Source: Candidatus Fermentibacterota bacterium
GTDB taxonomy: Bacteria > JAFGKV01
Direction of reading: 5' to 3'
Assembly: GCA_030620115.1 (NCBI GenBank)
Contig: JAUXFG010000003.1
Coordinates: 1-56,865, forward strand
Length of the DNA stretch: 56,865 nt
The notes under the pieces are model-generated. The model was not told the origin of the DNA and did not search any database. It was given only the letters and a program-made list of their open reading frames with translations. The translations under genes and the position numbers were made by a program. Positions 1-56,865 of this stretch are shown in pieces. The number at the start of each line of letters is the position of its first letter. Position 1 is the stretch's first letter.

Positions 1-1
1 G

Positions 2-700
2 CAGCAAATAGAAGCATCCGTCATGCATCTTCCGGCATCCGGAATAGGGAAACTCTTAGAGATCGGGTTTGGCAACGGATCAAGGTTGGCGACGCTCTCG
101 AGTCTGGGGTGGGATGTGGAAGGCATCGAAGTCGATAGAAAGGCGGTTGAGGATGTTCGCTCTCGACTTGGTCTGTCGGTCAAGCAGTCCGAACTGGCCG
201 ATGCCGACTATCCAGATGGGCACTTCGACCGAGTCATAGTGAGCCATGTCTTGGAGCACGTCGCTGAGCCTATTTCGTTGCTGCATGAAGTCGCCAGGGT
301 ATTGAAACCCGGGGGACAAGTGGTCCTTTCAACACCCAACTCCAGCAGCTTGAACCATAGAAAGTTCGGCGCTGCCTACTTCCATCTTGATCCTCCCAGG
401 CATCTGTTCGTTTTCAACAAAAGGAGTCTGGTCAATGCGGTGGAGACAACGGGCCTCGAGGTCGTCAGCCTATGGGTATCTACGCGGAATTATGTTTCAA
501 CTGTATTTGCCTCGTCCGAGATACGAAAGACAGGCCATTTCCATTGGCAAGCCAAACCGAGGCTCGGGATGAGGCCAACGAGCTTGATCATTCATTGCGT
601 TGCTTGGATTGGCGCCCTCTTCAATAAGGAACTGGGAGACGAACTGTTCCTCATTGCAAAAAAACCAAGCGAAGCTGCGCCTCAAACCGACGAGCGATGA
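2..700 (+). CDS. class I SAM-dependent methyltransferase (5'-partial; frame open to window edge)
   Basis: Motif I LLEIGFGNG, then DVEGIEVD, VIVSHVLEHV and LKPGGQVVLSTPN (Methyltransf_11/23-like). No stop in frame back to nt 2. The last ~12 codons (SEAAPQTDER) lie inside repeat M1-A. Confidence 0.8.
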   Translation, partial: QQIEASVMHLPASGIGKLLEIGFGNGSRLATLSSLGWDVEGIEVDRKAVEDVRSRLGLSVKQSELADADYPDGHFDRVIVSHVLEHVAEPISLLHEVARVLKPGGQVVLSTPNSSSLNHRKFGAAYFHLDPPRHLFVFNKRSLVNAVETTGLEVVSLWVSTRNYVSTVFASSEIRKTGHFHWQAKPRLGMRPTSLIIHCVAWIGALFNKELGDELFLIAKKPSEAAPQTDER

Positions 701-873
701 TGCCGTGGCGCATTGATTGAGGCGCAGCGATACTGCTTGCTGGTCACTGGATACTGGATGAAACCCTGAGTCGTTCCGTTCTCCTTCCAGCATCACCTCG
801 CAGCTAACCCACAAACGTCGTTGCAAAACTTGACTCGTTTGTTAAGTTTCCAACCTATTGAAGACGGCTAGTG
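668..873 (+). repeat. M1 element, copy A (hairpin + 1 CCAGCAT unit + 35-mer)
   Basis: Hairpin GCTGCGCCTCAA (674-685) / TTGAGGCGCAGC (717-728). 35-mer GTTGCAAAACTTGACTCGTTTGTTAAGTTTCCAAC at 820-854. Confidence 0.85.
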
Positions 874-1651
874 CGATGACACAATACTCTCCCCATAGGG
901 GTCGTCCATTCTTCAGCCCGACTGGAACACCACAGAGGATGAAGGCAGTGGCTTTCGATTATATCGCCGTATTCTCGACTCAGAGCGAGGTCATCTTCCC
1001 AGAGGAACTCCACAAGATGGAGAAAGAAGCCGAGGTCGAGACCAAACGCCTGGGCCCCCAATCGATCCGACGCCGGAAGCGGGGATAGAGAGGATCACGT
1101 TCTCGTCAGGAGTCCGACGGCGTTCAGCAAAGCAGACAGGGTCAGATGGGCTGATACAGTAGACTCCTGGTGAGAAATGCGGGACAGACGCATGCGTGTG
1201 ATATGTGCTCTGGAGCCGAGAGCGGATGCGACTCGAACCGGGCAACACCATATCAGATTTCCTCTTGCCATTGTCGAGGATCGTGATAGTTTCGGGCAAC
1301 GATGGTTCGTTTTCAGTTCTGCAAGACCCGGCATCGACCCTCTGCATCATTGCAAAGAGGGCGCTCTTCCTTATGGAGAAGCATGGCTATGTATTCTCTG
1401 GGTCTCGCTTCTGTTGAGTTTTGTGTTGTTCTGGGGCTGGTAGATTTGACAGCCAGACCCAATTCTCAAGGTGACTATCCAAGAAACGCGCAGAGATACG
1501 TGCCGTAGATTGCGGCCTCCGGGGTGTTGCCGGCGTGGCAGATGATGCCCACAAAGGAGACCGACCCGAAACAGACTCATAAGATGATTGAGTTCTCAAT
1601 CTTGGGGCTGACGATTGCCACGGCTGATCATGACAAAGGGAGGGATTCCAA

Positions 1652-2137
1652 ATGCCCGTTGCTTCTGACGTGATACTTGGAGAGGGTGTGCAGATATATC
1701 ACCCAGACTTGGTAAACCTTTACGGATGCGTTGTTGGCAATGGAACCAGGATCGGCGCTTTCGTGGAGATACAGAAAAACGTCAGTGTAGGCAAATTCTG
1801 CAAGATCTCTACTCATACCTTCATTTGCGAAGGCGTGACGATTGAAGATGAAGTCTTTGTTGGGCACAATGTAATGTTCATAAACGATCGATATCCTCGT
1901 GCAACAGCTGGTGGTGGACTTCAGACCGAGGAAGACTGGGAGGTGATTCCAACACTGGTGAAGCGAGGAGCCTCCATAGGAAGCGGAGCAGTTGTGATGT
2001 GCGGCATCACCATTGGGGAGAATGCGCTTGTGGGTGCTGGCGCTGTTGTCACGCGTGACGTGCCTGATCAGGCTATTGTCGTGGGGGTCCCGGCAAAGGC
2101 AGTGGGCGATGTCCGGGACAGGAAGGAGGGCGCATGA
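1652..2137 (+). CDS. sugar N-acetyltransferase, left-handed beta-helix / hexapeptide-repeat family (WbpD-like)
   Basis: Hexapeptide repeats (IGAFVEI, VGKFCKI, IGSGAVV, VGAGAVV) and C-terminal VVGVPAK. The stop overlaps the next start (ATGA at 2134-2137). Confidence 0.8.
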   Translation: MPVASDVILGEGVQIYHPDLVNLYGCVVGNGTRIGAFVEIQKNVSVGKFCKISTHTFICEGVTIEDEVFVGHNVMFINDRYPRATAGGGLQTEEDWEVIPTLVKRGASIGSGAVVMCGITIGENALVGAGAVVTRDVPDQAIVVGVPAKAVGDVRDRKEGA

Positions 2138-3165
2138 TAGGGATCGGCATCATTGGTTACGGCTATTGGGGACCCAATCTGGTCCGCAATTTTGCCGAAG
2201 CTGAAGGGTCAAGAGTTGTGGCTGTGGCAGATAGGCGTTGTGAACGCCTCCAACTTGCCAAGAAGAGATACCCTAGTGTGAAAACCGAACGCGATCCTAC
2301 TTTGATCTTTTCTGACCGAGAGGTCGACGCTGTTGCCATTGCTACTCCGGTTTCAACTCATTTCGATCTGGCAATGCAAGCGTTGGAGGCAGGCAAACAT
2401 ATTCTCGTTGAGAAGCCTCTCGCCAGTACTTCAGAGGAAGTGATCCGACTCATGGCGGAAGCAGACCGGAGAAAACTGGTCCTCATGGTGGATCACACGT
2501 TCGTGTACACAGGTGTTGTTCGCAAGATCCGGGAGATAGTGGCTAGCAACGGATTAGGAGAAATCCGTTACTACGATTCTGTCCGTGTTAACCTTGGGCT
2601 CTTCCAGCATGATATAAGCGTCATTTGGGATCTGGCTGTCCATGATATTTCCATCATGGATTACGTGCTTTCTTCGGAGCCCTGCGCCGTCAGTGCGACA
2701 GGAGTGAGTCATGTCTCTGGAGAACCGGAGAATATTGCCTACCTCACGCTTTTCTTCGACAACAATCTAATAGCCCACATCCATGTGAACTGGCTGGCAC
2801 CCGTGAAGATCCGCCAAACATTGATCGGTGGATCAGAAAAGATGATCGTATATGATGACCTAGAACCCAGCGAGAAAATGAAGATCTACGATAAAGGAAT
2901 CACTGTCAAGCGGGATAGCCCCGAAAGCATCTACAATCTACTAATAGGCTATCGAACAGGAGACATGTGGGCACCACAGTTTGACAGGACTGAGGCACTG
3001 CGCACTGAGGCATCCCATTTTCTGGAATGCGTGGAGAATGGACAGCGTCCGTTGACCGACGGATCAGCCGGATTACGCGTTGTACGAGTTCTTGAGGCGG
3101 CAAGCCAGTCTATGAATAAACGCGGGCATCCCGTGGAGCTTTCAGCGGGGGGGGGCTCGGCATGA
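2134..3165 (+). CDS. Gfo/Idh/MocA family sugar-nucleotide oxidoreductase (WbpB-like)
   Basis: N-terminal Rossmann IGIIGYGYWGPN and an EKPLA motif, 343 aa. ATGA overlaps with both neighbours. Confidence 0.85.
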   Translation: MIGIGIIGYGYWGPNLVRNFAEAEGSRVVAVADRRCERLQLAKKRYPSVKTERDPTLIFSDREVDAVAIATPVSTHFDLAMQALEAGKHILVEKPLASTSEEVIRLMAEADRRKLVLMVDHTFVYTGVVRKIREIVASNGLGEIRYYDSVRVNLGLFQHDISVIWDLAVHDISIMDYVLSSEPCAVSATGVSHVSGEPENIAYLTLFFDNNLIAHIHVNWLAPVKIRQTLIGGSEKMIVYDDLEPSEKMKIYDKGITVKRDSPESIYNLLIGYRTGDMWAPQFDRTEALRTEASHFLECVENGQRPLTDGSAGLRVVRVLEAASQSMNKRGHPVELSAGGGSA

Positions 3166-4271
3166 TTCCATTCATCGATCTAAAGACACAATATCACGGC
3201 ATCAAGGAGGAAATCGACGCAGCTATAGAGCGCGTTCTGGAGAGCAGCCAGTTTGCTTTGGGTGCAGAAGTAGCCGCCTTTGAGAAGGAGTTTACGGCTT
3301 ACTGCCATGCTGGCAATGGGATAGGAGTGAATTCAGGCACAAGTGCGCTTCACTTGGCGCTTCTGGCAGCAGGGGTTGGCCCTGGAGATGAAGTTATCAC
3401 CGTACCCTTCACATTCATAGCCACGGTGGCAGCTATCTGCTACACAGGAGCCAAGCCAGTATTTGTGGATGTGGAACCGCGTACGTTGACCATGGATGTT
3501 GGCAGAATAGAGGAAGCCATCACCGAGAGGACAAAGGTCGTCCTCCCCGTTCATCTTTATGGGCATCCTGCGGATATGGATCCAATCTTGGATATCGCCG
3601 CTCGCCACAATCTCATTGTTATCGAGGATGCCGCCCAGGCTCACGGAGCCGAGTATAGGGGGCGACGAGTCGGAAGCCTGGGAGAAATGGGTTGCTTTAG
3701 CTTCTACCCTGGGAAGAACCTTGGGGCCTATGGTGAAGGCGGTATGGTCGTTACTGACAACCGCGACTTCGAAAGCAAGATCCGAATGCTCAGAGATTGG
3801 GGCCAGGAAAGCAAGGGTCGGCACCTGCTCAAGGGATACAACTATCGCATGGAGGGGCTGCAGGGAGCTATTCTTCGTGTCAAGTTGAGATACCTCAAAG
3901 AGTGGACAGAAGCACGTCGTTCACATGCCGATCTGTACAGCAAACTGTTGGTAGACAATAACATCCAGACACCTCTGTCGATGCCCTATGGCCGGCACGC
4001 ATACCACATCTATGCTATTCGTCTTAGACGGCGGGACGCGGTGGTGAGGGCGCTGCGGGAGGACGGGATTCAGTGTGGCATTCACTACCCTATTCCCGTC
4101 CATCTTCAGCCAGCCCACCTGGATCTTGGCTATCGTGCTGGTGATTTCCCCGTCTCCGAGCAGGCCGCTGCATCAGAGCTTTCGCTTCCGATGTTTGCCG
4201 AGCTTCAAGAGAGTCAGATCAAGGAAGTTGCCCGCAGCGTTCGAACAGCTTTATCAACCGAGGAGGTCTGA
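3162..4271 (+). CDS. DegT/DnrJ/EryC1/StrS family PLP-dependent aminotransferase (WbpE-like)
   Basis: GVNSGTSALHLAL, EDAAQAHGA, SFYPGKNLGAYGEGG (Schiff-base Lys context), GYNYRM. 369 aa. Confidence 0.9.
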   Translation: MIPFIDLKTQYHGIKEEIDAAIERVLESSQFALGAEVAAFEKEFTAYCHAGNGIGVNSGTSALHLALLAAGVGPGDEVITVPFTFIATVAAICYTGAKPVFVDVEPRTLTMDVGRIEEAITERTKVVLPVHLYGHPADMDPILDIAARHNLIVIEDAAQAHGAEYRGRRVGSLGEMGCFSFYPGKNLGAYGEGGMVVTDNRDFESKIRMLRDWGQESKGRHLLKGYNYRMEGLQGAILRVKLRYLKEWTEARRSHADLYSKLLVDNNIQTPLSMPYGRHAYHIYAIRLRRRDAVVRALREDGIQCGIHYPIPVHLQPAHLDLGYRAGDFPVSEQAAASELSLPMFAELQESQIKEVARSVRTALSTEEV

Positions 4272-4355
4272 TCGAGAAGCAAGTTCAACCACTCGGGACG
4301 CGTAGCATGCGCGGTATGGCAAGGCCAATGGACACAATGGGCGGATATCCCGTGA

Positions 4356-4493
4356 CTTCAGACTGAGGCTGAGGGGGCTATCTTGGGCGCTACCAAGAAC
4401 ATTTCTCCTTACAAGATCATCGCTGGCAATCCCGCCCGAGTTCTCCGAAGCGTTGACGACGACGCGGTAGCTGGAGGCAAGGATCCAGGATGA
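4356..4493 (+). pseudogene. C-terminal remnant of a hexapeptide-repeat acyltransferase
   Basis: A 45-codon stop-to-stop frame with no start codon reads ...GAILGATKNISPYKIIAGNPARVLRSVDDDAV.... This is the typical LbH acyltransferase C-terminus (P-Y-x-I-x-x-G-N-P-A-R/K-V-I/L-R). It lies between the aminotransferase and the GT2. Confidence 0.4.
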
Positions 4494-4577
4494 GAATGGC
4501 CCAAGAAGGAATCTCCAAAGCGCGTACCGGTCTCTTTTCCAGGGTCGGGGCAGGGATAGTTCAATCGAGATAGCAGC

Positions 4578-5354
4578 ATGTGCAACCCACTCCCAAACAG
4601 GACGATAGGCGCTCACAAGCTCATTTTTCTCTCCGTTGCAATGCCTGTCTATAACGAGGAGCTCAATATCGAGAAGGTAGTCCTCGATCATCTCCATGTG
4701 TTAGAGTCGCTGGCTGGAATGGTTGCACGCTGGGAGATCGTTTGCGTAGACGATGCCAGTACAGATCATACTCCACAGATCTTGAGGCAACTCGAGGCTC
4801 GAATACCTCTCCTGAGGACGCTTCGTCATGCCGAGAATAGGGGCATCCATGAATCGATGGCCAGTGCTACTCGAGCAGCGCGAGGGACACACATATATCT
4901 AACAGCCTCCGACGGTCAGTGGCCAGCAGAGAATCTGGTCCTCTTGCTTCGTGCAGTTGTTGATTCGAAAGCAGATATGGCTATTTGGGTTCGACAGAAT
5001 CGATCGGAAGTCTACGACGCCAGACGACGAATCGTATCGCATTTCTTCAACCTGCTGCCGCGGATCCTATTCGGCGTTGATACCATGGATGCGGGAAGTG
5101 CCAAACTTGCCTTGAAGGAAATCTATACATTCGATCCGATTTCTCGCAGTCCTTTCGCTGAAGCCGAAAGAATCATTTGGGCTCGTCGTTCAGGATATCG
5201 CATCGCCTATGTCCCGGCGGCATTTCGAACCCGTTGGGGAGGCAAGGAAACCGGAGCCAGCCTGAAGAACGTGCTGGCATCTTTGCGGGATTGCCTGCGA
5301 TGCGTTGGCCGCTATGGATTGCGTTCGCGTGAATCGCAATCAAACTCGCCGTAG
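4578..5354 (+). CDS. family 2 glycosyltransferase
   Basis: LSVAMPVYNEELNIEKV, then VCVDDASTDHT (DxD-type region). 258 aa. Confidence 0.8.
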   Translation: MCNPLPNRTIGAHKLIFLSVAMPVYNEELNIEKVVLDHLHVLESLAGMVARWEIVCVDDASTDHTPQILRQLEARIPLLRTLRHAENRGIHESMASATRAARGTHIYLTASDGQWPAENLVLLLRAVVDSKADMAIWVRQNRSEVYDARRRIVSHFFNLLPRILFGVDTMDAGSAKLALKEIYTFDPISRSPFAEAERIIWARRSGYRIAYVPAAFRTRWGGKETGASLKNVLASLRDCLRCVGRYGLRSRESQSNSP

Positions 5355-5638
5355 CCCGAAGGAACTCAGGAGAGAGAAAGCGCGACAAAGATCCCTTCCT
5401 TGGATCTCAAGGCATAGTGTAGGCAAATCGCGGATGAGATCCGCTCACCCCCTTGGCCTCGCTCTTGGAACACCCCATTGACAAGGCAACTACTGCGAAG
5501 GAGAGTACGGCAACGACCAAGCATGATCGTATTTCTTCGTCTCCTGATCCAAGCACACTCATCTTCTTTCTCACACGAACCTCAGCTATCCGAATGCCAG
5601 GGCCACAGGCGACGCGATCCAAGCTCTAGTTCTGCTAT

Positions 5639-5694
5639 AGCTCCAATTACACAGTTCAGGGTCGGTTCTGACCCTGAACTGTGTAATTGGAGCT
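5639..5694. repeat. perfect 25-bp inverted repeat with 6-nt loop
   Basis: AGCTCCAATTACACAGTTCAGGGTC (5639-5663), loop GGTTCT, then the exact reverse complement (5670-5694). It lies between the convergent GT2 and sulfatase-like genes. Confidence 0.9.
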
Positions 5695-6018
5695 TCACCT
5701 GAGTACTGTCTCCGTCGCATTTTCATCTTCTTCCCTCCGTCTCTCTTTCCAGCGGGGCTTCTCCACGATTTTGCCAATGGCCTATGCTTTTTCTCATCCT
5801 CAATTCGCGCTGGAATCTCAACACGACATGAATTCTCCCAGGCAATTGGGTTTCAGGAGAGCTGATACCATGCTTCTTGAGGATCATTCATTCCAACGTC
5901 TTGGTTATGACCGCAGTTCGGTCAGGGATTCGATTCGAAATAAAGATCAACTCCTTGGATCCCAGGGATCAAGGATGTTCATTCTCTTGAGCGTTTGACC
6001 CAGGTTGAGACGGTCTAC

Positions 6019-7932
6019 TCATTCCATATAGCCAAGAGCTATGAGCTGCTTGCGATAGTCCTCGGATATGGAGGATTCTTCGATCTCGCCTGCATCGGCA
6101 CGGTTCCGATCCATCTGTTGGATCAGCAATGCATGCAGACGTGATGTCTTGGCTCGAAGAATCCCCGCGAGATTTTTCCTTTCGGCGGGGTCACTTCGGA
6201 GATCGAAAAGCTTTTCCACAAACGGTGGATCGGCTCCCTCCTCGGATTCAAGAACATACTTGTACCCATTGATTCGCAAGCCATATTGCTGACCCTTGCG
6301 GGCCATACAGCACGAGTATGCAGGTCGGGGAGCAGTGTCGCTGCCTTCAATCAAGGATCTGAGACTCCTCGACGGAACATCCTCGGGGATGGGCAGGCCG
6401 AAATAGTCAAGCAGCGTAGCAAAAAGATCAACTAGTGGTACTTGGTGCGGGATGGTTTTCCCTGCTGGGATGTCCGGTCCCACAAGGATAAGCGGCACAT
6501 GGAGAATCTCGTCATACAGCGTCCACCCATGTTGCAGCAACGGCGGATGATCGAGAAGGCCTTCCCCGTGATCACTTGTGATAACCAACAGAGAGTTCTC
6601 CAGAAGACTCAGGTTCTCAAGCTCCTGGATGAATCGGACGAGGTGCTCATCCGTGTAGGCAATGCCAGAAGCGTAGGCGGCTCTGCGTTCTTCAGCACTC
6701 TTGGAACGCAGATTCATGGTAAGAAAGCGAGCATGATTATAAGGGAAGTGCACCTCAAACGTATGGAAGAAAAGGAAAATCGGCTGGTGAGGGTTTCTTC
6801 TCAGCCATTGCAGAGCCAAGTAGACATTGGTTTCCAGGTCCGCTTGCAGGCTGTTGTGACTGCGATTATATGCTTCTTGGTACAAATAGAATCCATCTGC
6901 AAAGCCGTGTCGACCGGCCATCGCCGCCGTGCCTGTGAACGCAATGCTAAGGAAGCCGGCCTCGGAAAACAATTCCGCCAGAGTGGCGTGGTATGCGGAG
7001 AGGCGTGGAGTCTTGTCGATGTGCTTGTCCATGCCCAGAGCATCGGGGTCTTTGCCGGTCATCATCGTCATGTGGCTCGGCACGGTCCATGGACTTGGGG
7101 CAATCGCCCACTCAAATCGCGTTCCCTTATCTGCAATAGCATCCATGTTGGGACTCGTTGGATATGCGTCATACCCATGAGCTGTCAAATAGTCCGCACG
7201 CAGGGTGTCGATTGAGATCAGTATTATGTTGCGAGGCTCTGCGTCTTTCCGGCCACGCAATAGAGCTGGACGTGCGAGCAGCAGATCTTTGGCTTCCTGC
7301 GGCTCGGTCACGATTTCCACCTGGCGTGTGCCTTCTGGCAGTTCAACAAACGCGTCCTGCCACTCAGGCAAGCCCGGCGTTGGATGCACTCGAATCCTGA
7401 ACACCTCCTGATTGATGGCCCCATCCGTCCGTCGTACAACAATGGATACAATCTGAGCATCGTTGTGTCTCAACGCATAGCCTAGTAGTAAACGATTGCA
7501 GCCCGGTGGCACTTCTACTCTGAGCGGCACGCCCAGCGGAGAATGAACGGTACGAGTTTGCCGGTTCAGGGTCACCTGCTTGTGTGACATTCTTATCGTC
7601 AGTGGAACGCGGGCCATTGTGCGATCTGAAGGTCGCGGAAGCGGCTCAAGAGAAGGGAAGGGATCGCGAAGGAAAACTAGCCATGCAACACCACCGCAAA
7701 TGACAGCGAGCCAAAGCCCCAATGCGATATTTGGGATCGATCGGCGTGTTGGGCTATGAAATGGATGGCGAAAGAAGACGACAAGACCGGAAAGAAAGCA
7801 ACCTACGCCTGCCACCGTTAGAATAAGTGGAATCCCTTTGATCGCAATACCCAAGAGAGGGATCAAGCTGCCAGCGATGAGCCACACCGCGAAACCAAGA
7901 AATCCACGCCTACACACTGGACGCGGAATCAT
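6019..7932 (-). CDS. membrane-anchored sulfatase-fold (alkaline phosphatase superfamily) hydrolase/transferase, Thr-type active-site motif (paralog P1)
   Basis: Three N-terminal TM helices, a ~130-aa beta-rich domain, then ISIDTLRADYL ... SPWTVPSHMTMMTG ... ITSDHGE. The canonical C/S-x-P-x-R is replaced by T-V-P-S-H. ATG preceded by GGAGG with 6-nt spacing. C-terminus is LIALGYME. Confidence 0.8.
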   Translation of the reverse strand: MIPRPVCRRGFLGFAVWLIAGSLIPLLGIAIKGIPLILTVAGVGCFLSGLVVFFRHPFHSPTRRSIPNIALGLWLAVICGGVAWLVFLRDPFPSLEPLPRPSDRTMARVPLTIRMSHKQVTLNRQTRTVHSPLGVPLRVEVPPGCNRLLLGYALRHNDAQIVSIVVRRTDGAINQEVFRIRVHPTPGLPEWQDAFVELPEGTRQVEIVTEPQEAKDLLLARPALLRGRKDAEPRNIILISIDTLRADYLTAHGYDAYPTSPNMDAIADKGTRFEWAIAPSPWTVPSHMTMMTGKDPDALGMDKHIDKTPRLSAYHATLAELFSEAGFLSIAFTGTAAMAGRHGFADGFYLYQEAYNRSHNSLQADLETNVYLALQWLRRNPHQPIFLFFHTFEVHFPYNHARFLTMNLRSKSAEERRAAYASGIAYTDEHLVRFIQELENLSLLENSLLVITSDHGEGLLDHPPLLQHGWTLYDEILHVPLILVGPDIPAGKTIPHQVPLVDLFATLLDYFGLPIPEDVPSRSLRSLIEGSDTAPRPAYSCCMARKGQQYGLRINGYKYVLESEEGADPPFVEKLFDLRSDPAERKNLAGILRAKTSRLHALLIQQMDRNRADAGEIEESSISEDYRKQLIALGYME

Positions 7933-8215
7933 CTTGCACCTCCATTCTCATTGGCACTGGCCTCTCTTTGCGGAGCCTTCTGCGAATATGGCGATATCAG
8001 ATACTGCTTATATCGAGCACCACCCGCCCATGTGCACTGGCACCCCAAAACATGGCCTTCATCGAAGTTGAAGGTTTCCTCACGAAACTCGCAAAGAGAA
8101 TGGCTGTTGCACTGGTGCAAAACGCCAATGTATACGATACTGTGCCATAGTACCCTCAAGAGGTGCGCAACTCACAGACCAGCTTAGGCCTGTCTGAGCA
8201 ACGACAGCGCTTGAA

Positions 8216-10477
8216 TCAGGCACCGTTTATTCTTTGAGCTTCCGTGCGGTTCTTCTCCCTGGTACACCAGTGCACTCCGGAGAGACCGGGCTCGATCACC
8301 TGGAATGCGCAGAACCTCTTTGCGCCCTTCCTTGCCGCGTTAGGAGCATCGCTCTTGAAAGTGATGACATGGTCCCCAGGAGGAACAACCATATCGTTTT
8401 CGAGCAATTGGGGTTCTCTTGAAAGCTCAACCGAGTCGCGAAAGAGCTTGCTGTCAATCACCAATTGCGAAGAGTGGGACTGGGGAGATCCAAGGCTCAT
8501 CACGAGGGTACATTCGATGGTTCGGTCGGAGAGATTGTGTATCCATAGTTCACCGCACGGTTGACACCAACGCCAGCTGTTCGTCGCCATCTTCTCCATC
8601 CCGTAGAAGCCGCGACGCCAGGACAGCTGCAGATGCTCCTTGGCTCGTTTCCTTTCCCATTCATCCAGACCATACTGATTCCGGATCACATTGGAGTACT
8701 CCGATATCTGAAAGAAAACAAGCCTTCCACCCTCGCTTTCAAGGGGTTCTTGGTGCAGCAATCCTCGGAGTCGCGCGACAATCTTCTCTCCAGAATCAGC
8801 GTACCCATATCGATCGATGTACACGCCTGCAAACCCCATTAGACACAAGCTTTCCACCATCTTGTTGACCTTCTTTGTTGACGTTTTTCTCAGCCAAAGG
8901 TCTCCCGGGCGATCCCTCATAGCACCGAAGCTCCATCTGAGTGACTTCGAGTGAAGATATGCCATGAGATGATCATATGAACCCATCTTGTGTCGCTTGG
9001 TCTCTGGCCAGGGATGGTGGGGCAACTGAAAAACCATTGAATTCTTGGGTACCCGGCTTTCTATCCCGCGTATGAAGGCGGCATCAGCCTTATATTGCTG
9101 CTTTGTCGTCTCGTATTCAAGAACGTTCGAAACTCCCCGCATATAGCCTTCCGCAGTCTGATCAAATATGCCAGTAACAAGAAATGCCCCCAATATGAGG
9201 AAAAAAGCTGCTCGCCCAGCTTTGCCTCTTGAAAGCCTCTTGCCCAACGAATCCAATACTATAAAAAAGGCCGCAATTGCCAAGAAGGCGATAACAACAG
9301 TGATCCTATCGTAGGCTCTAATCTTTGGTGTGACCAAGAGAGCAAACAGATACCCAAGATTACCTACCGTAGCTAGTAACAACAGCCATATGTTCATTAT
9401 AGAGAGCTGGCGAAGTCGTGAGTCAGACCGTCGCAAAGACCCCATCTTGAGTATCTCGACAAAAAGGATCAGCAAGCCTATGACTCCCACCAGACCGAGG
9501 TAGTTACCCGGGTTCAACCTCCGGCCTCGATGGGCAACACGGTGGTCGCTCAACACCTGATCAATGGTAGGAATCCCCTGGCAACCCATTGGGATCACAA
9601 GGCCATTGATCTCCAAGCCCAGTCTTAGCGCCTCCCGCGGACCTCGCTGCACGGCAGAAGGATTCGAGCCGTGTGCTCGGCTATGGGCGAAAACAGGTAG
9701 ATGATTCGCAGTAGACACAAGGAGGATGACGACGATAAGTCCGCATGCGGAGACGAAAGGCGCCTTCCTTCTCTTGCTCAGTGTAGCCGATAGACCGGAC
9801 ACCATGAGGGTGTAGATGCTGAAAAAGATAAAGTAGATATCTGCTAATGCGATCAAGGCGCATGCGAGAACAGAACATAGGAGACGGAAGCGATTCACGT
9901 TAAACAAAGACCTCAATGCCCCAAGAGATCGCCAGACTTCGCTATCATTTCCCACCTGCATGGCAAGCATCACGGCCATCGGAATTATGTAATAGGCGCT
10001 AAGGAATAAGTGCCCTTCACCCCTCATGAAGTGATAGGGAATCAGACTATAAAGAACAGCCGCCACAACTGCCGACGAATAGGAGAGTCGAATCTGTCGT
10101 AGTGCGAAGACAGCAGAAATGGCAACAAGAGGGAATGTGAGCAAGTAATACGAATTTACTAGCAGGGCATAGTTCCCAAGAAACACGGACAGAATCTTCA
10201 TAATGATGAAGTCTATTGTGTGGAGACCTGGGTAGTCATAGAGGACCCAGCCAGTCGGCATTCCTATGTATGAGTTATGTGTGTACCATCCATTATCAAG
10301 CATTGCCTTTGTGTACACTAGGCCGGTGATAGCATCCCCTCCATACCTAAAGGGGATCGAAAGCCCTACATCCCAAAGCTCGAGACGCCACGTCACGATA
10401 GCAGCCGAAAGCACAGCCGCCAAGCCATAGGCGATCAGTGCGGAACGAATCTCTGTACTGACTCGACAAGATCTCAA
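8216..10477 (-). CDS. large polytopic membrane protein with C-terminal extracytoplasmic domain (uncharacterised; envelope glycan/phosphoglycerol-transferase-like architecture)
   Basis: About 12-14 hydrophobic segments over the first ~440 aa, then a ~300-aa soluble domain (FQLPHHPWPE, LRWSFGAMRDRPGD, GFAGVYIDRYGY, SWRWC). TTG start 6 nt after GGAGAGG. The precise family is not recognised. Confidence 0.7.
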   Translation of the reverse strand: MRSCRVSTEIRSALIAYGLAAVLSAAIVTWRLELWDVGLSIPFRYGGDAITGLVYTKAMLDNGWYTHNSYIGMPTGWVLYDYPGLHTIDFIIMKILSVFLGNYALLVNSYYLLTFPLVAISAVFALRQIRLSYSSAVVAAVLYSLIPYHFMRGEGHLFLSAYYIIPMAVMLAMQVGNDSEVWRSLGALRSLFNVNRFRLLCSVLACALIALADIYFIFFSIYTLMVSGLSATLSKRRKAPFVSACGLIVVILLVSTANHLPVFAHSRAHGSNPSAVQRGPREALRLGLEINGLVIPMGCQGIPTIDQVLSDHRVAHRGRRLNPGNYLGLVGVIGLLILFVEILKMGSLRRSDSRLRQLSIMNIWLLLLATVGNLGYLFALLVTPKIRAYDRITVVIAFLAIAAFFIVLDSLGKRLSRGKAGRAAFFLILGAFLVTGIFDQTAEGYMRGVSNVLEYETTKQQYKADAAFIRGIESRVPKNSMVFQLPHHPWPETKRHKMGSYDHLMAYLHSKSLRWSFGAMRDRPGDLWLRKTSTKKVNKMVESLCLMGFAGVYIDRYGYADSGEKIVARLRGLLHQEPLESEGGRLVFFQISEYSNVIRNQYGLDEWERKRAKEHLQLSWRRGFYGMEKMATNSWRWCQPCGELWIHNLSDRTIECTLVMSLGSPQSHSSQLVIDSKLFRDSVELSREPQLLENDMVVPPGDHVITFKSDAPNAARKGAKRFCAFQVIEPGLSGVHWCTREKNRTEAQRINGA

Positions 10478-11648
10478 GTCAAACCTCTCCCCCGACTCAC
10501 TCGATGGAGTATCTTGCCCTATGCCCCACGCCTGCAGATCGCCAACGCCACTGGCTCTCTGAATCCGGCCCCACCAACAAAGGCCAATGATACATTGCTT
10601 TGTGAGTGCAACTTCACCGTGTTCGGGATGCTCTCTATGTGATACCTCTAACCATCATACTAAGTTGATGAGAGACAGTCAAGCGTGGATGGATTGGCCA
10701 AGTGGCAGGAGTGATTCTAGCGTAGAGACAGATCCCTCTTCGAGATTCGACTGGACCCCTCGTATGTGAGGCCCAGAGCGCATTCGGTGGCAGATCATTG
10801 TAGCAGGACTCACCCTTCACCTCTGCAAGCTCAGATAGTGGTGGAATTGGCAGATCGAGGCACAGATCGTGGTGATCGACGCAAATAGCACAAGATCACC
10901 CAAGCATGGCATCCTCATGGACGGGATACTGAACGACAGTCAATCGCCGCCGATCTTCTCCTGGTCAGGGCATATTGCGAAGCGCGGGATGCATGAAGGA
11001 AGAATCGAGAGAATCGACATCCACCCATCGATTCTGGATACCATATGAATACCCTCAAAAATACACTCGACAAGTGCGATTCAAAGGACGAGTTCGCTTC
11101 CCTCCTTCAATGGGGCACTCCAGCGAGATCAGGTTTTCAGCCAGATCCGTGGTGCTGCGATTCGATGCGGGAGGTGGAAGCTATGGAGAAAGCCTTCAGG
11201 GAATACAAAGCTGTGTGATCTGATATCTGATCCTGCAGAACATGCAGACATGGCCTCAATTATGTATCAGACGCCTCATGCACTCGCGACCACACTGAAG
11301 GAGTTGGAGAACGGATTGATCAATCCCACATATCCTCCCACATTCACGAAGAATTCAGTCGCGCAAGAGGAGGGGATTGAATTCCAGACCGGGTTGAGAG
11401 CGTGCCGTCAGACTTCCCGAGCTCATTCGGCTTGACGGGGCCTTGCCTCTTCGATAGTCTGGGCAGGCAACGCCTGTCATGATGTGTCTTTCATGAGCCG
11501 GTAAAGGATCCCCCAGAGGATGAGGACTGGTTGCATGGGAGGCGCCGTCCTCATTGGCATGTGACGCACCGTACGAGACCGTGGTCAGGGACATCATGGC
11601 CTGATACCGGGTGTCATGCCGGGATCTTGGTATCCTTGCCGAGGGAAG

Positions 11649-13838
11649 ATGAGTATGAAGAGAACGTTGTCTTCCGGCAGAGTATTGCTCCAGGCTATGT
11701 CAGCAATTCTGATTCTTTCCCTCTCCAGATGTGATAGCCAGGTCGACAGGTTGCTCCTGGCTGATTTGCGGGAAGCGGCCTGGGTTGAGGAGGATCAGAG
11801 GGAAATAAGCCCTGGCGAAGAAGGAGTTCAGTCGTTTTTTGCGGGATTCCAGGCATGCAGCGACACCGGTCGTGCTCTTCACCGTCGAAACGGTACGATT
11901 GCTTTGAAGACGATCTCGGGGACGCCCAGAAGAGTCTCTCTCGCCATGCGCATTCCGTATGGAGGTGGGCAGGTCCGTGTCTTCGGACAAGATCGTCGCA
12001 AAGTCTACTCCGAACCCCTCTCAGCAGGGCAGCGCACCATATCATTCATCGTGGAGGGTTCGCCTCCCCAGGAGGGGAGGCGAACCCTCAGGCTCCGTTG
12101 GGATCCGACCATTCCCGATGGTCGAATATGGCCGGCTCTTGTGGTCACGGGCATTACGGTGGATCCCGTTGATGCGCGCGTTTCGCTGTCGACCGTGATA
12201 TGGGACAGTCTGGCGAATCGTGTCTCTATGGGTCCTGGTTGCAGCATTTCGGTATTCCTCGTTCCACAGAAAGGCGCACGGATCAGGGGATATGCTGAGG
12301 GCGGTCATGGGCCGGGCTTCATTACCGTTGACACCGATGATCGCGAGTCATCGGTGATCTGGGTGCACGGCACGCATAGAGATGAGAGTGATATCGATGC
12401 CTCGCTAGAGGCATGGGAGGACGAGAGGCTTATCGAGGTCCGATTCGTATCTCCGCTCCAAAGCGACACGTTGGTGTGGCGCGAGGTTGAATTCAGCAAT
12501 ATGAGAGCCTTCACCCCCGGAATAATGGATGAGAGTCCTCCCGCCCTGCCGAAGCAGGTGGGCTCAAACAGCCAAGCGCCCAATGTGCTTCTCTATCTCG
12601 TGGATACGGTACGTCGTGACCATCTGCAGATCTATGGATACGAGCGCGAAACCACACCCGGTATTCGCTCTCAGATCGGGGAATGGACCGTTTGGGACAG
12701 CTGCCTAAGCCTTTCCTCCTGGACGAGACCCGCCACCGCGAGCTTGCTGACAGGCCTCGATCCAGTGGCACATGGGGCAAACACCGATGAAGAGTCTATC
12801 CATCCTGATATCCGCCTGATCTGGGAAGATCTCCACGACGAAGGATACGAGACTGCTTTCTTCTCTACCAATGGGCATGTTTCCGCGAACTGGGGCTTTA
12901 CCAGAGGCATCGATCATTATGCCTACCTTCCTGCCAGACCATGGAGGCACGGTTTCACCGTGACGGCTGACTCCTTGCATGCAACATTCATGCGATGGCT
13001 TGATGAGAAGCGCGATACCCACCGACCATTCTTTGCCTACCTTCATGCCATGGAGCCCCACGCGCCCTACACGCCGCCGCTAGATCTCGTTCCGAAATAC
13101 TACCCGGATGGTATCAGGCGGCTTGAGGAGGTGTCGGCGGAGCGGATCAACGACTTCAACTGCCCATACGGCGATTATGAACCATGGCACCCAAAGGCAT
13201 TGATGGGATTGTATGACGCTGAGATTGCCGGCTGGGATCGAGCATTCTGTCTCCTTCTGGATTCGTTGGAGCGCAGACATCTGCTCGATGCTACCATCAT
13301 CATCGTCACCAGCGATCATGGAGAGGAGTTCGCGGATCACGGTGCGTTTTCGCACGGCCGTACGCTCTATAGAGAGCAAATGGAAGTTCCCTTTCTGGCC
13401 AGGGTCCCCGGGCTTCCGGGCGGAAGAGTGGCAACTCCGATGGATCATCGCGATGTGGCTGGCTTGATCTCATGGTTGCTCTGCGGCAAGAGCCCGCTCC
13501 AATGGGAACCCCGGCTGCGTGATGCCCGCGTGGCGTTTCTTTCGCGACGAGAACACCAGCGCGCGAGAGTCCAGAGAGGAGACCTCTGTGTGATTTGGAA
13601 CATGACCAGGATGACAAGCTGCGATCGAATGGGCAGGGATCTTGAGGTCTATGTGGACGATCCCTTGGAGCTCGCCTCTTCCCTAGATCGCCACAAGACA
13701 ACGGCGAGGGCCTATCGTGGTGCGCTCATGCGGTGGTGGAGGAAACGTCTGGAGCGGAGGCAACTCCCTACCGCTCTGGACCAAGAAACGATGCATATGC
13801 TGGAACTGCTGGGCTATGTCACCAACGAAGGTTCATAG
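11649..13838 (+). CDS. sulfatase-fold (alkaline phosphatase superfamily) protein with ~300-aa N-terminal beta-rich domain (paralog P2)
   Basis: LYLVDTVRRDHL ... SSWTRPATASLLTG ... VTSDHGEEFADHG. N-terminal signal/anchor ends in LSLSRCDS. Start chosen at the ATG 4 nt after GAGG (the ORF opens at 11616). C-terminus is LELLGYVTNEGS. Confidence 0.8.
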   Translation: MSMKRTLSSGRVLLQAMSAILILSLSRCDSQVDRLLLADLREAAWVEEDQREISPGEEGVQSFFAGFQACSDTGRALHRRNGTIALKTISGTPRRVSLAMRIPYGGGQVRVFGQDRRKVYSEPLSAGQRTISFIVEGSPPQEGRRTLRLRWDPTIPDGRIWPALVVTGITVDPVDARVSLSTVIWDSLANRVSMGPGCSISVFLVPQKGARIRGYAEGGHGPGFITVDTDDRESSVIWVHGTHRDESDIDASLEAWEDERLIEVRFVSPLQSDTLVWREVEFSNMRAFTPGIMDESPPALPKQVGSNSQAPNVLLYLVDTVRRDHLQIYGYERETTPGIRSQIGEWTVWDSCLSLSSWTRPATASLLTGLDPVAHGANTDEESIHPDIRLIWEDLHDEGYETAFFSTNGHVSANWGFTRGIDHYAYLPARPWRHGFTVTADSLHATFMRWLDEKRDTHRPFFAYLHAMEPHAPYTPPLDLVPKYYPDGIRRLEEVSAERINDFNCPYGDYEPWHPKALMGLYDAEIAGWDRAFCLLLDSLERRHLLDATIIIVTSDHGEEFADHGAFSHGRTLYREQMEVPFLARVPGLPGGRVATPMDHRDVAGLISWLLCGKSPLQWEPRLRDARVAFLSRREHQRARVQRGDLCVIWNMTRMTSCDRMGRDLEVYVDDPLELASSLDRHKTTARAYRGALMRWWRKRLERRQLPTALDQETMHMLELLGYVTNEGS

Positions 13839-13878
13839 TCGGGGTATTCGTCAACGCACGGTTGCACCGGAAGCTACC

Positions 13879-16041
13879 CTACTCGTCCGTGAGGTACCCG
13901 AGGAGACGCAACTGCTCCGAGAGCCTCTCATCGAGCCTGCTGGCCTGCATATGGGAGAGAGAAAGCCTCCGAACCCAACTTTCAAGGGCCCCGCGTCCGG
14001 CACCGCATAAGACCTGATAGCCATCTGTCATATCATCGATCTCCCCGGTTCCGTACGCGTAAAGCTCCATTTGCGGTGCTACTCCATCGCACACCCTGAC
14101 CGGAGAGATATTCCATATCAACGAGAACTGGCCGTCGTCGATCCTTGCGATCTCTATGGCCCTCAGACTGAGATGAGCGATCCTGAGTGACCGTTCTTTC
14201 GGTCGCCACGCCGAAGCATCGTTTCCCTCAGCGACCCAGCGCAATAAGTCACCGATGTCTCTATGATCGAGCACAACGTTGCTTTTCCCACCACCTTGTC
14301 CGGGAATACGAGCAAGAAGGGGAACATCCAATTGCTCGGAGTAGAGAGTCGTCCCGTGGGAAAAACCGCCATGCTCCGCGAATTCCTCCCCGTGATCGCT
14401 AGTGAGCACCACGATGGTGCGATCCAACAGGCCGCGGACAGCGAGTGAATCCAAGAGGTGAGAGAAATCCGCATCCCAGCCCGCAATCTCGGCATCGTAG
14501 AGGGCCGAAGCACTTTGTACTTCCCAGCTTTTATACCTTCCCGGGCAGATCATGGACATCAACTCCGGGCCGGTCATTTCCGCTCTTCGAGGGATACCCT
14601 CAGGGTAGAGCTTCACAAGGAATTCCGGTCGTGGGGTGTAGGGAATGTGAGGATCGGTGGCATGGAGATACGCAAAGAAAGGTCTGGCCTTGTCAATCCT
14701 GTTGTCCACCCAATGCAAGAAGGACAGGTGGAGCGAATCAGCCGGGAAATGCACCTTTCGTCTCAGCTTTGACTCACGAAAGAGCATGTAATGATCCACA
14801 TTCCTGGCGAAACCCCATTGCCTCGAAATATGGGCATTGGTCGAGAGAAACGCCGTCTCATACCCCGCATCGGCAAAGGAATCCCAGACGAATCCGATAT
14901 CAGCGGCAAGGGAGTCATCGTCATCGAGAGCCCCGTGGCAAACTGGATCGAGGCCCGTGAGCAAGGTGGCTGTGGAAGCCTTGGTCCAGGAGGAAAGGCT
15001 CCGACAGTCATCCCAGACATCCCATTCGCGCAAGCTGCCCAACAGTCCGGGGGTAGTGGATCTCTCATAGCCGTAAATCTGCAATCGGTCTCGTCGAATA
15101 GTATCAATCAGATAGAGGATCACGTTGTAGGGCTTTTCCGTGGGCGCAAGGGGGCCGGTGGAGATGCTCTCGTGAGCAATCGAGTAATGAGGCACCTGTG
15201 CATCGATGAACGTGATCTCATCCCAAGTCGCCTCACCTCGTGGAGCAAGAATTTCAAAAGAGACAGCAATAAGGTCACGGCCGACATGACGATCGAGAGC
15301 AACCCGGAAGGGTCGGGGTCGCTCCGATAGCTCATGATCCCAGAGGATGTCGGGTTCCTCGCCGTCAACGCACATGGTGATGCGGCCGATGCCACCCACA
15401 CCGCTCACGGAGCCCCTGACGAAGGCATCTCTCCCGCGTTCGACATAGACCTCCACCCGACAGCCATCACCCATTATTAGTCGATTTTCCGCCACCCTCA
15501 ACGATACGAAAGAGAGGCATTCTTTGGGATCGGTTGATTGGATCCGAATCCTCCGGACGACCAAGCGACGAGGGGACGCATCGTCACTCGCATTCGGGTT
15601 CCAGCGAAACCTGATCCGATTCCTTCCCCTCATTATAGTATCCGAGGGCAGCGGGAATCGGATATGGCGCATTCCCCCTGGAAGGTCTCCTTCGAAAACA
15701 CACTCTTTGCCTGGTCCAAGAATCGCCAGATGCCCCCCAGGCATCGGGATCGTCAACTCAACATCAACCGTCTTGTCACAGCGCGAGACGCTATAGAGAT
15801 CTATGTCTGCATTTCTATGTTTCAATGCACGCCCGGAGTCGCCGGGTGCCAAGAATCCTTGAATGAAGAACGGATTGCCCCGCTTGTCGGAGGGAATGAT
15901 TTCGATGTCCTGTTCGATCGATGCAGTGTCCCATGACTCAACGAGAGTGAGATTGTGTTTGTTATCCCGACACCTCACCACCAAGATGATCAAGACAGAG
16001 CAGAGGACGATGCCTGCTTTCTTGATGAGCGATCCGGTCAC
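13879..16041 (-). CDS. sulfatase-fold (alkaline phosphatase superfamily) protein, paralog P3 of 11649-13838
   Basis: Collinear with P2 along its whole length: LYLIDTIRRDRL, SSWTKASTATLLTG, LTSDHGEEFAEHG, C-terminal LRLLGYLTDE. The ORF opens at 16239 but would overlap tex by 139 nt. The GTG at 16041 starts just before the anchor helix (VTGSLIKKAGIVLCSVLIILVVRCRD). The start is uncertain. Confidence 0.75.
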   Translation of the reverse strand: MTGSLIKKAGIVLCSVLIILVVRCRDNKHNLTLVESWDTASIEQDIEIIPSDKRGNPFFIQGFLAPGDSGRALKHRNADIDLYSVSRCDKTVDVELTIPMPGGHLAILGPGKECVFEGDLPGGMRHIRFPLPSDTIMRGRNRIRFRWNPNASDDASPRRLVVRRIRIQSTDPKECLSFVSLRVAENRLIMGDGCRVEVYVERGRDAFVRGSVSGVGGIGRITMCVDGEEPDILWDHELSERPRPFRVALDRHVGRDLIAVSFEILAPRGEATWDEITFIDAQVPHYSIAHESISTGPLAPTEKPYNVILYLIDTIRRDRLQIYGYERSTTPGLLGSLREWDVWDDCRSLSSWTKASTATLLTGLDPVCHGALDDDDSLAADIGFVWDSFADAGYETAFLSTNAHISRQWGFARNVDHYMLFRESKLRRKVHFPADSLHLSFLHWVDNRIDKARPFFAYLHATDPHIPYTPRPEFLVKLYPEGIPRRAEMTGPELMSMICPGRYKSWEVQSASALYDAEIAGWDADFSHLLDSLAVRGLLDRTIVVLTSDHGEEFAEHGGFSHGTTLYSEQLDVPLLARIPGQGGGKSNVVLDHRDIGDLLRWVAEGNDASAWRPKERSLRIAHLSLRAIEIARIDDGQFSLIWNISPVRVCDGVAPQMELYAYGTGEIDDMTDGYQVLCGAGRGALESWVRRLSLSHMQASRLDERLSEQLRLLGYLTDE

Positions 16042-16100
16042 GAGCAGCAGATCTTGGGCGCAGGAGCCCTGTGCCGCCCGAGAATCGGGATGGAAGGCAT

Positions 16101-18386
16101 CTATGTCTTCGTTCCCCCGAAGTGTGCGGCAAGGTCCTTGATTTTCTGGTCCAGATCGTCCTTTCTCCGTGTGGAAGAGTGATGTGACTTGCGCTTTCTG
16201 CGTCGCCCAGTAGGTGGTTTTGTGCTCACAGGAATACATTTTTTCCTGGAGAGAGAAATGCGGTGCCGCTTGAGATCCACGTCGAGTACTTCCACATCAA
16301 TGAGATCACCAACCTTCACCACATTGCCGGGATCCTCAACGAAACGATTATCTAGTTCCGAAACGTGCACGAGACCGTCTTGATGCACACCTATATCCAC
16401 AAATGCGCCAAATCGTGTGACATTGGTGACCTTTCCCTGGAGTTTCATGCCCTTCTCGAGATCTGCAATCTCGTTCACGTCCTCTCGAAAACGCGGCGCA
16501 GCAAACTCCGCGCGAGGATCCCGGCCGGGTTTGAGCAGCTCCGCCTTGATGTCCTGCAAGGTATGCTCGCCGACCTCCGGAACCTTGGCAGTGAAATGCT
16601 GAAGATCAATCTTCTCGACGAGTTTGTCGTTTCCCACGAGCTCCTTCACTGTGATACCCACCATCGTGGCCATCTGCTCGACGATGCCATACGATTCGGG
16701 GTGTACTCCCGAATTATCGAGTGGGTGGTCAGCGCCACGAATTCGAAGAAACCCTGCGCACTGCTGAAAGGTCTTTTCACCAAGACCTTTCACATCCAAC
16801 AAGTCCGAACGGCTCCTGAATGGACCGTGGCCTTCCCTATGTTGAATAACATTCCTTGCGATCCGGTCGGTGAGGCCCGATGTGTAACGCAGCAATGACC
16901 AGGACGAGGTGTTGAGTTCCACCCCAACTTTATTCACGCAAGACTCCACGGTTCGTCCGAGGCTCTCCTTCAGCTTCTTCTGGTCCACATCATGTTGATA
17001 CTGACCGACGCCCAATGATTTGGGATCGATCTTTACCAGCTCTGCCAACGGATCCTGCAGCCTTCGAGCAATACTCAAGGCGCCACGAATGGTCACGTCG
17101 AGGTCAGGATGCTCTTCACGAGCTATATCGGATGCTGAGTAGACCGAAGCACCAGTCTCATTCACCATCACGCTGAATGCCCCAAACGACGTGTCCTTCA
17201 AGGAATCATGCACAAAATAATCTGTTTCTCGGGAGGCCGTACCATTCCCCACGGCCACCGCCCTCACGGCATGCTTGGACAAAAGCGCATGCAATGTCTT
17301 GCTCGCACGCTTGGTATCCTTGCGGGGGGCCGTAGGGTAGATGGTTGCCGCTTCTAGGAATTTCCCCGTGCCATCAACCACCGCAACTTTGCATCCAGTA
17401 CGAAACCCCGGATCAATGCCCAGAACACATATGGAACCCGCCGGTGGTGAGAGAAGGAGATTCTGCAGGTTTTCCTCGAAGACCCGTATCGCTTCCTCAT
17501 CCGAATGCGATTTCAGATCCGCACGGATCTCGGTCTCGATGCTGGGCTTGAGGAGGCGGATGAATGAATCACCGATCGCATTCGCCAGGTGGGCGCCCCA
17601 TGGCGATGCAGGCTTCACCTGGTAGCGCTTCATTATCGATTGAATGGCTTCATCTTCCTCATCAAGTGCGATCTGGAATGCAAGCACATCCTCGTTCGCG
17701 CCGCGCCGTATTGCCAACATGCGATGCGAAGGAATCGTGGCCACGGGCTCGCTGAACCCATCGTACATGTCATACTTGGTCGGACCTTCAATGAGTTTCT
17801 TGGCACGCACCTTCCCCTTGGTCAATATCCTCCGGCGAAGATCCGCACGGATCATAGAATCCTCTGCCACAATCTCCGCGACGATATGCCTTGCCCCTTC
17901 CAGGGCAGACGCGACATCATCAATGCCTTTTTCGGGGTCCACATAACCCTGGGCGACCTCTTCGGGCATCCCCCCATCCGGGGTCTGTGCCAACACGGCC
18001 CTAGCCAGCGGCTCCAAGCCGCGTTCTCGGGCTATGGTAGCCTTGGTTCTCCTCTTTGGTTTGAACGGCAGGTACAAGTCCTCCAAGCTCGATTTCTCAT
18101 TGCATTCCATGATGCGGGCTTGGAGCTCATCGGTAAGATTGCCCTGGTCGCGTATGGTAGTCAGAACCGTTGATCTCCTCTCCACAAGCTCCACGTAGTA
18201 TCGATGCCGATCCTGGATTTGGAAGATCTGTTTGTCGTCAAGGTTGCCGGTGGTATCCTTCCTGTATCTGGCAATGAAGGGGACGGTGGCGCCCTCAGTA
18301 AGGAGGGCGATGGTTCGGGAGACCTGAGGAGGATTCGCCCCTGCCTCCGTCGCAATAAGCTCGAGAAACCTCTGTTCAAGTTCCAT
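16101..18386 (-). CDS. tex: Tex family transcription accessory protein (YqgF/HhH/S1 domains)
   Basis: N-terminus ...VSRTIALLTEGATVPFIARYRKDTTGNLDD, C-terminal S1 domain (GKVTNVTRFGAFVDIG) and a basic tail. 761 aa. AAGGAG precedes the ATG. Confidence 0.95.
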   Translation of the reverse strand: MELEQRFLELIATEAGANPPQVSRTIALLTEGATVPFIARYRKDTTGNLDDKQIFQIQDRHRYYVELVERRSTVLTTIRDQGNLTDELQARIMECNEKSSLEDLYLPFKPKRRTKATIARERGLEPLARAVLAQTPDGGMPEEVAQGYVDPEKGIDDVASALEGARHIVAEIVAEDSMIRADLRRRILTKGKVRAKKLIEGPTKYDMYDGFSEPVATIPSHRMLAIRRGANEDVLAFQIALDEEDEAIQSIMKRYQVKPASPWGAHLANAIGDSFIRLLKPSIETEIRADLKSHSDEEAIRVFEENLQNLLLSPPAGSICVLGIDPGFRTGCKVAVVDGTGKFLEAATIYPTAPRKDTKRASKTLHALLSKHAVRAVAVGNGTASRETDYFVHDSLKDTSFGAFSVMVNETGASVYSASDIAREEHPDLDVTIRGALSIARRLQDPLAELVKIDPKSLGVGQYQHDVDQKKLKESLGRTVESCVNKVGVELNTSSWSLLRYTSGLTDRIARNVIQHREGHGPFRSRSDLLDVKGLGEKTFQQCAGFLRIRGADHPLDNSGVHPESYGIVEQMATMVGITVKELVGNDKLVEKIDLQHFTAKVPEVGEHTLQDIKAELLKPGRDPRAEFAAPRFREDVNEIADLEKGMKLQGKVTNVTRFGAFVDIGVHQDGLVHVSELDNRFVEDPGNVVKVGDLIDVEVLDVDLKRHRISLSRKKCIPVSTKPPTGRRRKRKSHHSSTRRKDDLDQKIKDLAAHFGGTKT

Positions 18387-18400
18387 ACTGCTCCTTGTTA

Positions 18401-18580
18401 GGGTTCGCGCAGAAATAACTTCGCATTATGACATCCCATATTCATCCCGCCGTCGGCGGGACTACGCCTCCCGTCTACGCCAAGGCTCCGCCGGGGCAAG
18501 CCGGTTTCGCTCCCTCGGGGAGGCCAATCCTGCGGCAAATCTGTGCGCCAAGACTGCGAACTCATTCCTGTGCGAACCCT
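18401..18580 (+). mobile_element. M2 MITE-like element, full copy E1 (17-bp terminal inverted repeats)
   Basis: Left end AGGGTTCGCGCAGAAAT. Right end ATTCCTGTGCGAACCCT, whose reverse complement is AGGGTTCGCACAGGAAT (15/17 match). No ORF. Flanked by TTA ... TTG. Confidence 0.7.
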
Positions 18581-18614
18581 TGGGGTCTGCCCCCTGCTTC
18601 TCAGACTGAGGCCC

Positions 18615-18780
18615 GGGGTCATCGCGAGCGATAGCGCGGCGATCTCGATGGGCCAATGAGATTGCTTCGTCGCTACCCTCCTCGCAATGACTGATGGTGG
18701 GGGGCACGATTCCGGGATCTCTCCATGGGACATTGTATTCCCATCGTGTGCCGTAGTGCTAGGCCGAGACCGTAAGAGCC
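18615..18780 (-). repeat. M3 palindromic-unit repeat, copy F1
   Basis: GGGGTCATCGCGAGCG...GAGATTGCTTCGTCGC...CTCGCAATGAC...GGCCGAGACCGTAA. Alignable with 43906-44127 and, as reverse complement, with 39350-39531. Confidence 0.75.
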
Positions 18781-18869
18781 AAGAATGAAACATCCGCTCC
18801 ATTCTTGGGTCTGCCCGCTGATTCTCACACTGAGGCGTGTTCGTCTCATAGGAAGCCCGTCTTGATGTC

Positions 18870-20267
18870 TTAGGATTTGCGCGTAATCGGGTACTGCTGC
18901 CCATACGACGCTATGGTGACCTTCGGAATGCCGGCGTCGAGCATCCGATCCTTGAGCGAGAGTTGGGCTTTCTCCTCACCGTGGACCAGGAACACCTCTC
19001 TCAGCCTCGATCTATCCATTTTATCCAGATATCGTAGTATCTCACCATAGTCCGCATGCGCACTGAATGCATTGATCGATTCCACGTGCGCTCTCAACTG
19101 AAAAGATTCTCCGAAGATATTCACTTCTCGTTCTCTGTTCACGAGCTTCCTGCCAAGCGTGTTCTCCGCCATGAAGCCGACTATCAAGACAGTATTCGAT
19201 TCATCCTCTATGTTGTTTCTCAGATGATGCAATATCCTTCCAGCTTCGCACATTCCACTCGCCGAGATGATTATCATAGGGCCAGGCATTCTGTTCAGTT
19301 CTTTGCTGTCACGGACATCTCGGATATAGTGGAGTCCTTCGAACCCGAAGGGGTTCCTATTATGATTCAGGAACACTTGCCTTGTTTCCGCATCAAAGCA
19401 CTCAGGGTGCATCCGGAATATGCCGGTGGCGCTAATGGCCATGGGGCTGTCCACAAAAATCGGCAACTCGCGTGGTATGGCCCCTCGATCTTTCAGCAGA
19501 TGGAGGAAGTAGATGATCTCCTGAGTTCTCTCCACTGCGAATGCAGGGATAATGAGCTTCCCTCTGGTCTCGACGATTCGACCTATCACCGCTCCGAGGC
19601 GATCCTCCGCGTCCTTGATATCATCGTGAAGACGATCGCCGTAGGTGCTCTCGCACACGAGGTAGTCCACCGCGGGTATCATCTGCGGATCTCTCAGAAT
19701 CGGGAGACCGGGTCTGCCGAGATCTCCCGTGAATCCAATGGTAAGGCCATCGGTCAACTCCATCACCACCAGTGAAGAACCAAGAATATGCCCTGCATCG
19801 TAGAATGTCACGGTGGCTCCTGGAATCGTGAAGGTCCTCCGATACCCGAATGCCACCACTTGCCCCAATGCAACGGTCACGTCCGCATCATCGTAAAGGG
19901 GGTCAGGGATGAACTCCTTGCCCTTCTTCCTCGCAAACTCGGCATCCTTCTCCTGAATGTACGCGGAATCAAGCATGATGAGGCTCGCAAGATCCCTTGT
20001 TGCCGGGGTGCAATAGATATTGCCATTGAAACCGTTTTTCGTGACATAGGGCAGATGGCCACAATGGTCGAAATGAGCATGGGTAAGAATGATTGCGTCT
20101 ACTGCCGAGGGGTCGAAAGGGAGATCAGTATTCTTCTTATATGCCTCTTTTCGTCTTCCCTGAAACATGCCTGCATCGATCATGATGGTGTGCTGTCCTG
20201 TATCCACGAAGTGTTTGGATCCAGTCACTTCCTGACACGCACCCCATGAGTAGAAAAACGCTCCCAT
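18870..20267 (-). CDS. MBL-fold beta-CASP family ribonuclease (RNase J/CPSF-like)
   Basis: ILTHAHFDHCGHLP (HxHxDH), beta-CASP-type middle region, C-terminal SAHADY. 465 aa. AGGGAG SD. Confidence 0.85.
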   Translation of the reverse strand: MGAFFYSWGACQEVTGSKHFVDTGQHTIMIDAGMFQGRRKEAYKKNTDLPFDPSAVDAIILTHAHFDHCGHLPYVTKNGFNGNIYCTPATRDLASLIMLDSAYIQEKDAEFARKKGKEFIPDPLYDDADVTVALGQVVAFGYRRTFTIPGATVTFYDAGHILGSSLVVMELTDGLTIGFTGDLGRPGLPILRDPQMIPAVDYLVCESTYGDRLHDDIKDAEDRLGAVIGRIVETRGKLIIPAFAVERTQEIIYFLHLLKDRGAIPRELPIFVDSPMAISATGIFRMHPECFDAETRQVFLNHNRNPFGFEGLHYIRDVRDSKELNRMPGPMIIISASGMCEAGRILHHLRNNIEDESNTVLIVGFMAENTLGRKLVNREREVNIFGESFQLRAHVESINAFSAHADYGEILRYLDKMDRSRLREVFLVHGEEKAQLSLKDRMLDAGIPKVTIASYGQQYPITRKS

Positions 20268-20340
20268 ATCTGACTCCCTTTCAAAAAAAGATCACGATTG
20301 TTTTGATGCGGGATAATCGCCTGGCATTGAACCAAACCTC

Positions 20341-20556
20341 AGGCTTCGCACAGGAATAATTCCACATTTTGACATCCCATCTTCAGCGCATCTAGAGCGC
20401 GGATCTCTCGCCAATCTTCTGCTTTCCCTCTTTGGAGTGCGGTAGCCCCGCGTACTGCGCCTCCCGTCTGCGCCAAGGCTTCGCCGAGGCAGGCCGGTGG
20501 GCACGGCATGCCGTGCCCCTACATGGGGAGCCCAATTCCAGGACAAATCTATGCGC
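20341..20556 (+). mobile_element. M2 element, copy E2 (3' end truncated against the prfB stop)
   Basis: AGGCTTCGCACAGGAATAATTCCACATTTTGACATCCCATCTTCAGCGCATCTAGAGCGCGGATCTCTCGCC.... The interior is nearly identical to copy E4. Confidence 0.65.
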
Positions 20557-21650
20557 GTTTCCCACCCAACAAGAAGGCCTCGATGAAACCATCGATATTG
20601 CCGTCAAGAACGCCCTGGACATTGCCGACTTCAACCCCGGTGCGGTGGTCCTTCACCAGCGAATACGGGTGGAGCACGTATGATCTGATCTGACTTCCCC
20701 AAGCGATCTCGCTCTTGGCGGCATGGATTTTGGCCCGTTTCGCTTCCTCCTCCTCAAGTTTCTTCTGGTAGAGGCGGCTCAATAGAATTTTCATGGCATT
20801 CTCGCGGTTCCTGAACTGAGATCGCTCATTCTGACATTGGACCACGATGCCCGTAGGGATATGCGTGATTCGTATGGCAGAGCTTGTCTTGTTCACATGC
20901 TGTCCACCGGCGCCGGAAGCCCGATAAGTATCCACTCTCAGATCACTCTCATCGATCTCAATGGTGATATCATCGTCGACTTCCGGATATACGAATACAG
21001 AGGCAAAGGATGTGTGCCGCCTATGGTTGGCGTCAAATGGCGAGAGTCGAACGAGCCGGTGAACCCCTCTCTCGGCTTTCAAGTATCCATACGCATGGTC
21101 TCCACGGACCTCAACACTCATGCTCTTGATCCCCGCCTCCTCTCCAGCGAGAAAATCCATAATCTTCCAAGAAAATCCCCTCTTCTCAGCCCATCTCTGA
21201 TACATCCTGGCCAGCATTTCCGCCCAATCCATGGATTCGGTACCTCCGGCGCCGGGATGAAGCGACAAGATGGCGTTTCGGCTGTCGTCCGGTCCGCTCA
21301 ACATGTGGGAGAGCTCAAGCCGCCGAATCTTCCTCAGGAGCTCTTGGGCGCCCTGGTCTACCTCCTCGAGCACCTCCTCTTCGCCCTCCTCTTCAGCCAG
21401 ATGTGCCAGCTCTGTCAGATCCTCCCATTCCGCGCCCAATGTCTCAATACCGTCGAGTTCTTCCCGAACACGGGTCAGCTGCTGGAGTACGGCTCTTGCC
21501 GAGTTCGGATCGCCCCAGAAGTCAGGCGCATTGCTCTTCTTTTCGAGGTCGTTGACCCTCGACAGAAGTGAGTCAGCGTCAAAGAAAACCTCGGAGCGCA
21601 TCTATTCTTTCTTTGGCAGCGTTCAATCGATCCATAGTTTCCTTGGACAT
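20549..21650 (-). CDS. prfB: peptide chain release factor 2, requires programmed +1 frameshift (21650..21582 in frame 0, then 21580..20549)
   Basis: SPFD and GGQHVNKTSSAIRITHIPTG motifs. An upstream 23-codon frame MSKETMDRLNAAKERIDALRGFL ends in CTT TGA C. Shifting +1 continues DADSLLSRVNDLEKK..., which aligns with E. coli RF2 after its frameshift site. Confidence 0.95.
21578..21584 (-). promoter_or_regulatory. prfB: prfB +1 ribosomal frameshift site CUU UGA C
   Basis: The minus strand reads ...CGA GGT TTT CTT TGA CGC.... An SD-like GAGG lies upstream of the slippery CUU. Confidence 0.9.
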
Positions 21651-22282
21651 GGCAAAGTCCCCCCTTGGGGCCCCGCTGGACCCGCTAGAATAACTCTGTA
21701 TAAAGCATGAACTCGTTCCATCAGATCATCCCTTGATCCATGGTTGTCAACCACCACATGACATCCGTTTCGTTTATCCACTTCGGGAAGCTGGAACCTC
21801 TCCAACCGCCGCAGAACGGCAAGGTCTCTCCCCGCGGCAACCAGACGCTTGTGACGAAGCGCCTTGGAGCAGTGCACAAACACCAGCAGGTCAAAATACG
21901 ATCCTATCCCCCATTCGGGAATAAGCGCGGCGTCGATCACTACCGGTCTATCCGGCCGCTGTTGCCACGCTTCGCGAACCTTGCCGGCCAGCCTTTTCAG
22001 CAGCGGCGGGTGCATGATCGCGTTCAACGTCTTCATGGTTGTGCGTCTTCGTAGTGCTGCGTCGGCCAGGCGTGTACGATCCACGCCTTCAACACTCCGG
22101 ATTCCAGGTCCGAACGCAGAAACCAACGCCTCCACAATGGGAGACTCCACCAAAAGCCCGTGTCCTTCCACATCGGCATTGATGACCGTGGCGCCCAAGT
22201 GCTCCATGCCCGAGGCGACGGAGCTCTTCCCGCTCCCAGGCAGCCCTACGATTCCAAGAAGGATCACTGAGCTACTTTGCAT
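21623..22282 (-). CDS. coaE: dephospho-CoA kinase
   Basis: P-loop GIVGLPGSGKSS, then INADVEGH and AALIPE. 219 aa. The 3' end overlaps the prfB start by 28 nt. Confidence 0.9.
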   Translation of the reverse strand: MQSSSVILLGIVGLPGSGKSSVASGMEHLGATVINADVEGHGLLVESPIVEALVSAFGPGIRSVEGVDRTRLADAALRRRTTMKTLNAIMHPPLLKRLAGKVREAWQQRPDRPVVIDAALIPEWGIGSYFDLLVFVHCSKALRHKRLVAAGRDLAVLRRLERFQLPEVDKRNGCHVVVDNHGSRDDLMERVHALYRVILAGPAGPQGGTLPCPRKLWID

Positions 22283-24962
22283 CGAGCCAATTGGCGCCCC
22301 ATCCCACGTCTACCTTCAATGGCACGGAGAGCTTCATGGCCCCCTCCATGGCGGCTGCGACCACTGCTCCGGTCTCTTCAGCATGCTCCTCTTCTACTTC
22401 CAACACGAGTTCATCATGAACCTGGAGAAGGAGGAAAGCCGGCATCTGTTGCTCACAAATCTCGCGGTGCACGGAGAGCATGGCGATTTTCATAAGATCC
22501 GCGGCGCTGCCCTGCACGGGTGTGTTGATGGCCATACGTTCAGCAGCTTGCTTCCTTCCGCCGTCCATGGCCTCGATGTCGGGCAGAGGCCGCCATCTCC
22601 CCAGTATCGTCCGCACGCCGCCTTCAGCCCGGGCACCCTGAATCGTGCTGTCCATATAGCCCTTGATCGCCGGAAAGCGATGGAAATATCGTTGGATGAA
22701 CTCACTGGCCTCAGCCTGTGTGATTCCCGTGTCCCTGGCGAGTCTTCTGGGACCCATGCCGTACAGCACTCCGAAGTTGATTGCCTTTGCCCGGGTACGG
22801 AGCTCTGAGGATACATCACCAGGCGGTACATCGAATATCCGCGCAGCTGTTTCAGCATGGATGTCCATGCCGGAAGCAAACGCGTCGCTGAGTTCCTTGT
22901 CTTGTGCGAGATGAGCGAGCATGCGGAGCTCGATCTGAGAGTAGTCTGCCACCAACAAGACATAGCCGGGAGGCGCCACGAATGCTTTGCGAACCTTCTT
23001 CCCCAGTTCGCCTCGTATCGGGATGTTTTGAAGATTAGGATTACTGGACGAAAGCCTGCCAGTGGCCGCCACTGCTTGATTGAAACTGGTATGGATTCTC
23101 CCTGTCCGGGGATGCACGAGCTTCGGCAATGTATCAACATACGTGCTCTTCAGCTTCGCCAGATTACGATACTCCATGATACGAGCCACCAGCGGATGTT
23201 CGGCCATGGTTTCGAGAACCGCCGCGTTGGTGGAGTATCCGCTTTTTGTTCTCCGTAATCGTTTTATGCCCAGCTTCTTGTGCACTTCGAGCTTCTCGAA
23301 AAGGATGTAGCCCAACTGCTTGGTGGAGTTCACATTAAACTCCTCCCCCGCCAGCTCTTTGATTTCACGCTCCAGCGTCACAATCTGGGCACCGAAATCC
23401 AGCCCCAGTCGATGGACATAGGGGACATCAAGACAGATCCCGCGGCGCTCCATGGCGCAGAGGACATTGATGAGCGGGAGCTCGACATCACGATAGAGCT
23501 CTTCCAATTCCATGGCGGCAAGCTTGGGCTCGAAGTGGTGATGAAGCCGTAGTGCCATATCGGCGTCTTCGCACGCGTACTCGGCAACCTCATCTACAGG
23601 GACGAGATCCATGGTGATCTGGCTCTTGCCCTTCCCGATTAGTTGTTCGGTAGGGATTTTCTTGATGCCCAGGTGGCGGAGGGAAAGGAAATCAAGATTC
23701 CGTTGCCGAAGATTCGGTTCGACCAGATAGGAAGCGATCATTGTATCGAAGGCGAGGCCTCGCACCCTGATGCCAACCTCTTGAAGCACCTCCATGTCAT
23801 ACTTGGAATTCTGGCCACCCTTGGCCAGATGTTCGTCTTCCAACAGTGGACCAAGTTTCTCCCATACGATGTTCGTCGAAAGGCCTTCCTCTCCCAGAGG
23901 AACATAGTATGCCTCGCCCTCACATAGGCTCAGCGATATCCCAATCGGCACGGCCTTCATTGGATCCAGGGATGTGGTTTCGAGATCAAAGGCAAAAGGA
24001 CCATGGCCGCGCAAGATAGTGATGAGCCGGTCCAGCGCTTCCTCTGTGGTTACCGTGTGATAGGAGCGTGTGATCTCCGGTTTGGCATCAACCTGTACCC
24101 TCATTGCAAGTGAGCCGAATTCAAGCTCCGTGTAGATGCGGACCAGTTCATTGGCATCGGCCTTACCACATTCCAAGAGATAGGAGCCCATCTCCAAGGG
24201 GACATCGGTCCTGAGCTGCACTAGCTCACGCGAAAGCAATGCCAAATCTGCATGTTTCTCGAACGCGTCCCGAATTGCGTTCCACGGGATTTCCCGCCAA
24301 TGCTCGAGAACCCCATGAAGGGTGCCAAACATCTCGAGAAGCTTGACCGCCCGCTTCGGGCCCACACCCGGTATGCCGGGGATATTGTCACTGGAATCCC
24401 CCGTGAGCGCAAGAAAATCTCCCATGAGAGAGGGGGGCACACCGTACTTTTCCTTTACCTCAGGAGATCCGAGTATGACTATTTGGCCTGCTCTCGGTGG
24501 CGGCAATAGGTGCACGTGCTCGTCCACAAGTTGAGCCATGTCTTTGTCAGAGGTGACGAGAAAGCACCCATGGCCGTGGGAGGTGACCCAGCGGGCCAGT
24601 GTCGCCATGATATCGTCCGCCTCGAACCCGGGGACGATGAACACCGGGATACCGTTGGCCTCCACTATCCGCTGCATCTGGGGAAGCTGTTCGCGGAGCT
24701 CGTCCGGCATCTTCTCCCTGGTTGCCTTGTACGCCTCGAACTTCTCATGTCTGAATGTGGGACCGGGGGCGTCAAATGTCGCCACCAGGGGGTTGCCCGA
24801 TGCGGCTTCCTTCACGGCCTCCAAGGTCATTATGAAGCCATAGATGCCGCCTGTGGCCTTCCCCGTGCTGGTCTGGAGTGCTTGTCTCTTCATGCCGTGG
24901 AATGCTCTATAGGCCATGGCGGTCCCGTCGAGTATATACAGGCTTTTCCCTGTGGCGCACAG
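22272..24962 (-). CDS. polA: DNA polymerase I (5' nuclease, 3'-5' exo and polymerase domains)
   Basis: FAFDLETTSLDP (ExoI), DYSQIELRMLAHL, RTRAKAINFGVLYGM, LQVHDELVLEV. The first ATG (24917) would cut off the conserved LYILDGTA 5'-nuclease N-terminus. The only upstream in-frame candidate is CTG at 24962, 6 nt after AAGGAGG. Confidence 0.9.
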   Translation of the reverse strand: MCATGKSLYILDGTAMAYRAFHGMKRQALQTSTGKATGGIYGFIMTLEAVKEAASGNPLVATFDAPGPTFRHEKFEAYKATREKMPDELREQLPQMQRIVEANGIPVFIVPGFEADDIMATLARWVTSHGHGCFLVTSDKDMAQLVDEHVHLLPPPRAGQIVILGSPEVKEKYGVPPSLMGDFLALTGDSSDNIPGIPGVGPKRAVKLLEMFGTLHGVLEHWREIPWNAIRDAFEKHADLALLSRELVQLRTDVPLEMGSYLLECGKADANELVRIYTELEFGSLAMRVQVDAKPEITRSYHTVTTEEALDRLITILRGHGPFAFDLETTSLDPMKAVPIGISLSLCEGEAYYVPLGEEGLSTNIVWEKLGPLLEDEHLAKGGQNSKYDMEVLQEVGIRVRGLAFDTMIASYLVEPNLRQRNLDFLSLRHLGIKKIPTEQLIGKGKSQITMDLVPVDEVAEYACEDADMALRLHHHFEPKLAAMELEELYRDVELPLINVLCAMERRGICLDVPYVHRLGLDFGAQIVTLEREIKELAGEEFNVNSTKQLGYILFEKLEVHKKLGIKRLRRTKSGYSTNAAVLETMAEHPLVARIMEYRNLAKLKSTYVDTLPKLVHPRTGRIHTSFNQAVAATGRLSSSNPNLQNIPIRGELGKKVRKAFVAPPGYVLLVADYSQIELRMLAHLAQDKELSDAFASGMDIHAETAARIFDVPPGDVSSELRTRAKAINFGVLYGMGPRRLARDTGITQAEASEFIQRYFHRFPAIKGYMDSTIQGARAEGGVRTILGRWRPLPDIEAMDGGRKQAAERMAINTPVQGSAADLMKIAMLSVHREICEQQMPAFLLLQVHDELVLEVEEEHAEETGAVVAAAMEGAMKLSVPLKVDVGWGANWLDAK

Positions 24963-25588
24963 TTCATACCTCCTTGTGTGGCTTCTCCGGCCGCGGCTCC
25001 GTAGAGTTCTTCCTGTTCCACGATATCGGCTACCCGGTCATGGACCCAATACCGGATCGAGTGGCCGCCGCCGACCCGCTCCCGAAGATAGGTGGAGGAG
25101 ATCGGCAATGGAGGAATGCGCAGTAGTGTGCTCTGCGAACGAAAAACGATGGGGGCGTGTTCGATGGGGTATTCCGGACGTGGGAAGACGACAAGGCTGC
25201 AAAGGCGCAGTATCTCATCCGGATCTTTCCACGACTCGAGCTCGAGCAAGGCATCAGATCCCACGATAAGGAAGATCTCCTTCCATTCCGGGTGATCTTC
25301 CCGCAGCACATAAAGCGTTCGTACGGTATAGCTGGGGGGTGTCATCGTTCGCTCCAAATCCCAAACCTCGAATCGCGGATTATCCTTGATGGCAGCATGC
25401 ACCATCGCCAATCGGGTATCGAATGGTGTCATCTGTACATTGGTCTTGTGCGGTGGCACGAACGCAGGAAGAAAGATGACTCTGTCCAAGAAAAGCCGTT
25501 CGAGAGCTTCTTGTGCCACCACAAGATGCGCCATGTGCGGCGGATCAAAGGTCCCCCCCAGAATCCCCACCTTCCGACACGGTGTCAT
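24890..25588 (-). CDS. nadD: nicotinate-nucleotide adenylyltransferase
   Basis: GILGGTFDPPHMAHL (HxGH-type), FLPAFVPPHK, ISSTYLR. Start set at the ATG 25588 after GAGGAAG. The ~35-aa C-terminal tail overlaps the polA start region. Confidence 0.9.
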   Translation of the reverse strand: MTPCRKVGILGGTFDPPHMAHLVVAQEALERLFLDRVIFLPAFVPPHKTNVQMTPFDTRLAMVHAAIKDNPRFEVWDLERTMTPPSYTVRTLYVLREDHPEWKEIFLIVGSDALLELESWKDPDEILRLCSLVVFPRPEYPIEHAPIVFRSQSTLLRIPPLPISSTYLRERVGGGHSIRYWVHDRVADIVEQEELYGAAAGEATQGGMNCAPQGKACIYSTGPPWPIEHSTA

Positions 25589-25873
25589 TCCAACTTCCTC
25601 ATTTCTTTCTTCATTCAGGCATTCCCGCAATTCCCCTTCTCCTCCCCCCAGATTCTTCGGTCGCTCCGTTCCCTCAGAATGACACACCATTCCCAAAATC
25701 CTCCCAATCTCCTCTCCCGATCTGTGTAATCTGTGGTTCCCGCATTCCTCTCCTCAATCCAGCAATCCCCAACATACCCGGTTCTCTGTGTGCACACAAG
25801 AGGCGGCCATTGCCCCCACTATGGACAGCGCTATCTTCTCGGCGAACTCAAGGGTTCTCGCAGGAGGACAGCC

Positions 25874-26200
25874 ATGACTATGCATCCCGGGGAGGATGAT
25901 CAGCTTCCCTATGGTCCTGATCCCGTTCCCCTCGATCTTGGCGACGAGCTCGACCTTCACGCTTTCAACCCCCGAGAGGTATCCGAACTGATCCCGGAAT
26001 ACCTGTCTGCCTGTCGGGAAGCGGGCATTCTCAATGTAAGAATCGTACATGGCAAGGGTAGAGGCACGCTGCGCAGAACCGTACATGCCATCTTGGACAA
26101 GCTGCCATGGGTGGAGCACTATTCCCTGGCGCCCGGGGACAGGGGCCATTGGGGGGCAACTCTGGTGAGACTCTATCCCTTATTGGAATCAAGTAGTTAA
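25874..26200 (+). CDS. Smr domain protein
   Basis: LDLHAF ... VRIVHGKGRGTLRRTVHAIL ... GGHWGATLVRL. ATG 25874 is preceded by AGGAGGA. Confidence 0.75.
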   Translation: MTMHPGEDDQLPYGPDPVPLDLGDELDLHAFNPREVSELIPEYLSACREAGILNVRIVHGKGRGTLRRTVHAILDKLPWVEHYSLAPGDRGHWGATLVRLYPLLESSS

Positions 26201-26240
26201 ACCCTATGACCTCCCATACACCCAACTCACGTTGGCCTGA

Positions 26241-27014
26241 TCAGTCGCTGTCTCCGCTCAACAGCCCTCCCAGGATTCCTCCGCCAAGCCCTGCCACTCC
26301 CTTGCGTTCGCCTTTGCGCCCCGTAAAGCGGGCTGCGGCAGCGATACGGTCCGCCAACCGCGAGAATGGAAGCGTCTGGAGGAAAACCTTACCAGGACCG
26401 GTGATTTTCGCCAGGAAGATACCCTCGCCTCCGAACATCGCATTCTTGAAGCCACCCATGAACTGGATATCATAGCTCACTGATTCTTGGAATGCCACGA
26501 GACATCCTGTGTCCACCCGGAGCGACTGTCCAGGTGATAGATCTCGTTCGAAAACCGTGCCCCCGGCATGCACAAAGGCCAATCCGTTCCCCTTCAACCG
26601 TTGGAGTATGAAACCTTCACCCCCAAAGAGACCTGCGCCGATCCGTTTCGTGAAGGCGACAGTGATTTCTATGCCTTTGGCGGAACAGAGGTAGGCATCC
26701 TTCTGGCACAGAAAGTTCCCGCCAAATTGCGCGAGATCGAGGGGGATGATCTTCCCTGGATACGGTGCCGCGAATGCGACGCTGCTTTTCCCTGTTCCCT
26801 TATGGGTGAAGGAAGTGATAAAGAAACTCTCGCCGACGATGGTGCGTTTGAGCCCCTTGAGCATTCCCCCACCAGTGGAAGTCGACATCTCGATGCCGTC
26901 ATCCATGTACAGCATGGCCCCAGCCTCGGCACGAACCGACTCGCCTGGATCGAGCTCTATGCTGACCATCTGCATATCGTCGCCATGAATGGTGTAGTCG
27001 ATTTCATCAATCAT
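26241..27014 (-). CDS. AIM24/TIGR00266 (DUF124) family protein
   Basis: MIDEIDYTIHGDDMQMVSIELDPGESVRAEAGAMLYMD ... FGGEGFILQRLKGNGLAFV, typical of the family. Gly-rich C-terminus. Confidence 0.8.
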   Translation of the reverse strand: MIDEIDYTIHGDDMQMVSIELDPGESVRAEAGAMLYMDDGIEMSTSTGGGMLKGLKRTIVGESFFITSFTHKGTGKSSVAFAAPYPGKIIPLDLAQFGGNFLCQKDAYLCSAKGIEITVAFTKRIGAGLFGGEGFILQRLKGNGLAFVHAGGTVFERDLSPGQSLRVDTGCLVAFQESVSYDIQFMGGFKNAMFGGEGIFLAKITGPGKVFLQTLPFSRLADRIAAAARFTGRKGERKGVAGLGGGILGGLLSGDSD

Positions 27015-27098
27015 GATGTCCTCCTTTTGTGGCCGTTTTCGGGTTCAGAGTTTCCCGCTGGAAGGGGGATCAAGGTTATCTTTCAGATCCCACGAATC

Positions 27099-27157
27099 AA
27101 CGGTTCGATTTCCGGTGAACCCTGAACCTATGAACCTTTCAACCCGTGAACGGTTAC
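27099..27157. repeat. 7-9-nt periodic GGTTC(A) tract
   Basis: The minus strand reads GTTCACGGGTTGAAAGGTTCATAGGTTCAGGGTTCACCGGAAATCGAACC. It lies between the ASKHA stop and the AIM24 start and also contains the heptamer GTTCGAT (27103-27109). Confidence 0.7.
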
Positions 27158-27164
27158 CTCCCCT

Positions 27165-28718
27165 TTATGACCATGGTCGTAAAGACAACGCGTTGGTGAA
27201 CCGTTCGAGATTTGCTTCGCCCTGCAGAGAGATCCGCCTCGTTCGTTCGCGGCAGCTCTCCACCTTTTCTTCTTGGAGTGTCAGACCGGCTCCAAGAAGC
27301 GCAAGGTTGCCGGCATCGAGACATCGCTCACTGTCTATGCGAGGAATCATCCCAATACGTTGGGCATTCTCGATGTCAATTCCCCCACCGAATGCTCCCG
27401 CCACCAGAATCGCATTGAGATCCTCGCTTCCAATCCTTGCTGCCTCGAGAACAGTACGTATGCCCAATTCCACGGCGCCCTTCGCCTTCTGGAGCTCCCG
27501 GATATCCCCTTGCGTGAGGCGGACCCGAGCGTCGGGATCGAGGGGAACAAATCGTTGGCTCCTGCTTTCGTTTAGTCGCCCCGATTCATCCACCTCGCCC
27601 TTATCGAGAAGAACTGCCAGGAAGTCAATGGCTCCGCTGCCGCAGATTCCGAACAATTCATCCCCGGCGGCGAGCCGCCAGGAATAACGCCCACGTTCCA
27701 TGGAGACCCTTATCACCGCTCCAGGGCCAGCCTCCATACCACAACTGAGACCCCGGCCCTCGAACGCGGGTCCTGCCGGCGCGGAAGCGTAATAGGCGCA
27801 TCCATTGCTCCAAAGCACCACTTCGCAGTTGGTGCCAAGATCAACAAGGAGCCAGGTCTTCTCTGGCATTCGATCAAGAAGCAGGAGTAGTGACGCCAGA
27901 GCATCGGATCCCACGAATCCACCCAATGGGGGCGTCAATACCGCACAATGACTGCAACAGGAGGGTTGGATCTCGGGCAATCCGACATAATGCCGCGCCT
28001 TTGCCGAGGGTTCGAAAGGAAGTTGCGCCATTGAGGATACATCGAGGCCGGCAACCAAGTGGTGCATCACCGTGTTGCCGACCACAGCGATCCACTCCGC
28101 GCTCTCGGCCCGGGCAGCCTCCACCGCCAGATCCACAATACGGCTCATGGAATCCAAGGCCAACTCCTTGAGAGACTGGCCTGAACCAAAAGAAAGCACC
28201 GCTGATATCCGGCTCAATACATCCAAACCAAACCTGGCCTGGGGGTTTGGTCCGCGCACAACCGGGCCCGGTTTCCCGAACTCGTCGAATACCGTCACCA
28301 TGATGGTGCTAGTGCCGAGGTCGATGCCTATGCCGGGCCCCGGTCGTCCAGGCCAGAAAAAGGGATTCATTACCTCCTCGGGTGGAAGCACTGTGCTATG
28401 CAGCATGAGGCGCTCATCAAACGCCATGGCATACGAACCGGGCGGCATGGTGCAGGCCAGACGAATACCCGCGGCAAGTTCCTGTGCAGAGAGAAATTTC
28501 CTGTCGACTGACGAAGGCGGGGGAAATTCAGGGCCCACCACACGGACCAAGCACATGCCGCACATGCCCGTTCCATTGCACCATCCGTGCAGCTTCAGCC
28601 CGGCACGTTCCAGTGCGGCTCGGGGGTCTTCTTCCTGGCCTATCGTGACGTGCCTAACGCCAAACTTCAACGCCGAAGTGGAGAGATCAGAGGCTGGATG
28701 CGTGTTCTTCGTTCCCAT
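27165..28718 (-). CDS. ASKHA-fold ATPase with N-terminal 2Fe-2S ferredoxin domain (DUF4445 / RACo-like corrinoid-activation-type protein)
   Basis: HGWCNGTGMCGMCLVRV (Cys cluster), GIDLGTSTIMVTVF and LVDLGTNCEVVLWS (actin-like phosphate motifs), ASAPAGPAFEG. Start set at ATG 28718. The ORF opens at GTG 28862, but that extension is encoded by the heptamer tract. Confidence 0.8.
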   Translation of the reverse strand: MGTKNTHPASDLSTSALKFGVRHVTIGQEEDPRAALERAGLKLHGWCNGTGMCGMCLVRVVGPEFPPPSSVDRKFLSAQELAAGIRLACTMPPGSYAMAFDERLMLHSTVLPPEEVMNPFFWPGRPGPGIGIDLGTSTIMVTVFDEFGKPGPVVRGPNPQARFGLDVLSRISAVLSFGSGQSLKELALDSMSRIVDLAVEAARAESAEWIAVVGNTVMHHLVAGLDVSSMAQLPFEPSAKARHYVGLPEIQPSCCSHCAVLTPPLGGFVGSDALASLLLLLDRMPEKTWLLVDLGTNCEVVLWSNGCAYYASAPAGPAFEGRGLSCGMEAGPGAVIRVSMERGRYSWRLAAGDELFGICGSGAIDFLAVLLDKGEVDESGRLNESRSQRFVPLDPDARVRLTQGDIRELQKAKGAVELGIRTVLEAARIGSEDLNAILVAGAFGGGIDIENAQRIGMIPRIDSERCLDAGNLALLGAGLTLQEEKVESCRERTRRISLQGEANLERFTNALSLRPWS

Positions 28719-28719
28719 G

Positions 28720-28768
28720 GTTCGATGTTCGATGTTGAATGTTCGATGTTGAATGTTCGATGTTGAAC
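28720..28768. repeat. tandem heptamer tract (7 units in perfect phase)
   Basis: GTTCGAT GTTCGAT GTTGAAT GTTCGAT GTTGAAT GTTCGAT GTTGAAC. It starts 2 nt from the ATG (28716-28718) of the ASKHA gene on the other strand. Confidence 0.9.
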
Positions 28769-28893
28769 GTTTCCGCCCGCTGGTGGAACGATCCTGGGAG
28801 AAAACCTCTGCCTGAATGATCCCACCGGCTGACAGGCGGCCCCAATAACCCACATTTCTCACTCCCGCGACGAAAGCCGGTGAGAAGTGCGGC

Positions 28894-29580
28894 CTACATC
28901 TCTCTCCGAGGTTGGAGGCTGAGCATGATGAGCGTCCTCAAGATATCGGGCCAGACGGTGACAAGATTGAGCTTCGATGCGCCCCCCCGCCGTTCGTATT
29001 CATGACATCCGATTTCGCCAACCCTGCATCCATGGATGAGACATCGCATGACCATCTCTTGTTCGATGGCGAATCCCTTCTCCTTGAGACCCAGGCGCCT
29101 GGCGACGTCGGTCCTGATGGCCCGGAATCCATTCTGGCAATCGGTCAATCGTATACCCCACCGGTAGTTGATGGCGATCAAGATCATGTGCGAACCCATC
29201 ATGCGGACGAACCTGCCAAAACTCCCTGACCACTCGTCGCTGCCGCCTCTTATGCGCGAGCCGATGACCAGGTCAAGGTCCCGGTCTTGCAGTGCGGCAA
29301 CCAAGCGTGGTATGTCCCCGGGGTCGTGCGATCCATCGGCATCCATGAACACCATGGTATCTTCGCCCGCTTCCTCGATGGCAAGGCGCAAGCCTGCGCC
29401 CTTACCATCCCCCGAGTCCACAAGCACCCGGGCGCCGAAGGCGGTGGCGATCTCTTTGGAACCATCGCTGGATCCACCATCAACAACTATGGTCTCATCC
29501 GCATATGACATGGAAGACTCGAGCACTGCCTGAAGAGTTGCTGCCTCATTCTTGGTGGGAATGACAAGGGTTACACCCAT
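28894..29580 (-). CDS. family 2 glycosyltransferase (polyprenol-phosphate sugar synthase-like)
   Basis: VIPTKNEAATLQAVL, VVDGGSSDGS, FMDADGSHDP. 228 aa. Confidence 0.85.
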   Translation of the reverse strand: MGVTLVIPTKNEAATLQAVLESSMSYADETIVVDGGSSDGSKEIATAFGARVLVDSGDGKGAGLRLAIEEAGEDTMVFMDADGSHDPGDIPRLVAALQDRDLDLVIGSRIRGGSDEWSGSFGRFVRMMGSHMILIAINYRWGIRLTDCQNGFRAIRTDVARRLGLKEKGFAIEQEMVMRCLIHGCRVGEIGCHEYERRGGASKLNLVTVWPDILRTLIMLSLQPRREM

Positions 29581-29597
29581 GGAATCAATCCTGCGTA

Positions 29598-31025
29598 TCA
29601 GCCTGTAGTGGTATGAGGGGGTTCATCGCCCGATGAAGAGACAAGCTGGGCGATACCCATCGCAAGCGTCGTGTTTCCGCCTGCGTCAAGCGCACCGAGT
29701 CGTATTCTCTCCACCATGGCACAAAGCCAGTCATGTTCCCGCGAGGAGGCCGTATCCAGCCATTCCGCGTCTGCCTCCCTCATGACCTCAATGACATCCA
29801 GCAGCCGAACGGCACTGGGATCCTTCGCGGGCTGATATGCGTGATACCCCGGATCAGGGCTTACCACCGCCAACAGATTTCCCGCCACCAGCTTGCTCAT
29901 CACTTCATGCGCCACACGTTCGGGTACAGCCAATTCTCTGGCGAATTCTTCAGTGGTGGCAGGGCGCTTCCCGTTCAAGAACCGTTGTCCCGTGATGATC
30001 ATCAGGTGAAGCGCAATGAACTCCATGGCGGCCTGATTCACGCGGCGCAGCACCTTTTCCTGCCGGTATTCCCGGATATGCTGTACCGTATAGGACACCT
30101 GGGCGCCAAGGAGAAAGATCAGCCACGTGAAGTAGATACCAACGAGGACTACGGGGATGAGACCAATGCTCCCATAGATGGTGCTGTAGGTCACTACACG
30201 CCTGAAGTAGAGGGTCGAGAGCATACCATTCAAACACCAAAGCGAACCACCTACAAGACCGCCGGCAAATGCTGCACGAACTTTCACGTGTGTGTTCGGA
30301 AGGAGGAGATAGAGGAGCCCGAAGAAGAGAGAAAGGACCACGAGATTGCTCGTGGCCTTGGGGACAATCCTCAATATAGGAAGCGCGCTCAATTGATCCA
30401 AGCTCCAGGAAGCTGAGGCACTGATGCTGAACAGCATAACCAACGGCCCCAAGGTGATAGCCGTCCAGTAGTACACAAGTCGGCGGAGACGTCCCCGGCC
30501 ACGCTCCACGCCCCAGATATCGTTCACCGCATTCTCGATGGTCTCGATGAGCCGGACGCCAACAAAAAGGAGGATGAGCATACCAACGGCCCCTAATGCC
30601 CTAAAATTGATATTCTCGATGAAGTCGGTGATACCCGTGATGATCTTGTCCCGGGCCGCTCTGCTCTTGACCGGCGGTGCTTCCGGCACGGGTGGCAGGG
30701 CGGTGGCACTGTCAGAAAGTACCTCCGCCGGCACCCAATCGATCATGGGGAGGACCGCAGTGATCAATCGGTCCAGTGCCCGGGGAATTTCTTCCTCACT
30801 CGCATCTTTGAGGAAATTCTTGGATACGGCTATGGAAACCGCGAGGAGAGGAATAATGGCAAGGACCGTTGCGTAGCTTAGTGCAGCCGCCCTGGTGGTA
30901 CACCGTGTGTCTTCGAAATCCCGATAGAGTTGTGCCATGAACTCGCCAAATGTTCTAAGCACATGCCAGAGAACCTTCAATATCTTCATACTGCCAAAGA
31001 GAATTTGCCTGAGTAGCGTATTCAT
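29598..31025 (-). CDS. YihY/BrkB family membrane protein with C-terminal soluble extension
   Basis: AAALSYATVLAIIPLLAV plus about 6 TM segments. A C-terminal ~130 aa may be a winged-helix domain (ELAVPERVAHEVMSKLVAGNLLAVV). The start overlaps the upstream stop (ATGA). Confidence 0.8.
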   Translation of the reverse strand: MNTLLRQILFGSMKILKVLWHVLRTFGEFMAQLYRDFEDTRCTTRAAALSYATVLAIIPLLAVSIAVSKNFLKDASEEEIPRALDRLITAVLPMIDWVPAEVLSDSATALPPVPEAPPVKSRAARDKIITGITDFIENINFRALGAVGMLILLFVGVRLIETIENAVNDIWGVERGRGRLRRLVYYWTAITLGPLVMLFSISASASWSLDQLSALPILRIVPKATSNLVVLSLFFGLLYLLLPNTHVKVRAAFAGGLVGGSLWCLNGMLSTLYFRRVVTYSTIYGSIGLIPVVLVGIYFTWLIFLLGAQVSYTVQHIREYRQEKVLRRVNQAAMEFIALHLMIITGQRFLNGKRPATTEEFARELAVPERVAHEVMSKLVAGNLLAVVSPDPGYHAYQPAKDPSAVRLLDVIEVMREADAEWLDTASSREHDWLCAMVERIRLGALDAGGNTTLAMGIAQLVSSSGDEPPHTTTG

Positions 31026-33943
31026 GAAACCACCAATGAGACGCGATTTCGCCCGGATTCTTTGGCACAGTACAACGCCCTGTCGGCGTCAGCTAATAAT
31101 TCCTGCCAGGAATTGTGCACTCTGGGGTCAAGGCCGGCCACACCAACACTCACCGTGAATGATATGGTCTCCCCGCCTGGGTCCGCAAAGGGAGTCGATT
31201 CTACGCGGTCACGAAGTTTTTCCGCCACGAGAAGGCCGTTATTCTCCCCGGCGCCATAGAGTACATACATGAACTCATCACCACCGCTTCTGCACACGAG
31301 ATCGGATCTCCGCCGCAAACGACGAAGTATTTCGGCAAAATGCTTGAGGGCGGCATCACCGACAGCATGCCCCCACGTATCATTCAGTACCTTGAACTTG
31401 TCAATATCAATTGCCAGGGCAGTCATCGGGATGCCGCTCCTTTGTGCTCGTGCCACCACACCATCTACCTCGGCGTTGAAGCCTCTACGGTTGGGAAGCC
31501 CCGTCAATTCGTCGGTGAGGGATAGCTCTCTCACCTGGTCCAGAGCCTCTTCCAACTGGGTAGTCCGCGTTCGCACCAACCCCTCCAGCTCGATCCTTTT
31601 CCGCTCGAGCTGGCGCGTCCTAAGTTTTACGACCGCGGTGACAAGGCCAAAGGTAAGTAGGGTCACACCCACAAGAAACGGCGCTCTCAACCAGTATGGG
31701 GACCCAACATGCAGTACCACTGCTGCAGCCGGTCCCCAGGCTGACAGGTTGTTCCGCGCCGCTATCTCGAAACAATGGGTCCCACGTGGGAGATAAGAGT
31801 ACCGGATGTCATCCGTACGATGGGTCGTAATCCACGTATCGTCCACTTCGCTTAGGCGGTACTGGAACATCGCCTGATCGGGCCAGAGAAGTGATTGCTC
31901 TTCATATCGGATTCTGAGCACGTGATGTCCGTGGGGCAGAAGTCTGCCAGGTTTCCATAGGTCGCCATCCAGAGAAATCTGTTCGATCCGGATCTCCGGC
32001 CCGTCGACAAAGGCCCCCAATTGCCGCGTATCGATCCTGCTCACGCACCCAAAGAATCCACACCAAAGCCCTCCATCCTCGTCTAATACGAATGCGCGTG
32101 AGGTCGTGATCTCTTCACCTGCAAGGCCGACACGGTTGTCCAACATGGGGCCAAACGCGTCGCGCTCCAAATCAAGACATTGTACTCCATTGTCAGTACC
32201 GATCCAAAGATGGTTACCGTCCAAAACGAGGCCGGTCACCATCTCGTCTCCCAATCCATCGGGTTTCTTCCACGTCCGAACACGTTTCTTTTGATCAACG
32301 AGACAAAGGCCCGCCTCGGTGCCTATCCAGAGGCCCCGCTCTTCATCCACCAGAACCGTATTGATTCCCTGCGATGGTAACTGGTCGTTGAATTCAGACT
32401 GCCAGAGCGTATCGCCGTTGCTTGTCCATAAACCGAGCCCGGATGTGCCGACATGGACACGATCCCCGTCAGCCACCAGTGCATATACAGAGGCTTCCGG
32501 CATACCGGGAATCTCCGACCATACCCCATGGGCATACCGCACCACTCCAGTGGTTGTTCCAATGAGCGCTGAGTCTTTGTCTCGCACCAAGAGGCGTACA
32601 AGATAAAGGTCGCTCAGCGATGATTCATCGTGAAGAGGCTCCAGCTTCCCCTCGGCAGTGATCCTGAACATGCCGCCGTCACCAATCACGATGATGTCGT
32701 TCCCCATCCGCCCGATATCCCAAATCTCGCCCAGTCTGACATCATCACGATTCAGGGGGATCTCATCCAGTGCTCCGGTTGTCCTCCTGTGGAGCAAAAC
32801 ACTCCGATCAGTGGTTATGAAGACGCTGTCGCGCCCTTCGAGGTGCATGGCAAGAGGAGAAATAAGATTCTCATGTTTCAGATTCTCAACACTTGTGATG
32901 GAGACCTGCAGGAGACCCTCGCCTCCTGTTCCGATCCAAATTGATCCCGCTTGGTCAATCAGGAGACTAGTCATGGTTCGCTCCGTCACACCCACTGCAT
33001 AGGAAACCCATGATCCATCGTTGGCGAAATGCCAGAGTTTTCTACGTCCGATGCCCCAGAGTTCCCCATCCGGTGCACATGCAAGGTTCGTGAGGGATTC
33101 GATGCGCGGCGGCTCTCCCGGTTCGATAACAATTGTCGTGTCCCCCTGAGTCCTCATTACCCTCCCCCCGAGGAGATAGACGACTTCATCTTGAGGGAAA
33201 GGGCATATCGCGTAAATGAAGTTATGCTCTTCCTTCGCGGGACCCACATGGATTCTCTCGCCTGTGGAGCGATTCACACGCCAGAGACCTGAAAGCCGGG
33301 TTCCTACATACAAGACGCTGTCGCCAAGACTAGACATGACCAGCAATGCTTCATCCGGTGGAAAGGCAGGCATCACAGGAAGCTCAGCCACAGAATCCTC
33401 TCTACAGACGAATAGATTGTCCCATGTGCAGACAAGAACCTCTCCAGGCGCTCCCAATGCCAGGTTTCTGATGTCCATGCCCGCCATATTGATTTCTGAT
33501 TCGAGATGGTGAAAACCCACACTGTCACGAAAGGCGAGCCCACCATCAGTACCCAGCCAAAGGCGGCCCTTCTCATCCATGACCATAGCCATGATCGTGC
33601 TGCTGGGGAGCCCGTCAGCGGGACCGTATGTCCTTATCCTGCCGGCGGAAACGAGACTCAGCCCGGAAGGAGTTCCGACCCAGAGACCCTGGGAATGATC
33701 AGCGCACATGCAGAGCACCTCACGCGAGGCGAGGCCTTGGGCGGACAAGTATCGTCTCACGGGAAGCTCCATGGCCCAAGAGCATGCAGGCATGCCGAAG
33801 AAACTCTGGAGCAGAAGCACAACCAGAATCAGTCCTTTTTGTGCGGCTCGATAGATGATTTCGCGTTGCTCACTCAAGAATCGTGCTCCGCATTTGCTCA
33901 TATCCGTGATCTGAGCAAAAGGTGGATGGATGGGGTCGGGCAA
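31022..33943 (-). CDS. sensor diguanylate cyclase (beta-propeller Reg_prop repeats, Y_Y_Y-like domain, TM, GGDEF)
   Basis: Repeated LW(I/V)GT..GL propeller motifs, one TM (PFLVGVTLLTFGLVTAVV), a coiled coil, then RRSDLVCRSGGDEFMYVL (RxxD I-site plus GGDEF). Confidence 0.9.
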   Translation of the reverse strand: MPDPIHPPFAQITDMSKCGARFLSEQREIIYRAAQKGLILVVLLLQSFFGMPACSWAMELPVRRYLSAQGLASREVLCMCADHSQGLWVGTPSGLSLVSAGRIRTYGPADGLPSSTIMAMVMDEKGRLWLGTDGGLAFRDSVGFHHLESEINMAGMDIRNLALGAPGEVLVCTWDNLFVCREDSVAELPVMPAFPPDEALLVMSSLGDSVLYVGTRLSGLWRVNRSTGERIHVGPAKEEHNFIYAICPFPQDEVVYLLGGRVMRTQGDTTIVIEPGEPPRIESLTNLACAPDGELWGIGRRKLWHFANDGSWVSYAVGVTERTMTSLLIDQAGSIWIGTGGEGLLQVSITSVENLKHENLISPLAMHLEGRDSVFITTDRSVLLHRRTTGALDEIPLNRDDVRLGEIWDIGRMGNDIIVIGDGGMFRITAEGKLEPLHDESSLSDLYLVRLLVRDKDSALIGTTTGVVRYAHGVWSEIPGMPEASVYALVADGDRVHVGTSGLGLWTSNGDTLWQSEFNDQLPSQGINTVLVDEERGLWIGTEAGLCLVDQKKRVRTWKKPDGLGDEMVTGLVLDGNHLWIGTDNGVQCLDLERDAFGPMLDNRVGLAGEEITTSRAFVLDEDGGLWCGFFGCVSRIDTRQLGAFVDGPEIRIEQISLDGDLWKPGRLLPHGHHVLRIRYEEQSLLWPDQAMFQYRLSEVDDTWITTHRTDDIRYSYLPRGTHCFEIAARNNLSAWGPAAAVVLHVGSPYWLRAPFLVGVTLLTFGLVTAVVKLRTRQLERKRIELEGLVRTRTTQLEEALDQVRELSLTDELTGLPNRRGFNAEVDGVVARAQRSGIPMTALAIDIDKFKVLNDTWGHAVGDAALKHFAEILRRLRRRSDLVCRSGGDEFMYVLYGAGENNGLLVAEKLRDRVESTPFADPGGETISFTVSVGVAGLDPRVHNSWQELLADADRALYCAKESGRNRVSLVVS

Positions 33944-33974
33944 AAAAACAGCCTATATTCGGGAAAGCTGTCCA

Positions 33975-34193
33975 GCAAAGCTGCGCCTCAAACCGACGAG
34001 TGATGATGCCGTAGCGCATTGATTGAGGCGCAGCGATACTGGTCACTGGATACTGGATGGAACCCGGAGTCGTTGCGTTCTTCTTCCAGCATCCAGCATC
34101 CAGACACCAGCATCGCCTCGCAGCCAACCCACATATGTCGTTGCAAAACTTGACCCGTTTGTGAAGTTTCCAACCAATTGAAAACGACTAGTG
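33975..34193 (+). repeat. M1 element, copy B (hairpin + 4 heptamer units + 35-mer)
   Basis: Hairpin arms at 33980-33991 and 34023-34034. CCAGCAT CCAGCAT CCAGACA CCAGCAT at 34086-34113. 35-mer at 34140-34174. Confidence 0.85.
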
Positions 34194-34304
34194 TCGCTCG
34201 ATTGCTCTCGATTCCTATTGACGTTTAGACTCCGGCATCTCACTTTCAGCCATTCGATTTGCCCGTGTTCGTGTCGAGTTATCCGACCAAGGAGGTCCAA
34301 GCCC

Positions 34305-35855
34305 TTGTTGAATCGTCGTTCCGCCACCTATGCCACTCTCCTTCTTGCACACAAGTGGTGGATCATTGCATCCACGCTGCTTGCCGGTCTGGCCGCGGCG
34401 CTCATGAGCCTGACGCTGGAGGATCAATTCCAAGCGAGGGCCAGATTGCTGGTTCTTGAACCGACCGTGGAAAGCAAGGCCGGTGGATACACAAATGTCA
34501 ACAACACCGTCTATACGGTGGATACATACTCATCCATGCTCGCCAATCAAGAACTTCTTGCCGGCGCCGTGAGAGATCTCGGTCTTGACTTCCCCCCTGA
34601 TCGTCTGTCCGGGAGTCGACTCCTGGGCCGCCTCTCCATCGTCCCAGTGAAGGACACAAAGTTGATAGAGCTCAGTGTTGTCTACTCGAACGCGGCAAAG
34701 ACAAGAATAATTGTCAACAAGATCGCAAATAGATTCGTCGATCTCTATCAGAATATCAGAACAAACGAGATCAATAGCTCTCAGCGATTCATACAGGAAC
34801 AACTCGATATGGCACGTTTTGCCTATGATATCGCACAGGATTCATTGAGAATCGCGCGCTCAGCCGGACGAGTGGACGAGCTTCATCTACGTCTTCAGAA
34901 TATCATGGAGCAGATCAAGCTCTTCCAGATCGACCTTGAGGCCTCGCGAGGAGATCTGTCTCGGATGAACGCACGGCTGGCGGAGGTAGACCAACTGCTT
35001 GGCGACCTACCGGAGGAGACCATGGCTTCCAGGAGAGAGTTCACCACGATTCTCCACGGTCAGCCAGCGGGCGCCTCGGCAGCGGAGGATGTTTCCACCC
35101 TCCTTCACGACATCGATCTCTCCGCGCTTTCGAGACAGACGGCCAACGAAGAGCAGAAGGCACAGATCCAACGGGCTATACAGCAGCTTAACGACCTACG
35201 CGCCGCAGCTCGGGATTTGGAAAATCCGCCCGGAAGGCGTCGTCTTACACCCCAGGAATGGGCTGATCGACTGGGCATTCTTGCCTCCGGACTGAGAGAC
35301 CTTGAACGGTCCATGGCGGAGATGACCGCATCGTTTGGACGGCAGGCGAGTTCGCTCTCACCCCTGACGTTGAGGGTCGGTGCTCTCGCTTCTTCCATCT
35401 CGGGTCAAGTTGCCCAGCAGACCACTGAGCAACAGATGCAGGCCAACCCCCTCCGCACCACGCTCCTCCGCGAGCAGGCGGAAGATCGGATGAGGCGACA
35501 AGGGCTTGCCGCAAAGATTGAGCATCTGGAGCATGTCCTCACAGGTCTCCGTAAAGAGCTCGTTTCGGTAGAGCAAGGGCTTTACCGCGGAATGAGAAAC
35601 GTCGAATCCATGGAGCAGGAAAGCAAATCACTCGCCGACTTAAAGTCATTTCTTACCGAGAAATATGATCAATCCAGGATCGAAGTCGCCGCGAAACTCG
35701 GAACCATGATACTGGTGGATCCCGCACTCATCCCCGAGCGTAAAATCGGCCCCCAGAGAAAACTCAATGTCCTGCTCGGCTTGCTCGTGGGCTTCTCTGT
35801 CGGGTCTCTCTTCGTGGTCGGCAAGGAGCTCTTCCAAGCAACCGAATCCGCCTGA
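34305..35855 (+). CDS. Wzz/GumC-type polysaccharide chain-length determinant (PCP) protein, no kinase domain
   Basis: N-terminal TM (WWIIASTLLAGLAAALMSL), LVLEP and YSSML Wzz-like motifs, a long coiled coil, then C-terminal P-x-x-P-x-x-K..P plus a second TM (LNVLLGLLVGFSVGSLFVV). TTG 34305 lies 9 nt after AAGGAGG. The ORF opens at GTG 34191, inside M1-B. Confidence 0.8.
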   Translation: MLNRRSATYATLLLAHKWWIIASTLLAGLAAALMSLTLEDQFQARARLLVLEPTVESKAGGYTNVNNTVYTVDTYSSMLANQELLAGAVRDLGLDFPPDRLSGSRLLGRLSIVPVKDTKLIELSVVYSNAAKTRIIVNKIANRFVDLYQNIRTNEINSSQRFIQEQLDMARFAYDIAQDSLRIARSAGRVDELHLRLQNIMEQIKLFQIDLEASRGDLSRMNARLAEVDQLLGDLPEETMASRREFTTILHGQPAGASAAEDVSTLLHDIDLSALSRQTANEEQKAQIQRAIQQLNDLRAAARDLENPPGRRRLTPQEWADRLGILASGLRDLERSMAEMTASFGRQASSLSPLTLRVGALASSISGQVAQQTTEQQMQANPLRTTLLREQAEDRMRRQGLAAKIEHLEHVLTGLRKELVSVEQGLYRGMRNVESMEQESKSLADLKSFLTEKYDQSRIEVAAKLGTMILVDPALIPERKIGPQRKLNVLLGLLVGFSVGSLFVVGKELFQATESA

Positions 35856-35859
35856 CTTT

Positions 35860-36050
35860 AGGGTTCGCATCAGGAATAACTTCACATCTTGACATCCCAT
35901 CTTCATCGCATCTATTGGCCTCGCCTCCATCGCGAAATCCTCGATCCGCCAGCTAGCGGACCTCCGGCGGGCATCCGCCAGCTGGCGGACCAAACCCCTA
36001 CATGGGGAGACCAATTCTGCGGCAAATCTGTGCGTCAAGACTCCGAACCC
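35860..36050 (+). mobile_element. M2 element, copy E3
   Basis: AGGGTTCGCATCAGGAATAACTTCACATCTTGACATCCCATCTTCATCGC ... GGCAAATCTGTGCGTCAAGACTCCGAACCC. Flanked by TTA on both sides. The right TIR is shortened, apparently by a deletion between GCGAAC repeats. Confidence 0.7.
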
Positions 36051-36065
36051 TTACCATCCAATTGC

Positions 36066-36129
36066 CAACGTCGAACATCGAAGTGGGGCTCTTCCTTCGA
36101 CGTTGGATGTTGGATGTTCGGCGTTTCTC
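36066..36129. repeat. inverted pair of heptamer tracts (GTTGGAT/GTTCGAC type) forming a 10-bp hairpin
   Basis: CAACGTCGAA (36066-36075) pairs with TTCGACGTTG (36096-36105). The right arm continues CTTCGAC GTTGGAT GTTGGAT GTTCGGC GTTTCTC (36095-36129). The tract lies 58 nt upstream of the ligase ATG. Confidence 0.8.
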
Positions 36130-36186
36130 CATCCCAGCGAAGGCTCTCCTCCTCCCCAATTCCTCAATCGCCCAATCTCCTATCTC

Positions 36187-37617
36187 ATGAATGAGACCAC
36201 CTCTGTCATAGAAAGAGCGCCCCAGAATCCGCCTCTGGCCCATCCTCGCCCGGTTGGGCTTGTAATGGGTATCCTGGCCTCGGTAATTGCCGGGTTGCTG
36301 GTAACCAGGGTGGGCCCTCGAGCACTGCTCCTGATCCCCGTGCTCCTGATCGGTTGGCGAGTGATTCACAATCCCATATGGGCTCTGTCTTTGTATCTCG
36401 TGAGCGTGCCACTCTCCACCGCATCCGAAGCGCTTGTCGGCATCAGCATCACAAAGCTCGTCTTCGTGGTGCTTGTTCTCTCCTGGCTACTTGGCGCAAA
36501 GGGTCGCTTGCGGGCAAGAGAGACGGACATCCCGTTGTGGGGAGCCCTTTTTGTGGTGGTCTGTTTTGCGGCAAGCATCGTGAGCAAAGCGACGCTCCCT
36601 GGTCTTGCAAACACCGCACGCCTGGGTGGCTATGTGCTTCTTGTGATCATTTCGGCGGACCTTCTTCCTCGGCCTGGCGCACTCAAGAAGAGTCTCTACG
36701 CCATCTTGGTCCCTTCCCTTCCCTTTGTGATTCTGGGAATCTATCAGTTTGTCACTCATGGAACCATACTGGGCCTCGGACTCCACAGAGAGACAGGGGA
36801 TTTCGTGGTATGGAAGGGATTTGTCCAGGCCAGTGGTGTATTCGACCATCCCAATGTGTTTGCCACCTACCTGCTCGTGTATCTTTGTCTTGCCACGGGT
36901 TTAGGACTTCAGGCCGAGCGCTTGCGGGATCGCCTATTCTTTTTCGGCCTGGCGAGTCTGTCCTTCGGGGGCCTCCTTGTCACTTTTAGCCGCTCAGGTT
37001 GGGTCGGGCTCATGGCCTCGGCCGGTGCGTTTGTCCTGATCTATCCGCGATTCCTCAAGGCGGCTTTGGTATTGCTGCTGATTTTGGTTCTGCTCGTTCT
37101 CGTGCTCCCCGAAAAACAGGCAGAAGGTCTGACCAAACGAACCAGGCCTGAGATGGATGACTCCATGAGAGCCAGGGTTGGCGCTTACAAGTCGGCATGG
37201 AGGATGTTTGTCGACCACCCGCTTCTTGGTGTGGGGCTCGGGAGTTTCAATCGTCGATTCCTGGAGTACAAGGCGCCAGATGCCCGATTCCCCAAGAACT
37301 ATATCAGGGGCAGCGCCAAGGGCATGGAAGCCCATAGTACCTACTTGCAGCTCCTTGCCGAAACAGGCATACTGGGGCTTGCGGCATTCTTTGCGCTCAA
37401 CTTCAGTGTGGCATTTCAGCTAGTTCGGCTTCTCCGGCGCCACAGGGATGGTTTTGCCCGGGGCCTCGCCATAGGACTGGCAGCAGCGTTTGTGGGCCTT
37501 GTGGTCCAGAATGCCTTCAATAGTCAGGAGTACATCAAGGCTTTCTGGGTCGTCATCGCCCTCATCGCCGGGCTCAGCCAATGGGAGCCTCAACATGTCT
37601 CGGAATCTGGAATCTGA
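36187..37617 (+). CDS. O-antigen ligase / Wzy-type polymerase family membrane protein
   Basis: About 10-12 TM segments and the Wzy_C-like loop TFSRSGWVGLMASAGAF. Start set at ATG 36187 (MNETTSV). The ORF opens at TTG 36103, inside the heptamer tract. Confidence 0.8.
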   Translation: MNETTSVIERAPQNPPLAHPRPVGLVMGILASVIAGLLVTRVGPRALLLIPVLLIGWRVIHNPIWALSLYLVSVPLSTASEALVGISITKLVFVVLVLSWLLGAKGRLRARETDIPLWGALFVVVCFAASIVSKATLPGLANTARLGGYVLLVIISADLLPRPGALKKSLYAILVPSLPFVILGIYQFVTHGTILGLGLHRETGDFVVWKGFVQASGVFDHPNVFATYLLVYLCLATGLGLQAERLRDRLFFFGLASLSFGGLLVTFSRSGWVGLMASAGAFVLIYPRFLKAALVLLLILVLLVLVLPEKQAEGLTKRTRPEMDDSMRARVGAYKSAWRMFVDHPLLGVGLGSFNRRFLEYKAPDARFPKNYIRGSAKGMEAHSTYLQLLAETGILGLAAFFALNFSVAFQLVRLLRRHRDGFARGLAIGLAAAFVGLVVQNAFNSQEYIKAFWVVIALIAGLSQWEPQHVSESGI

Positions 37618-38335
37618 CAATCTGGATCTATGCACTATAGCGGATCGACTGGTGTGGGAGCTGAACCGCCTCACCTTCGCCCCGCCCATCACCCATGTGT
37701 ACAATCCACTGGAGTATGCCCTGCCATGCTATGAGCAATACGTATCTCTCTACGGGGCGCCGCCAAAGGAGGTTGTATTCCTCGGCATGAATCCCGGCCC
37801 CTGGGGAATGGCCCAGACCGGCATCCCGTTTGGAGAAGTTGAATTGGTGAGAGAATGGCTCGGTATCAAAGCACCGGTCTCAAGGCCCTCATTCGAACAC
37901 CTAAAGCGACCTATTCTTGGATTCTCATGTACCAGGCGGGAAGTTAGCGGAAAGCGCGTCTGGGGTTGGGCTCGCGACACATTCGGCACTGCGGAAGCCT
38001 TCTCCTCGAGGTTCTTCATCGCCAATTACTGCCCTCTTCTCTTCTTCGAGAAAGATGGGCGCAATCGGACGCCCGACCGGCTGGCCAAGCAGGAACGTGA
38101 ACTGCTTCTTGCCGTATGCGATGCCGCTCTCTTGCATACCATAGAATATCTCGCACCACGGCATGTGATTGCCTTCGGACGATTCGCCCATGGCCAGGCG
38201 ACACGGGCGCTGACAGGGTTTCCTGTCATGGTTTCGTCAGTTCCCCATCCGAGTCCCGCAAATCCTATAGCCAATAGGGGTTGGTCATCACTTCTCGACT
38301 CTCATCTGAAGGAGCTTGGTATCAGCACCGACTGA
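37595..38335 (+). CDS. SMUG1-type (family 3) uracil-DNA glycosylase
   Basis: FLGMNPGPWGMAQTGIPFGE (motif 1) and VPHPSPANP (motif 2). ATG 37595 overlaps the ligase 3' end by 23 nt. Confidence 0.85.
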   Translation: MSRNLESDNLDLCTIADRLVWELNRLTFAPPITHVYNPLEYALPCYEQYVSLYGAPPKEVVFLGMNPGPWGMAQTGIPFGEVELVREWLGIKAPVSRPSFEHLKRPILGFSCTRREVSGKRVWGWARDTFGTAEAFSSRFFIANYCPLLFFEKDGRNRTPDRLAKQERELLLAVCDAALLHTIEYLAPRHVIAFGRFAHGQATRALTGFPVMVSSVPHPSPANPIANRGWSSLLDSHLKELGISTD

Positions 38336-38556
38336 GCCTCAGAACGACTTCGTTCACAGGTCATACTGAGAAATTGCCGGAGAACGTCGTGAAGGTTGTC
38401 TTGATACCGCATGACAATCGTGAATTCATCCGCTGGAGGGCCACGCTCCGTCGTGGCCGCATATGCCCTACACCGCGGACGCGATGAAACGCGTCCCTCC
38501 ATCATACAAAGCAAAAGGGGGAGAAGGTTCGATGCACTGACTTGTTGAGAAGTACC

Positions 38557-38590
38557 AACCTTGAACCTCCGAACCTTGAACCTCCGAACG
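38557..38590. repeat. 15-nt direct repeat x2 (GAACC 7/8-nt periodicity)
   Basis: AACCTTGAACCTCCG at 38557-38571 and again at 38572-38586, then AACG. GTTCGAT sits just upstream at 38527-38533. Confidence 0.85.
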
Positions 38591-38717
38591 CCTACCTTGC
38601 ATCTGAGAAGGAACCTTCCTACATTTCCGCAGCTTTTGAAAAGGGAGGGCGGTCTCGGCTCTCCGTTGCGTCTTCAAGTAGAGAAAACAGATTCTCTTGT
38701 TGAAAGGAGCAGATACA

Positions 38718-39227
38718 GTGACAAAAAAGATTCTCTCTGTATGCCTCATGTGCCTTCTGGGCGCTTTTCTTGCGTGTGAGAAGGAACCGCGGATCCCTGT
38801 GGAACGAAAGCCGGCAGCCCCCAAGGAGGAGAAACCAGGCAAAGAGGCGGAAGCGCCCGTGAAGCACGGAGAGTTTGCCTATCTGATTTTGAAGACTGAA
38901 ACCCCACAACAGATGGAGATAGACACTCGCGTGCCCATTCTAGTGAACGTCAAGAACACCTCGAACCGGGTGTGGCCTCAGAAAGGCTCAATCAAGCTTG
39001 GGTATTACTGGACCGATCAAAAGGGCGAACGTATCAAGAAGATGGAGGGCAGAGCGCCCATGCGAAAGGAAGTGGAACCCGGCGCCATAGCGAGCCTCCG
39101 CCCAAGCGTCAAGACTCCTCTTGATCCGGGGAAGTATTTCCTCGTCTGGGATATGATCGAGGAGAATGTGGCCTGGTTTGGCTCTAAGGGCGCCACTCCG
39201 CTCCGCATACCAATCACCATTCAATAA
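38718..39227 (+). CDS. secreted/possible lipoprotein with Ig-like (NBR1/CARDB-like) domain
   Basis: GTG 38718 lies 8 nt after AAGGAG. Signal VTKKILSVCLMCLLGAFLAC. C-terminal pattern W..KG.I.LGYYW ... PG.YFLVWDM..E.V.WF..KG. Confidence 0.6.
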   Translation: MTKKILSVCLMCLLGAFLACEKEPRIPVERKPAAPKEEKPGKEAEAPVKHGEFAYLILKTETPQQMEIDTRVPILVNVKNTSNRVWPQKGSIKLGYYWTDQKGERIKKMEGRAPMRKEVEPGAIASLRPSVKTPLDPGKYFLVWDMIEENVAWFGSKGATPLRIPITIQ

Positions 39228-39239
39228 ATCTCTTCTTCA

Positions 39240-39280
39240 CCGCCGCCCGATCTCACATTTGGGCGGCGGCGTTATTTCAT
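39240..39280 (+). terminator. candidate intrinsic terminator
   Basis: CCGCCGCCC (39240-39248), 12-nt loop, GGGCGGCGG (39261-39269), then CGTTATTTCAT. It starts 13 nt after the stop at 39227. The loop is long and the T-tract is interrupted. Confidence 0.5.
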
Positions 39281-39349
39281 CTATCTTCGAGTCTTCCCCT
39301 CGCGACTTCAGCCGTTCCACCCCCCTGGGTGTCTCATTCTCTCCTCCTG

Positions 39350-39700
39350 CAGTCTCGGCCCAGCGCTATGGCTCAAGATAGGAATACAGGATCCCGTAGA
39401 GAGATTCCGGAACCGGAGCACCACCCTCGGTCATTGCGAGGAGCCCTTCGACAAGCTCAGGATAGAGTCCGTGACGAAGCAATCTCATGCTCTCAACTGA
39501 GATCGCCGCGCTACCGCTCGCGATGACCCCCGGCTCCACCCCCAGTCATTGCGAGGAGGGTAACGACGAAGCAATCTCATCCGCTTCATTGAGATCGCCG
39601 CGCGGAGTTTATGCTGCCTCCGGCCCGTAGGGCCTACGCCCCGGAGGGAGCGAAGTCGAAGTGCTCGCGATGACTCCCGAGCCTCAGTCATTGCGAGGGC
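39350..39700 (+). repeat. M3 palindromic-unit cluster (copy F3 plus a second variant unit)
   Basis: CAGTCTCGGCCCAGCGCTATGGCTCAAGATAGGAATACAGGATCCCGTAGAGAGATTCCGGAACC...GTCATTGCGAGGAGC...GACGAAGCAATCTCAT...CTCGCGATGAC (39350-39531). A second GTCATTGCGAGG...CTCGCGATGAC unit carries the CTCCGGCCCGTAGGGCCTACGCCCCGGAG palindrome. Confidence 0.8.
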
Positions 39701-39853
39701 CGTACCGGAAGTGTACACCATTTCCTGGTCTGTTCTGAAACATCCCCAAACACGGGAAATCCATTTGATTAAGTTCCTGCGCATATACTTAATTAGTTTC
39801 TGACGAGGCAATATGGCTTTTCTTGAAGGGTTCCACAGGGATGGCAGCGTGGC

Positions 39854-40618
39854 CTAGTACTTATGCAAACCCTTATTCTCACGTCCCACGATCCGATCAA
39901 CAAGCATCCCGTAGTCTTCTGCCCCATGTGAATCAGGCGCATACTCGAATATTGTTTTGCCATGTGCTGAGGCTTCGAGGATCTGCACGCTGCTCCTCAC
40001 AGGCGAACAGAGCTGCTTCGAGAAGTGTTTCTTCAGTAGCTTCAGGATGTCTTTGCTGTGCTGTACTCCCTTGTTGAGGAAGGTGGGCAGTATGTAGAGA
40101 TTCCCAACTGAAGGGTCGAATCCACCCGTTTTCTTGATCCGCTGGGCGAAATCCAAAAGGCCCTTGACCGAGAGAGCAGCCAAGGAAACCGGTATCAGGA
40201 CATCGTCTGCGTGGAAAAGCGCATTGACGGATAGTGAATCATAACCCGCTGCCGTATCATGAATAACGTAGTCATAATCGGCTTCTATGGGCTCCAGGGT
40301 ACGCTTCAAGGTCAATTCTCCGCCGGAGGGCTGCTGATCGATCCCCTTCCTGATATCGAGCAGCGCGAGACCTCCTGCGAGAAGATGTAGGTTGGATCTG
40401 GCTTTCATGATCGCTCTCACAGGAGATGCTTCACCGGACAGAAGCTCCGCCAGACCTACCTTTGGGATGACTCCAAGGAGCGCTCCCGCCTGTCCAAGCG
40501 TATCACAATCTACGAGAAGTGTCTTCCGCCCTCGGAGTGCCAACCCGTGAGCCAGATTGACGGCAGTTGTCGTCTTGCCAACACCGCCTTTGGTAAGGGA
40601 AACTGAAATCCTACGCAT
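39854..40618 (-). CDS. ParA/MinD-family P-loop ATPase (orphan, no ParB seen)
   Basis: Deviant Walker A SLTKGGVGKTTT, LLVDCD, YDYVIHDTAAG. 254 aa. Confidence 0.85.
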   Translation of the reverse strand: MRRISVSLTKGGVGKTTTAVNLAHGLALRGRKTLLVDCDTLGQAGALLGVIPKVGLAELLSGEASPVRAIMKARSNLHLLAGGLALLDIRKGIDQQPSGGELTLKRTLEPIEADYDYVIHDTAAGYDSLSVNALFHADDVLIPVSLAALSVKGLLDFAQRIKKTGGFDPSVGNLYILPTFLNKGVQHSKDILKLLKKHFSKQLCSPVRSSVQILEASAHGKTIFEYAPDSHGAEDYGMLVDRIVGRENKGLHKY

Positions 40619-40761
40619 CGTTTCTTATCCTCACATGTGAGACGAAGAGCCACTGATCCTGGTATTCCACAAACCCCATATCTTTGCTAGGGGCTACGAT
40701 GTCCCGAAGACTTCGTACCGCATGCAGTATAAAGGCACATCAGATGCATCACGGAGCGCTC

Positions 40762-40887
40762 TCATGGAGCGATCGAGTTCTTCTGCATTACGTCGAGGAT
40801 CATCGATGAAGCATGGACCGATGGGATCAATGCTGCCCACGCGGCAAAGATCAACCAAGCAGACAATGTCCTCTGATTTCTGGGCAT
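40762..40887 (-). CDS. hypothetical 41-aa signal-peptide-like small ORF
   Basis: ATG lies 4 nt after GAGGGAGG. Sequence MPRNQRTLSAWLIFAAWAALIPSVHA/SSMILDVMQKNSIAP. It sits 143 nt upstream of parA on the same strand. No homology recognised. Confidence 0.2.
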   Translation of the reverse strand: MPRNQRTLSAWLIFAAWAALIPSVHASSMILDVMQKNSIAP

Positions 40888-41136
40888 CAAACCTCCCTCA
40901 CTGTTTGCGGCTGGGGATTGCACACCAGCAGGCCTCATATTCTCTACGAAATAGATGCGCAGAAGATAGTCTCCGCCAGTGTGATGCACCAGCTCGGGAT
41001 CTGGCGCGGACCGTTCATATACGATCTCCTGCTATCCCACACATAATCCATAATGGAGTCGTTTGCTTGACATCACGGCTCTAACGGACCAACCTGTTCA
41101 GGATAGCATGCGTGGTGTCTTATTCGTGGAAGTGCA

Positions 41137-42303
41137 ATGATAAGAAGAGCAGTCTTTCTTACCCTCATCGCCATGGGCTGCAGCATCCCTTCGCCTAAAG
41201 CTCCTTCGTGGGATGTCACAGCCACACTGCCCATGGTGGCCAGGACGGTCCATGTCCGAGAGATGGCAGAAACCGAGGACGAATTCTTCTTCGGCGACTA
41301 CGGTCCTTGGCGATTCATGGACCAAGACAGCGTCCTCACAAGCGTTCTTTCCGATTCCATGGAGGCGGATTGGCAGGCCCTGCAAGATCTACCTTCCGAT
41401 GAACCGACCACCTTGGCTATCGGTCCAACCGACTGGGGCCGGAACCCCTTGGACGAGGTCGAAGGGCCTCATTTTTTCAGGGCCTGGCTCGAAGTCGAAG
41501 TCCACCACAATCTTCCGGGGAGCCTTTTCGTCGCCATAGATGTTGAGGGTTGGGATGACGAAATGCGATCTTGCGGCGAGCTGCATATAGAGGTATCCGC
41601 CGAAGCCTCTTTGGACGGTCAGGACATAGAGAATACCACCCTTTCAGCCGGAGACGACATTCTATCGTTCGTGAATCCGTGTGCATTCCACTCCGTACCT
41701 GACACTTTCAGTGCCAAAGGTTTCACCGGTTACTCCCCTATCGGGCTGCCCGTTGGCCCGGACGCCTTCCTTTTTGTAAAGGTCTCATTTCTCACTGCGC
41801 TCGACCTGGTATTCGAGACCACCACGGTAGTCAAGAGAGCCGAAGTCAAGCAGTTGATCATTTCGCCCGAGGACGATGACCTGGGCGACGCCGACATCTC
41901 CGGTGACATGACGAGCAGGATCAAGGAAGCTACGTTCGTTGCGAACGTCTTCAATAATTTCCCGGTTGGAGGCGAAGGATTTTTCAAACTGGCGCATGAT
42001 TCCCTGGCGCTGTCCACCAGCCCAGAGCTCGTGGTGGGGCCTTTCGAGATAAGGGCAGCGCCTTTCGACCCTGCCACCGGAAAACCGACAGGGGTCATCA
42101 CGTCCGGCAGCGAGGTCTTCCTGTCAGGGGATGATGTAGAGATCCTTCATAATCCCGGCCCTGGCAACGATACTCTGTATGCCTCGATAGAGTACGTACT
42201 AGCAGGTACCGGACAACAGAGGGTCTGCCTGTCGGCGCCTGATTCAATCCGATTGGAAGCAGCCGCCATCGTCAAGGCATTGGTGGATTTCGAAGATGAT
42301 TAG
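41137..42303 (+). CDS. hypothetical, probable lipoprotein
   Basis: MIRRAVFLTLIAMGCSIPS signal with Cys. 388 aa, acidic and beta-rich. No family recognised. 8-nt overlap with the next ORF. Confidence 0.6.
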   Translation: MIRRAVFLTLIAMGCSIPSPKAPSWDVTATLPMVARTVHVREMAETEDEFFFGDYGPWRFMDQDSVLTSVLSDSMEADWQALQDLPSDEPTTLAIGPTDWGRNPLDEVEGPHFFRAWLEVEVHHNLPGSLFVAIDVEGWDDEMRSCGELHIEVSAEASLDGQDIENTTLSAGDDILSFVNPCAFHSVPDTFSAKGFTGYSPIGLPVGPDAFLFVKVSFLTALDLVFETTTVVKRAEVKQLIISPEDDDLGDADISGDMTSRIKEATFVANVFNNFPVGGEGFFKLAHDSLALSTSPELVVGPFEIRAAPFDPATGKPTGVITSGSEVFLSGDDVEILHNPGPGNDTLYASIEYVLAGTGQQRVCLSAPDSIRLEAAAIVKALVDFEDD

Positions 42304-43567
42304 CGTGTCGTCAACGGATTTGAGTTCATATCTGCCGCAGAAAGGCCTTTCTCGAAATCTCGGCCTCCTTCTTTCCCTCATGATTGCTTTCCCCACATAC
42401 GCGGGGGCCATGGAAGAGACGTCATATCCAGCCGAGACGGTCACCGGCGGTGCAACGTGGATCCACAACCCCGCCCTATTGGGTTCGGATACAGATGGGC
42501 TATGGTCACTCCAGGTAATCGGAGCCAAAGCGTCACTCTCAAATAACTTGCTGAATCTGGATCTCTACGAAAAATACAATGGCAGATTTCTTTCCGAGGA
42601 GGACAAGGAAGATATCCTTGATAGAATCCCGGGGGATCAGGCAAAACTGGCCGTCCACGCTGGAGCGGAGGCACTGAGTTTCCGGTATGGTAGCTTTGGG
42701 TTTCAGACACGGAGCTTTGCAGGGGCTAACGGCGCCATGGATAAGGATTTCGTCGATCTCCTCTTCTTTGGGAACGAACTGGATCGACGATATGAGCTGC
42801 TCAATTCCGGTAGCGGCTTGGCCTACACATCGTTCGGTCCATCATATGGAAGACGCGCTGGAGAACTAGTCGATTGGAATGTGTCCTTGGGCGGAACTGT
42901 TCGCTACGTGATCGCATGGATGGGTGGCCAGGTAGTGGAGAGTCGCGGCGAGACCGTTACCCGAGTAGATGGCATCAGCGGGTGGGGAGAGACTGTCGTT
43001 CGCTACTCTGAGGGCACCGGCAGTGGTTTGGCTTTGGATCTCGGAATGTGGGCAATGAAGGAGAACTGGGAGCTGCAGCTATCACTGATTGACTTGGGCC
43101 CATCGATTTCATGGTCAAAGGGAAAAGAGAAGTGGTTCACCTTCGAATTCAAGGATTGGACCTTCGAAGAAGAGACCGAACAAGACGGCCATGCATACAC
43201 AAAAGAAGACTCCACCGTTGAAATCGCATCGTGGACAAGCCCCCTGCCTACCAGGATGCGGACATTGGTCGCGTACCATACCGACTGGGGTCAGATACAC
43301 CTTCTCTGGCTGCAGGGACTTCGAACCCGGGCAGGCGTGACTCGCACCCCTCGTTTCCAGGCCGGGACCGAATGGCGCGCGCAACCTTGGCTGCGGCCGA
43401 AATTCGCTCTACAGATCGGCAGCCCCGAGGGGATGGGGATTGCTTTCGGGCTCGGACTCGATGTCGGAGTCTTTCACGGGGATTTCTCCATCCTAGGCTT
43501 TAGGGTTCCTCCGTCCCGAAGCAAAAGCCTCGGCTTCGGCTTCAACCTCGCTTTTGGTTCGATCTAG
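42296..43567 (+). CDS. hypothetical, putative outer-membrane beta-barrel protein
   Basis: Signal LLLSLMIAFPTYAGA. Alternating-hydrophobic strands throughout (GLALDLGMWAM, WELQLSLIDLG, GIAFGLGLDVGVF, LGFGFNLAFG). Confidence 0.5.
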   Translation: MISVSSTDLSSYLPQKGLSRNLGLLLSLMIAFPTYAGAMEETSYPAETVTGGATWIHNPALLGSDTDGLWSLQVIGAKASLSNNLLNLDLYEKYNGRFLSEEDKEDILDRIPGDQAKLAVHAGAEALSFRYGSFGFQTRSFAGANGAMDKDFVDLLFFGNELDRRYELLNSGSGLAYTSFGPSYGRRAGELVDWNVSLGGTVRYVIAWMGGQVVESRGETVTRVDGISGWGETVVRYSEGTGSGLALDLGMWAMKENWELQLSLIDLGPSISWSKGKEKWFTFEFKDWTFEEETEQDGHAYTKEDSTVEIASWTSPLPTRMRTLVAYHTDWGQIHLLWLQGLRTRAGVTRTPRFQAGTEWRAQPWLRPKFALQIGSPEGMGIAFGLGLDVGVFHGDFSILGFRVPPSRSKSLGFGFNLAFGSI

Positions 43568-43756
43568 CCCGGACTTCTCACCGGCTTTCGAAAGCGAAGC
43601 GGCCGAGATGGTTCTGAATGCGAGGCTTGCGACGGAGGACCCCGCAGGCGTATCCGCTGCGATACGTCGAGGAGGCCGACGGAGCGTAACGAAGCCCCGC
43701 GTCGGACGCGGGATGCCATATCGGCCACTGCAGCCGAAAGTTGGTAAGAAATCCGG

Positions 43757-43896
43757 GCTAACCGTCCTCAATAGGTTGGAAACTTCACAAACGAGTCAAG
43801 TTTTGCAACGACGTTTGCGGGTTAGCTGCGAGGTGATGCTGGTTGGCAGAGCAGAGAATCCGACATCCAGAGACCAGGATCCAGTATCGCTGCGCC
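43757..43896 (-). repeat. M1 element, copy C (35-mer end present, hairpin missing)
   Basis: Reverse complement of the 35-mer at 43775-43809, followed by GTTAGCTGCGAGGTGATGCTGG. Similarity ends at ...TATCGCTGCGCC. Confidence 0.8.
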
Positions 43897-43905
43897 CGGA
43901 CTTCT

Positions 43906-44127
43906 GGGGGGTCATCGCGAGCGAAAGCGCGGCGATCTCAATGGGCAGATGAGATTGCTTCGTCGCGGGCTTTATCCTGCCTCCGGCCTGTAGGGCCTAC
44001 GCCCCGGAGGGAGCTTGTCGAAGGGCTCCTCGCAATGACTAAGGGTGGGGCTACGGTTCCGGAATCTCTCTACGGGATTCCGTATTCCTATCTTGAGCCG
44101 TAGTGTTGGGCCGAGACTGTAAATACC
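43906..44127 (-). repeat. M3 palindromic-unit repeat, copy F2 (with inserted CTCCGGCC..GGAG palindrome)
   Basis: Collinear with 18615-18780 plus a ~60-nt insert. It supplies the last ~24 codons and the stop of the 967-aa ORF. Confidence 0.8.
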
Positions 44128-46954
44128 CGAATTCGAACTCGCCCACTGTGTTGGATGGCACGGAGCTCTGCCCCAGATTGTCCATGATCACGATGCGGTA
44201 GAACGAATGCTCTCCCGGATCGCCCATGCTGCTCTCCCAATCCCAGTACTCGCTCTCCCCGAAGATCCAGTCAATCACCGTGCCTTCCCGCGGCTCGAAG
44301 TGAGCCTCGGCGTTTCGATGGATGAACGTCCTGATCGATGGCTCGGGGTTCCCGCTCGTGTCTTCACTGACCGCCGTCCACTGCAGCAGCGCCAGATCGC
44401 TCACCGCTGCCACCGCAAGGTCAGTCACCGGCTTCGGCGGTGCGTCATGGGCAGACAACTCCACCTGATACGGGCCTCCTCCCGTGTGCCAGACCGGGTC
44501 GTCAGGCCCAAGACACTGGGCCGTGAACCCGTTGATGGTGAATCGCAGCGTGTCGTCTTCATCTGCTCCCTCGTCCACCCCCGGCGTCGCCGGATCATCG
44601 CCGTAGGCGATCAGCGGCCCGTAGCACCCCGACGTGGCCACCTCCCATACCCCGCACAGCACTCCATCCGGATCCCACGCCTCTACCACGTCTCCCTCTG
44701 CCAGCGCCCTGGCTTGGAAGGTGCTCGAGCTGCCATGGAACGTGCACACCAGCGATGACCCCACCGGCGTGCCATGGGATGTCAACACGATGGTGCCCAC
44801 GTCCGATGGGCACGCCACGCCCGGCACCATGGCCGGATAGTAGCCCGCAGCCCAGGCACGAAGGATGTATGTGCCCTCGGCTATCCCCAGCAGGAACCAC
44901 CCACTCGCGTCGCTGGAGACGCTCTCGCCGGGAGGATCGGTTCCCACCATGGCGCTCTCAAGCCAGCCTTCCTCGTCCGCGATCCTGCCCGCGATGCACT
45001 CGATGGCTTCCAGCATCGTCTTCACCTTCAACTCAACGAGAAGACCGCATCCGTCACCCCCGTCACTTACCGTGAGCAGCCCTTCCCGGATCTCGTTCAA
45101 AGGCCATCCTACCCCATCGAGCCACAGCTGCAGATCGACGCTCCCGCCAGGGCCGATGTTCCCCGAGCTGGGGTCTGCCCATGCCCATGCCACGTCGCTG
45201 ACCACCGAGTAACTCCGCGACGCCGAACCATCCGTGTTCTGCAGCGTCACCGGCGTGGACATCGCGACTCCGGGCATCACGTCTCGCACGATGCGCTCCT
45301 CCGGCACCCACAGCCACCGGGCGATGCCGTGGTGGTTGCTGATCTCGCACACCTCGGCCTGATGGTCAGACCCGTTGGCGTACCACGATTCGAGCACATT
45401 CAAGAATGTCACCGGCGCCCCCGTCATCACCGCGTTCCAGATCTCCATGATCGAGCTGGACAAACCGTCCTGATACTCATCCGCATGCTGCGTGCAGGCA
45501 TTCTCGTAGGTCTCGTTCAGCCCATCGAACATGTCCCACAGGCATCCCACCACGCTCGCCTCGTTGTAGAGGCCATGGGTGAGGCTTCCGCCGGGATGCA
45601 CGATGGTTCCCTTTCCAAAGTGCCAGGGATTCTCGATCTCGTACCACGCCGTCTCGGTGCCTCCCAGCCCGTCCAGGGCTTTCAGCTTGTACCCTTCGTG
45701 CCATGCTGGAATCCCCAAGACATGATTGACATAGCACTGGTAGAAATGCGCCCACCCTTCGCTGAGGGCCAGCCCAGGCTTCTGAGGGTACGATATGGAC
45801 CATTGGTGCCCTCCTCCACCCGGCGGCGGTGTTCCGTACACGTGGAACAAGAAGTGCCCGAACTCGTGGAAGAGCGTGTCGTCGTTCCACTCGTCAGGGT
45901 AGTTGCCGGCCCCGTTCAAGACGATGGACCTGCTGGAGGGCTGGTATCGAGTCACCGTCTCCTCCCCCGCCTTCCAATACGCCCTGAGGCTGATGTCGCT
46001 CGTCGGCGCCGTCGCCGGGATCCGCTGCCACGCCTCCACCAAACGGTCGAAAATGTTCAGAGGCTCGTCACCACCGGGAACCGGGAAGCAGGAACCGAGA
46101 TCAACAGCACCGTAGTTGGCATACTGATACGCACTGTAGATCGTGTACGTCAGGCTGTCGACGACATCGATAACGTAGATCTGCGGCCACGGGTACCCCG
46201 GGAACCGGCCATAGAGCAACACGGATGGCCGGACGTATAGTTCCTCATCGGGGAAGTCCTCGTTACCAAAAAAGAAGAACCCGTCTTCCCCCAGAATATA
46301 AGGACCACGAAGCATGAATCCCCATTCACTCCAGAAATCGATGTATGCATATCCCCGGCGCACCGGTTCGTCCGTGGTGGTCGGCGACAGCCCATCGTAC
46401 TGTGTCACCGCATGGTCATGGTATTTCGAGTAGCCATGGAACGACCACGTGTACAGCCGCGTATCCGGCGGCGTCTCCGCCTCGCTCGTTTCCTCCCCCT
46501 TCAGCTGATCCAGCCACTTCCGCCACCACGGCCGCTCGAACTTCTTCCGCCACGGCGGCAACGTCTCGTCCCGTATCCGGGGCCCCATCTTCTGCGCGTC
46601 CGCATCGTCCGGATGCGCCTTGATCACCTCGTCCCCCCTCTCCCACGCTTCCTCCCACGTGATCTTCCCATCTCGCGCGTCATACAATGCTTGGTACATC
46701 TGACCGATCGGGTTCTTCATGGCCTTCACCACGTGCCGATACGTGTCCAAAAGGATCCCCCGTTCCGCCTGTCCCACCGCCCACTCAGCGGCCCGCTGCG
46801 GCGTGCCGCATCCATACTCCTTGCCCTTGGCCCACACGTGCACCTGATTGCCCACGAACAGCGCCGCGTCTCGGGGAGTGGTCCCCGTCCGCCCCGCCAC
46901 GTAGTCGCACGCCACCGAGAGCTGTCGCCGCGTGGGCTCATCCACCATGGGCAT
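44051..46954 (-). CDS. large HExxH (gluzincin-like) putative metalloprotease with CarboxypepD_reg-like and FN3-like C-terminal domains
   Basis: LFHEFGHFLFH followed 30 residues after the second His by LSEGWAHF (candidate third ligand Glu). GWFLLGIAEGTYILRAWAAGYYP (carboxypeptidase-regulatory-like). PKPVTDLAVAAV..LLQWTAV...FYRIVIMDNLGQSS (FN3-like). No N-terminal hydrophobic segment. GC-rich. Confidence 0.75.
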   Translation of the reverse strand: MPMVDEPTRRQLSVACDYVAGRTGTTPRDAALFVGNQVHVWAKGKEYGCGTPQRAAEWAVGQAERGILLDTYRHVVKAMKNPIGQMYQALYDARDGKITWEEAWERGDEVIKAHPDDADAQKMGPRIRDETLPPWRKKFERPWWRKWLDQLKGEETSEAETPPDTRLYTWSFHGYSKYHDHAVTQYDGLSPTTTDEPVRRGYAYIDFWSEWGFMLRGPYILGEDGFFFFGNEDFPDEELYVRPSVLLYGRFPGYPWPQIYVIDVVDSLTYTIYSAYQYANYGAVDLGSCFPVPGGDEPLNIFDRLVEAWQRIPATAPTSDISLRAYWKAGEETVTRYQPSSRSIVLNGAGNYPDEWNDDTLFHEFGHFLFHVYGTPPPGGGGHQWSISYPQKPGLALSEGWAHFYQCYVNHVLGIPAWHEGYKLKALDGLGGTETAWYEIENPWHFGKGTIVHPGGSLTHGLYNEASVVGCLWDMFDGLNETYENACTQHADEYQDGLSSSIMEIWNAVMTGAPVTFLNVLESWYANGSDHQAEVCEISNHHGIARWLWVPEERIVRDVMPGVAMSTPVTLQNTDGSASRSYSVVSDVAWAWADPSSGNIGPGGSVDLQLWLDGVGWPLNEIREGLLTVSDGGDGCGLLVELKVKTMLEAIECIAGRIADEEGWLESAMVGTDPPGESVSSDASGWFLLGIAEGTYILRAWAAGYYPAMVPGVACPSDVGTIVLTSHGTPVGSSLVCTFHGSSSTFQARALAEGDVVEAWDPDGVLCGVWEVATSGCYGPLIAYGDDPATPGVDEGADEDDTLRFTINGFTAQCLGPDDPVWHTGGGPYQVELSAHDAPPKPVTDLAVAAVSDLALLQWTAVSEDTSGNPEPSIRTFIHRNAEAHFEPREGTVIDWIFGESEYWDWESSMGDPGEHSFYRIVIMDNLGQSSVPSNTVGEFEFGYLQSRPNTTAQDRNTESRREIPEP

Positions 46955-47624
46955 CCGAGGCCCTCACTGTGCCCTCCCTCGCCCCGGCCAGCCGATCCTT
47001 GATCGCCTGCTCGAGGCCCTGGTAGATCGGGCGGAGCTCATCCCCGCTGAGCAACTCGGAAGGGTTCAGTGGGTTGCACGCGAGGTTCAGGGCACCTCTG
47101 CCCGCATACCACCAGTAGTCCTTCGGCGCCGACGCGAAGCGCCGCGGATCCATGACCGGCACGCCTCCCACGACGTAGTGCAGGAACACGGAAACTCCCG
47201 CGTTCAGATGCCCGGTCTTGCTCCGCAGCACTGCGGTGGCATCCAGGGTGTCGTTCGGCCCGATGTAGGTTTCCACCATCTCGTCGCTCAGCAGCTCGGT
47301 CGACAGGCCGGGATTCCAGAAGACCCGTGCCTTCACCCGCGCGGGGGGGACAGGGATACGCCAGCCCACCGGGAGCTGGATCCGGACAGAGGGAGGAAGG
47401 TCAGGCGAGGGAAACCATGCCCGTGTGCGCACGGTCACCGGCTGCCCCGTCACCGCGGGCCCTACCGGCACCACCTTGACCCAGTCCGTGAACTCCCATG
47501 GGCCTCCGAACTCTTGATCCCCGTGATCCGACCTCCACTTCCGCCAGTAGTCGCTCTGGGCGTCAGCCGACGCCAACCCGACCACTGCAACAAGAATGAC
47601 TCCTATCACCACATGCCATCTCAT
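46938..47624 (-). CDS. hypothetical secreted protein, coupled to the HExxH protein
   Basis: ATG 47624 lies 5 nt after AAGGAGGTG. Signal MRWHVVIGVILVAVVGLASADA. 17-nt overlap with the downstream ORF. No family recognised. Confidence 0.6.
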   Translation of the reverse strand: MRWHVVIGVILVAVVGLASADAQSDYWRKWRSDHGDQEFGGPWEFTDWVKVVPVGPAVTGQPVTVRTRAWFPSPDLPPSVRIQLPVGWRIPVPPARVKARVFWNPGLSTELLSDEMVETYIGPNDTLDATAVLRSKTGHLNAGVSVFLHYVVGGVPVMDPRRFASAPKDYWWYAGRGALNLACNPLNPSELLSGDELRPIYQGLEQAIKDRLAGAREGTVRASDAHGG

Positions 47625-47780
47625 CGTGTCACCTCCTTGTAATGGATACAAATTCCCATTCTCTCACCCTGACCAAATCTACGCGCAGGTCGTATAGGCC
47701 GCAACTCCTGCGAAAACCGCCCCCCACGGACAACTCCTGGGTCGCACTACCTCGTCGGGGAGGGAAAGTGGCTTTGCCAA

Positions 47781-47943
47781 ATATGCGGGTTAGCTGCGAG
47801 GCGATGCTGGATGCTGGTTGCTTGATGCTGGAAGGAGAACGGAACGACTCCGGGTCCCATCCAGTATCCAGTGACCAGTATCGCTGCGCCTCAATCAATG
47901 CGCCACCGCATCATCACTCGTCGGTTTGAGGCGCAGCTTCGCT
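47781..47943 (-). repeat. M1 element, copy D (hairpin + 4 heptamer units, 35-mer missing)
   Basis: GGGTTAGCTGCGAGGCG, then ATGCTGG ATGCTGG TTGCTTG ATGCTGG (47804-47831), then a core and hairpin identical to copies A and B. Confidence 0.85.
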
Positions 47944-47994
47944 AGTGAATCCATAGATTTACTAGCGATTTATCAGGTGACGATTCTTGTGCTC

Positions 47995-48175
47995 AGGGTT
48001 CGCGCAGAAATACCTTCACATCTTGACATCCCATCCTTACCCCAATCTAGAACGCGGATCTCTCGCCAATCTTCTACTTTCCCTCTTTGGAATGCGGTAG
48101 CCCCGCGTACTGCGCGGGGCTACCGCTTTTCCCGAGCAAGCCATGCTTGTGTAGTCCCGCGTACTGCGCGGGATT
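47995..48175 (+). mobile_element. M2 element, copy E4 (5' half), with REP-like hairpins
   Basis: AGGGTTCGCGCAGAAATACCTTCACATCTTGACATCCCAT..., then a 14-bp hairpin GCGGTAGCCCCGCG/CGCGGGGCTACCGC (48094-48126) followed by TTTT. A second hairpin, TCCCGCG-TACT-GCGCGGGA, follows. Confidence 0.7.
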
Positions 48176-48864
48176 GCTCATCGAACAGTCTGTAATGTGG
48201 ACTTATTCTTGCGCGAGTCCTTACGCAATACAGCCCACAACACACAATGGTCAACCCACGAGCCACTGCCCATCGACACGTTGCAGCGTTTTGCATCGTG
48301 GCCGACGCCTGGCACAAAATGTTACAGGAGATGTCACGGAATGCGATAGGCATAGTCGCCGGAGGGTTCGAAAAGGCTACTCCTTCTTTGTAGTGGGCCA
48401 CCATTTCTGGCCCCCATGGTCGGATAGATGAGATCCGGAAGGCTGTGGACTGATTGTCAAGATTGGGCGCGTGCGTCCAGAGCAGGACTGCTTGATTTGA
48501 TAGGCACGCCAACGACTTAGCGGCATTCATTCCAAGATCCCCTCCATTCGCTTAGCGGCCTCACAGTATCGCCACATCATCAGATGAGCCCCATTCTATA
48601 GTGATCGACAGGGTGTTGGGCCAAGAACGCCTTGCACTTTGGCATGGATAATGCGATCTTCGTATGGTGTGCCGCGTGGAGCTATCGCTCAGCAGGTTGG
48701 GATTCTGCGATTTTCAATTGCCAGTCCCCTGGCCACCATTATCAGCAGAACGGCCTTCACGAGCACAGCGGCATGATTGGAATCAGATGCGTGGAAAAGA
48801 CATCTGTTGGAATGACCCTTGATCGCGGAATCGCAAACTCTCGAGAAATGGAGGAGGAGAAGAA

Positions 48865-50217
48865 ATGGCAAAGGGAATGCTCTTGTTGACAGTCGCCATA
48901 TTGGTACTCTGTCTTTCTGCACAGTCATCTCTCGCTGATCCCGGTGAGGAAGATAAACGCTTCTGGATAGGGGGAGAGCTCACCACCAAAGGATTCTCGC
49001 TGGAGAACTACAAAGGATCGGGAGTCACTGATCAATTCGTGCTGAGCCGTGCCATGATCTCCGCCGGGGCTAAGGCCACTGATCGTGTTTCGGTCGGGCT
49101 GCTCGTTGCAAAAACGCGGCTTTGGGGTAAGAGCGCCACTCTTTTTCAGCAGGGAGAACCAGGTGCGTCGGAGTTCTTAACAGGAGGCCATGGCTTTCTG
49201 GACAACTTCGGAGTATACAATGCCTACCTGGAGGTCAACGATGCAGTCTGGGGGTTAGACCTCACATTAGGAAGGCAGTTTGCCGGTGAGTGCGAAGATG
49301 CCTTCTTCTTCTACGGACCTCAGTATGGCCGCTTCTTAGGGATCACGTCCTTGGATGCGGCGAGGGCCGACTGGACCTGGGGGGCGGTAGGAATGACGGC
49401 TTTGGCCGGAAAAAAGGCAGAGACCGGTGCTGGAGACGGATCGGGTTGCGATCCGGAGTACCCGGACTCTGTTGTCTACATCGAAGACCAGGATGTGAAC
49501 ATATACGGACTCATGGCAAAGAGCACTACGCTTGTCGCAGGACAGACCTTTGATCTGGATCTCTACAGCCGCCGCAGAGGTCTCTCCGAGTCCGGCAAAA
49601 CTGATAATCTGGTGCTCTTGGTCCTCAGATCCAGAGGTGAGATTCCCGTGTTCAGCGGGTTGGAATATGACGCAATACTGGCACTGAATGGAGGGAAAAA
49701 CGAGGAGGCGGACCAGACCTACAACGGCTGGTTGGGCCGAGGAATAGGCTACTACAATGCTGATGTGCCATCCATTGGCGGTATGAGGCTTGAGGCAGGT
49801 TATGTCTATGTGAGTGGTGACAAATCCTCGACATCGGACAAGGATGAGCACTTCGCGAGGATGAGCAGAGACTGTTTCTACAGTATGGCGGTAATCGTCT
49901 ATGAGATACTTAACGACAGTGCCCCCGAAGCCGTGAGCAACGTGACCATCCCTTGGGTGGGGCTGGAAATCGTTCCCGATGTCTTTGGCGGGAAGTGGAG
50001 CCTCAGGGCAATCGGCTGTGACCTGGATACTGCGGAGCCTATCGCCGGTCTTGACGGCAAAGGAAAGGAGATCGACATCGGTCTTAAGTACGCTCCGAGT
50101 GACGACCTCTTCTTGAGCATAATGTGCGCTCAGTTCACGCCCCGGGGGATTCTGGAAGCGAATTGGGGCTCAGACCCCATTAAGCAGGTTAGCGGAGAAT
50201 TGACGGTGAAGTTCTGA
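48865..50217 (+). CDS. putative outer-membrane porin-like beta-barrel protein
   Basis: GGAGGAGGAG SD. Signal LLLTVAILVLCLSAQSSLA. Beta-strand-rich. C-terminal ...GELTVKF (terminal Phe, typical of OMPs). Confidence 0.6.
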   Translation: MAKGMLLLTVAILVLCLSAQSSLADPGEEDKRFWIGGELTTKGFSLENYKGSGVTDQFVLSRAMISAGAKATDRVSVGLLVAKTRLWGKSATLFQQGEPGASEFLTGGHGFLDNFGVYNAYLEVNDAVWGLDLTLGRQFAGECEDAFFFYGPQYGRFLGITSLDAARADWTWGAVGMTALAGKKAETGAGDGSGCDPEYPDSVVYIEDQDVNIYGLMAKSTTLVAGQTFDLDLYSRRRGLSESGKTDNLVLLVLRSRGEIPVFSGLEYDAILALNGGKNEEADQTYNGWLGRGIGYYNADVPSIGGMRLEAGYVYVSGDKSSTSDKDEHFARMSRDCFYSMAVIVYEILNDSAPEAVSNVTIPWVGLEIVPDVFGGKWSLRAIGCDLDTAEPIAGLDGKGKEIDIGLKYAPSDDLFLSIMCAQFTPRGILEANWGSDPIKQVSGELTVKF

Positions 50218-50302
50218 GAGGGGAGAGCTTGGGGGCGTGTATTGCCTGAGCCCTCTCAGAAGCTCGCTGACAGCAGACCAGAAACGGAAATGAAGGGGGA
50301 CG

Positions 50303-51337
50303 ATGATGCGTATGCCGCGCAGCGCTATGTGGGGTGTTATTTCCGCCACAATGAGTTTCCTCGTTCCTTTGAATTGTATAGCCGCGATCGCCTTTTCTCA
50401 GCCTCCCTCCAAAGTCTACAAGGTGGGAGTGCTTATGCTTCCTGCCCCTTACGCGATAGAGATGGAGATGGGATTCAAGAACGGGCTGGAGACATATGGC
50501 TATATCGATGGCCGGAACCTCGAGTATATCAAAAGAGTGGTTGGTCCGGAACAAAGCGACTATGGGAAAAATCAAGAGGTTGCCAGAGAATTGATTAGTG
50601 AGGGAGTGGATCTGATAGCCACCATCGGAACCGGCGCCAGTACCCCAGTTTGGCAGGTAGTCAAGAATACGGATATGCCTATGGTGTTTGCAGGAGTCAC
50701 CTATCCCATCGAGGGGGGACTAATAGAAGCGTTTGACAAACCTACAGGCGTCAATATCACCGGCATAAGCTACGGCGTCCCGCCGGAGACCAGGTTGAAG
50801 CTTTTCAGGAAGATGTTTCCCGATGAGGAAAGATTCAGAAGGCTTGGATTTATCTATTCAGGGGTAATGGAGCAAGAAATCCATTATGTGGAGGATTTGA
50901 CCAGCCTCGGCGAGAATCACGGCTTCCAGCTGAAATACATTGACTTTTTTGATCCATCCATTGGGGCGCCTGATTTCTCTATCCTTGAGGCGAATGTGGA
51001 TAGCCTGGACCTCATTTTCGGATGGTATACTCTGGACAGGATTTGTGCCGATTCCACGCTTTTTGGGAGGTTGACCTCCTTCCCGTTGCCCATACTAGGC
51101 ATCACGAGCCAGTTCACCGACAGAGGGGCCATCGGGGGAGTGTTGACCGATCATTTCGGCTTGGGGGCTCAACACGCGAAGATGGTGGCAAAAATCTTGG
51201 CAGGAGAGTTCCCCGGGGAAATACCTCCTCGACAGCCCACCACATATCTGATAGAAATCAACCTAAGAAGAGCGCGAGAGCTCAAGATAGAGATACCGTT
51301 GGAAGTAATCGGGGCCGCCAGCCGGATTGTGCACTAG
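50303..51337 (+). CDS. ABC-transporter-type periplasmic substrate-binding protein (PF04392/COG2984-like)
   Basis: YKVGVLM ... GFKNGLETYGYIDGRNLEY ... DLIATIGTGAS ... PMVFAGVTYPIEGGLI ... NITGIS. Confidence 0.8.
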   Translation: MMRMPRSAMWGVISATMSFLVPLNCIAAIAFSQPPSKVYKVGVLMLPAPYAIEMEMGFKNGLETYGYIDGRNLEYIKRVVGPEQSDYGKNQEVARELISEGVDLIATIGTGASTPVWQVVKNTDMPMVFAGVTYPIEGGLIEAFDKPTGVNITGISYGVPPETRLKLFRKMFPDEERFRRLGFIYSGVMEQEIHYVEDLTSLGENHGFQLKYIDFFDPSIGAPDFSILEANVDSLDLIFGWYTLDRICADSTLFGRLTSFPLPILGITSQFTDRGAIGGVLTDHFGLGAQHAKMVAKILAGEFPGEIPPRQPTTYLIEINLRRARELKIEIPLEVIGAASRIVH

Positions 51338-51404
51338 CCTCGCATGTGCAAGCACGCGCAGCTCGTGGTGAAATATCCGGGATAGCTGCTGGAGGGCAGG
51401 AGAA

Positions 51405-53297
51405 GTGCCGAAGCCTGCGACGTTCCTATCGACATTTCCCGGAGCAATCAGAGGGAAGCTCTTCGGGAGCATACGAACCAAACTAGCCCTGGTGACCATA
51501 GTCATTTTTACAGTCCCCATGACGGTGGGGATTCTCCGTTCACTGAAACTGCTCGGGAATTTTGCCGAGGAACAGGCCTATGAAAAGGTTCGTAGCGATC
51601 TGATTACCTTGAATACGGTCTATGAGAACAGGAAAGGACAGTTGGGTTCCTTTGTTCGGTCGATCTCCGCCGACAATGCCGTCAGGATAACGGCGAGCCT
51701 GGGAAGAGGCTCTCTTCTGGGGGAACAGCTTGCAAGGCATCTGTCCAATTCCCTCAAAGGGGGCATGGTTGATATCCTTACTGTTGTTGATCACCAGGGA
51801 AGAGTCTTGGCTCGGGGGACCAACCCCGAATCAAGAGATGACGATCTGTCGGGAAACGAGCTGGTTGTAAGGGGGCTGGCTGGTGAGGAAGTGGTCGCAA
51901 TTCTGCTGGTCTGTGCGGAGGAAGTAGAGAAAGAAGGATTGACAGAGAGGACTCTTCATGGGTCTGAAGGTCGCGGCGCGGAAGTCATGATTCAGGCAGT
52001 CTGTCCTATCCTTGATGAGGGAGAGGTTGTTGGGGTAAGCCTCGCAGGCTTTCTGGTTGCCAAGAACAGACTGTTGGCAGAGCAGTTGAGCGCCCAGGCG
52101 CACATCAAGTTTGCGATTCTGGCAGAGGATAGAATCACTCTGACGAATATCACTGACAGAGAGAACAATACAATACTCGGAGAGAACGTGGAGATCTCTA
52201 TAGATGAGAATAGAAGCGATCAAATGGGACAATATTGTTCTGGCTGGACATCGATCAGAGGCGAGGAGTACATCTGCTTCTTCTCGCCACTCCGAGATGC
52301 CGGCGGTGGGGATGTTGGTCGGCTGGTAGCCGTGAAGGATGTCCATGCAATTGCCGCTATCAAGGAGAAGACCGCCACCGAGATGGTCTTGATCTTTGCC
52401 GCGGGGTTAGGATTGGCCATAGCCTTGGGTGTGTTTCTTCTCGGATATGCCATGACCACGTCTCTCCGGAAACTCGCGAGAAGGGCAGAGCAGATCGCTG
52501 ACGGCGACCTCTCCACTCCTTTGGAGATCAAGTCCAGCGATGAGATTGGCGTCCTGGCCGACTCGTTCGACCGCATGACCAAGCAACTGAAGAAGTCTCG
52601 GGATGAGATCGAGGAGTACAGCAGGACTTTGGAGCAAAAGGTGGGTGACAGAACAAAAGAATTGAAGCAGTCAGAGGAGCAACTTAAAGCATCACTGAAG
52701 GAAAAGGAGGTTCTTCTCAAAGAAGTTCACCACAGAGTAAAGAACAATCTCCAGGTCATCTCCAGTCTGCTCTACCTTCATTCTAAAGACACCACGGACG
52801 ACAACATTATTCAAATGTTCAGGGAAAGCCAAAACCGTGTGAAATCGATAGCGTTCATCCACGAGACATTGTATCAATCTGAAGACTTGGCGAGAATAGA
52901 CTTCGCAGAGTATGTTCGGAAGTTGACGAGGTCTTTGTACCATTCATATGTAGTCAATGCGGATACAATCACACTCGAGTTGGCGATTGATGAGGTTTCA
53001 CTGGGCATAGATACGGCGATCCCGCTTGGATTGATTATCAACGAGCTTGTCTCGAATAGCATAGAACACGCTTTCCCGAATTCGAGGAGAGGCGGAATCC
53101 ATATCAAGCTCTACTCAGGCGGCGAGAACGAAGTCGTCCTTTTTGTTGGTGATGATGGTATCGGGTTGCCCGAGGATTTCGACTTCCGGAATACGGAATC
53201 ACTGGGTTTGCGTTTGGTGAATAGCTTGGTAGATCAGCTTGGCGGTACTATTGATCTTGATAGGAATAATGGAACTGAGTTCACGATTGTGCACTAG
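51405..53297 (+). CDS. sensor histidine kinase (periplasmic sensor, HAMP, HisKA_2, HATPase)
   Basis: Two TM segments flank a ~290-aa sensor domain. HAMP (LRKLARRAEQIADGDLSTPLE...DEIGVLADSFDRM). H-box EVHHRVKNNLQVISSLLYL. LIINELVSNSIEHAF, GDDGIGLP. GTG start after GGAGG. Confidence 0.9.
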   Translation: MPKPATFLSTFPGAIRGKLFGSIRTKLALVTIVIFTVPMTVGILRSLKLLGNFAEEQAYEKVRSDLITLNTVYENRKGQLGSFVRSISADNAVRITASLGRGSLLGEQLARHLSNSLKGGMVDILTVVDHQGRVLARGTNPESRDDDLSGNELVVRGLAGEEVVAILLVCAEEVEKEGLTERTLHGSEGRGAEVMIQAVCPILDEGEVVGVSLAGFLVAKNRLLAEQLSAQAHIKFAILAEDRITLTNITDRENNTILGENVEISIDENRSDQMGQYCSGWTSIRGEEYICFFSPLRDAGGGDVGRLVAVKDVHAIAAIKEKTATEMVLIFAAGLGLAIALGVFLLGYAMTTSLRKLARRAEQIADGDLSTPLEIKSSDEIGVLADSFDRMTKQLKKSRDEIEEYSRTLEQKVGDRTKELKQSEEQLKASLKEKEVLLKEVHHRVKNNLQVISSLLYLHSKDTTDDNIIQMFRESQNRVKSIAFIHETLYQSEDLARIDFAEYVRKLTRSLYHSYVVNADTITLELAIDEVSLGIDTAIPLGLIINELVSNSIEHAFPNSRRGGIHIKLYSGGENEVVLFVGDDGIGLPEDFDFRNTESLGLRLVNSLVDQLGGTIDLDRNNGTEFTIVH

Positions 53298-53545
53298 CCC
53301 GGATTTCTTACCAACTTCCGGCGGAGTGACCGAAGAATCTGGGTGGGATATGGGGAGAATTTCGAATTGCGGGAATGCGGGAATGGCGGTATGTTCGATC
53401 GGAAGGGTTAGGATCTGGCGGTTTCTTTTCTGCGAGAAGCCATTATTCAATCATTTCCTTCCGCGGAATCGAAGCGTGAGTCGGCACGGAAGACGTTGCA
53501 TGCCAAGGAGTTGTAGGAATTCTGATACGCAATAGAGGGGTTAGA

Positions 53546-56500
53546 ATGTCGGACAAGGCACATATACTAGTGGTCGAAGACGAGACTATCGTGGCAATGG
53601 AGATAAAGGATAGGCTGGAGGGCTTTGGATATGCTGTCTGCGGTATGGCAAGTTCAGGAGAGGCTGCTGTCGAGATGGCCTTGGCGATGCGCCCTGATCT
53701 TGTATTCATGGATATCAGACTGAAGGGCAAAATGGATGGCGTGCAAGCCGCCCAGCAAATTCGTGCGCGCTTTGATATCCCGGTAGTATACCTGACCGCC
53801 TATGCTGATGAAGACACCTTGCGGCGAGCCAAAATAGCCGAGCCCTTTGGCTACATCATCAAACCGTTCCAAGAGAGGGATCTCCGCAGTGCCATCGAGA
53901 TAGCTCTCTATCGACATGGAATGGAAAGAAGACTGAAAGAGAGTGAGCGATGGCTTGCGGCTGTGCTTAGAAGCATAGGCGATGCGGTGATCACCGCAGA
54001 TGCCAAGGGGAGGATCACGTTCGTGAACCGCGTTGCCGAGGCATTGACGGGTTGGAAGCAGAAAGATGCCTTGGGCAAAGATCTGATGGAAGTATTCCAT
54101 ATCGTGAACGAAGATGCGAGCATGCCTGCGGAGAATCTCGTTGCCAAGGCACTCCGGGAAGGGGTTGTTGCCGGCCTGGCGAATCACTCCGTACTCATTG
54201 CCAAGGACGGAAGGGAAACACCAATCGATGACAGCGCAGCTCCCATCAGAGATGAGAATGGGGATATAACTGGTGTCGTGCTTGTCTTCCGGGATATCAC
54301 CGAGCGAAAGCAGGCAGAGGAAACGCTCCGGGACTCGGAAGAACGGCATCGCCGTTTGATCGAATCCAGTGAGGACATGATTTTCAGCGTGGATCGCGCC
54401 GGTATTTTCAGGACCGCAGGGGGCGTCCGCCTGCGCGAATTCGGTCTCAGACCAGAGGACGTCATCGGCCATTCGCTCATCGACCTCTTTGGCGAGGAAG
54501 CCGAGCAATACGAGGAACGACACCGCGAGGTCTTCGAGAGCGGCGTGTCGATCCCTTATGAACATACCTTCGAGTTCCACGGTTTGACCAAGACCGACCT
54601 CACCACTGTGTACCCAATCAAAAACGAGCGCGGCGAGATGGAACTGGTGGGGATCATCTGTCGCGATATTACCGAAGCCAAGAAGGCGCAGGAAGAGATC
54701 AAACGCCTCAAGGAGTTCAACGAGGGTATCGTCCAGAACATGGCGGAAGGCATTGTGGTGACGAACGCGGAAGGGTACCATACCTTTATAAATCATGTGG
54801 TGGCAAGCATGCTGGGCTACTCGCCTGAAGAGCTGGTGGGCAAGCACTGGACCACAATCGTCCCACCCGACAGCCAACTGATAGTCCGGGCTGCTGACGA
54901 ACGACGCAAGCATGGCCAAAGCGACCGATATGAGCTGGAGCTGGTGCGCAGGGATGGCACACGGCTGCCTGTCCTTGCCAGTGCGTCCCCCTGCTTTGAG
55001 AACGGTGAATTCGCGGAGTCCTTGGCCGTGTTCACCAATATCACCGAGCTCAAGCGCACTGAACGGGCACTCAGAGAATCGGATCAACGATTTCGCCAGG
55101 TGACAGAGAATGCGGAGGAATGGATCTGGGAGGTGGATGCGGACGGGCTCTACACCTATGGAAGCCCTGTGGTGGAGAAAATCTTAGGGTACCAGACCGA
55201 AGAAATCGTTGGCAAAAAGCGCTTTTACGATTTATTCCATCCCGAAGACAAAGAAGAACTACAGAGAGCAGCATTCGAGGCTTTCTCAAGAAGGGAGTCC
55301 TTTCGAGAGTTCATCAATCGGAATATGCACAAGAATGGCAGGGCCGTGTGGTTATCGACAAGCGCCTCTCCCATCCTCGATGAGAAGGCGAACCTGCTCG
55401 GATACAGAGGTGCTGACTCGGATATCACTGAGCGCAAGCGGCTCGAACAGCACCTACGGCAGGCGGCGAAGATGGAGGCGATCGGGCATCTTGCTGGAGG
55501 CATCGCACACGATTTCAACAATCTCCTGACAGGGATCCTGGGTTACGCCAACATGCTCAGGCTTGAATCAGATAAGGATAGCTCGACCCATGAGGCTGCA
55601 GAGACAATAGAGAAATCGGCAAGACGGATGGCAGAGCTCACTACCCAGCTGCTTGGCTTTTCTCGAAAGGGGAAGTACCAGATTGTCCCAGTCGACCTGC
55701 ACGAGACGATCCGGGAAGTGGTTAGAATGCTCGGCAGAACCGTTGATAAGAATATCCAACTCACGCTTGGATTTCGTGCCGAGAGCGCGACTACCATGGG
55801 CGATCCGGCACAGATGGAGCAGGTTTTCCTGAACTTGGCCATAAACGCGCGAGACGCGATGCCCGACGGCGGAACCATGACCTTCTCAACCGAAATCGTC
55901 GAGCTTGATGATGCATACTCCTTGGCCCATCCCGGTTCGGCGCGGGACCAAAGGCTGCTGGTAGCGGTGACTGATACGGGGAGCGGCATCCCAAAGCACG
56001 ACATCGGCCATGTTTTCGAGCCGTTCTTCACCACAAAGGAAAAGGGCAGAGGGACAGGGATGGGGCTTGCCATGGTGTACGGCATCGTGAAGAATCACGG
56101 TGGCAATATCCAGGTGTATAGCGAAGTCGGGCATGGCACGGCATTCAAGGTTTACCTCCCCCTTGCGGATGCGGAGGGAATCCTGTTGGCTGGCGAAAAA
56201 CAAGACCGAATATGCCGCGGAGTGGGGAATATCCTTGTAGTGGATGATGAAGAGATCGTTCGCAACGTCGCTTCCGAAATACTGTTCAAGCTTGGCTATG
56301 AAGTCGTGACGGCTTCAAGCGGGCAAGATGCATTGAACTACTACCGAAAACACGGCGACTTAGTTGATCTCGTCATCATTGACTTGATTATGCCGGGAAT
56401 GGGGGGACAGGAGTGCTTTCGGGAGCTCAAACGCATTGATCCCCATGTCCGAGCCGTCTTGTCCACAGGATACGGGATGGATCGCAGAGTACGAGACGTC

Positions 56501-56587
56501 GTCAATGAGGGGATGATAGGCTTCGTACCAAAGCCGTATCAAATGATTGAGTTAGGAAAGAAATTGCGCGAGTTTCTGGCGAATTGA
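53546..56587 (+). CDS. hybrid sensor histidine kinase with receiver domains at both termini and multiple PAS domains
   Basis: N-terminal REC (ILVVEDE...DLVFMDIRL), about four PAS/PAC modules, IGHLAGGIAHDFNNLL H-box, DTGSGIP and GTGMGLAMV, C-terminal REC (ILVVDDEE...VIIDLIMPGMGG). Confidence 0.95.
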   Translation: MSDKAHILVVEDETIVAMEIKDRLEGFGYAVCGMASSGEAAVEMALAMRPDLVFMDIRLKGKMDGVQAAQQIRARFDIPVVYLTAYADEDTLRRAKIAEPFGYIIKPFQERDLRSAIEIALYRHGMERRLKESERWLAAVLRSIGDAVITADAKGRITFVNRVAEALTGWKQKDALGKDLMEVFHIVNEDASMPAENLVAKALREGVVAGLANHSVLIAKDGRETPIDDSAAPIRDENGDITGVVLVFRDITERKQAEETLRDSEERHRRLIESSEDMIFSVDRAGIFRTAGGVRLREFGLRPEDVIGHSLIDLFGEEAEQYEERHREVFESGVSIPYEHTFEFHGLTKTDLTTVYPIKNERGEMELVGIICRDITEAKKAQEEIKRLKEFNEGIVQNMAEGIVVTNAEGYHTFINHVVASMLGYSPEELVGKHWTTIVPPDSQLIVRAADERRKHGQSDRYELELVRRDGTRLPVLASASPCFENGEFAESLAVFTNITELKRTERALRESDQRFRQVTENAEEWIWEVDADGLYTYGSPVVEKILGYQTEEIVGKKRFYDLFHPEDKEELQRAAFEAFSRRESFREFINRNMHKNGRAVWLSTSASPILDEKANLLGYRGADSDITERKRLEQHLRQAAKMEAIGHLAGGIAHDFNNLLTGILGYANMLRLESDKDSSTHEAAETIEKSARRMAELTTQLLGFSRKGKYQIVPVDLHETIREVVRMLGRTVDKNIQLTLGFRAESATTMGDPAQMEQVFLNLAINARDAMPDGGTMTFSTEIVELDDAYSLAHPGSARDQRLLVAVTDTGSGIPKHDIGHVFEPFFTTKEKGRGTGMGLAMVYGIVKNHGGNIQVYSEVGHGTAFKVYLPLADAEGILLAGEKQDRICRGVGNILVVDDEEIVRNVASEILFKLGYEVVTASSGQDALNYYRKHGDLVDLVIIDLIMPGMGGQECFRELKRIDPHVRAVLSTGYGMDRRVRDVVNEGMIGFVPKPYQMIELGKKLREFLAN

Positions 56588-56865
56588 GCAAGGTTGCTGG
56601 AATTGCAGAGGCGTGATCCATATCAATATTCCTCCAGAATGCGGCCTCTTGGGCCCGCAGGCGAGGTGGCCCATCGTAGACTTGTGAGCCCCTCTCCCTT
56701 CCCCGCTTCTCTCTCGTTTCTCCTCAACGCTCGTCTGGTTTAGCCCGGCCGGAGTTTCATTTTTAGCCGTTAGCGATTGACGAAAAGATGGCCCTGCGTG
56801 GTTTTAGGAGATTTTAGTGTAACCAGTCAGATACGACACAGGGAAGCCTTGACATGGGGGATACA

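Follow-up and report, generated by a model that had tools for sequence, protein, structure and literature searches.

The window analysed here is the whole 56,865-nt contig of a Candidatus Fermentibacterota bacterium, and its intergenic spacers are tiled by at least four dispersed repeat families. One of these, M1, is present in four copies that are 80-95% identical, lie in four gene contexts and on both strands, and are either intergenic or overlap just the final codons of an ORF. The initial annotation had placed M1 at these four loci; the copies are indeed there, between genes and far above chance. In the window, the exact 35-mer occurs three times (0.00 expected from shuffles), the 12-nt arm of hairpin 1 six times (0.32 expected) and the linker CTCGCAGCYAACCC four times (0.37 expected). 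An nhmmer search of the window with a profile of the M1 copies finds exactly four loci and no extra partial copies.

From left to right, M1 consists of a 6-nt leader, hairpin 1, hairpin 2, a 14-nt linker, hairpin 3 (the 35-mer) and a 19-nt tail. Hairpin 1 has a perfect 12-bp GC-rich stem with a 31-nt loop and starts 6-8 nt from the left end of the element, and 19 nt separate hairpin 3 from the right end. Between them, CTGGATR heptamers in two head-to-head arrays form hairpin 2. What had been described as two separate modules, the core GATACTGGTCACTGGATACTGGATG and the (CCAGCAT)n tract, are the mutually pairing arms of one long hairpin, and the copies vary in their heptamer count (1 versus 4 units). 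The 35-mer, too, is palindromic, though imperfectly (GTTGcAAAACTT...AAGTTTcCAAC). There is no similarity between the arms of hairpin 1 (GCTGCGCCTCAA/TTGAGGCGCAGC) and those of hairpin 3 (GTTGCAAAACTT/AAGTTTCCAAC).

M1-A (666-873, + strand) has complete termini, and its limits are set by an empty site in three sister-lineage assemblies. It comprises hairpin 1 (674-728), a degenerate hairpin 2 (about 729-796), the linker (797-810), the 35-mer hairpin (820-854) and the tail (855-873). Hairpin 2 of this copy carries an additional 7-nt unit in the 5' arm and a single CCAGCAT in the 3' arm. M1-A supplies the final 11 codons of a methyltransferase ORF (23-700) together with its stop codon, which lies at 698-700 in the loop of hairpin 1. 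The fullest copy is M1-B (33974-34193, + strand), with hairpin 1 at 33980-34034, hairpin 2 at 34035-34116, the linker at 34117-34130, the 35-mer at 34140-34174 and the tail at 34175-34193; four CCAGNNN units of its hairpin 2 pair with 3.5 CTGGNNN units. It sits in a 401-nt divergent spacer between a GGDEF gene (start about 33901, - strand) and a Wzz gene (start about 34305, + strand).

The two remaining copies are on the - strand. M1-C (43757-43896) is truncated at the 5' side and retains a shortened hairpin 2, the linker (43819-43832), the 35-mer (43775-43809) and the tail. The earlier statement that this copy lacks the hairpin holds in so far as GGCGCAGC alone is left of the hairpin-1 3' arm; more precisely, the copy is cut inside that arm, where it abuts another repeat family. 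Its site is a convergent spacer wholly tiled by repeats, namely R5 (43564-43695), R4 (43721-43760), M1-C and R3 (43907-44122). M1-D (47739-47943) was matched by the nhmmer profile from 47943 to 47739 and contains hairpin 1 (47883-47937), hairpin 2 (47801-47882, with four units in the 3' arm) and the linker (47787-47800). This copy had been said to be without the 35-mer. The corresponding region (about 47746-47786) is in fact decayed, strongly diverged and 21 nt shorter, and the right terminus (..GACGAGGTAGTGCGA), with its AGTGCGA, is kept; M1-D therefore extends to about 47739. It lies upstream of an operon (47624 to 44051, - strand) in a 1.24-kb gene-free region and adjoins the repeat family R2. 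The proposal that the modules can separate is better replaced by differential decay and truncation of the copies. The earlier call that M1 is non-coding is supported by the intergenic sites, the 7-nt indel in A and pseudo-peptides that have no relatives; the pseudo-peptide of the open reverse frame has no match among 5.8 billion proteins.

M1 forms part of mosaics that include at least three further repeat families; the sister lineage shares one of them. GTAG-headed, REP-like GC palindromes are found in another repeat family (48091-48129). Further heptamer arrays are present on the contig, among them GATGTTC/GATGTTG at 28720-28771 and 36044-36118. Outside the contig, CTGGATN arrays were found solely in a deltaproteobacterial symbiont. 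A replication origin at the GC-skew minimum near M1-D was considered and rejected, as there is no DnaA-box cluster.

All four copies fold better on the reverse strand than on the sense strand: -72.1 versus -67.2 kcal/mol for A, -87.6 versus -72.4 for B, -44.0 versus -39.9 for C and -79.5 versus -63.1 for D. The reason is that the A.C mismatches of hairpin 2 become G.U pairs, and hairpin 2 is stabler on the reverse strand with RNA and DNA parameters alike. This asymmetry comes from one recurring A.C/G.U position that was copied with the heptamer, and thus represents few independent events. The long hairpin 2 has been lost in A and C (about -18 versus about -45 to -48 kcal/mol). No covariation is seen among the four near-identical copies, because their paired positions are invariant.

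Two copies share a motif on their left side. GCAAAAAAAC occurs twice in the window (0.08 expected), each time to the left of an M1 copy: at 656-665 (+ strand), directly beside M1-A, and at 33940-33949 (+ strand), 24 nt from M1-B; it is absent at D. Read on the reverse strand, the second occurrence gives a U7 tract with a 9-bp hairpin (33946-33973) before it, so the T7 run that had been assigned to copy A only is also found at B. At A the motif belongs to the host: it codes for an Ala-Lys-Lys that is conserved at the C-terminus in the methyltransferase family, and the sister lineage has the counterpart GCAAGAAAAC at its empty site; on these grounds we rejected the idea that GCAAAAAAAC is part of the element in this copy. 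It is a possible insertion-site motif, seen at two copies and lying 24 nt away in B. At M1-D, the left end is abutted by a 13-bp perfect palindrome (47939-47968), whose 3' arm takes in the first 4 nt of the element and which is followed on the + strand by AUUUAU.

The evidence for mobility comes from the sister lineage, which is represented by three assemblies (L089, L090 and L091; GCA_003704855.1 and the ENA assemblies ERZ25083855 and ERZ23877654) and is 90% identical over window positions 1-665. Window 1-665 aligns with L089 753-1417 at 89.9% identity, and the match stops at the left edge of M1-A. Past that edge, L089 has TCGGCC and then CAATGACACAAGACTCTTC; 16 of its 19 positions agree with window 874-892, a score reached by none of 300 shuffles. 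The 208 nt of M1-A are thus represented by 6 nt at the orthologous site, and the same holds for all three sister-lineage assemblies: the filled site reads ..AAAAAC-M1-CGATGAC and the empty site ..GAAAAC-TCGGCC-CAATGAC. The breakpoints fall within 2 nt of the homology limits obtained by comparing the copies with each other. M1-A therefore displays what is expected of a mobile repeat, namely a filled/empty polymorphism with breakpoints at the repeat ends, at an empty site that is imperfect in carrying a 6-nt filler. No bases are duplicated at the filled site, and there are no terminal inverted repeats, as the left end CAAGCGAAGCTG and the right end GACGGCTAGTG are not complementary. The comparison concerns one orthologous junction, that of M1-A, and the difference could formally be a deletion in the sister lineage, not an insertion here. 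Gene-cluster look-ups with the neighbours of B, C and D gave no usable sister-lineage contig.

M1 is also missing from more distant relatives. The closest PolA relatives are 49% identical among species representatives and 61-65% identical in a large collection, and their syntenic loci have no M1. It is absent from the Wzz/GGDEF-BrkB spacer of the more distant syntenic relatives, and nhmmer finds it nowhere in 1.49 Mb of relatives' loci. Methyltransferase homologues end at or soon after ..IA(K/R/Q)K, which argues that the M1-encoded tail of the methyltransferase is secondary.

The comparison with Rfam that the initial annotation had proposed returned no match at the gathering threshold over the whole window (Rfam 15); at E<=10, copies A and B gave miRNA-precursor and lncRNA noise only, far below threshold. 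Patterns of 23-33 nt built from the 5' part of the 35-mer had no match in species-representative genomes, metagenome contigs or viral contigs, and the same was true of the linker pattern in metagenome contigs and the hairpin 1 pattern in viral contigs. The species-representative and JGI metagenome scans missed even the window itself, so both collections apparently do not contain the source. Copy B has no match among plasmids and phages with blastn in distant mode, and the DegT and AIM24 proteins of the window have no exact protein match on record. Pfam annotation of 44 ORFs, including every large ORF, revealed no cas, tnpB, iscB, HUH, RAYT, TnpA or transposase gene on the 57-kb contig. Literature searches on repeats of the lineage, on heptanucleotide repeats and on the heptamer string yielded nothing relevant.

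Considering that the 35-mer is palindromic, begins with GTTG, ends with CAAC and is near-invariant in three copies, it has the look of a solitary CRISPR repeat or of a decayed guide-RNA scaffold (tracrRNA or omega-RNA) of a Cas12/TnpB/IscB-type nuclease, and it had been compared with a type V, Cas12f-like repeat. This look is all that speaks for such an origin, which we consider extremely improbable. The 35-mers are 9.6-33 kb apart with conserved flanks, and Tandem Repeats Finder detects no array whose period is 50-80 nt. The Pfam-scanned ORFs include no cas, tnpB, iscB or HUH gene, and a tnpB or iscB ORF is found neither near any M1 copy nor elsewhere on the contig. Neither CRISPR-DR, HEARO nor any other Rfam family matches even at E<=10, and the 35-mer pattern is without a match in the species-representative, metagenome and viral sequences. 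Moreover, the 35-mer is always internal to the larger inserted unit, and its conservation is not above that of the rest of M1, as far as three copies can show. An integron attC-like site was also rejected, as the 35-mer reads GTT...AAC whereas attC reads ...AAC...GTT.... A regulatory cassette in cis, in which the 35-mer would be an operator or the heptamer tract a phase-variation switch for surface and exopolysaccharide genes, would fit the neighbourhood: a sugar-modification cluster at A, Wzz/Wzy and a GGDEF cyclase at B, and an operon of two large non-cytoplasmic proteins at C and D. The heptamer count, 1 or 4 units, does differ between copies, and the sense-strand 35-mer contains TTGACY, TTGACN being enriched upstream of relatives' genes. 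However, the association with envelope genes is expected by chance, because most of the contig encodes envelope functions, and the placement is inconsistent. A reaches over the 3' end of a gene, C sits between the 3' ends of two convergent genes, and B precedes the Wzz start by 112 nt. D is separated by more than 110 nt from the gene that follows it, and the sole strict promoter-like match also lies on the downstream side of D. No acceptable -10 element follows TTGACY, the half-site GTTGSAAACTT of the 35-mer is nowhere outside M1, and the orthologous genes of relatives manage without M1. A cis-regulatory role thus appears very improbable.

The proposal of a multi-copy structured sRNA has more in its favour, and we still regard it as unlikely. 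The gene would be carried on a mobile unit and transcribed from the strand opposite to that first used to describe M1, starting in or just after the 35-mer, running through the G.U-rich hairpin 2 and the GC-rich hairpin 1 and stopping at a terminator-like feature beyond hairpin 1. The reverse strand is the better-folding one in every copy, and beyond hairpin 1 it has a U7 after 9 nt in A, a 9-bp hairpin leading into U7 in B and a 13-bp perfect hairpin with AUUUAU in D. Four of the five weak Rfam miRNA-precursor matches are on this strand, and its 35-mer fits a relaxed TTG-N19-nAnnTTTG. This fit is probably meaningless and a Bacteroidetes-type promoter was rejected, since the -7 motif is absent upstream of the genes in four related loci, where TTGACN is enriched instead. 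No sigma-70-type promoter is near any copy on either strand; scans for sigma-70 promoters and terminators gave nothing at any copy apart from weak matches at A. Intrinsic terminators, in which a U tract is expected within 0-2 nt of a GC-rich stem, are missing from the sense strand; the reverse-strand candidates are weak consensus hits at A and a non-canonical hairpin with a U tract at B and D, and the U7 beside A is host coding sequence older than the insertion. A and C no longer have the long hairpin 2, D is without the proposed promoter region, C has neither hairpin 1 nor a terminator, and there is no Rfam family and no covariation. Alternatively, M1 might be the substrate of an undescribed single-strand mobilisation system of Fermentibacterota, or a self-mobilising reverse-strand sRNA gene, which seems decidedly improbable. 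Each of the three hairpins would then have its own role: an HUH or RNA-guided enzyme encoded elsewhere would recognise the left end by hairpin 1 and the right end by the 35-mer, the inverted heptamer microsatellite would serve as a spacer of variable length, and the targets would lie beside GCAAAAAAAC.

Known non-autonomous repeats resemble M1 in different respects. Like M1, the REP and REPIN sequences mobilised by RAYT, a Y1 HUH enzyme (e.g., in Pseudomonas and E. coli), are short, non-coding, hairpin-forming and intergenic, have no terminal inverted repeats or target duplications, occur on both strands and often in repeat mosaics, and are presumed to act as single-stranded hairpins. At about 210 nt, M1 is much longer than a REP (20-40 nt) or a REPIN (about 50-110 nt), and it has three unrelated hairpins, none of which has the conserved GTAG head. 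REPs are imperfect palindromes that frequently form inverted doublets, and they number tens to hundreds per genome together with a cognate RAYT gene. The BOX elements of Streptococcus pneumoniae and the BIMEs of E. coli share with M1 conserved left and right parts around a variable number of internal units, strong predicted structure, intergenic positions near genes they possibly affect, and membership in repeat mosaics. In M1, however, the variable part is a pair of 7-nt microsatellite hairpin arms, whereas in BOX it is the 45-nt boxB unit; no sequence similarity is known, and the hosts belong to a different phylum. The PATEs derived from IS200/IS605 also have no inverted repeats or duplication, subterminal hairpins at both ends and a sharp filled/empty polymorphism of the kind found at M1-A; M1 is in addition strand-asymmetric and may have a left-side preference (GCAAAAAAAC). 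In IS200/IS605 the left and right hairpins match, being served by the same TnpA, whereas hairpins 1 and 3 of M1 are unrelated, and M1 has no tnpA or tnpB remnant, no 3'-end homology and no match to an IS605-associated RNA in Rfam. A PATE-type target is a conserved short sequence directly 5' of the left end; the M1 candidate GCAAAAAAAC abuts A but is 24 nt off in B and absent at D. The cyanobacterial STRRs are intergenic tandem heptanucleotide arrays like the CTGGATR and other arrays of this contig, and the unit CTGGTCA would be one base off the STRR2 unit TTGGTCA. Unlike STRRs, M1 has two head-to-head arrays that form a hairpin within a mobile unit, and its host is not a cyanobacterium. Finally, classical MITEs (Correia/NEMIS, Nezha) are, like M1, small, non-autonomous and intergenic, can alter gene ends and show filled/empty sites, but M1 has neither of their hallmarks, the terminal inverted repeats and the target-site duplication.

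Taken together, we propose that M1 is probably a new lineage-specific, non-coding, non-autonomous repeat of about 210 nt, of the REP/REPIN, BOX/BIME or PATE kind, which is inserted or precisely lost as one unit. A non-autonomous mobile element was among the options of the initial annotation, and it is the one backed by the empty site in the 90%-identical sister lineage. Its mobilisation would depend on an enzyme acting in trans, the gene for which would lie in another part of the genome. M1 has neither inverted repeats nor a target duplication, its hairpins are subterminal, and the G.T/G.U pairing in hairpin 2 is strand-asymmetric; these features most readily suggest a single-strand HUH-type mechanism (RAYT or IS200/IS605 TnpA-like), possibly favouring sites beside GCAAAAAAAC. 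After insertion, the number of heptamer units would drift through slippage, and the copies would decay independently by internal deletion, heptamer loss, truncation and abutment with other repeat families. Effects on the host would be by-products: a new C-terminal tail and stop codon of the methyltransferase at A, and stable hairpins in the 5' or 3' untranslated parts of adjacent genes for surface polysaccharides and secreted proteins.

This indicates that active or recently active small non-autonomous repeats exist in a candidate phylum that has hardly been sampled (Fermentibacterota-like, FCB group), and that such repeats remodel gene ends and intergenic regions. It is unusual for an element to combine an inverted-heptamer hairpin with the absence of inverted repeats and duplications, and this may hint at a single-strand mobilisation system, HUH-type or other. 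M1-like repeats would also account for false ORF calls in metagenome-assembled genomes of this lineage and for breaks in their contigs. They add a caution for annotation as well, in that a solitary GTTG...CAAC palindrome need not be a CRISPR relic.

M1, a non-coding repeat of about 210 nt with three hairpins, most likely behaves as a non-autonomous mobile repeat: it is a discrete unit whose presence differs between lineages at an orthologous site, its four copies occupy unrelated positions and both orientations, and it decays after arrival while accumulating together with other repeats. The four copies of the initial annotation, A (666-873, +), B (33974-34193, +), C (43757-43896, -) and D (47739-47943, -), were borne out by direct reading, multiple alignment and pattern searches, and a profile built from them, searched against the window, recovers exactly these four loci and no further fragments. 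The 35-mer that constitutes hairpin 3 has three exact occurrences in the window (0.00 expected), the 12-nt arm of hairpin 1 has six (0.32 expected) and the linker CTCGCAGCYAACCC has four (0.37 expected). All four copies are intergenic: A extends over the final codons of a methyltransferase ORF, B lies in the 401 nt that separate divergent GGDEF cyclase and Wzz genes, C is placed between two convergent genes, and D precedes an operon of two genes, within a gene-free region of 1.24 kb.

The filled and empty states of the M1-A site, together with the four unrelated locations, favour the mobile element among the options that the initial annotation had listed. An 83%-identical relative (P0121) of the methyltransferase beside M1-A is encoded on L089, a 3.5-kb NCBI contig of a sister lineage (RCNG010017148.1, GCA_003704855.1). 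Window positions 1-665 match L089 753-1417 at 89.9% DNA identity, and the match breaks off precisely where M1-A begins on the left. The filled junction reads ..ATTGCAAAAAAAC, then the 208 nt of M1-A (666-873), then CGATGACACAATACTCTCC..; the empty junction in L089 reads ..ATTGCAAGAAAAC, then TCGGCC, then CAATGACACAAGACTCTTC... In the right flank 16 of 19 positions match, a score reached by none of 300 shuffles. Contigs from two more assemblies, L090 and L091, have the same empty site; being 99.7-99.9% identical to L089, they sample the same sister lineage again. The empty-site breakpoints lie no more than 2 nt from the homology limits among the four copies, and methyltransferase homologues terminate at or just past ..IA(K/R/Q)K; thus, M1-A replaced the natural tail of the methyltransferase and supplies a new stop codon, which sits in the loop of hairpin 1. 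Neither a target duplication at the filled site nor terminal inverted repeats of M1 were found, and M1 is absent from the three short contigs of the sister lineage. Synteny breaks again 19 nt to the right of M1-A (window 893, L089 1443): a PAD_porph (agmatine-deiminase-like) gene comes next in the sister lineage, and the window has about 760 nt in which no gene is convincing, then a sugar-modification cluster. A rearrangement junction thus lies at the 3' end of the methyltransferase gene.

M1 consists of a short leader, hairpin 1 (a perfect 12-bp stem with a 31-nt loop), hairpin 2, a 14-nt linker, hairpin 3 and a 19-nt tail. A "core" (GATACTGGTCACTGGATACTGGATG) and a (CCAGCAT)n tract had been described as separate modules; folding pairs the two as the arms of one long hairpin. 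Since (CCAGCAT)n is (CTGGATG)n on the other strand after rotation, hairpin 2 is composed of two head-to-head CTGGATR heptamer microsatellites, which is unusual for a hairpin within a mobile unit. The 35-mer itself folds as an imperfect palindrome. All four copies fold better on the strand opposite to that annotated, with RNA and DNA parameters alike, and the difference comes entirely from hairpin 2, in which each occurrence of a repeated A.C mismatch turns into a G.U or G.T pair; because this mismatch is copied along with the heptamer, the asymmetry represents few independent events. Only B is complete. In A, the 5' arm of hairpin 2 has one additional 7-nt unit and the 3' arm a single unit, and the hairpin is therefore collapsed (about -18 kcal/mol; B, -38 to -48). 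C breaks off within the 3' arm of hairpin 1, at a junction with another repeat family, and D keeps both termini (right end ..AGTGCGA) with a 35-mer region that is 21 nt shorter and strongly diverged. These differing states, initially taken for separable modules, therefore fit better with copies that decay independently.

We propose that single-strand "peel-and-paste" mobilisation would be the most economical mechanism for M1, because there are no inverted repeats and no duplication, hairpins lie close to both ends, and the strands are asymmetric. M1 would then be mobilised in trans by an HUH enzyme (RAYT or IS200/IS605 TnpA-like) whose gene would lie elsewhere; among the 44 ORFs scanned, including every large one, there is no cas, tnpB, iscB, HUH or other transposase gene. 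GCAAAAAAAC occurs twice in the window (0.08 expected), once abutting M1-A and once 24 nt left of M1-B, and from these two occurrences it is possibly a site preference. It was rejected as a part of M1, since at A it is host coding sequence, present at the empty site as GCAAGAAAAC. In its behaviour M1 resembles the small, hairpin-rich repeats interspersed in bacterial genomes, such as REP/REPIN, BOX/BIME and PATE; it belongs, however, to no named family. The defining features of MITEs are lacking, and those of IS200/IS605 elements are partly present and partly missing, a fit weakened by hairpins 1 and 3 being unrelated to each other and by the absence of the GTAG head of REPs.

Nothing in the collections searched resembles M1 in sequence. 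No match came from a search with the pseudo-peptides of M1, from blastn against plasmid and phage sequences, or from scanning genomes, metagenomes and viral contigs for exact patterns; Rfam at two thresholds, a check proposed in the initial annotation, gave none either, and blastn and nhmmer detected no M1 module in 1.49 Mb of fetched loci. By sequence comparison, the contig is from a poorly sampled lineage: its PolA is at most 49% identical to those of 185,579 species representatives (GTDB) and shares 61-65% identity with its nearest (metagenomic) counterparts in a large collection. One of these bears the label Candidatus Fermentibacteria, which is a class of the FCB group. Syntenic loci from these more distant relatives (L081, L082, L088) conserve the order Wzz, GGDEF/BrkB, GT2, RACo ... 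PolA, CoaE, RF, and have unrelated spacers, called at 100-376 nt, at the position of M1-B. In the 1.54 Mb searched, CTGGATN arrays other than those of M1 occur only in a locus of a distant deltaproteobacterial genome, that of the Olavius algarvensis Delta 3 symbiont, as simple direct arrays, and in none of the other 89 fetched loci. These arrays, which have the heptamer of hairpin 2 (CTGGATA/CTGGATT/CTGGATG, up to 8 units), lie at 7268-7323, 13281-13315 and 13342-13362 of that locus, and one pair flanks a small GC hairpin.

Could M1 instead be an sRNA gene on the reverse strand? Just beyond hairpin 1 on that strand, there is indeed a U7 in A, a 9-bp hairpin with U7 in B, and a 13-bp hairpin with AUUUAU in D. 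However, the U7 at A is host sequence, a search for a sigma-70-type promoter found none, hairpin 2 is not kept in A and C, and the copies show no covariation. A Bacteroidetes-type promoter in the 35-mer also fails, because the motif is absent upstream of the relatives' genes, where TTGACN is enriched; we thus consider an sRNA unlikely. Still less probable is a cassette acting on envelope genes in cis or through phase variation, as the position and orientation of M1 relative to genes are inconsistent, the 35-mer half-site is found nowhere else, and relatives lack M1. The CRISPR-repeat or omega-RNA relic suggested in the initial annotation fails in every defining feature that could be tested, and is very improbable.

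The window takes in its whole contig and is otherwise ordinary chromosomal sequence, encoding PolA, a release factor, CoaE, Tex, a beta-CASP nuclease, sulfatases and several sensor kinases, as well as a sugar-modification and Wzz/Wzy polysaccharide cluster. The neighbouring convergent sulfatase-domain genes (11616-13838, +; 13879-16239, -) are paralogues with 65-69% DNA identity (12581-12904 vs 15127-14804; 13212-13399 vs 14499-14312). The cumulative GC-skew minimum near 48 kb tracks gene orientation and has no DnaA-box cluster. The only strict Bacteroidetes-type promoter match in the window (47674-47704, -; TTG-N20-TAGATTTG) is downstream of M1-D and 50 nt upstream of the ATG of a 228-aa gene. 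Three unusually long stretches that lack a convincing gene (0.95-1.24 kb; 701-1651, 10478-11615, 47625-48864) contain ORFs without Pfam matches and yielded nothing in Rfam.

By self-comparison, dispersed repeats make up about 6% of the window, all intergenic, with at least three families besides M1. R2 is dispersed at 18398-18561, 20338-20555, 35858-36048 and 47992-48129, the last copy ending, at 48091-48129, in a perfect 12-bp GC palindrome with a GTAG head (GGTAGCCCCGCG-TACT-GCGCGGGGCTACC), then CTTTTCCC. A second GTAG-headed hairpin follows about 20 nt beyond, at about 48152-48175; this REP-like doublet is a hint at a possible RAYT-type system in the genome. R3 (18611-18795, 39327-39675, 43907-44122; 185-350 nt) has internal direct and inverted sub-repeats, and one copy adjoins the truncated end of M1-C; R4 (43721-43760) and R5 (43564-43695) are smaller families. 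The families abut one another: M1-D is 48 nt from an R2 copy, and the convergent spacer 43568-44050 is fully tiled by R5, R4, M1-C and R3, forming a BIME-like cluster. Other elements include tandem (GATGTTC/GATGTTG)n heptamers at 28720-28771, adjoining the likely ATG of a RACo-like gene (28719, -), a hairpin with arms of the same heptamers just upstream of the Wzy gene (36044-36118), and further 7-nt arrays at 37602-37626 and 38557-38589. Two convergent genes have between them a perfect inverted repeat (5639-5694; arms of 25 bp, loop of 6 nt; AGCTCCAATTACACAGTTCAGGGTC / GACCCTGAACTGTGTAATTGGAGCT), possibly a bidirectional terminator, possibly a different element.

The sister lineage shares R5 (43564-43695 vs L089 31-161, 88.6% identity); R5 is common to both at 86-95% identity, at a non-orthologous place, with further matches at window 28871-28900 and between 35956-35992 and L089 3365-3400. 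Several repeat families thus predate the split of the two lineages, and the sister lineage is similarly repeat-rich. The empty-site evidence makes M1 a well-founded example of a repeat in a barely sampled phylum.

What the first reader, a model, noticed from the sequence alone, without database searches (positions are those of the whole stretch)
43757..47943. GC-rich two-gene cassette bracketed by two direct M1 copies and other repeat modules
The two overlapping minus-strand genes at 44051-47624 are visibly more GC-rich than their surroundings. My hand counts of 100-nt samples give 57% and 67% inside the cassette, against 41-46% in the membrane-protein and kinase genes.

Stop-free antisense frames of 488, 236 and 196 codons are a symptom of the same bias.

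The cassette is bounded by M1-C plus M3-F2 on one side (43757-44127) and by M1-D plus M2-E4 on the other (47781-48175). M1-C and M1-D are in the same orientation. M3-F2 has replaced the natural 3' end of the 967-aa ORF.

This looks like horizontally acquired DNA, either inserted or recombined between repeat copies, or mobilised by them.
Basis: partly seen in the sequence, partly recalled or inferred. Interest (0 to 1): 0.65.

Follow-up and report, generated by a model that had tools for sequence, protein, structure and literature searches.

The report
Foreign secreted-protease gene, now broken
The GC-rich block is one horizontally acquired gene for a large secreted zinc-protease-like protein, since cut into two reading frames by a 29-base deletion and clipped at its tail by a repeat; the flanking repeats are common genome-wide elements and there is no sign that they moved it.

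Summary
The block at 44126-47651 has GC 0.62-0.65 and GC3 0.78. The other 29 long ORFs have GC 0.545±0.02 and GC3 0.60±0.035. The block is also the only tetranucleotide outlier in the contig (z 4.3-4.6). The repeats are real, and M3 does replace the last ~19 codons.

The "two genes" are one gene. In an Eisenbacteria MAG the two parts form one frame. A remote homologue is a single 1209-aa protein. The window lacks 29 nt at 46954|46953, and that junction creates the ATG of the "967-aa ORF". An independent run confirms the deletion. A sister allele (90-97% identical) in other sediments still has the 29 nt in frame.

The protein has a signal peptide, an invariant HExxH…EGW motif and Ig-like domains, but no known family. 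Close relatives number only three, all on ~65% GC contigs with GC3 0.78-0.81. They are 64-69% identical, whereas the host's PolA is at most 49% identical to any GTDB species. This supports horizontal acquisition.

M1, M2 and M3 are high-copy mosaic modules found in 9 of 16 intergenic gaps. M1-C and M1-D are different partial copies. There are no TIRs, significant TSD, integrase, tRNA or proven empty site. Repeat-driven mobilisation is unsupported. This is an ordinary, decaying foreign gene.

The parts
46938..47624 (-). N-terminal fragment of the gene (228 aa from the ATG at 47624; 237 aa if TTG at 47651). It carries the Sec-type signal peptide MRWHVVIGVILVAVVGLASADA (about 47559-47624). It ends at a TGA created by the frameshift.
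   Evidence: P0006 (Fermentibacteria MAG) is 69% identical. Its C-terminal motif DYWWYAG...RLAGAR runs straight into the large ORF in L002 and L001.
46952..46955 (-). Deletion scar. 29 nt present in L001, L002 and the sister allele are missing between 46954 and 46953. The A|TG of the '967-aa ORF' start codon straddles the scar.
   Evidence: Alignment; reading frames. The X1 contig 46854-47218 is identical to the window. The X13 contig leaves the window exactly at 46953 and encodes QSQGVIDSLL|PMVDEPTRRQL in frame.
44051..46954 (-). C-terminal fragment of the gene (967 aa; 965 from the second ATG). It has no signal peptide. It holds a helical region, an HExxH domain, Ig/prealbumin-like domains and a widespread ~100-aa domain. 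The last 24 codons (44051-44125) are repeat-derived.
45854..45868 (-). HEFGH (aa 363-367), a zincin-type motif. It is conserved to remote homologues, together with H383 and E399-G-W (45752-45760).
   Evidence: invariant and nearly invariant columns over 14 sequences down to 20% identity
44807..44995 (-). Weak CarboxypepD_reg-like (prealbumin fold) domain, aa 654-716.
   Evidence: E=4.6e-4, below the Pfam cut-off
44123..44125 (.). Left border of the foreign DNA. Gene homology ends at 44126 and M3 homology ends at 44122.
   Evidence: The X3 contig 44106-44375 crosses it without a difference.
43907..44122 (+). M3 repeat copy. It is truncated by ~20 nt at the gene-proximal end compared with the copies at 18611-18795 and 39327-39534. 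It supplies the last 24 codons and the stop of the ORF.
43758..43896 (-). M1-C, a partial M1 with the right module and a shortened middle module only.
47625..47780 (-). Upstream region of the gene, of unknown origin. The right border of the foreign DNA lies somewhere in it; relatives give no sequence here.
   Evidence: (L001 homology reaches 47640)
47781..47943 (-). M1-D, a partial M1 with the left hairpin module and the middle module but no right module.
   Evidence: Contigs from X1, X2 and X4 join the gene's 5' end to it.
47992..48115 (+). M2 repeat copy, 88% identical to 20338-20460.

Best explanation
The block is a single gene for a secreted multidomain protein of about 1,200 aa. The protein has a signal peptide, an N-domain, a helical linker, an HExxH...EGW zincin-like catalytic region, Ig/prealbumin-like domains and a short tail.

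An uncultured cold-seep bacterium acquired the gene horizontally from a GC-rich lineage. The nearest homologues sit in Eisenbacteria- and Fermentibacteria-labelled MAGs. The gene lies in an intergenic stretch already crowded with this genome's mosaic repeats.

Shown:
- the atypical composition;
- the patchy distribution of homologues;
- the single-gene ancestry;
- a 29-nt out-of-frame deletion specific to this population, which separates the signal-peptide part from the enzyme part and fortuitously creates an ATG;
- replacement of the last ~19 codons by a truncated M3 repeat.

Inferred:
- The acquisition predates the split from a sister population that has the undeleted allele.
- The gene was under purifying selection until recently (24 synonymous versus 16 non-synonymous differences).
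- The split copy is now non-functional or impaired as a secreted enzyme, because the catalytic fragment has lost its export signal.
- The flanking repeats are bystanders. They were either already at the landing site or invaded later. The M3 junction comes from an illegitimate join or deletion, not from transposition of the block.
For: Composition.

Relatives: there are only 3 in 5.8 billion clusters, at 64-69% identity. They lie on contigs of GC 0.65 with GC3 0.78-0.81, and the neighbouring gene in L003 has GC3 0.82.

Host background: PolA is at most 49% identical to any of 185,579 GTDB species representatives. The flanking DUF5723 protein has no relative in GTDB or JGI contigs.

One gene: L002 has one continuous frame. 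L001 runs through the junction. P0008 is a 1209-aa single ORF aligned over the whole 967 aa.

The deletion is real: an independent X1 contig is identical across it. The sister allele is undeleted.

Tail replacement.

Same genome: cassette and flanks have equal low depth and co-varying word shares in about 10 runs. Contigs join the gene to M1-D and to M3.

Selection: 24 synonymous versus 16 non-synonymous differences.

Repeats as bystanders: they sit in 9 of 16 intergenic gaps of at least 150 nt. Repeat depth is 50-150 times the unique depth. The modules occur independently.

No mobility signs: no tRNA, no Pfam domain in the small flanking ORFs, and no plasmid or phage hit.
Against: - No empty site or close relative of the host could be found, so the insertion itself was not seen.
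- The donor is inferred only from MAG labels on short contigs (3-4.4 kb) that could be mis-binned.
- RSCU correlation with host genes (r=0.65) is not an outlier (host genes 0.62±0.15).
- The 535-nt and 335-nt repeat blocks between the gene and the unique flanks are not bridged by any contig I could lay. Adjacency to these particular flanks therefore rests on the original assembly.
- The ORF-C start has a plausible GAGGG Shine-Dalgarno 8-9 nt upstream, and its 967 codons are still open, so a working split gene is not excluded.
- No RNA data were available.
- The protease assignment rests on motifs alone, because both structure predictions failed.
Confidence: 0.6

Rival explanations
1. Repeat-mediated acquisition or mobility. 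The block entered by recombination within an M1 copy, for example Campbell-type integration of a circle carrying an M1 middle module. Or it is mobilised as a unit by the flanking M1 copies.
For: M1-C (right+middle) and M1-D (middle+left) are in direct orientation. Together they would rebuild one full M1 with its middle part duplicated, which is the product expected from a single crossover. Both adjacent repeats (M3 and M1-D) are truncated on the gene-proximal side. AAATA occurs at both borders.
Against: - The duplicated 'middle' parts are only 82-93% alike over 30+33 nt, with large indels between them.
- M1 modules occur independently at different copy numbers, so partial copies are commonplace.
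- By hand count, the chance that both flanks of a gene carry the same repeat family is about 1 in 8, given 9 of 16 occupied gaps.
- An AAATA match is expected by chance in about 10% of trials.
- There are no TIRs and no transposase, integrase or tRNA.
- Relatives end before any flank, so none shows the repeats.
- Joints that skip the block have multi-copy depth (4-11x versus ~3x) and match what the window's own full M1 copies A and B would give.
- The M1 pattern is absent from JGI contigs and from 80 PolA loci.
Confidence: 0.1
2. Assembly chimera. The GC-rich gene belongs to another place in the genome, or to another organism that shares the repeats. The assembler stitched it between these flanks through the high-copy repeats.
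For: The block is separated from unique flanks by 535 nt (43592-44125) and 335 nt (47781-48115) of repeats at 20-150 times the unique depth. No laid contig bridges them. In runs X11 and X13 the right flank 48452-52435 is essentially absent, while the block and the left flank are present.
Against: Depth of the block equals that of the flanks, and word shares co-vary over about 10 runs from 3 studies. Error-free contigs join the gene to 57 nt of M1-D and to M3. M1 was found nowhere outside this lineage's data, so the gene sits in this lineage's DNA. The sister population carries both the block and the left-flank genes at the same divergence of 89-97%.
Confidence: 0.1
3. Native gene with unusual composition. 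It was inherited vertically, and its high GC3 is due to gene-specific bias.
For: GC1 and GC2 are within or near the host range. RSCU correlation with the host is unremarkable. The host lineage is so poorly sampled that absence of homologues in its relatives cannot be shown.
Against: GC3 is 5 SD out, and the GC-normalised tetranucleotide signature is 4.3 SD out, for this block alone. GC3 equals that of homologues and of a neighbour gene in ~65% GC genomes. A secreted multidomain protein is 64-69% identical across lineages whose PolA is below 50% identical to the host's.
Confidence: 0.08
4. The gene is foreign, but the split is tolerated. The two ORFs work as a two-part system, with a translationally coupled N-fragment that is secreted and a C-fragment that is cytoplasmic or exported otherwise. 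In that case the locus is not a pseudogene.
For: The 17-nt overlap, an ATG at the scar and a GAGGG 8-9 nt upstream are visible in the sequence. 967 codons are still open. The Fermentibacteria MAG copy is also split, at another place. Differences from the sister allele are mostly synonymous.
Against: - The start codon is an accident of the deletion.
- The catalytic part has lost the only export signal, whereas the homologues are extracellular proteins; the remote ones carry T9SS tails.
- The sister allele and the Eisenbacteria copy are unsplit.
- Open frames of hundreds of codons also occur on the antisense strand of this GC-rich DNA, so openness is weak evidence.
- The synonymous excess reflects the time before the deletion.
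Confidence: 0.2

Closest known systems
Compositionally atypical, horizontally acquired genes, and pseudogenes from 'failed' transfers (Liu et al. 2004, Genome Biol 5:R64, PMC522871)
   Same: It has foreign GC3 and oligonucleotide signatures, a patchy phyletic distribution, no amelioration, and disabling lesions (a frameshifting deletion and a 3' truncation) soon after acquisition.
   Different: It is a single gene rather than an island. No integrase, tRNA or direct-repeat borders are present. The donor and the time of transfer are known only by inference. The gene evidently persisted under selection long enough to be shared with a sister population.
Bacterial interspersed mosaic elements: REP/BIME of enterobacteria, BOX elements of Streptococcus pneumoniae, and MITEs (named from my own knowledge)
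   Same: M1, M2 and M3 are short (60-220 nt), high-copy, intergenic and hairpin-forming (z -3.5). They are built from modules that occur in different combinations and copy numbers.
   Different: There is no sequence relationship to those families (no Rfam hit). No RAYT or transposase was seen in the window. One module overlaps a coding 3' end.
Mobile insertion cassettes and composite elements, that is, passenger genes bracketed by IS- or MITE-derived ends (named from my own knowledge)
   Same: A passenger gene lies between two copies of the same repeat family in the same orientation.
   Different: The two copies are non-equivalent fragments. There are no inverted termini and no significant target duplication. 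There is no second copy or alternative location, and no cognate transposase.
Zincin (HExxH) metallopeptidases of clan MA / gluzincin type (named from my own knowledge)
   Same: HExxH followed by a conserved Glu in an 'EGWA' context recalls the 'NEGFA' motif of family M1. The protein also has a signal peptide and Ig-like accessory domains, and the remote homologues have T9SS sorting domains.
   Different: No Pfam, NCBIfam or PDB sequence match was found. The His-to-Glu spacing of 36 residues is longer than usual. The fold could not be predicted.

Membership tests
Classical genomic island | Atypical base composition relative to the host | tested here: met
   GC3 is 0.78 against 0.60±0.035. Tetranucleotide z is 4.3-4.6. 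It is the only outlier in 57 kb.
Classical genomic island | Integrase or recombinase gene and insertion next to a tRNA/tmRNA gene | tested here: not met
   There is no tRNA or tmRNA in the window. Pfam finds no integrase or transposase in the neighbouring genes or small flanking ORFs.
Classical genomic island | Presence/absence polymorphism (an empty site in relatives) | tested here: inconclusive
   No relative of the flank gene was found in GTDB or JGI contigs. The sister population also carries the block. Joints that skip the block are explained by other M1 copies.
Transposon, mobile insertion cassette or MITE-bracketed unit | Equivalent terminal elements with inverted termini | tested here: not met
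   M1-C and M1-D are direct, partial and differ in module content. Only 30 nt (93%) and 33 nt (82%) are shared.
Transposon, mobile insertion cassette or MITE-bracketed unit | Target-site duplication at the borders | tested here: inconclusive
   AAATA is present at 44121-44125 and 47779-47783, but a 5-mer shared by such windows arises by chance in about 10% of trials.
Transposon, mobile insertion cassette or MITE-bracketed unit | The same unit at more than one site or genome | tested here: not met
   The window holds one copy. The three relatives share no flank. There is no plasmid or phage hit.
Zincin metallopeptidase (clan MA-like) | HExxH motif conserved across the family | tested here: met
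   H363 (nearly invariant), E364 and H367 (both invariant) are conserved in 14 sequences down to 20% identity.
Zincin metallopeptidase (clan MA-like) | Third zinc ligand (Glu or His) downstream | tested here: inconclusive
   H383 and E399 are invariant, but which one binds metal, if either, cannot be told without a structure.
Zincin metallopeptidase (clan MA-like) | Match to a curated peptidase family or a zincin fold | tested here: not met
   There is no Pfam, NCBIfam or PDB sequence hit. The AlphaFold2 models have pLDDT of 34 and 32 and are unusable.
Mosaic intergenic repeats (BIME/BOX/MITE-like) | High copy number, intergenic location, stable hairpins and variable module combinations | tested here: met
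   Repeat depth is 20-150 times the unique depth. The repeats sit in 9 of 16 intergenic gaps. The fold z-score is -3.5. Module-specific depths and loose ends at module borders show variable combinations.
Mosaic intergenic repeats (BIME/BOX/MITE-like) | Cognate transposase (RAYT or IS) in the genome | not testable with these tools
   Only 57 kb of the genome is available, and none was seen in it.
Pseudogene | Disabling lesion relative to intact orthologues, verified in reads | tested here: met
   The 29-nt deletion is seen against L001, L002 and the sister allele and is confirmed by an independent X1 contig. The 3' end is replaced.
Pseudogene | Loss of expression or function | not testable with these tools
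   The one metatranscriptome from a matching sample has no contig on the region, nor on the flanks.

The most novel reading that the evidence does not exclude
The mosaic repeats of this lineage act as landing pads for foreign DNA. In this reading, the block entered by a single crossover within the palindromic middle module of an M1 copy. That would leave right+middle on one side and middle+left on the other, so repeat-rich intergenic regions would serve as a general gene-capture system in this uncultured lineage.
Probability: 0.07. Interest if true: 0.55.

Novelty: new member of a known kind. Interest (0 to 1): 0.27.

Why it matters
This is a clean small example of the life cycle of a transferred gene in an uncultured, deeply branching sediment bacterium. 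It shows arrival with unameliorated donor composition, retention under selection long enough to be shared by two populations, and then decay. The decay happened by a 29-nt deletion that separated the export signal from the enzyme, and by a junction with an intergenic repeat.

For annotation, it shows that the 'two overlapping genes' should be recorded as one disrupted gene.

It also defines a rare, uncharacterised HExxH family of secreted proteins, and a lineage whose genome is unusually rich in mosaic repeats. None of this changes current concepts.

Tried and rejected
Synteny and empty-site search:
- The flanking DUF5723 protein has no relative in GTDB representatives or in JGI metagenome contigs.
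- The exact flank proteins are not on record.
- PolA loci of the 80 nearest genomes (at most 49% identity) lack the repeats.
- An M1 24-nt pattern has no hit in JGI contigs.

Presence/absence from reads:
- Only short Logan contigs at ~3x depth were available.
- Joints 43807/43841→47803/47814 looked like an empty site. I rejected them because their depth is multi-copy and the window's own full M1 copies predict them.
- No contig of the sister population crosses the M3 junction.

Function:
- Pfam, NCBIfam and PDB profile searches found nothing beyond a weak CarboxypepD_reg match.
- The third homologue search, run with a diverse alignment, returned only P0004, so no deep alignment could be built.
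- AlphaFold2 on the full-length protein and on the catalytic region failed (pLDDT 34 and 32), so I ran no fold search.

Other checks:
- RSCU correlation did not discriminate.
- Rfam and tRNA scans of the repeats found nothing.
- Plasmid and phage searches found nothing.
- The metatranscriptome was empty.
- I considered programmed frameshifting and rejected it. The overlap has no slippery motif, and the scar is a deletion that is absent from the sister allele.

Full report
**Observation**

Composition:
- 1-kb GC is 0.61-0.64 across 44001-48000 and 0.50-0.58 elsewhere.
- The two ORFs have GC 0.623 and 0.647, and GC3 0.783 and 0.777.
- The other 29 long ORFs have GC 0.545±0.020 and GC3 0.603±0.035.
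- GC1 and GC2 are near the host range, so the excess lies at synonymous sites.
- In sliding 3.6-kb windows, only the two windows centred on the block are tetranucleotide outliers: z=4.4-4.6 raw and 3.8-4.3 after normalising for base composition.
- 100-nt windows average 0.635 inside and 0.544 outside (p=1e-15).

Those genes are 0.50-0.56, so the contrast is real but smaller than stated.

**One gene, not two**

The large ORF has only three relatives above about 60% identity among 5.8 billion protein clusters. They are P0002 (an Eisenbacteria-labelled MAG), P0003 (a Fermentibacteria-labelled MAG) and P0004 (a Logan assembly). The small ORF has one relative, P0006, which lies next to P0003.

Translating their DNA shows the following:
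- In L002, the C-terminal motif of the small ORF (DYWWYAG...RLAGARAGTVAAS) continues in the same frame through EEAQSVIDSLL into PMVDEPTRRQL, which is the start of the large ORF.
- In L001, the ORF that begins with a signal peptide runs through the same junction and about 110 codons further before its own frameshift.

A nucleotide alignment shows that the window lacks 29 nt between 46954 and 46953. The A|TG that starts the "967-aa ORF" straddles this scar, so that start codon is a by-product of the deletion.

An exhaustive profile search found P0008, a single 1209-aa ORF. It aligns with the whole 967 aa at 31% identity and has a further 234 aa in front.

The deletion is not an error of this assembly. 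A 365-nt contig from run X1, built by another assembler, is identical over 46854-47218.

In run X13 a contig that is 97% identical over 46833-46953 leaves the window exactly at 46953. It continues with sequence that reads QSQGVIDSLL|PMVDEPTRRQL in frame. So a closely related population still has the undeleted gene.

**The 3' end**

DNA homology to all three relatives stops at 44126/44127, just after GEFEFG. Their ORFs run on for 18-19 poorly conserved codons. The window instead reads 24 codons from M3.

M3 itself is cut short by about 20 nt here, compared with its copies at 18.7 kb and 39.3 kb. The junction (44123-44125) therefore joins a truncated gene to a truncated repeat. That pattern fits an illegitimate join or a deletion rather than a clean insertion. 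A contig from run X3 crosses the junction without a difference.

**What the protein is**

- The N-fragment starts with a typical Sec signal peptide.
- The C-fragment has no curated family apart from a sub-threshold CarboxypepD_reg match.
- Across 14 homologues down to 20% identity, the conserved residues are H363 (nearly invariant) and the invariant E364, G366, H367, H383, E399 and W401, plus several acidic residues.
- This gives an HExxH...EGW pattern of zincin type.
- Remote homologues of this region end in T9SS sorting domains, so they are extracellular.
- PDB profile searches found nothing. Both AlphaFold2 runs failed for lack of alignment depth.

"Secreted zinc metallopeptidase-like protein" is therefore an inference from motifs and context.

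**Foreign origin**

- The relatives lie on contigs of GC 0.65 with GC3 0.78-0.81. The neighbouring gene in L003 has GC3 0.82. The window's copy carries donor-like, unameliorated composition.
- The host is a deep lineage. Its PolA is at most 49% identical to any of the 283 relatives found among GTDB species representatives. Its DUF5723 flank gene has no detectable relative.
- A secreted multidomain protein at 64-69% identity between lineages whose PolA is below 50% identical is hard to reconcile with vertical descent.
- No plasmid or phage carries the gene.

**Does it belong to this genome?**

- In about 10 cold-seep and sediment runs, the block and the flanks have the same low depth (2-5x) and co-varying word shares.
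- Contigs join the gene to 57 nt of M1-D and to M3.
- M1 was found nowhere outside this lineage's data.
- Runs X11 and X13 hold both the block and the left-flank genes at 89-97% identity. The acquisition therefore probably predates the split of the two populations.
- Of 40 listed differences between the two alleles, 24 are synonymous. That indicates purifying selection for most of that time.

Caveat: 535 nt and 335 nt of high-copy repeats separate the block from the unique flanks, and no laid contig bridges them. The exact placement therefore rests on the original assembly.

**The repeats**

- M1, M2 and M3, plus a further element at 43563-43761, occupy 9 of the 16 intergenic gaps of at least 150 nt in the window.
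- Their depth in the source runs is 20-150 times that of unique sequence.
- M1 folds into three hairpin modules. The left module is 3-5 times more abundant than the others. Contigs leave the element at module borders. The modules therefore occur independently.
- M1-C (right plus a shortened middle) and M1-D (left plus middle) are thus ordinary partial copies. They share only 30 nt and 33 nt.
- By hand count, with this occupancy the chance that both flanks of a gene carry the same family is about 1 in 8.
- There are no inverted termini, no tRNA and no mobility gene.
- The AAATA found at both borders is expected by chance in about 10% of trials.
- Read joints that skip the block have multi-copy depth and are what full M1 copies, such as A and B in this window, would produce.

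The arrangement (right+middle | block | middle+left) is what a single crossover in M1 would leave, so that model is not excluded. Nothing beyond the geometry supports it.

**Verdict**

This is a horizontally acquired single gene that lies in repeat-rich intergenic DNA. In this population it is split by a 29-nt deletion and clipped by a repeat. It is a new member of a known kind (a compositionally foreign gene in decay; compare PMC522871). The repeat bracketing is most likely incidental.

Noticed in passing
window 43563-43761; also 53295-53322 and 28871-28900: A ~199-nt MITE-like element has 27-nt terminal inverted repeats (TAGCCCGGACTTCTCACCGGCTTTCG ... CGAAAGTTGGTAAGAAATCCGGGCTA), TA on both sides and a very stable fold (z -4.5). 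Its first TAG is the stop codon of gene 42296-43567. The same terminal motif also begins with the TAG stop of genes 51405-53297 and 28894-29580. This suggests insertion into the TA of stop codons.
   Followed up: partly
window 43592-43695 and 47790-47834: These short stretches reach contig depths of hundreds to about 8,700 in unrelated sediment and soil runs (X11-X14), where the genome itself is at 0-5x. Part of these repeats therefore seems to be shared far beyond this lineage. Yet a 24-nt M1 pattern has no hit in JGI contigs. I could not explain this.
   Followed up: partly
window 39545-39580 (and M3 copies at 18656-18700 and 44026-44050): The motif GTCATTGCGAGGAG...GACGAAGCAATCTC reaches a depth of about 21,000 in run X1. 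It also matches short pieces in Hydrogenedentes and Dehalococcoidia MAG loci. It looks like a very widespread palindromic repeat core embedded in M3.
   Followed up: no
whole window (PolA at 22272-24917): The host is a deep-branching uncultured bacterium from cold-seep sediment. The best PolA identity to any GTDB species representative is 49%. The top hits are scattered over KSB1, Hydrogenedentota and variously labelled MAGs.
   Followed up: partly
L001:1000-1100 (Fermentibacteria MAG contig JAFGKV010000082): The orthologue there is also split into two overlapping ORFs, by a frameshift about 110 codons downstream of the window's scar. This is either an independent lesion or a MAG assembly error.
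   Followed up: no
window 44420-44735 (aa 740-845 of the large ORF): A ~100-aa domain (GDVVEAWDPDGVLCG...YGDD...DEGA..GD.L.F.ING) gives most of the 624 hits below 1e-10 in large extracellular proteins. It often occurs in several copies per protein, and next to T9SS tails, dockerins or TSP3 repeats. It has no Pfam model.
   Followed up: partly
window 48452-52435: In runs X11 and X13 (the sister population) the block and the left-flank genes are present, but this right flank has essentially zero depth. This could be a synteny break to the right of the block, or just low coverage.
   Followed up: no
window 5639-5694: A perfect 25-nt inverted repeat with a 6-nt spacer lies in the intergenic gap 5355-6018. 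It is unrelated to the M families.
   Followed up: no
window 12581-13399 versus 14312-15127: The convergent sulfatase-domain genes 11616-13838 and 13879-16239 are 65-69% identical at the DNA level over about 500 nt in inverted orientation. They are a diverged paralogue pair.
   Followed up: no
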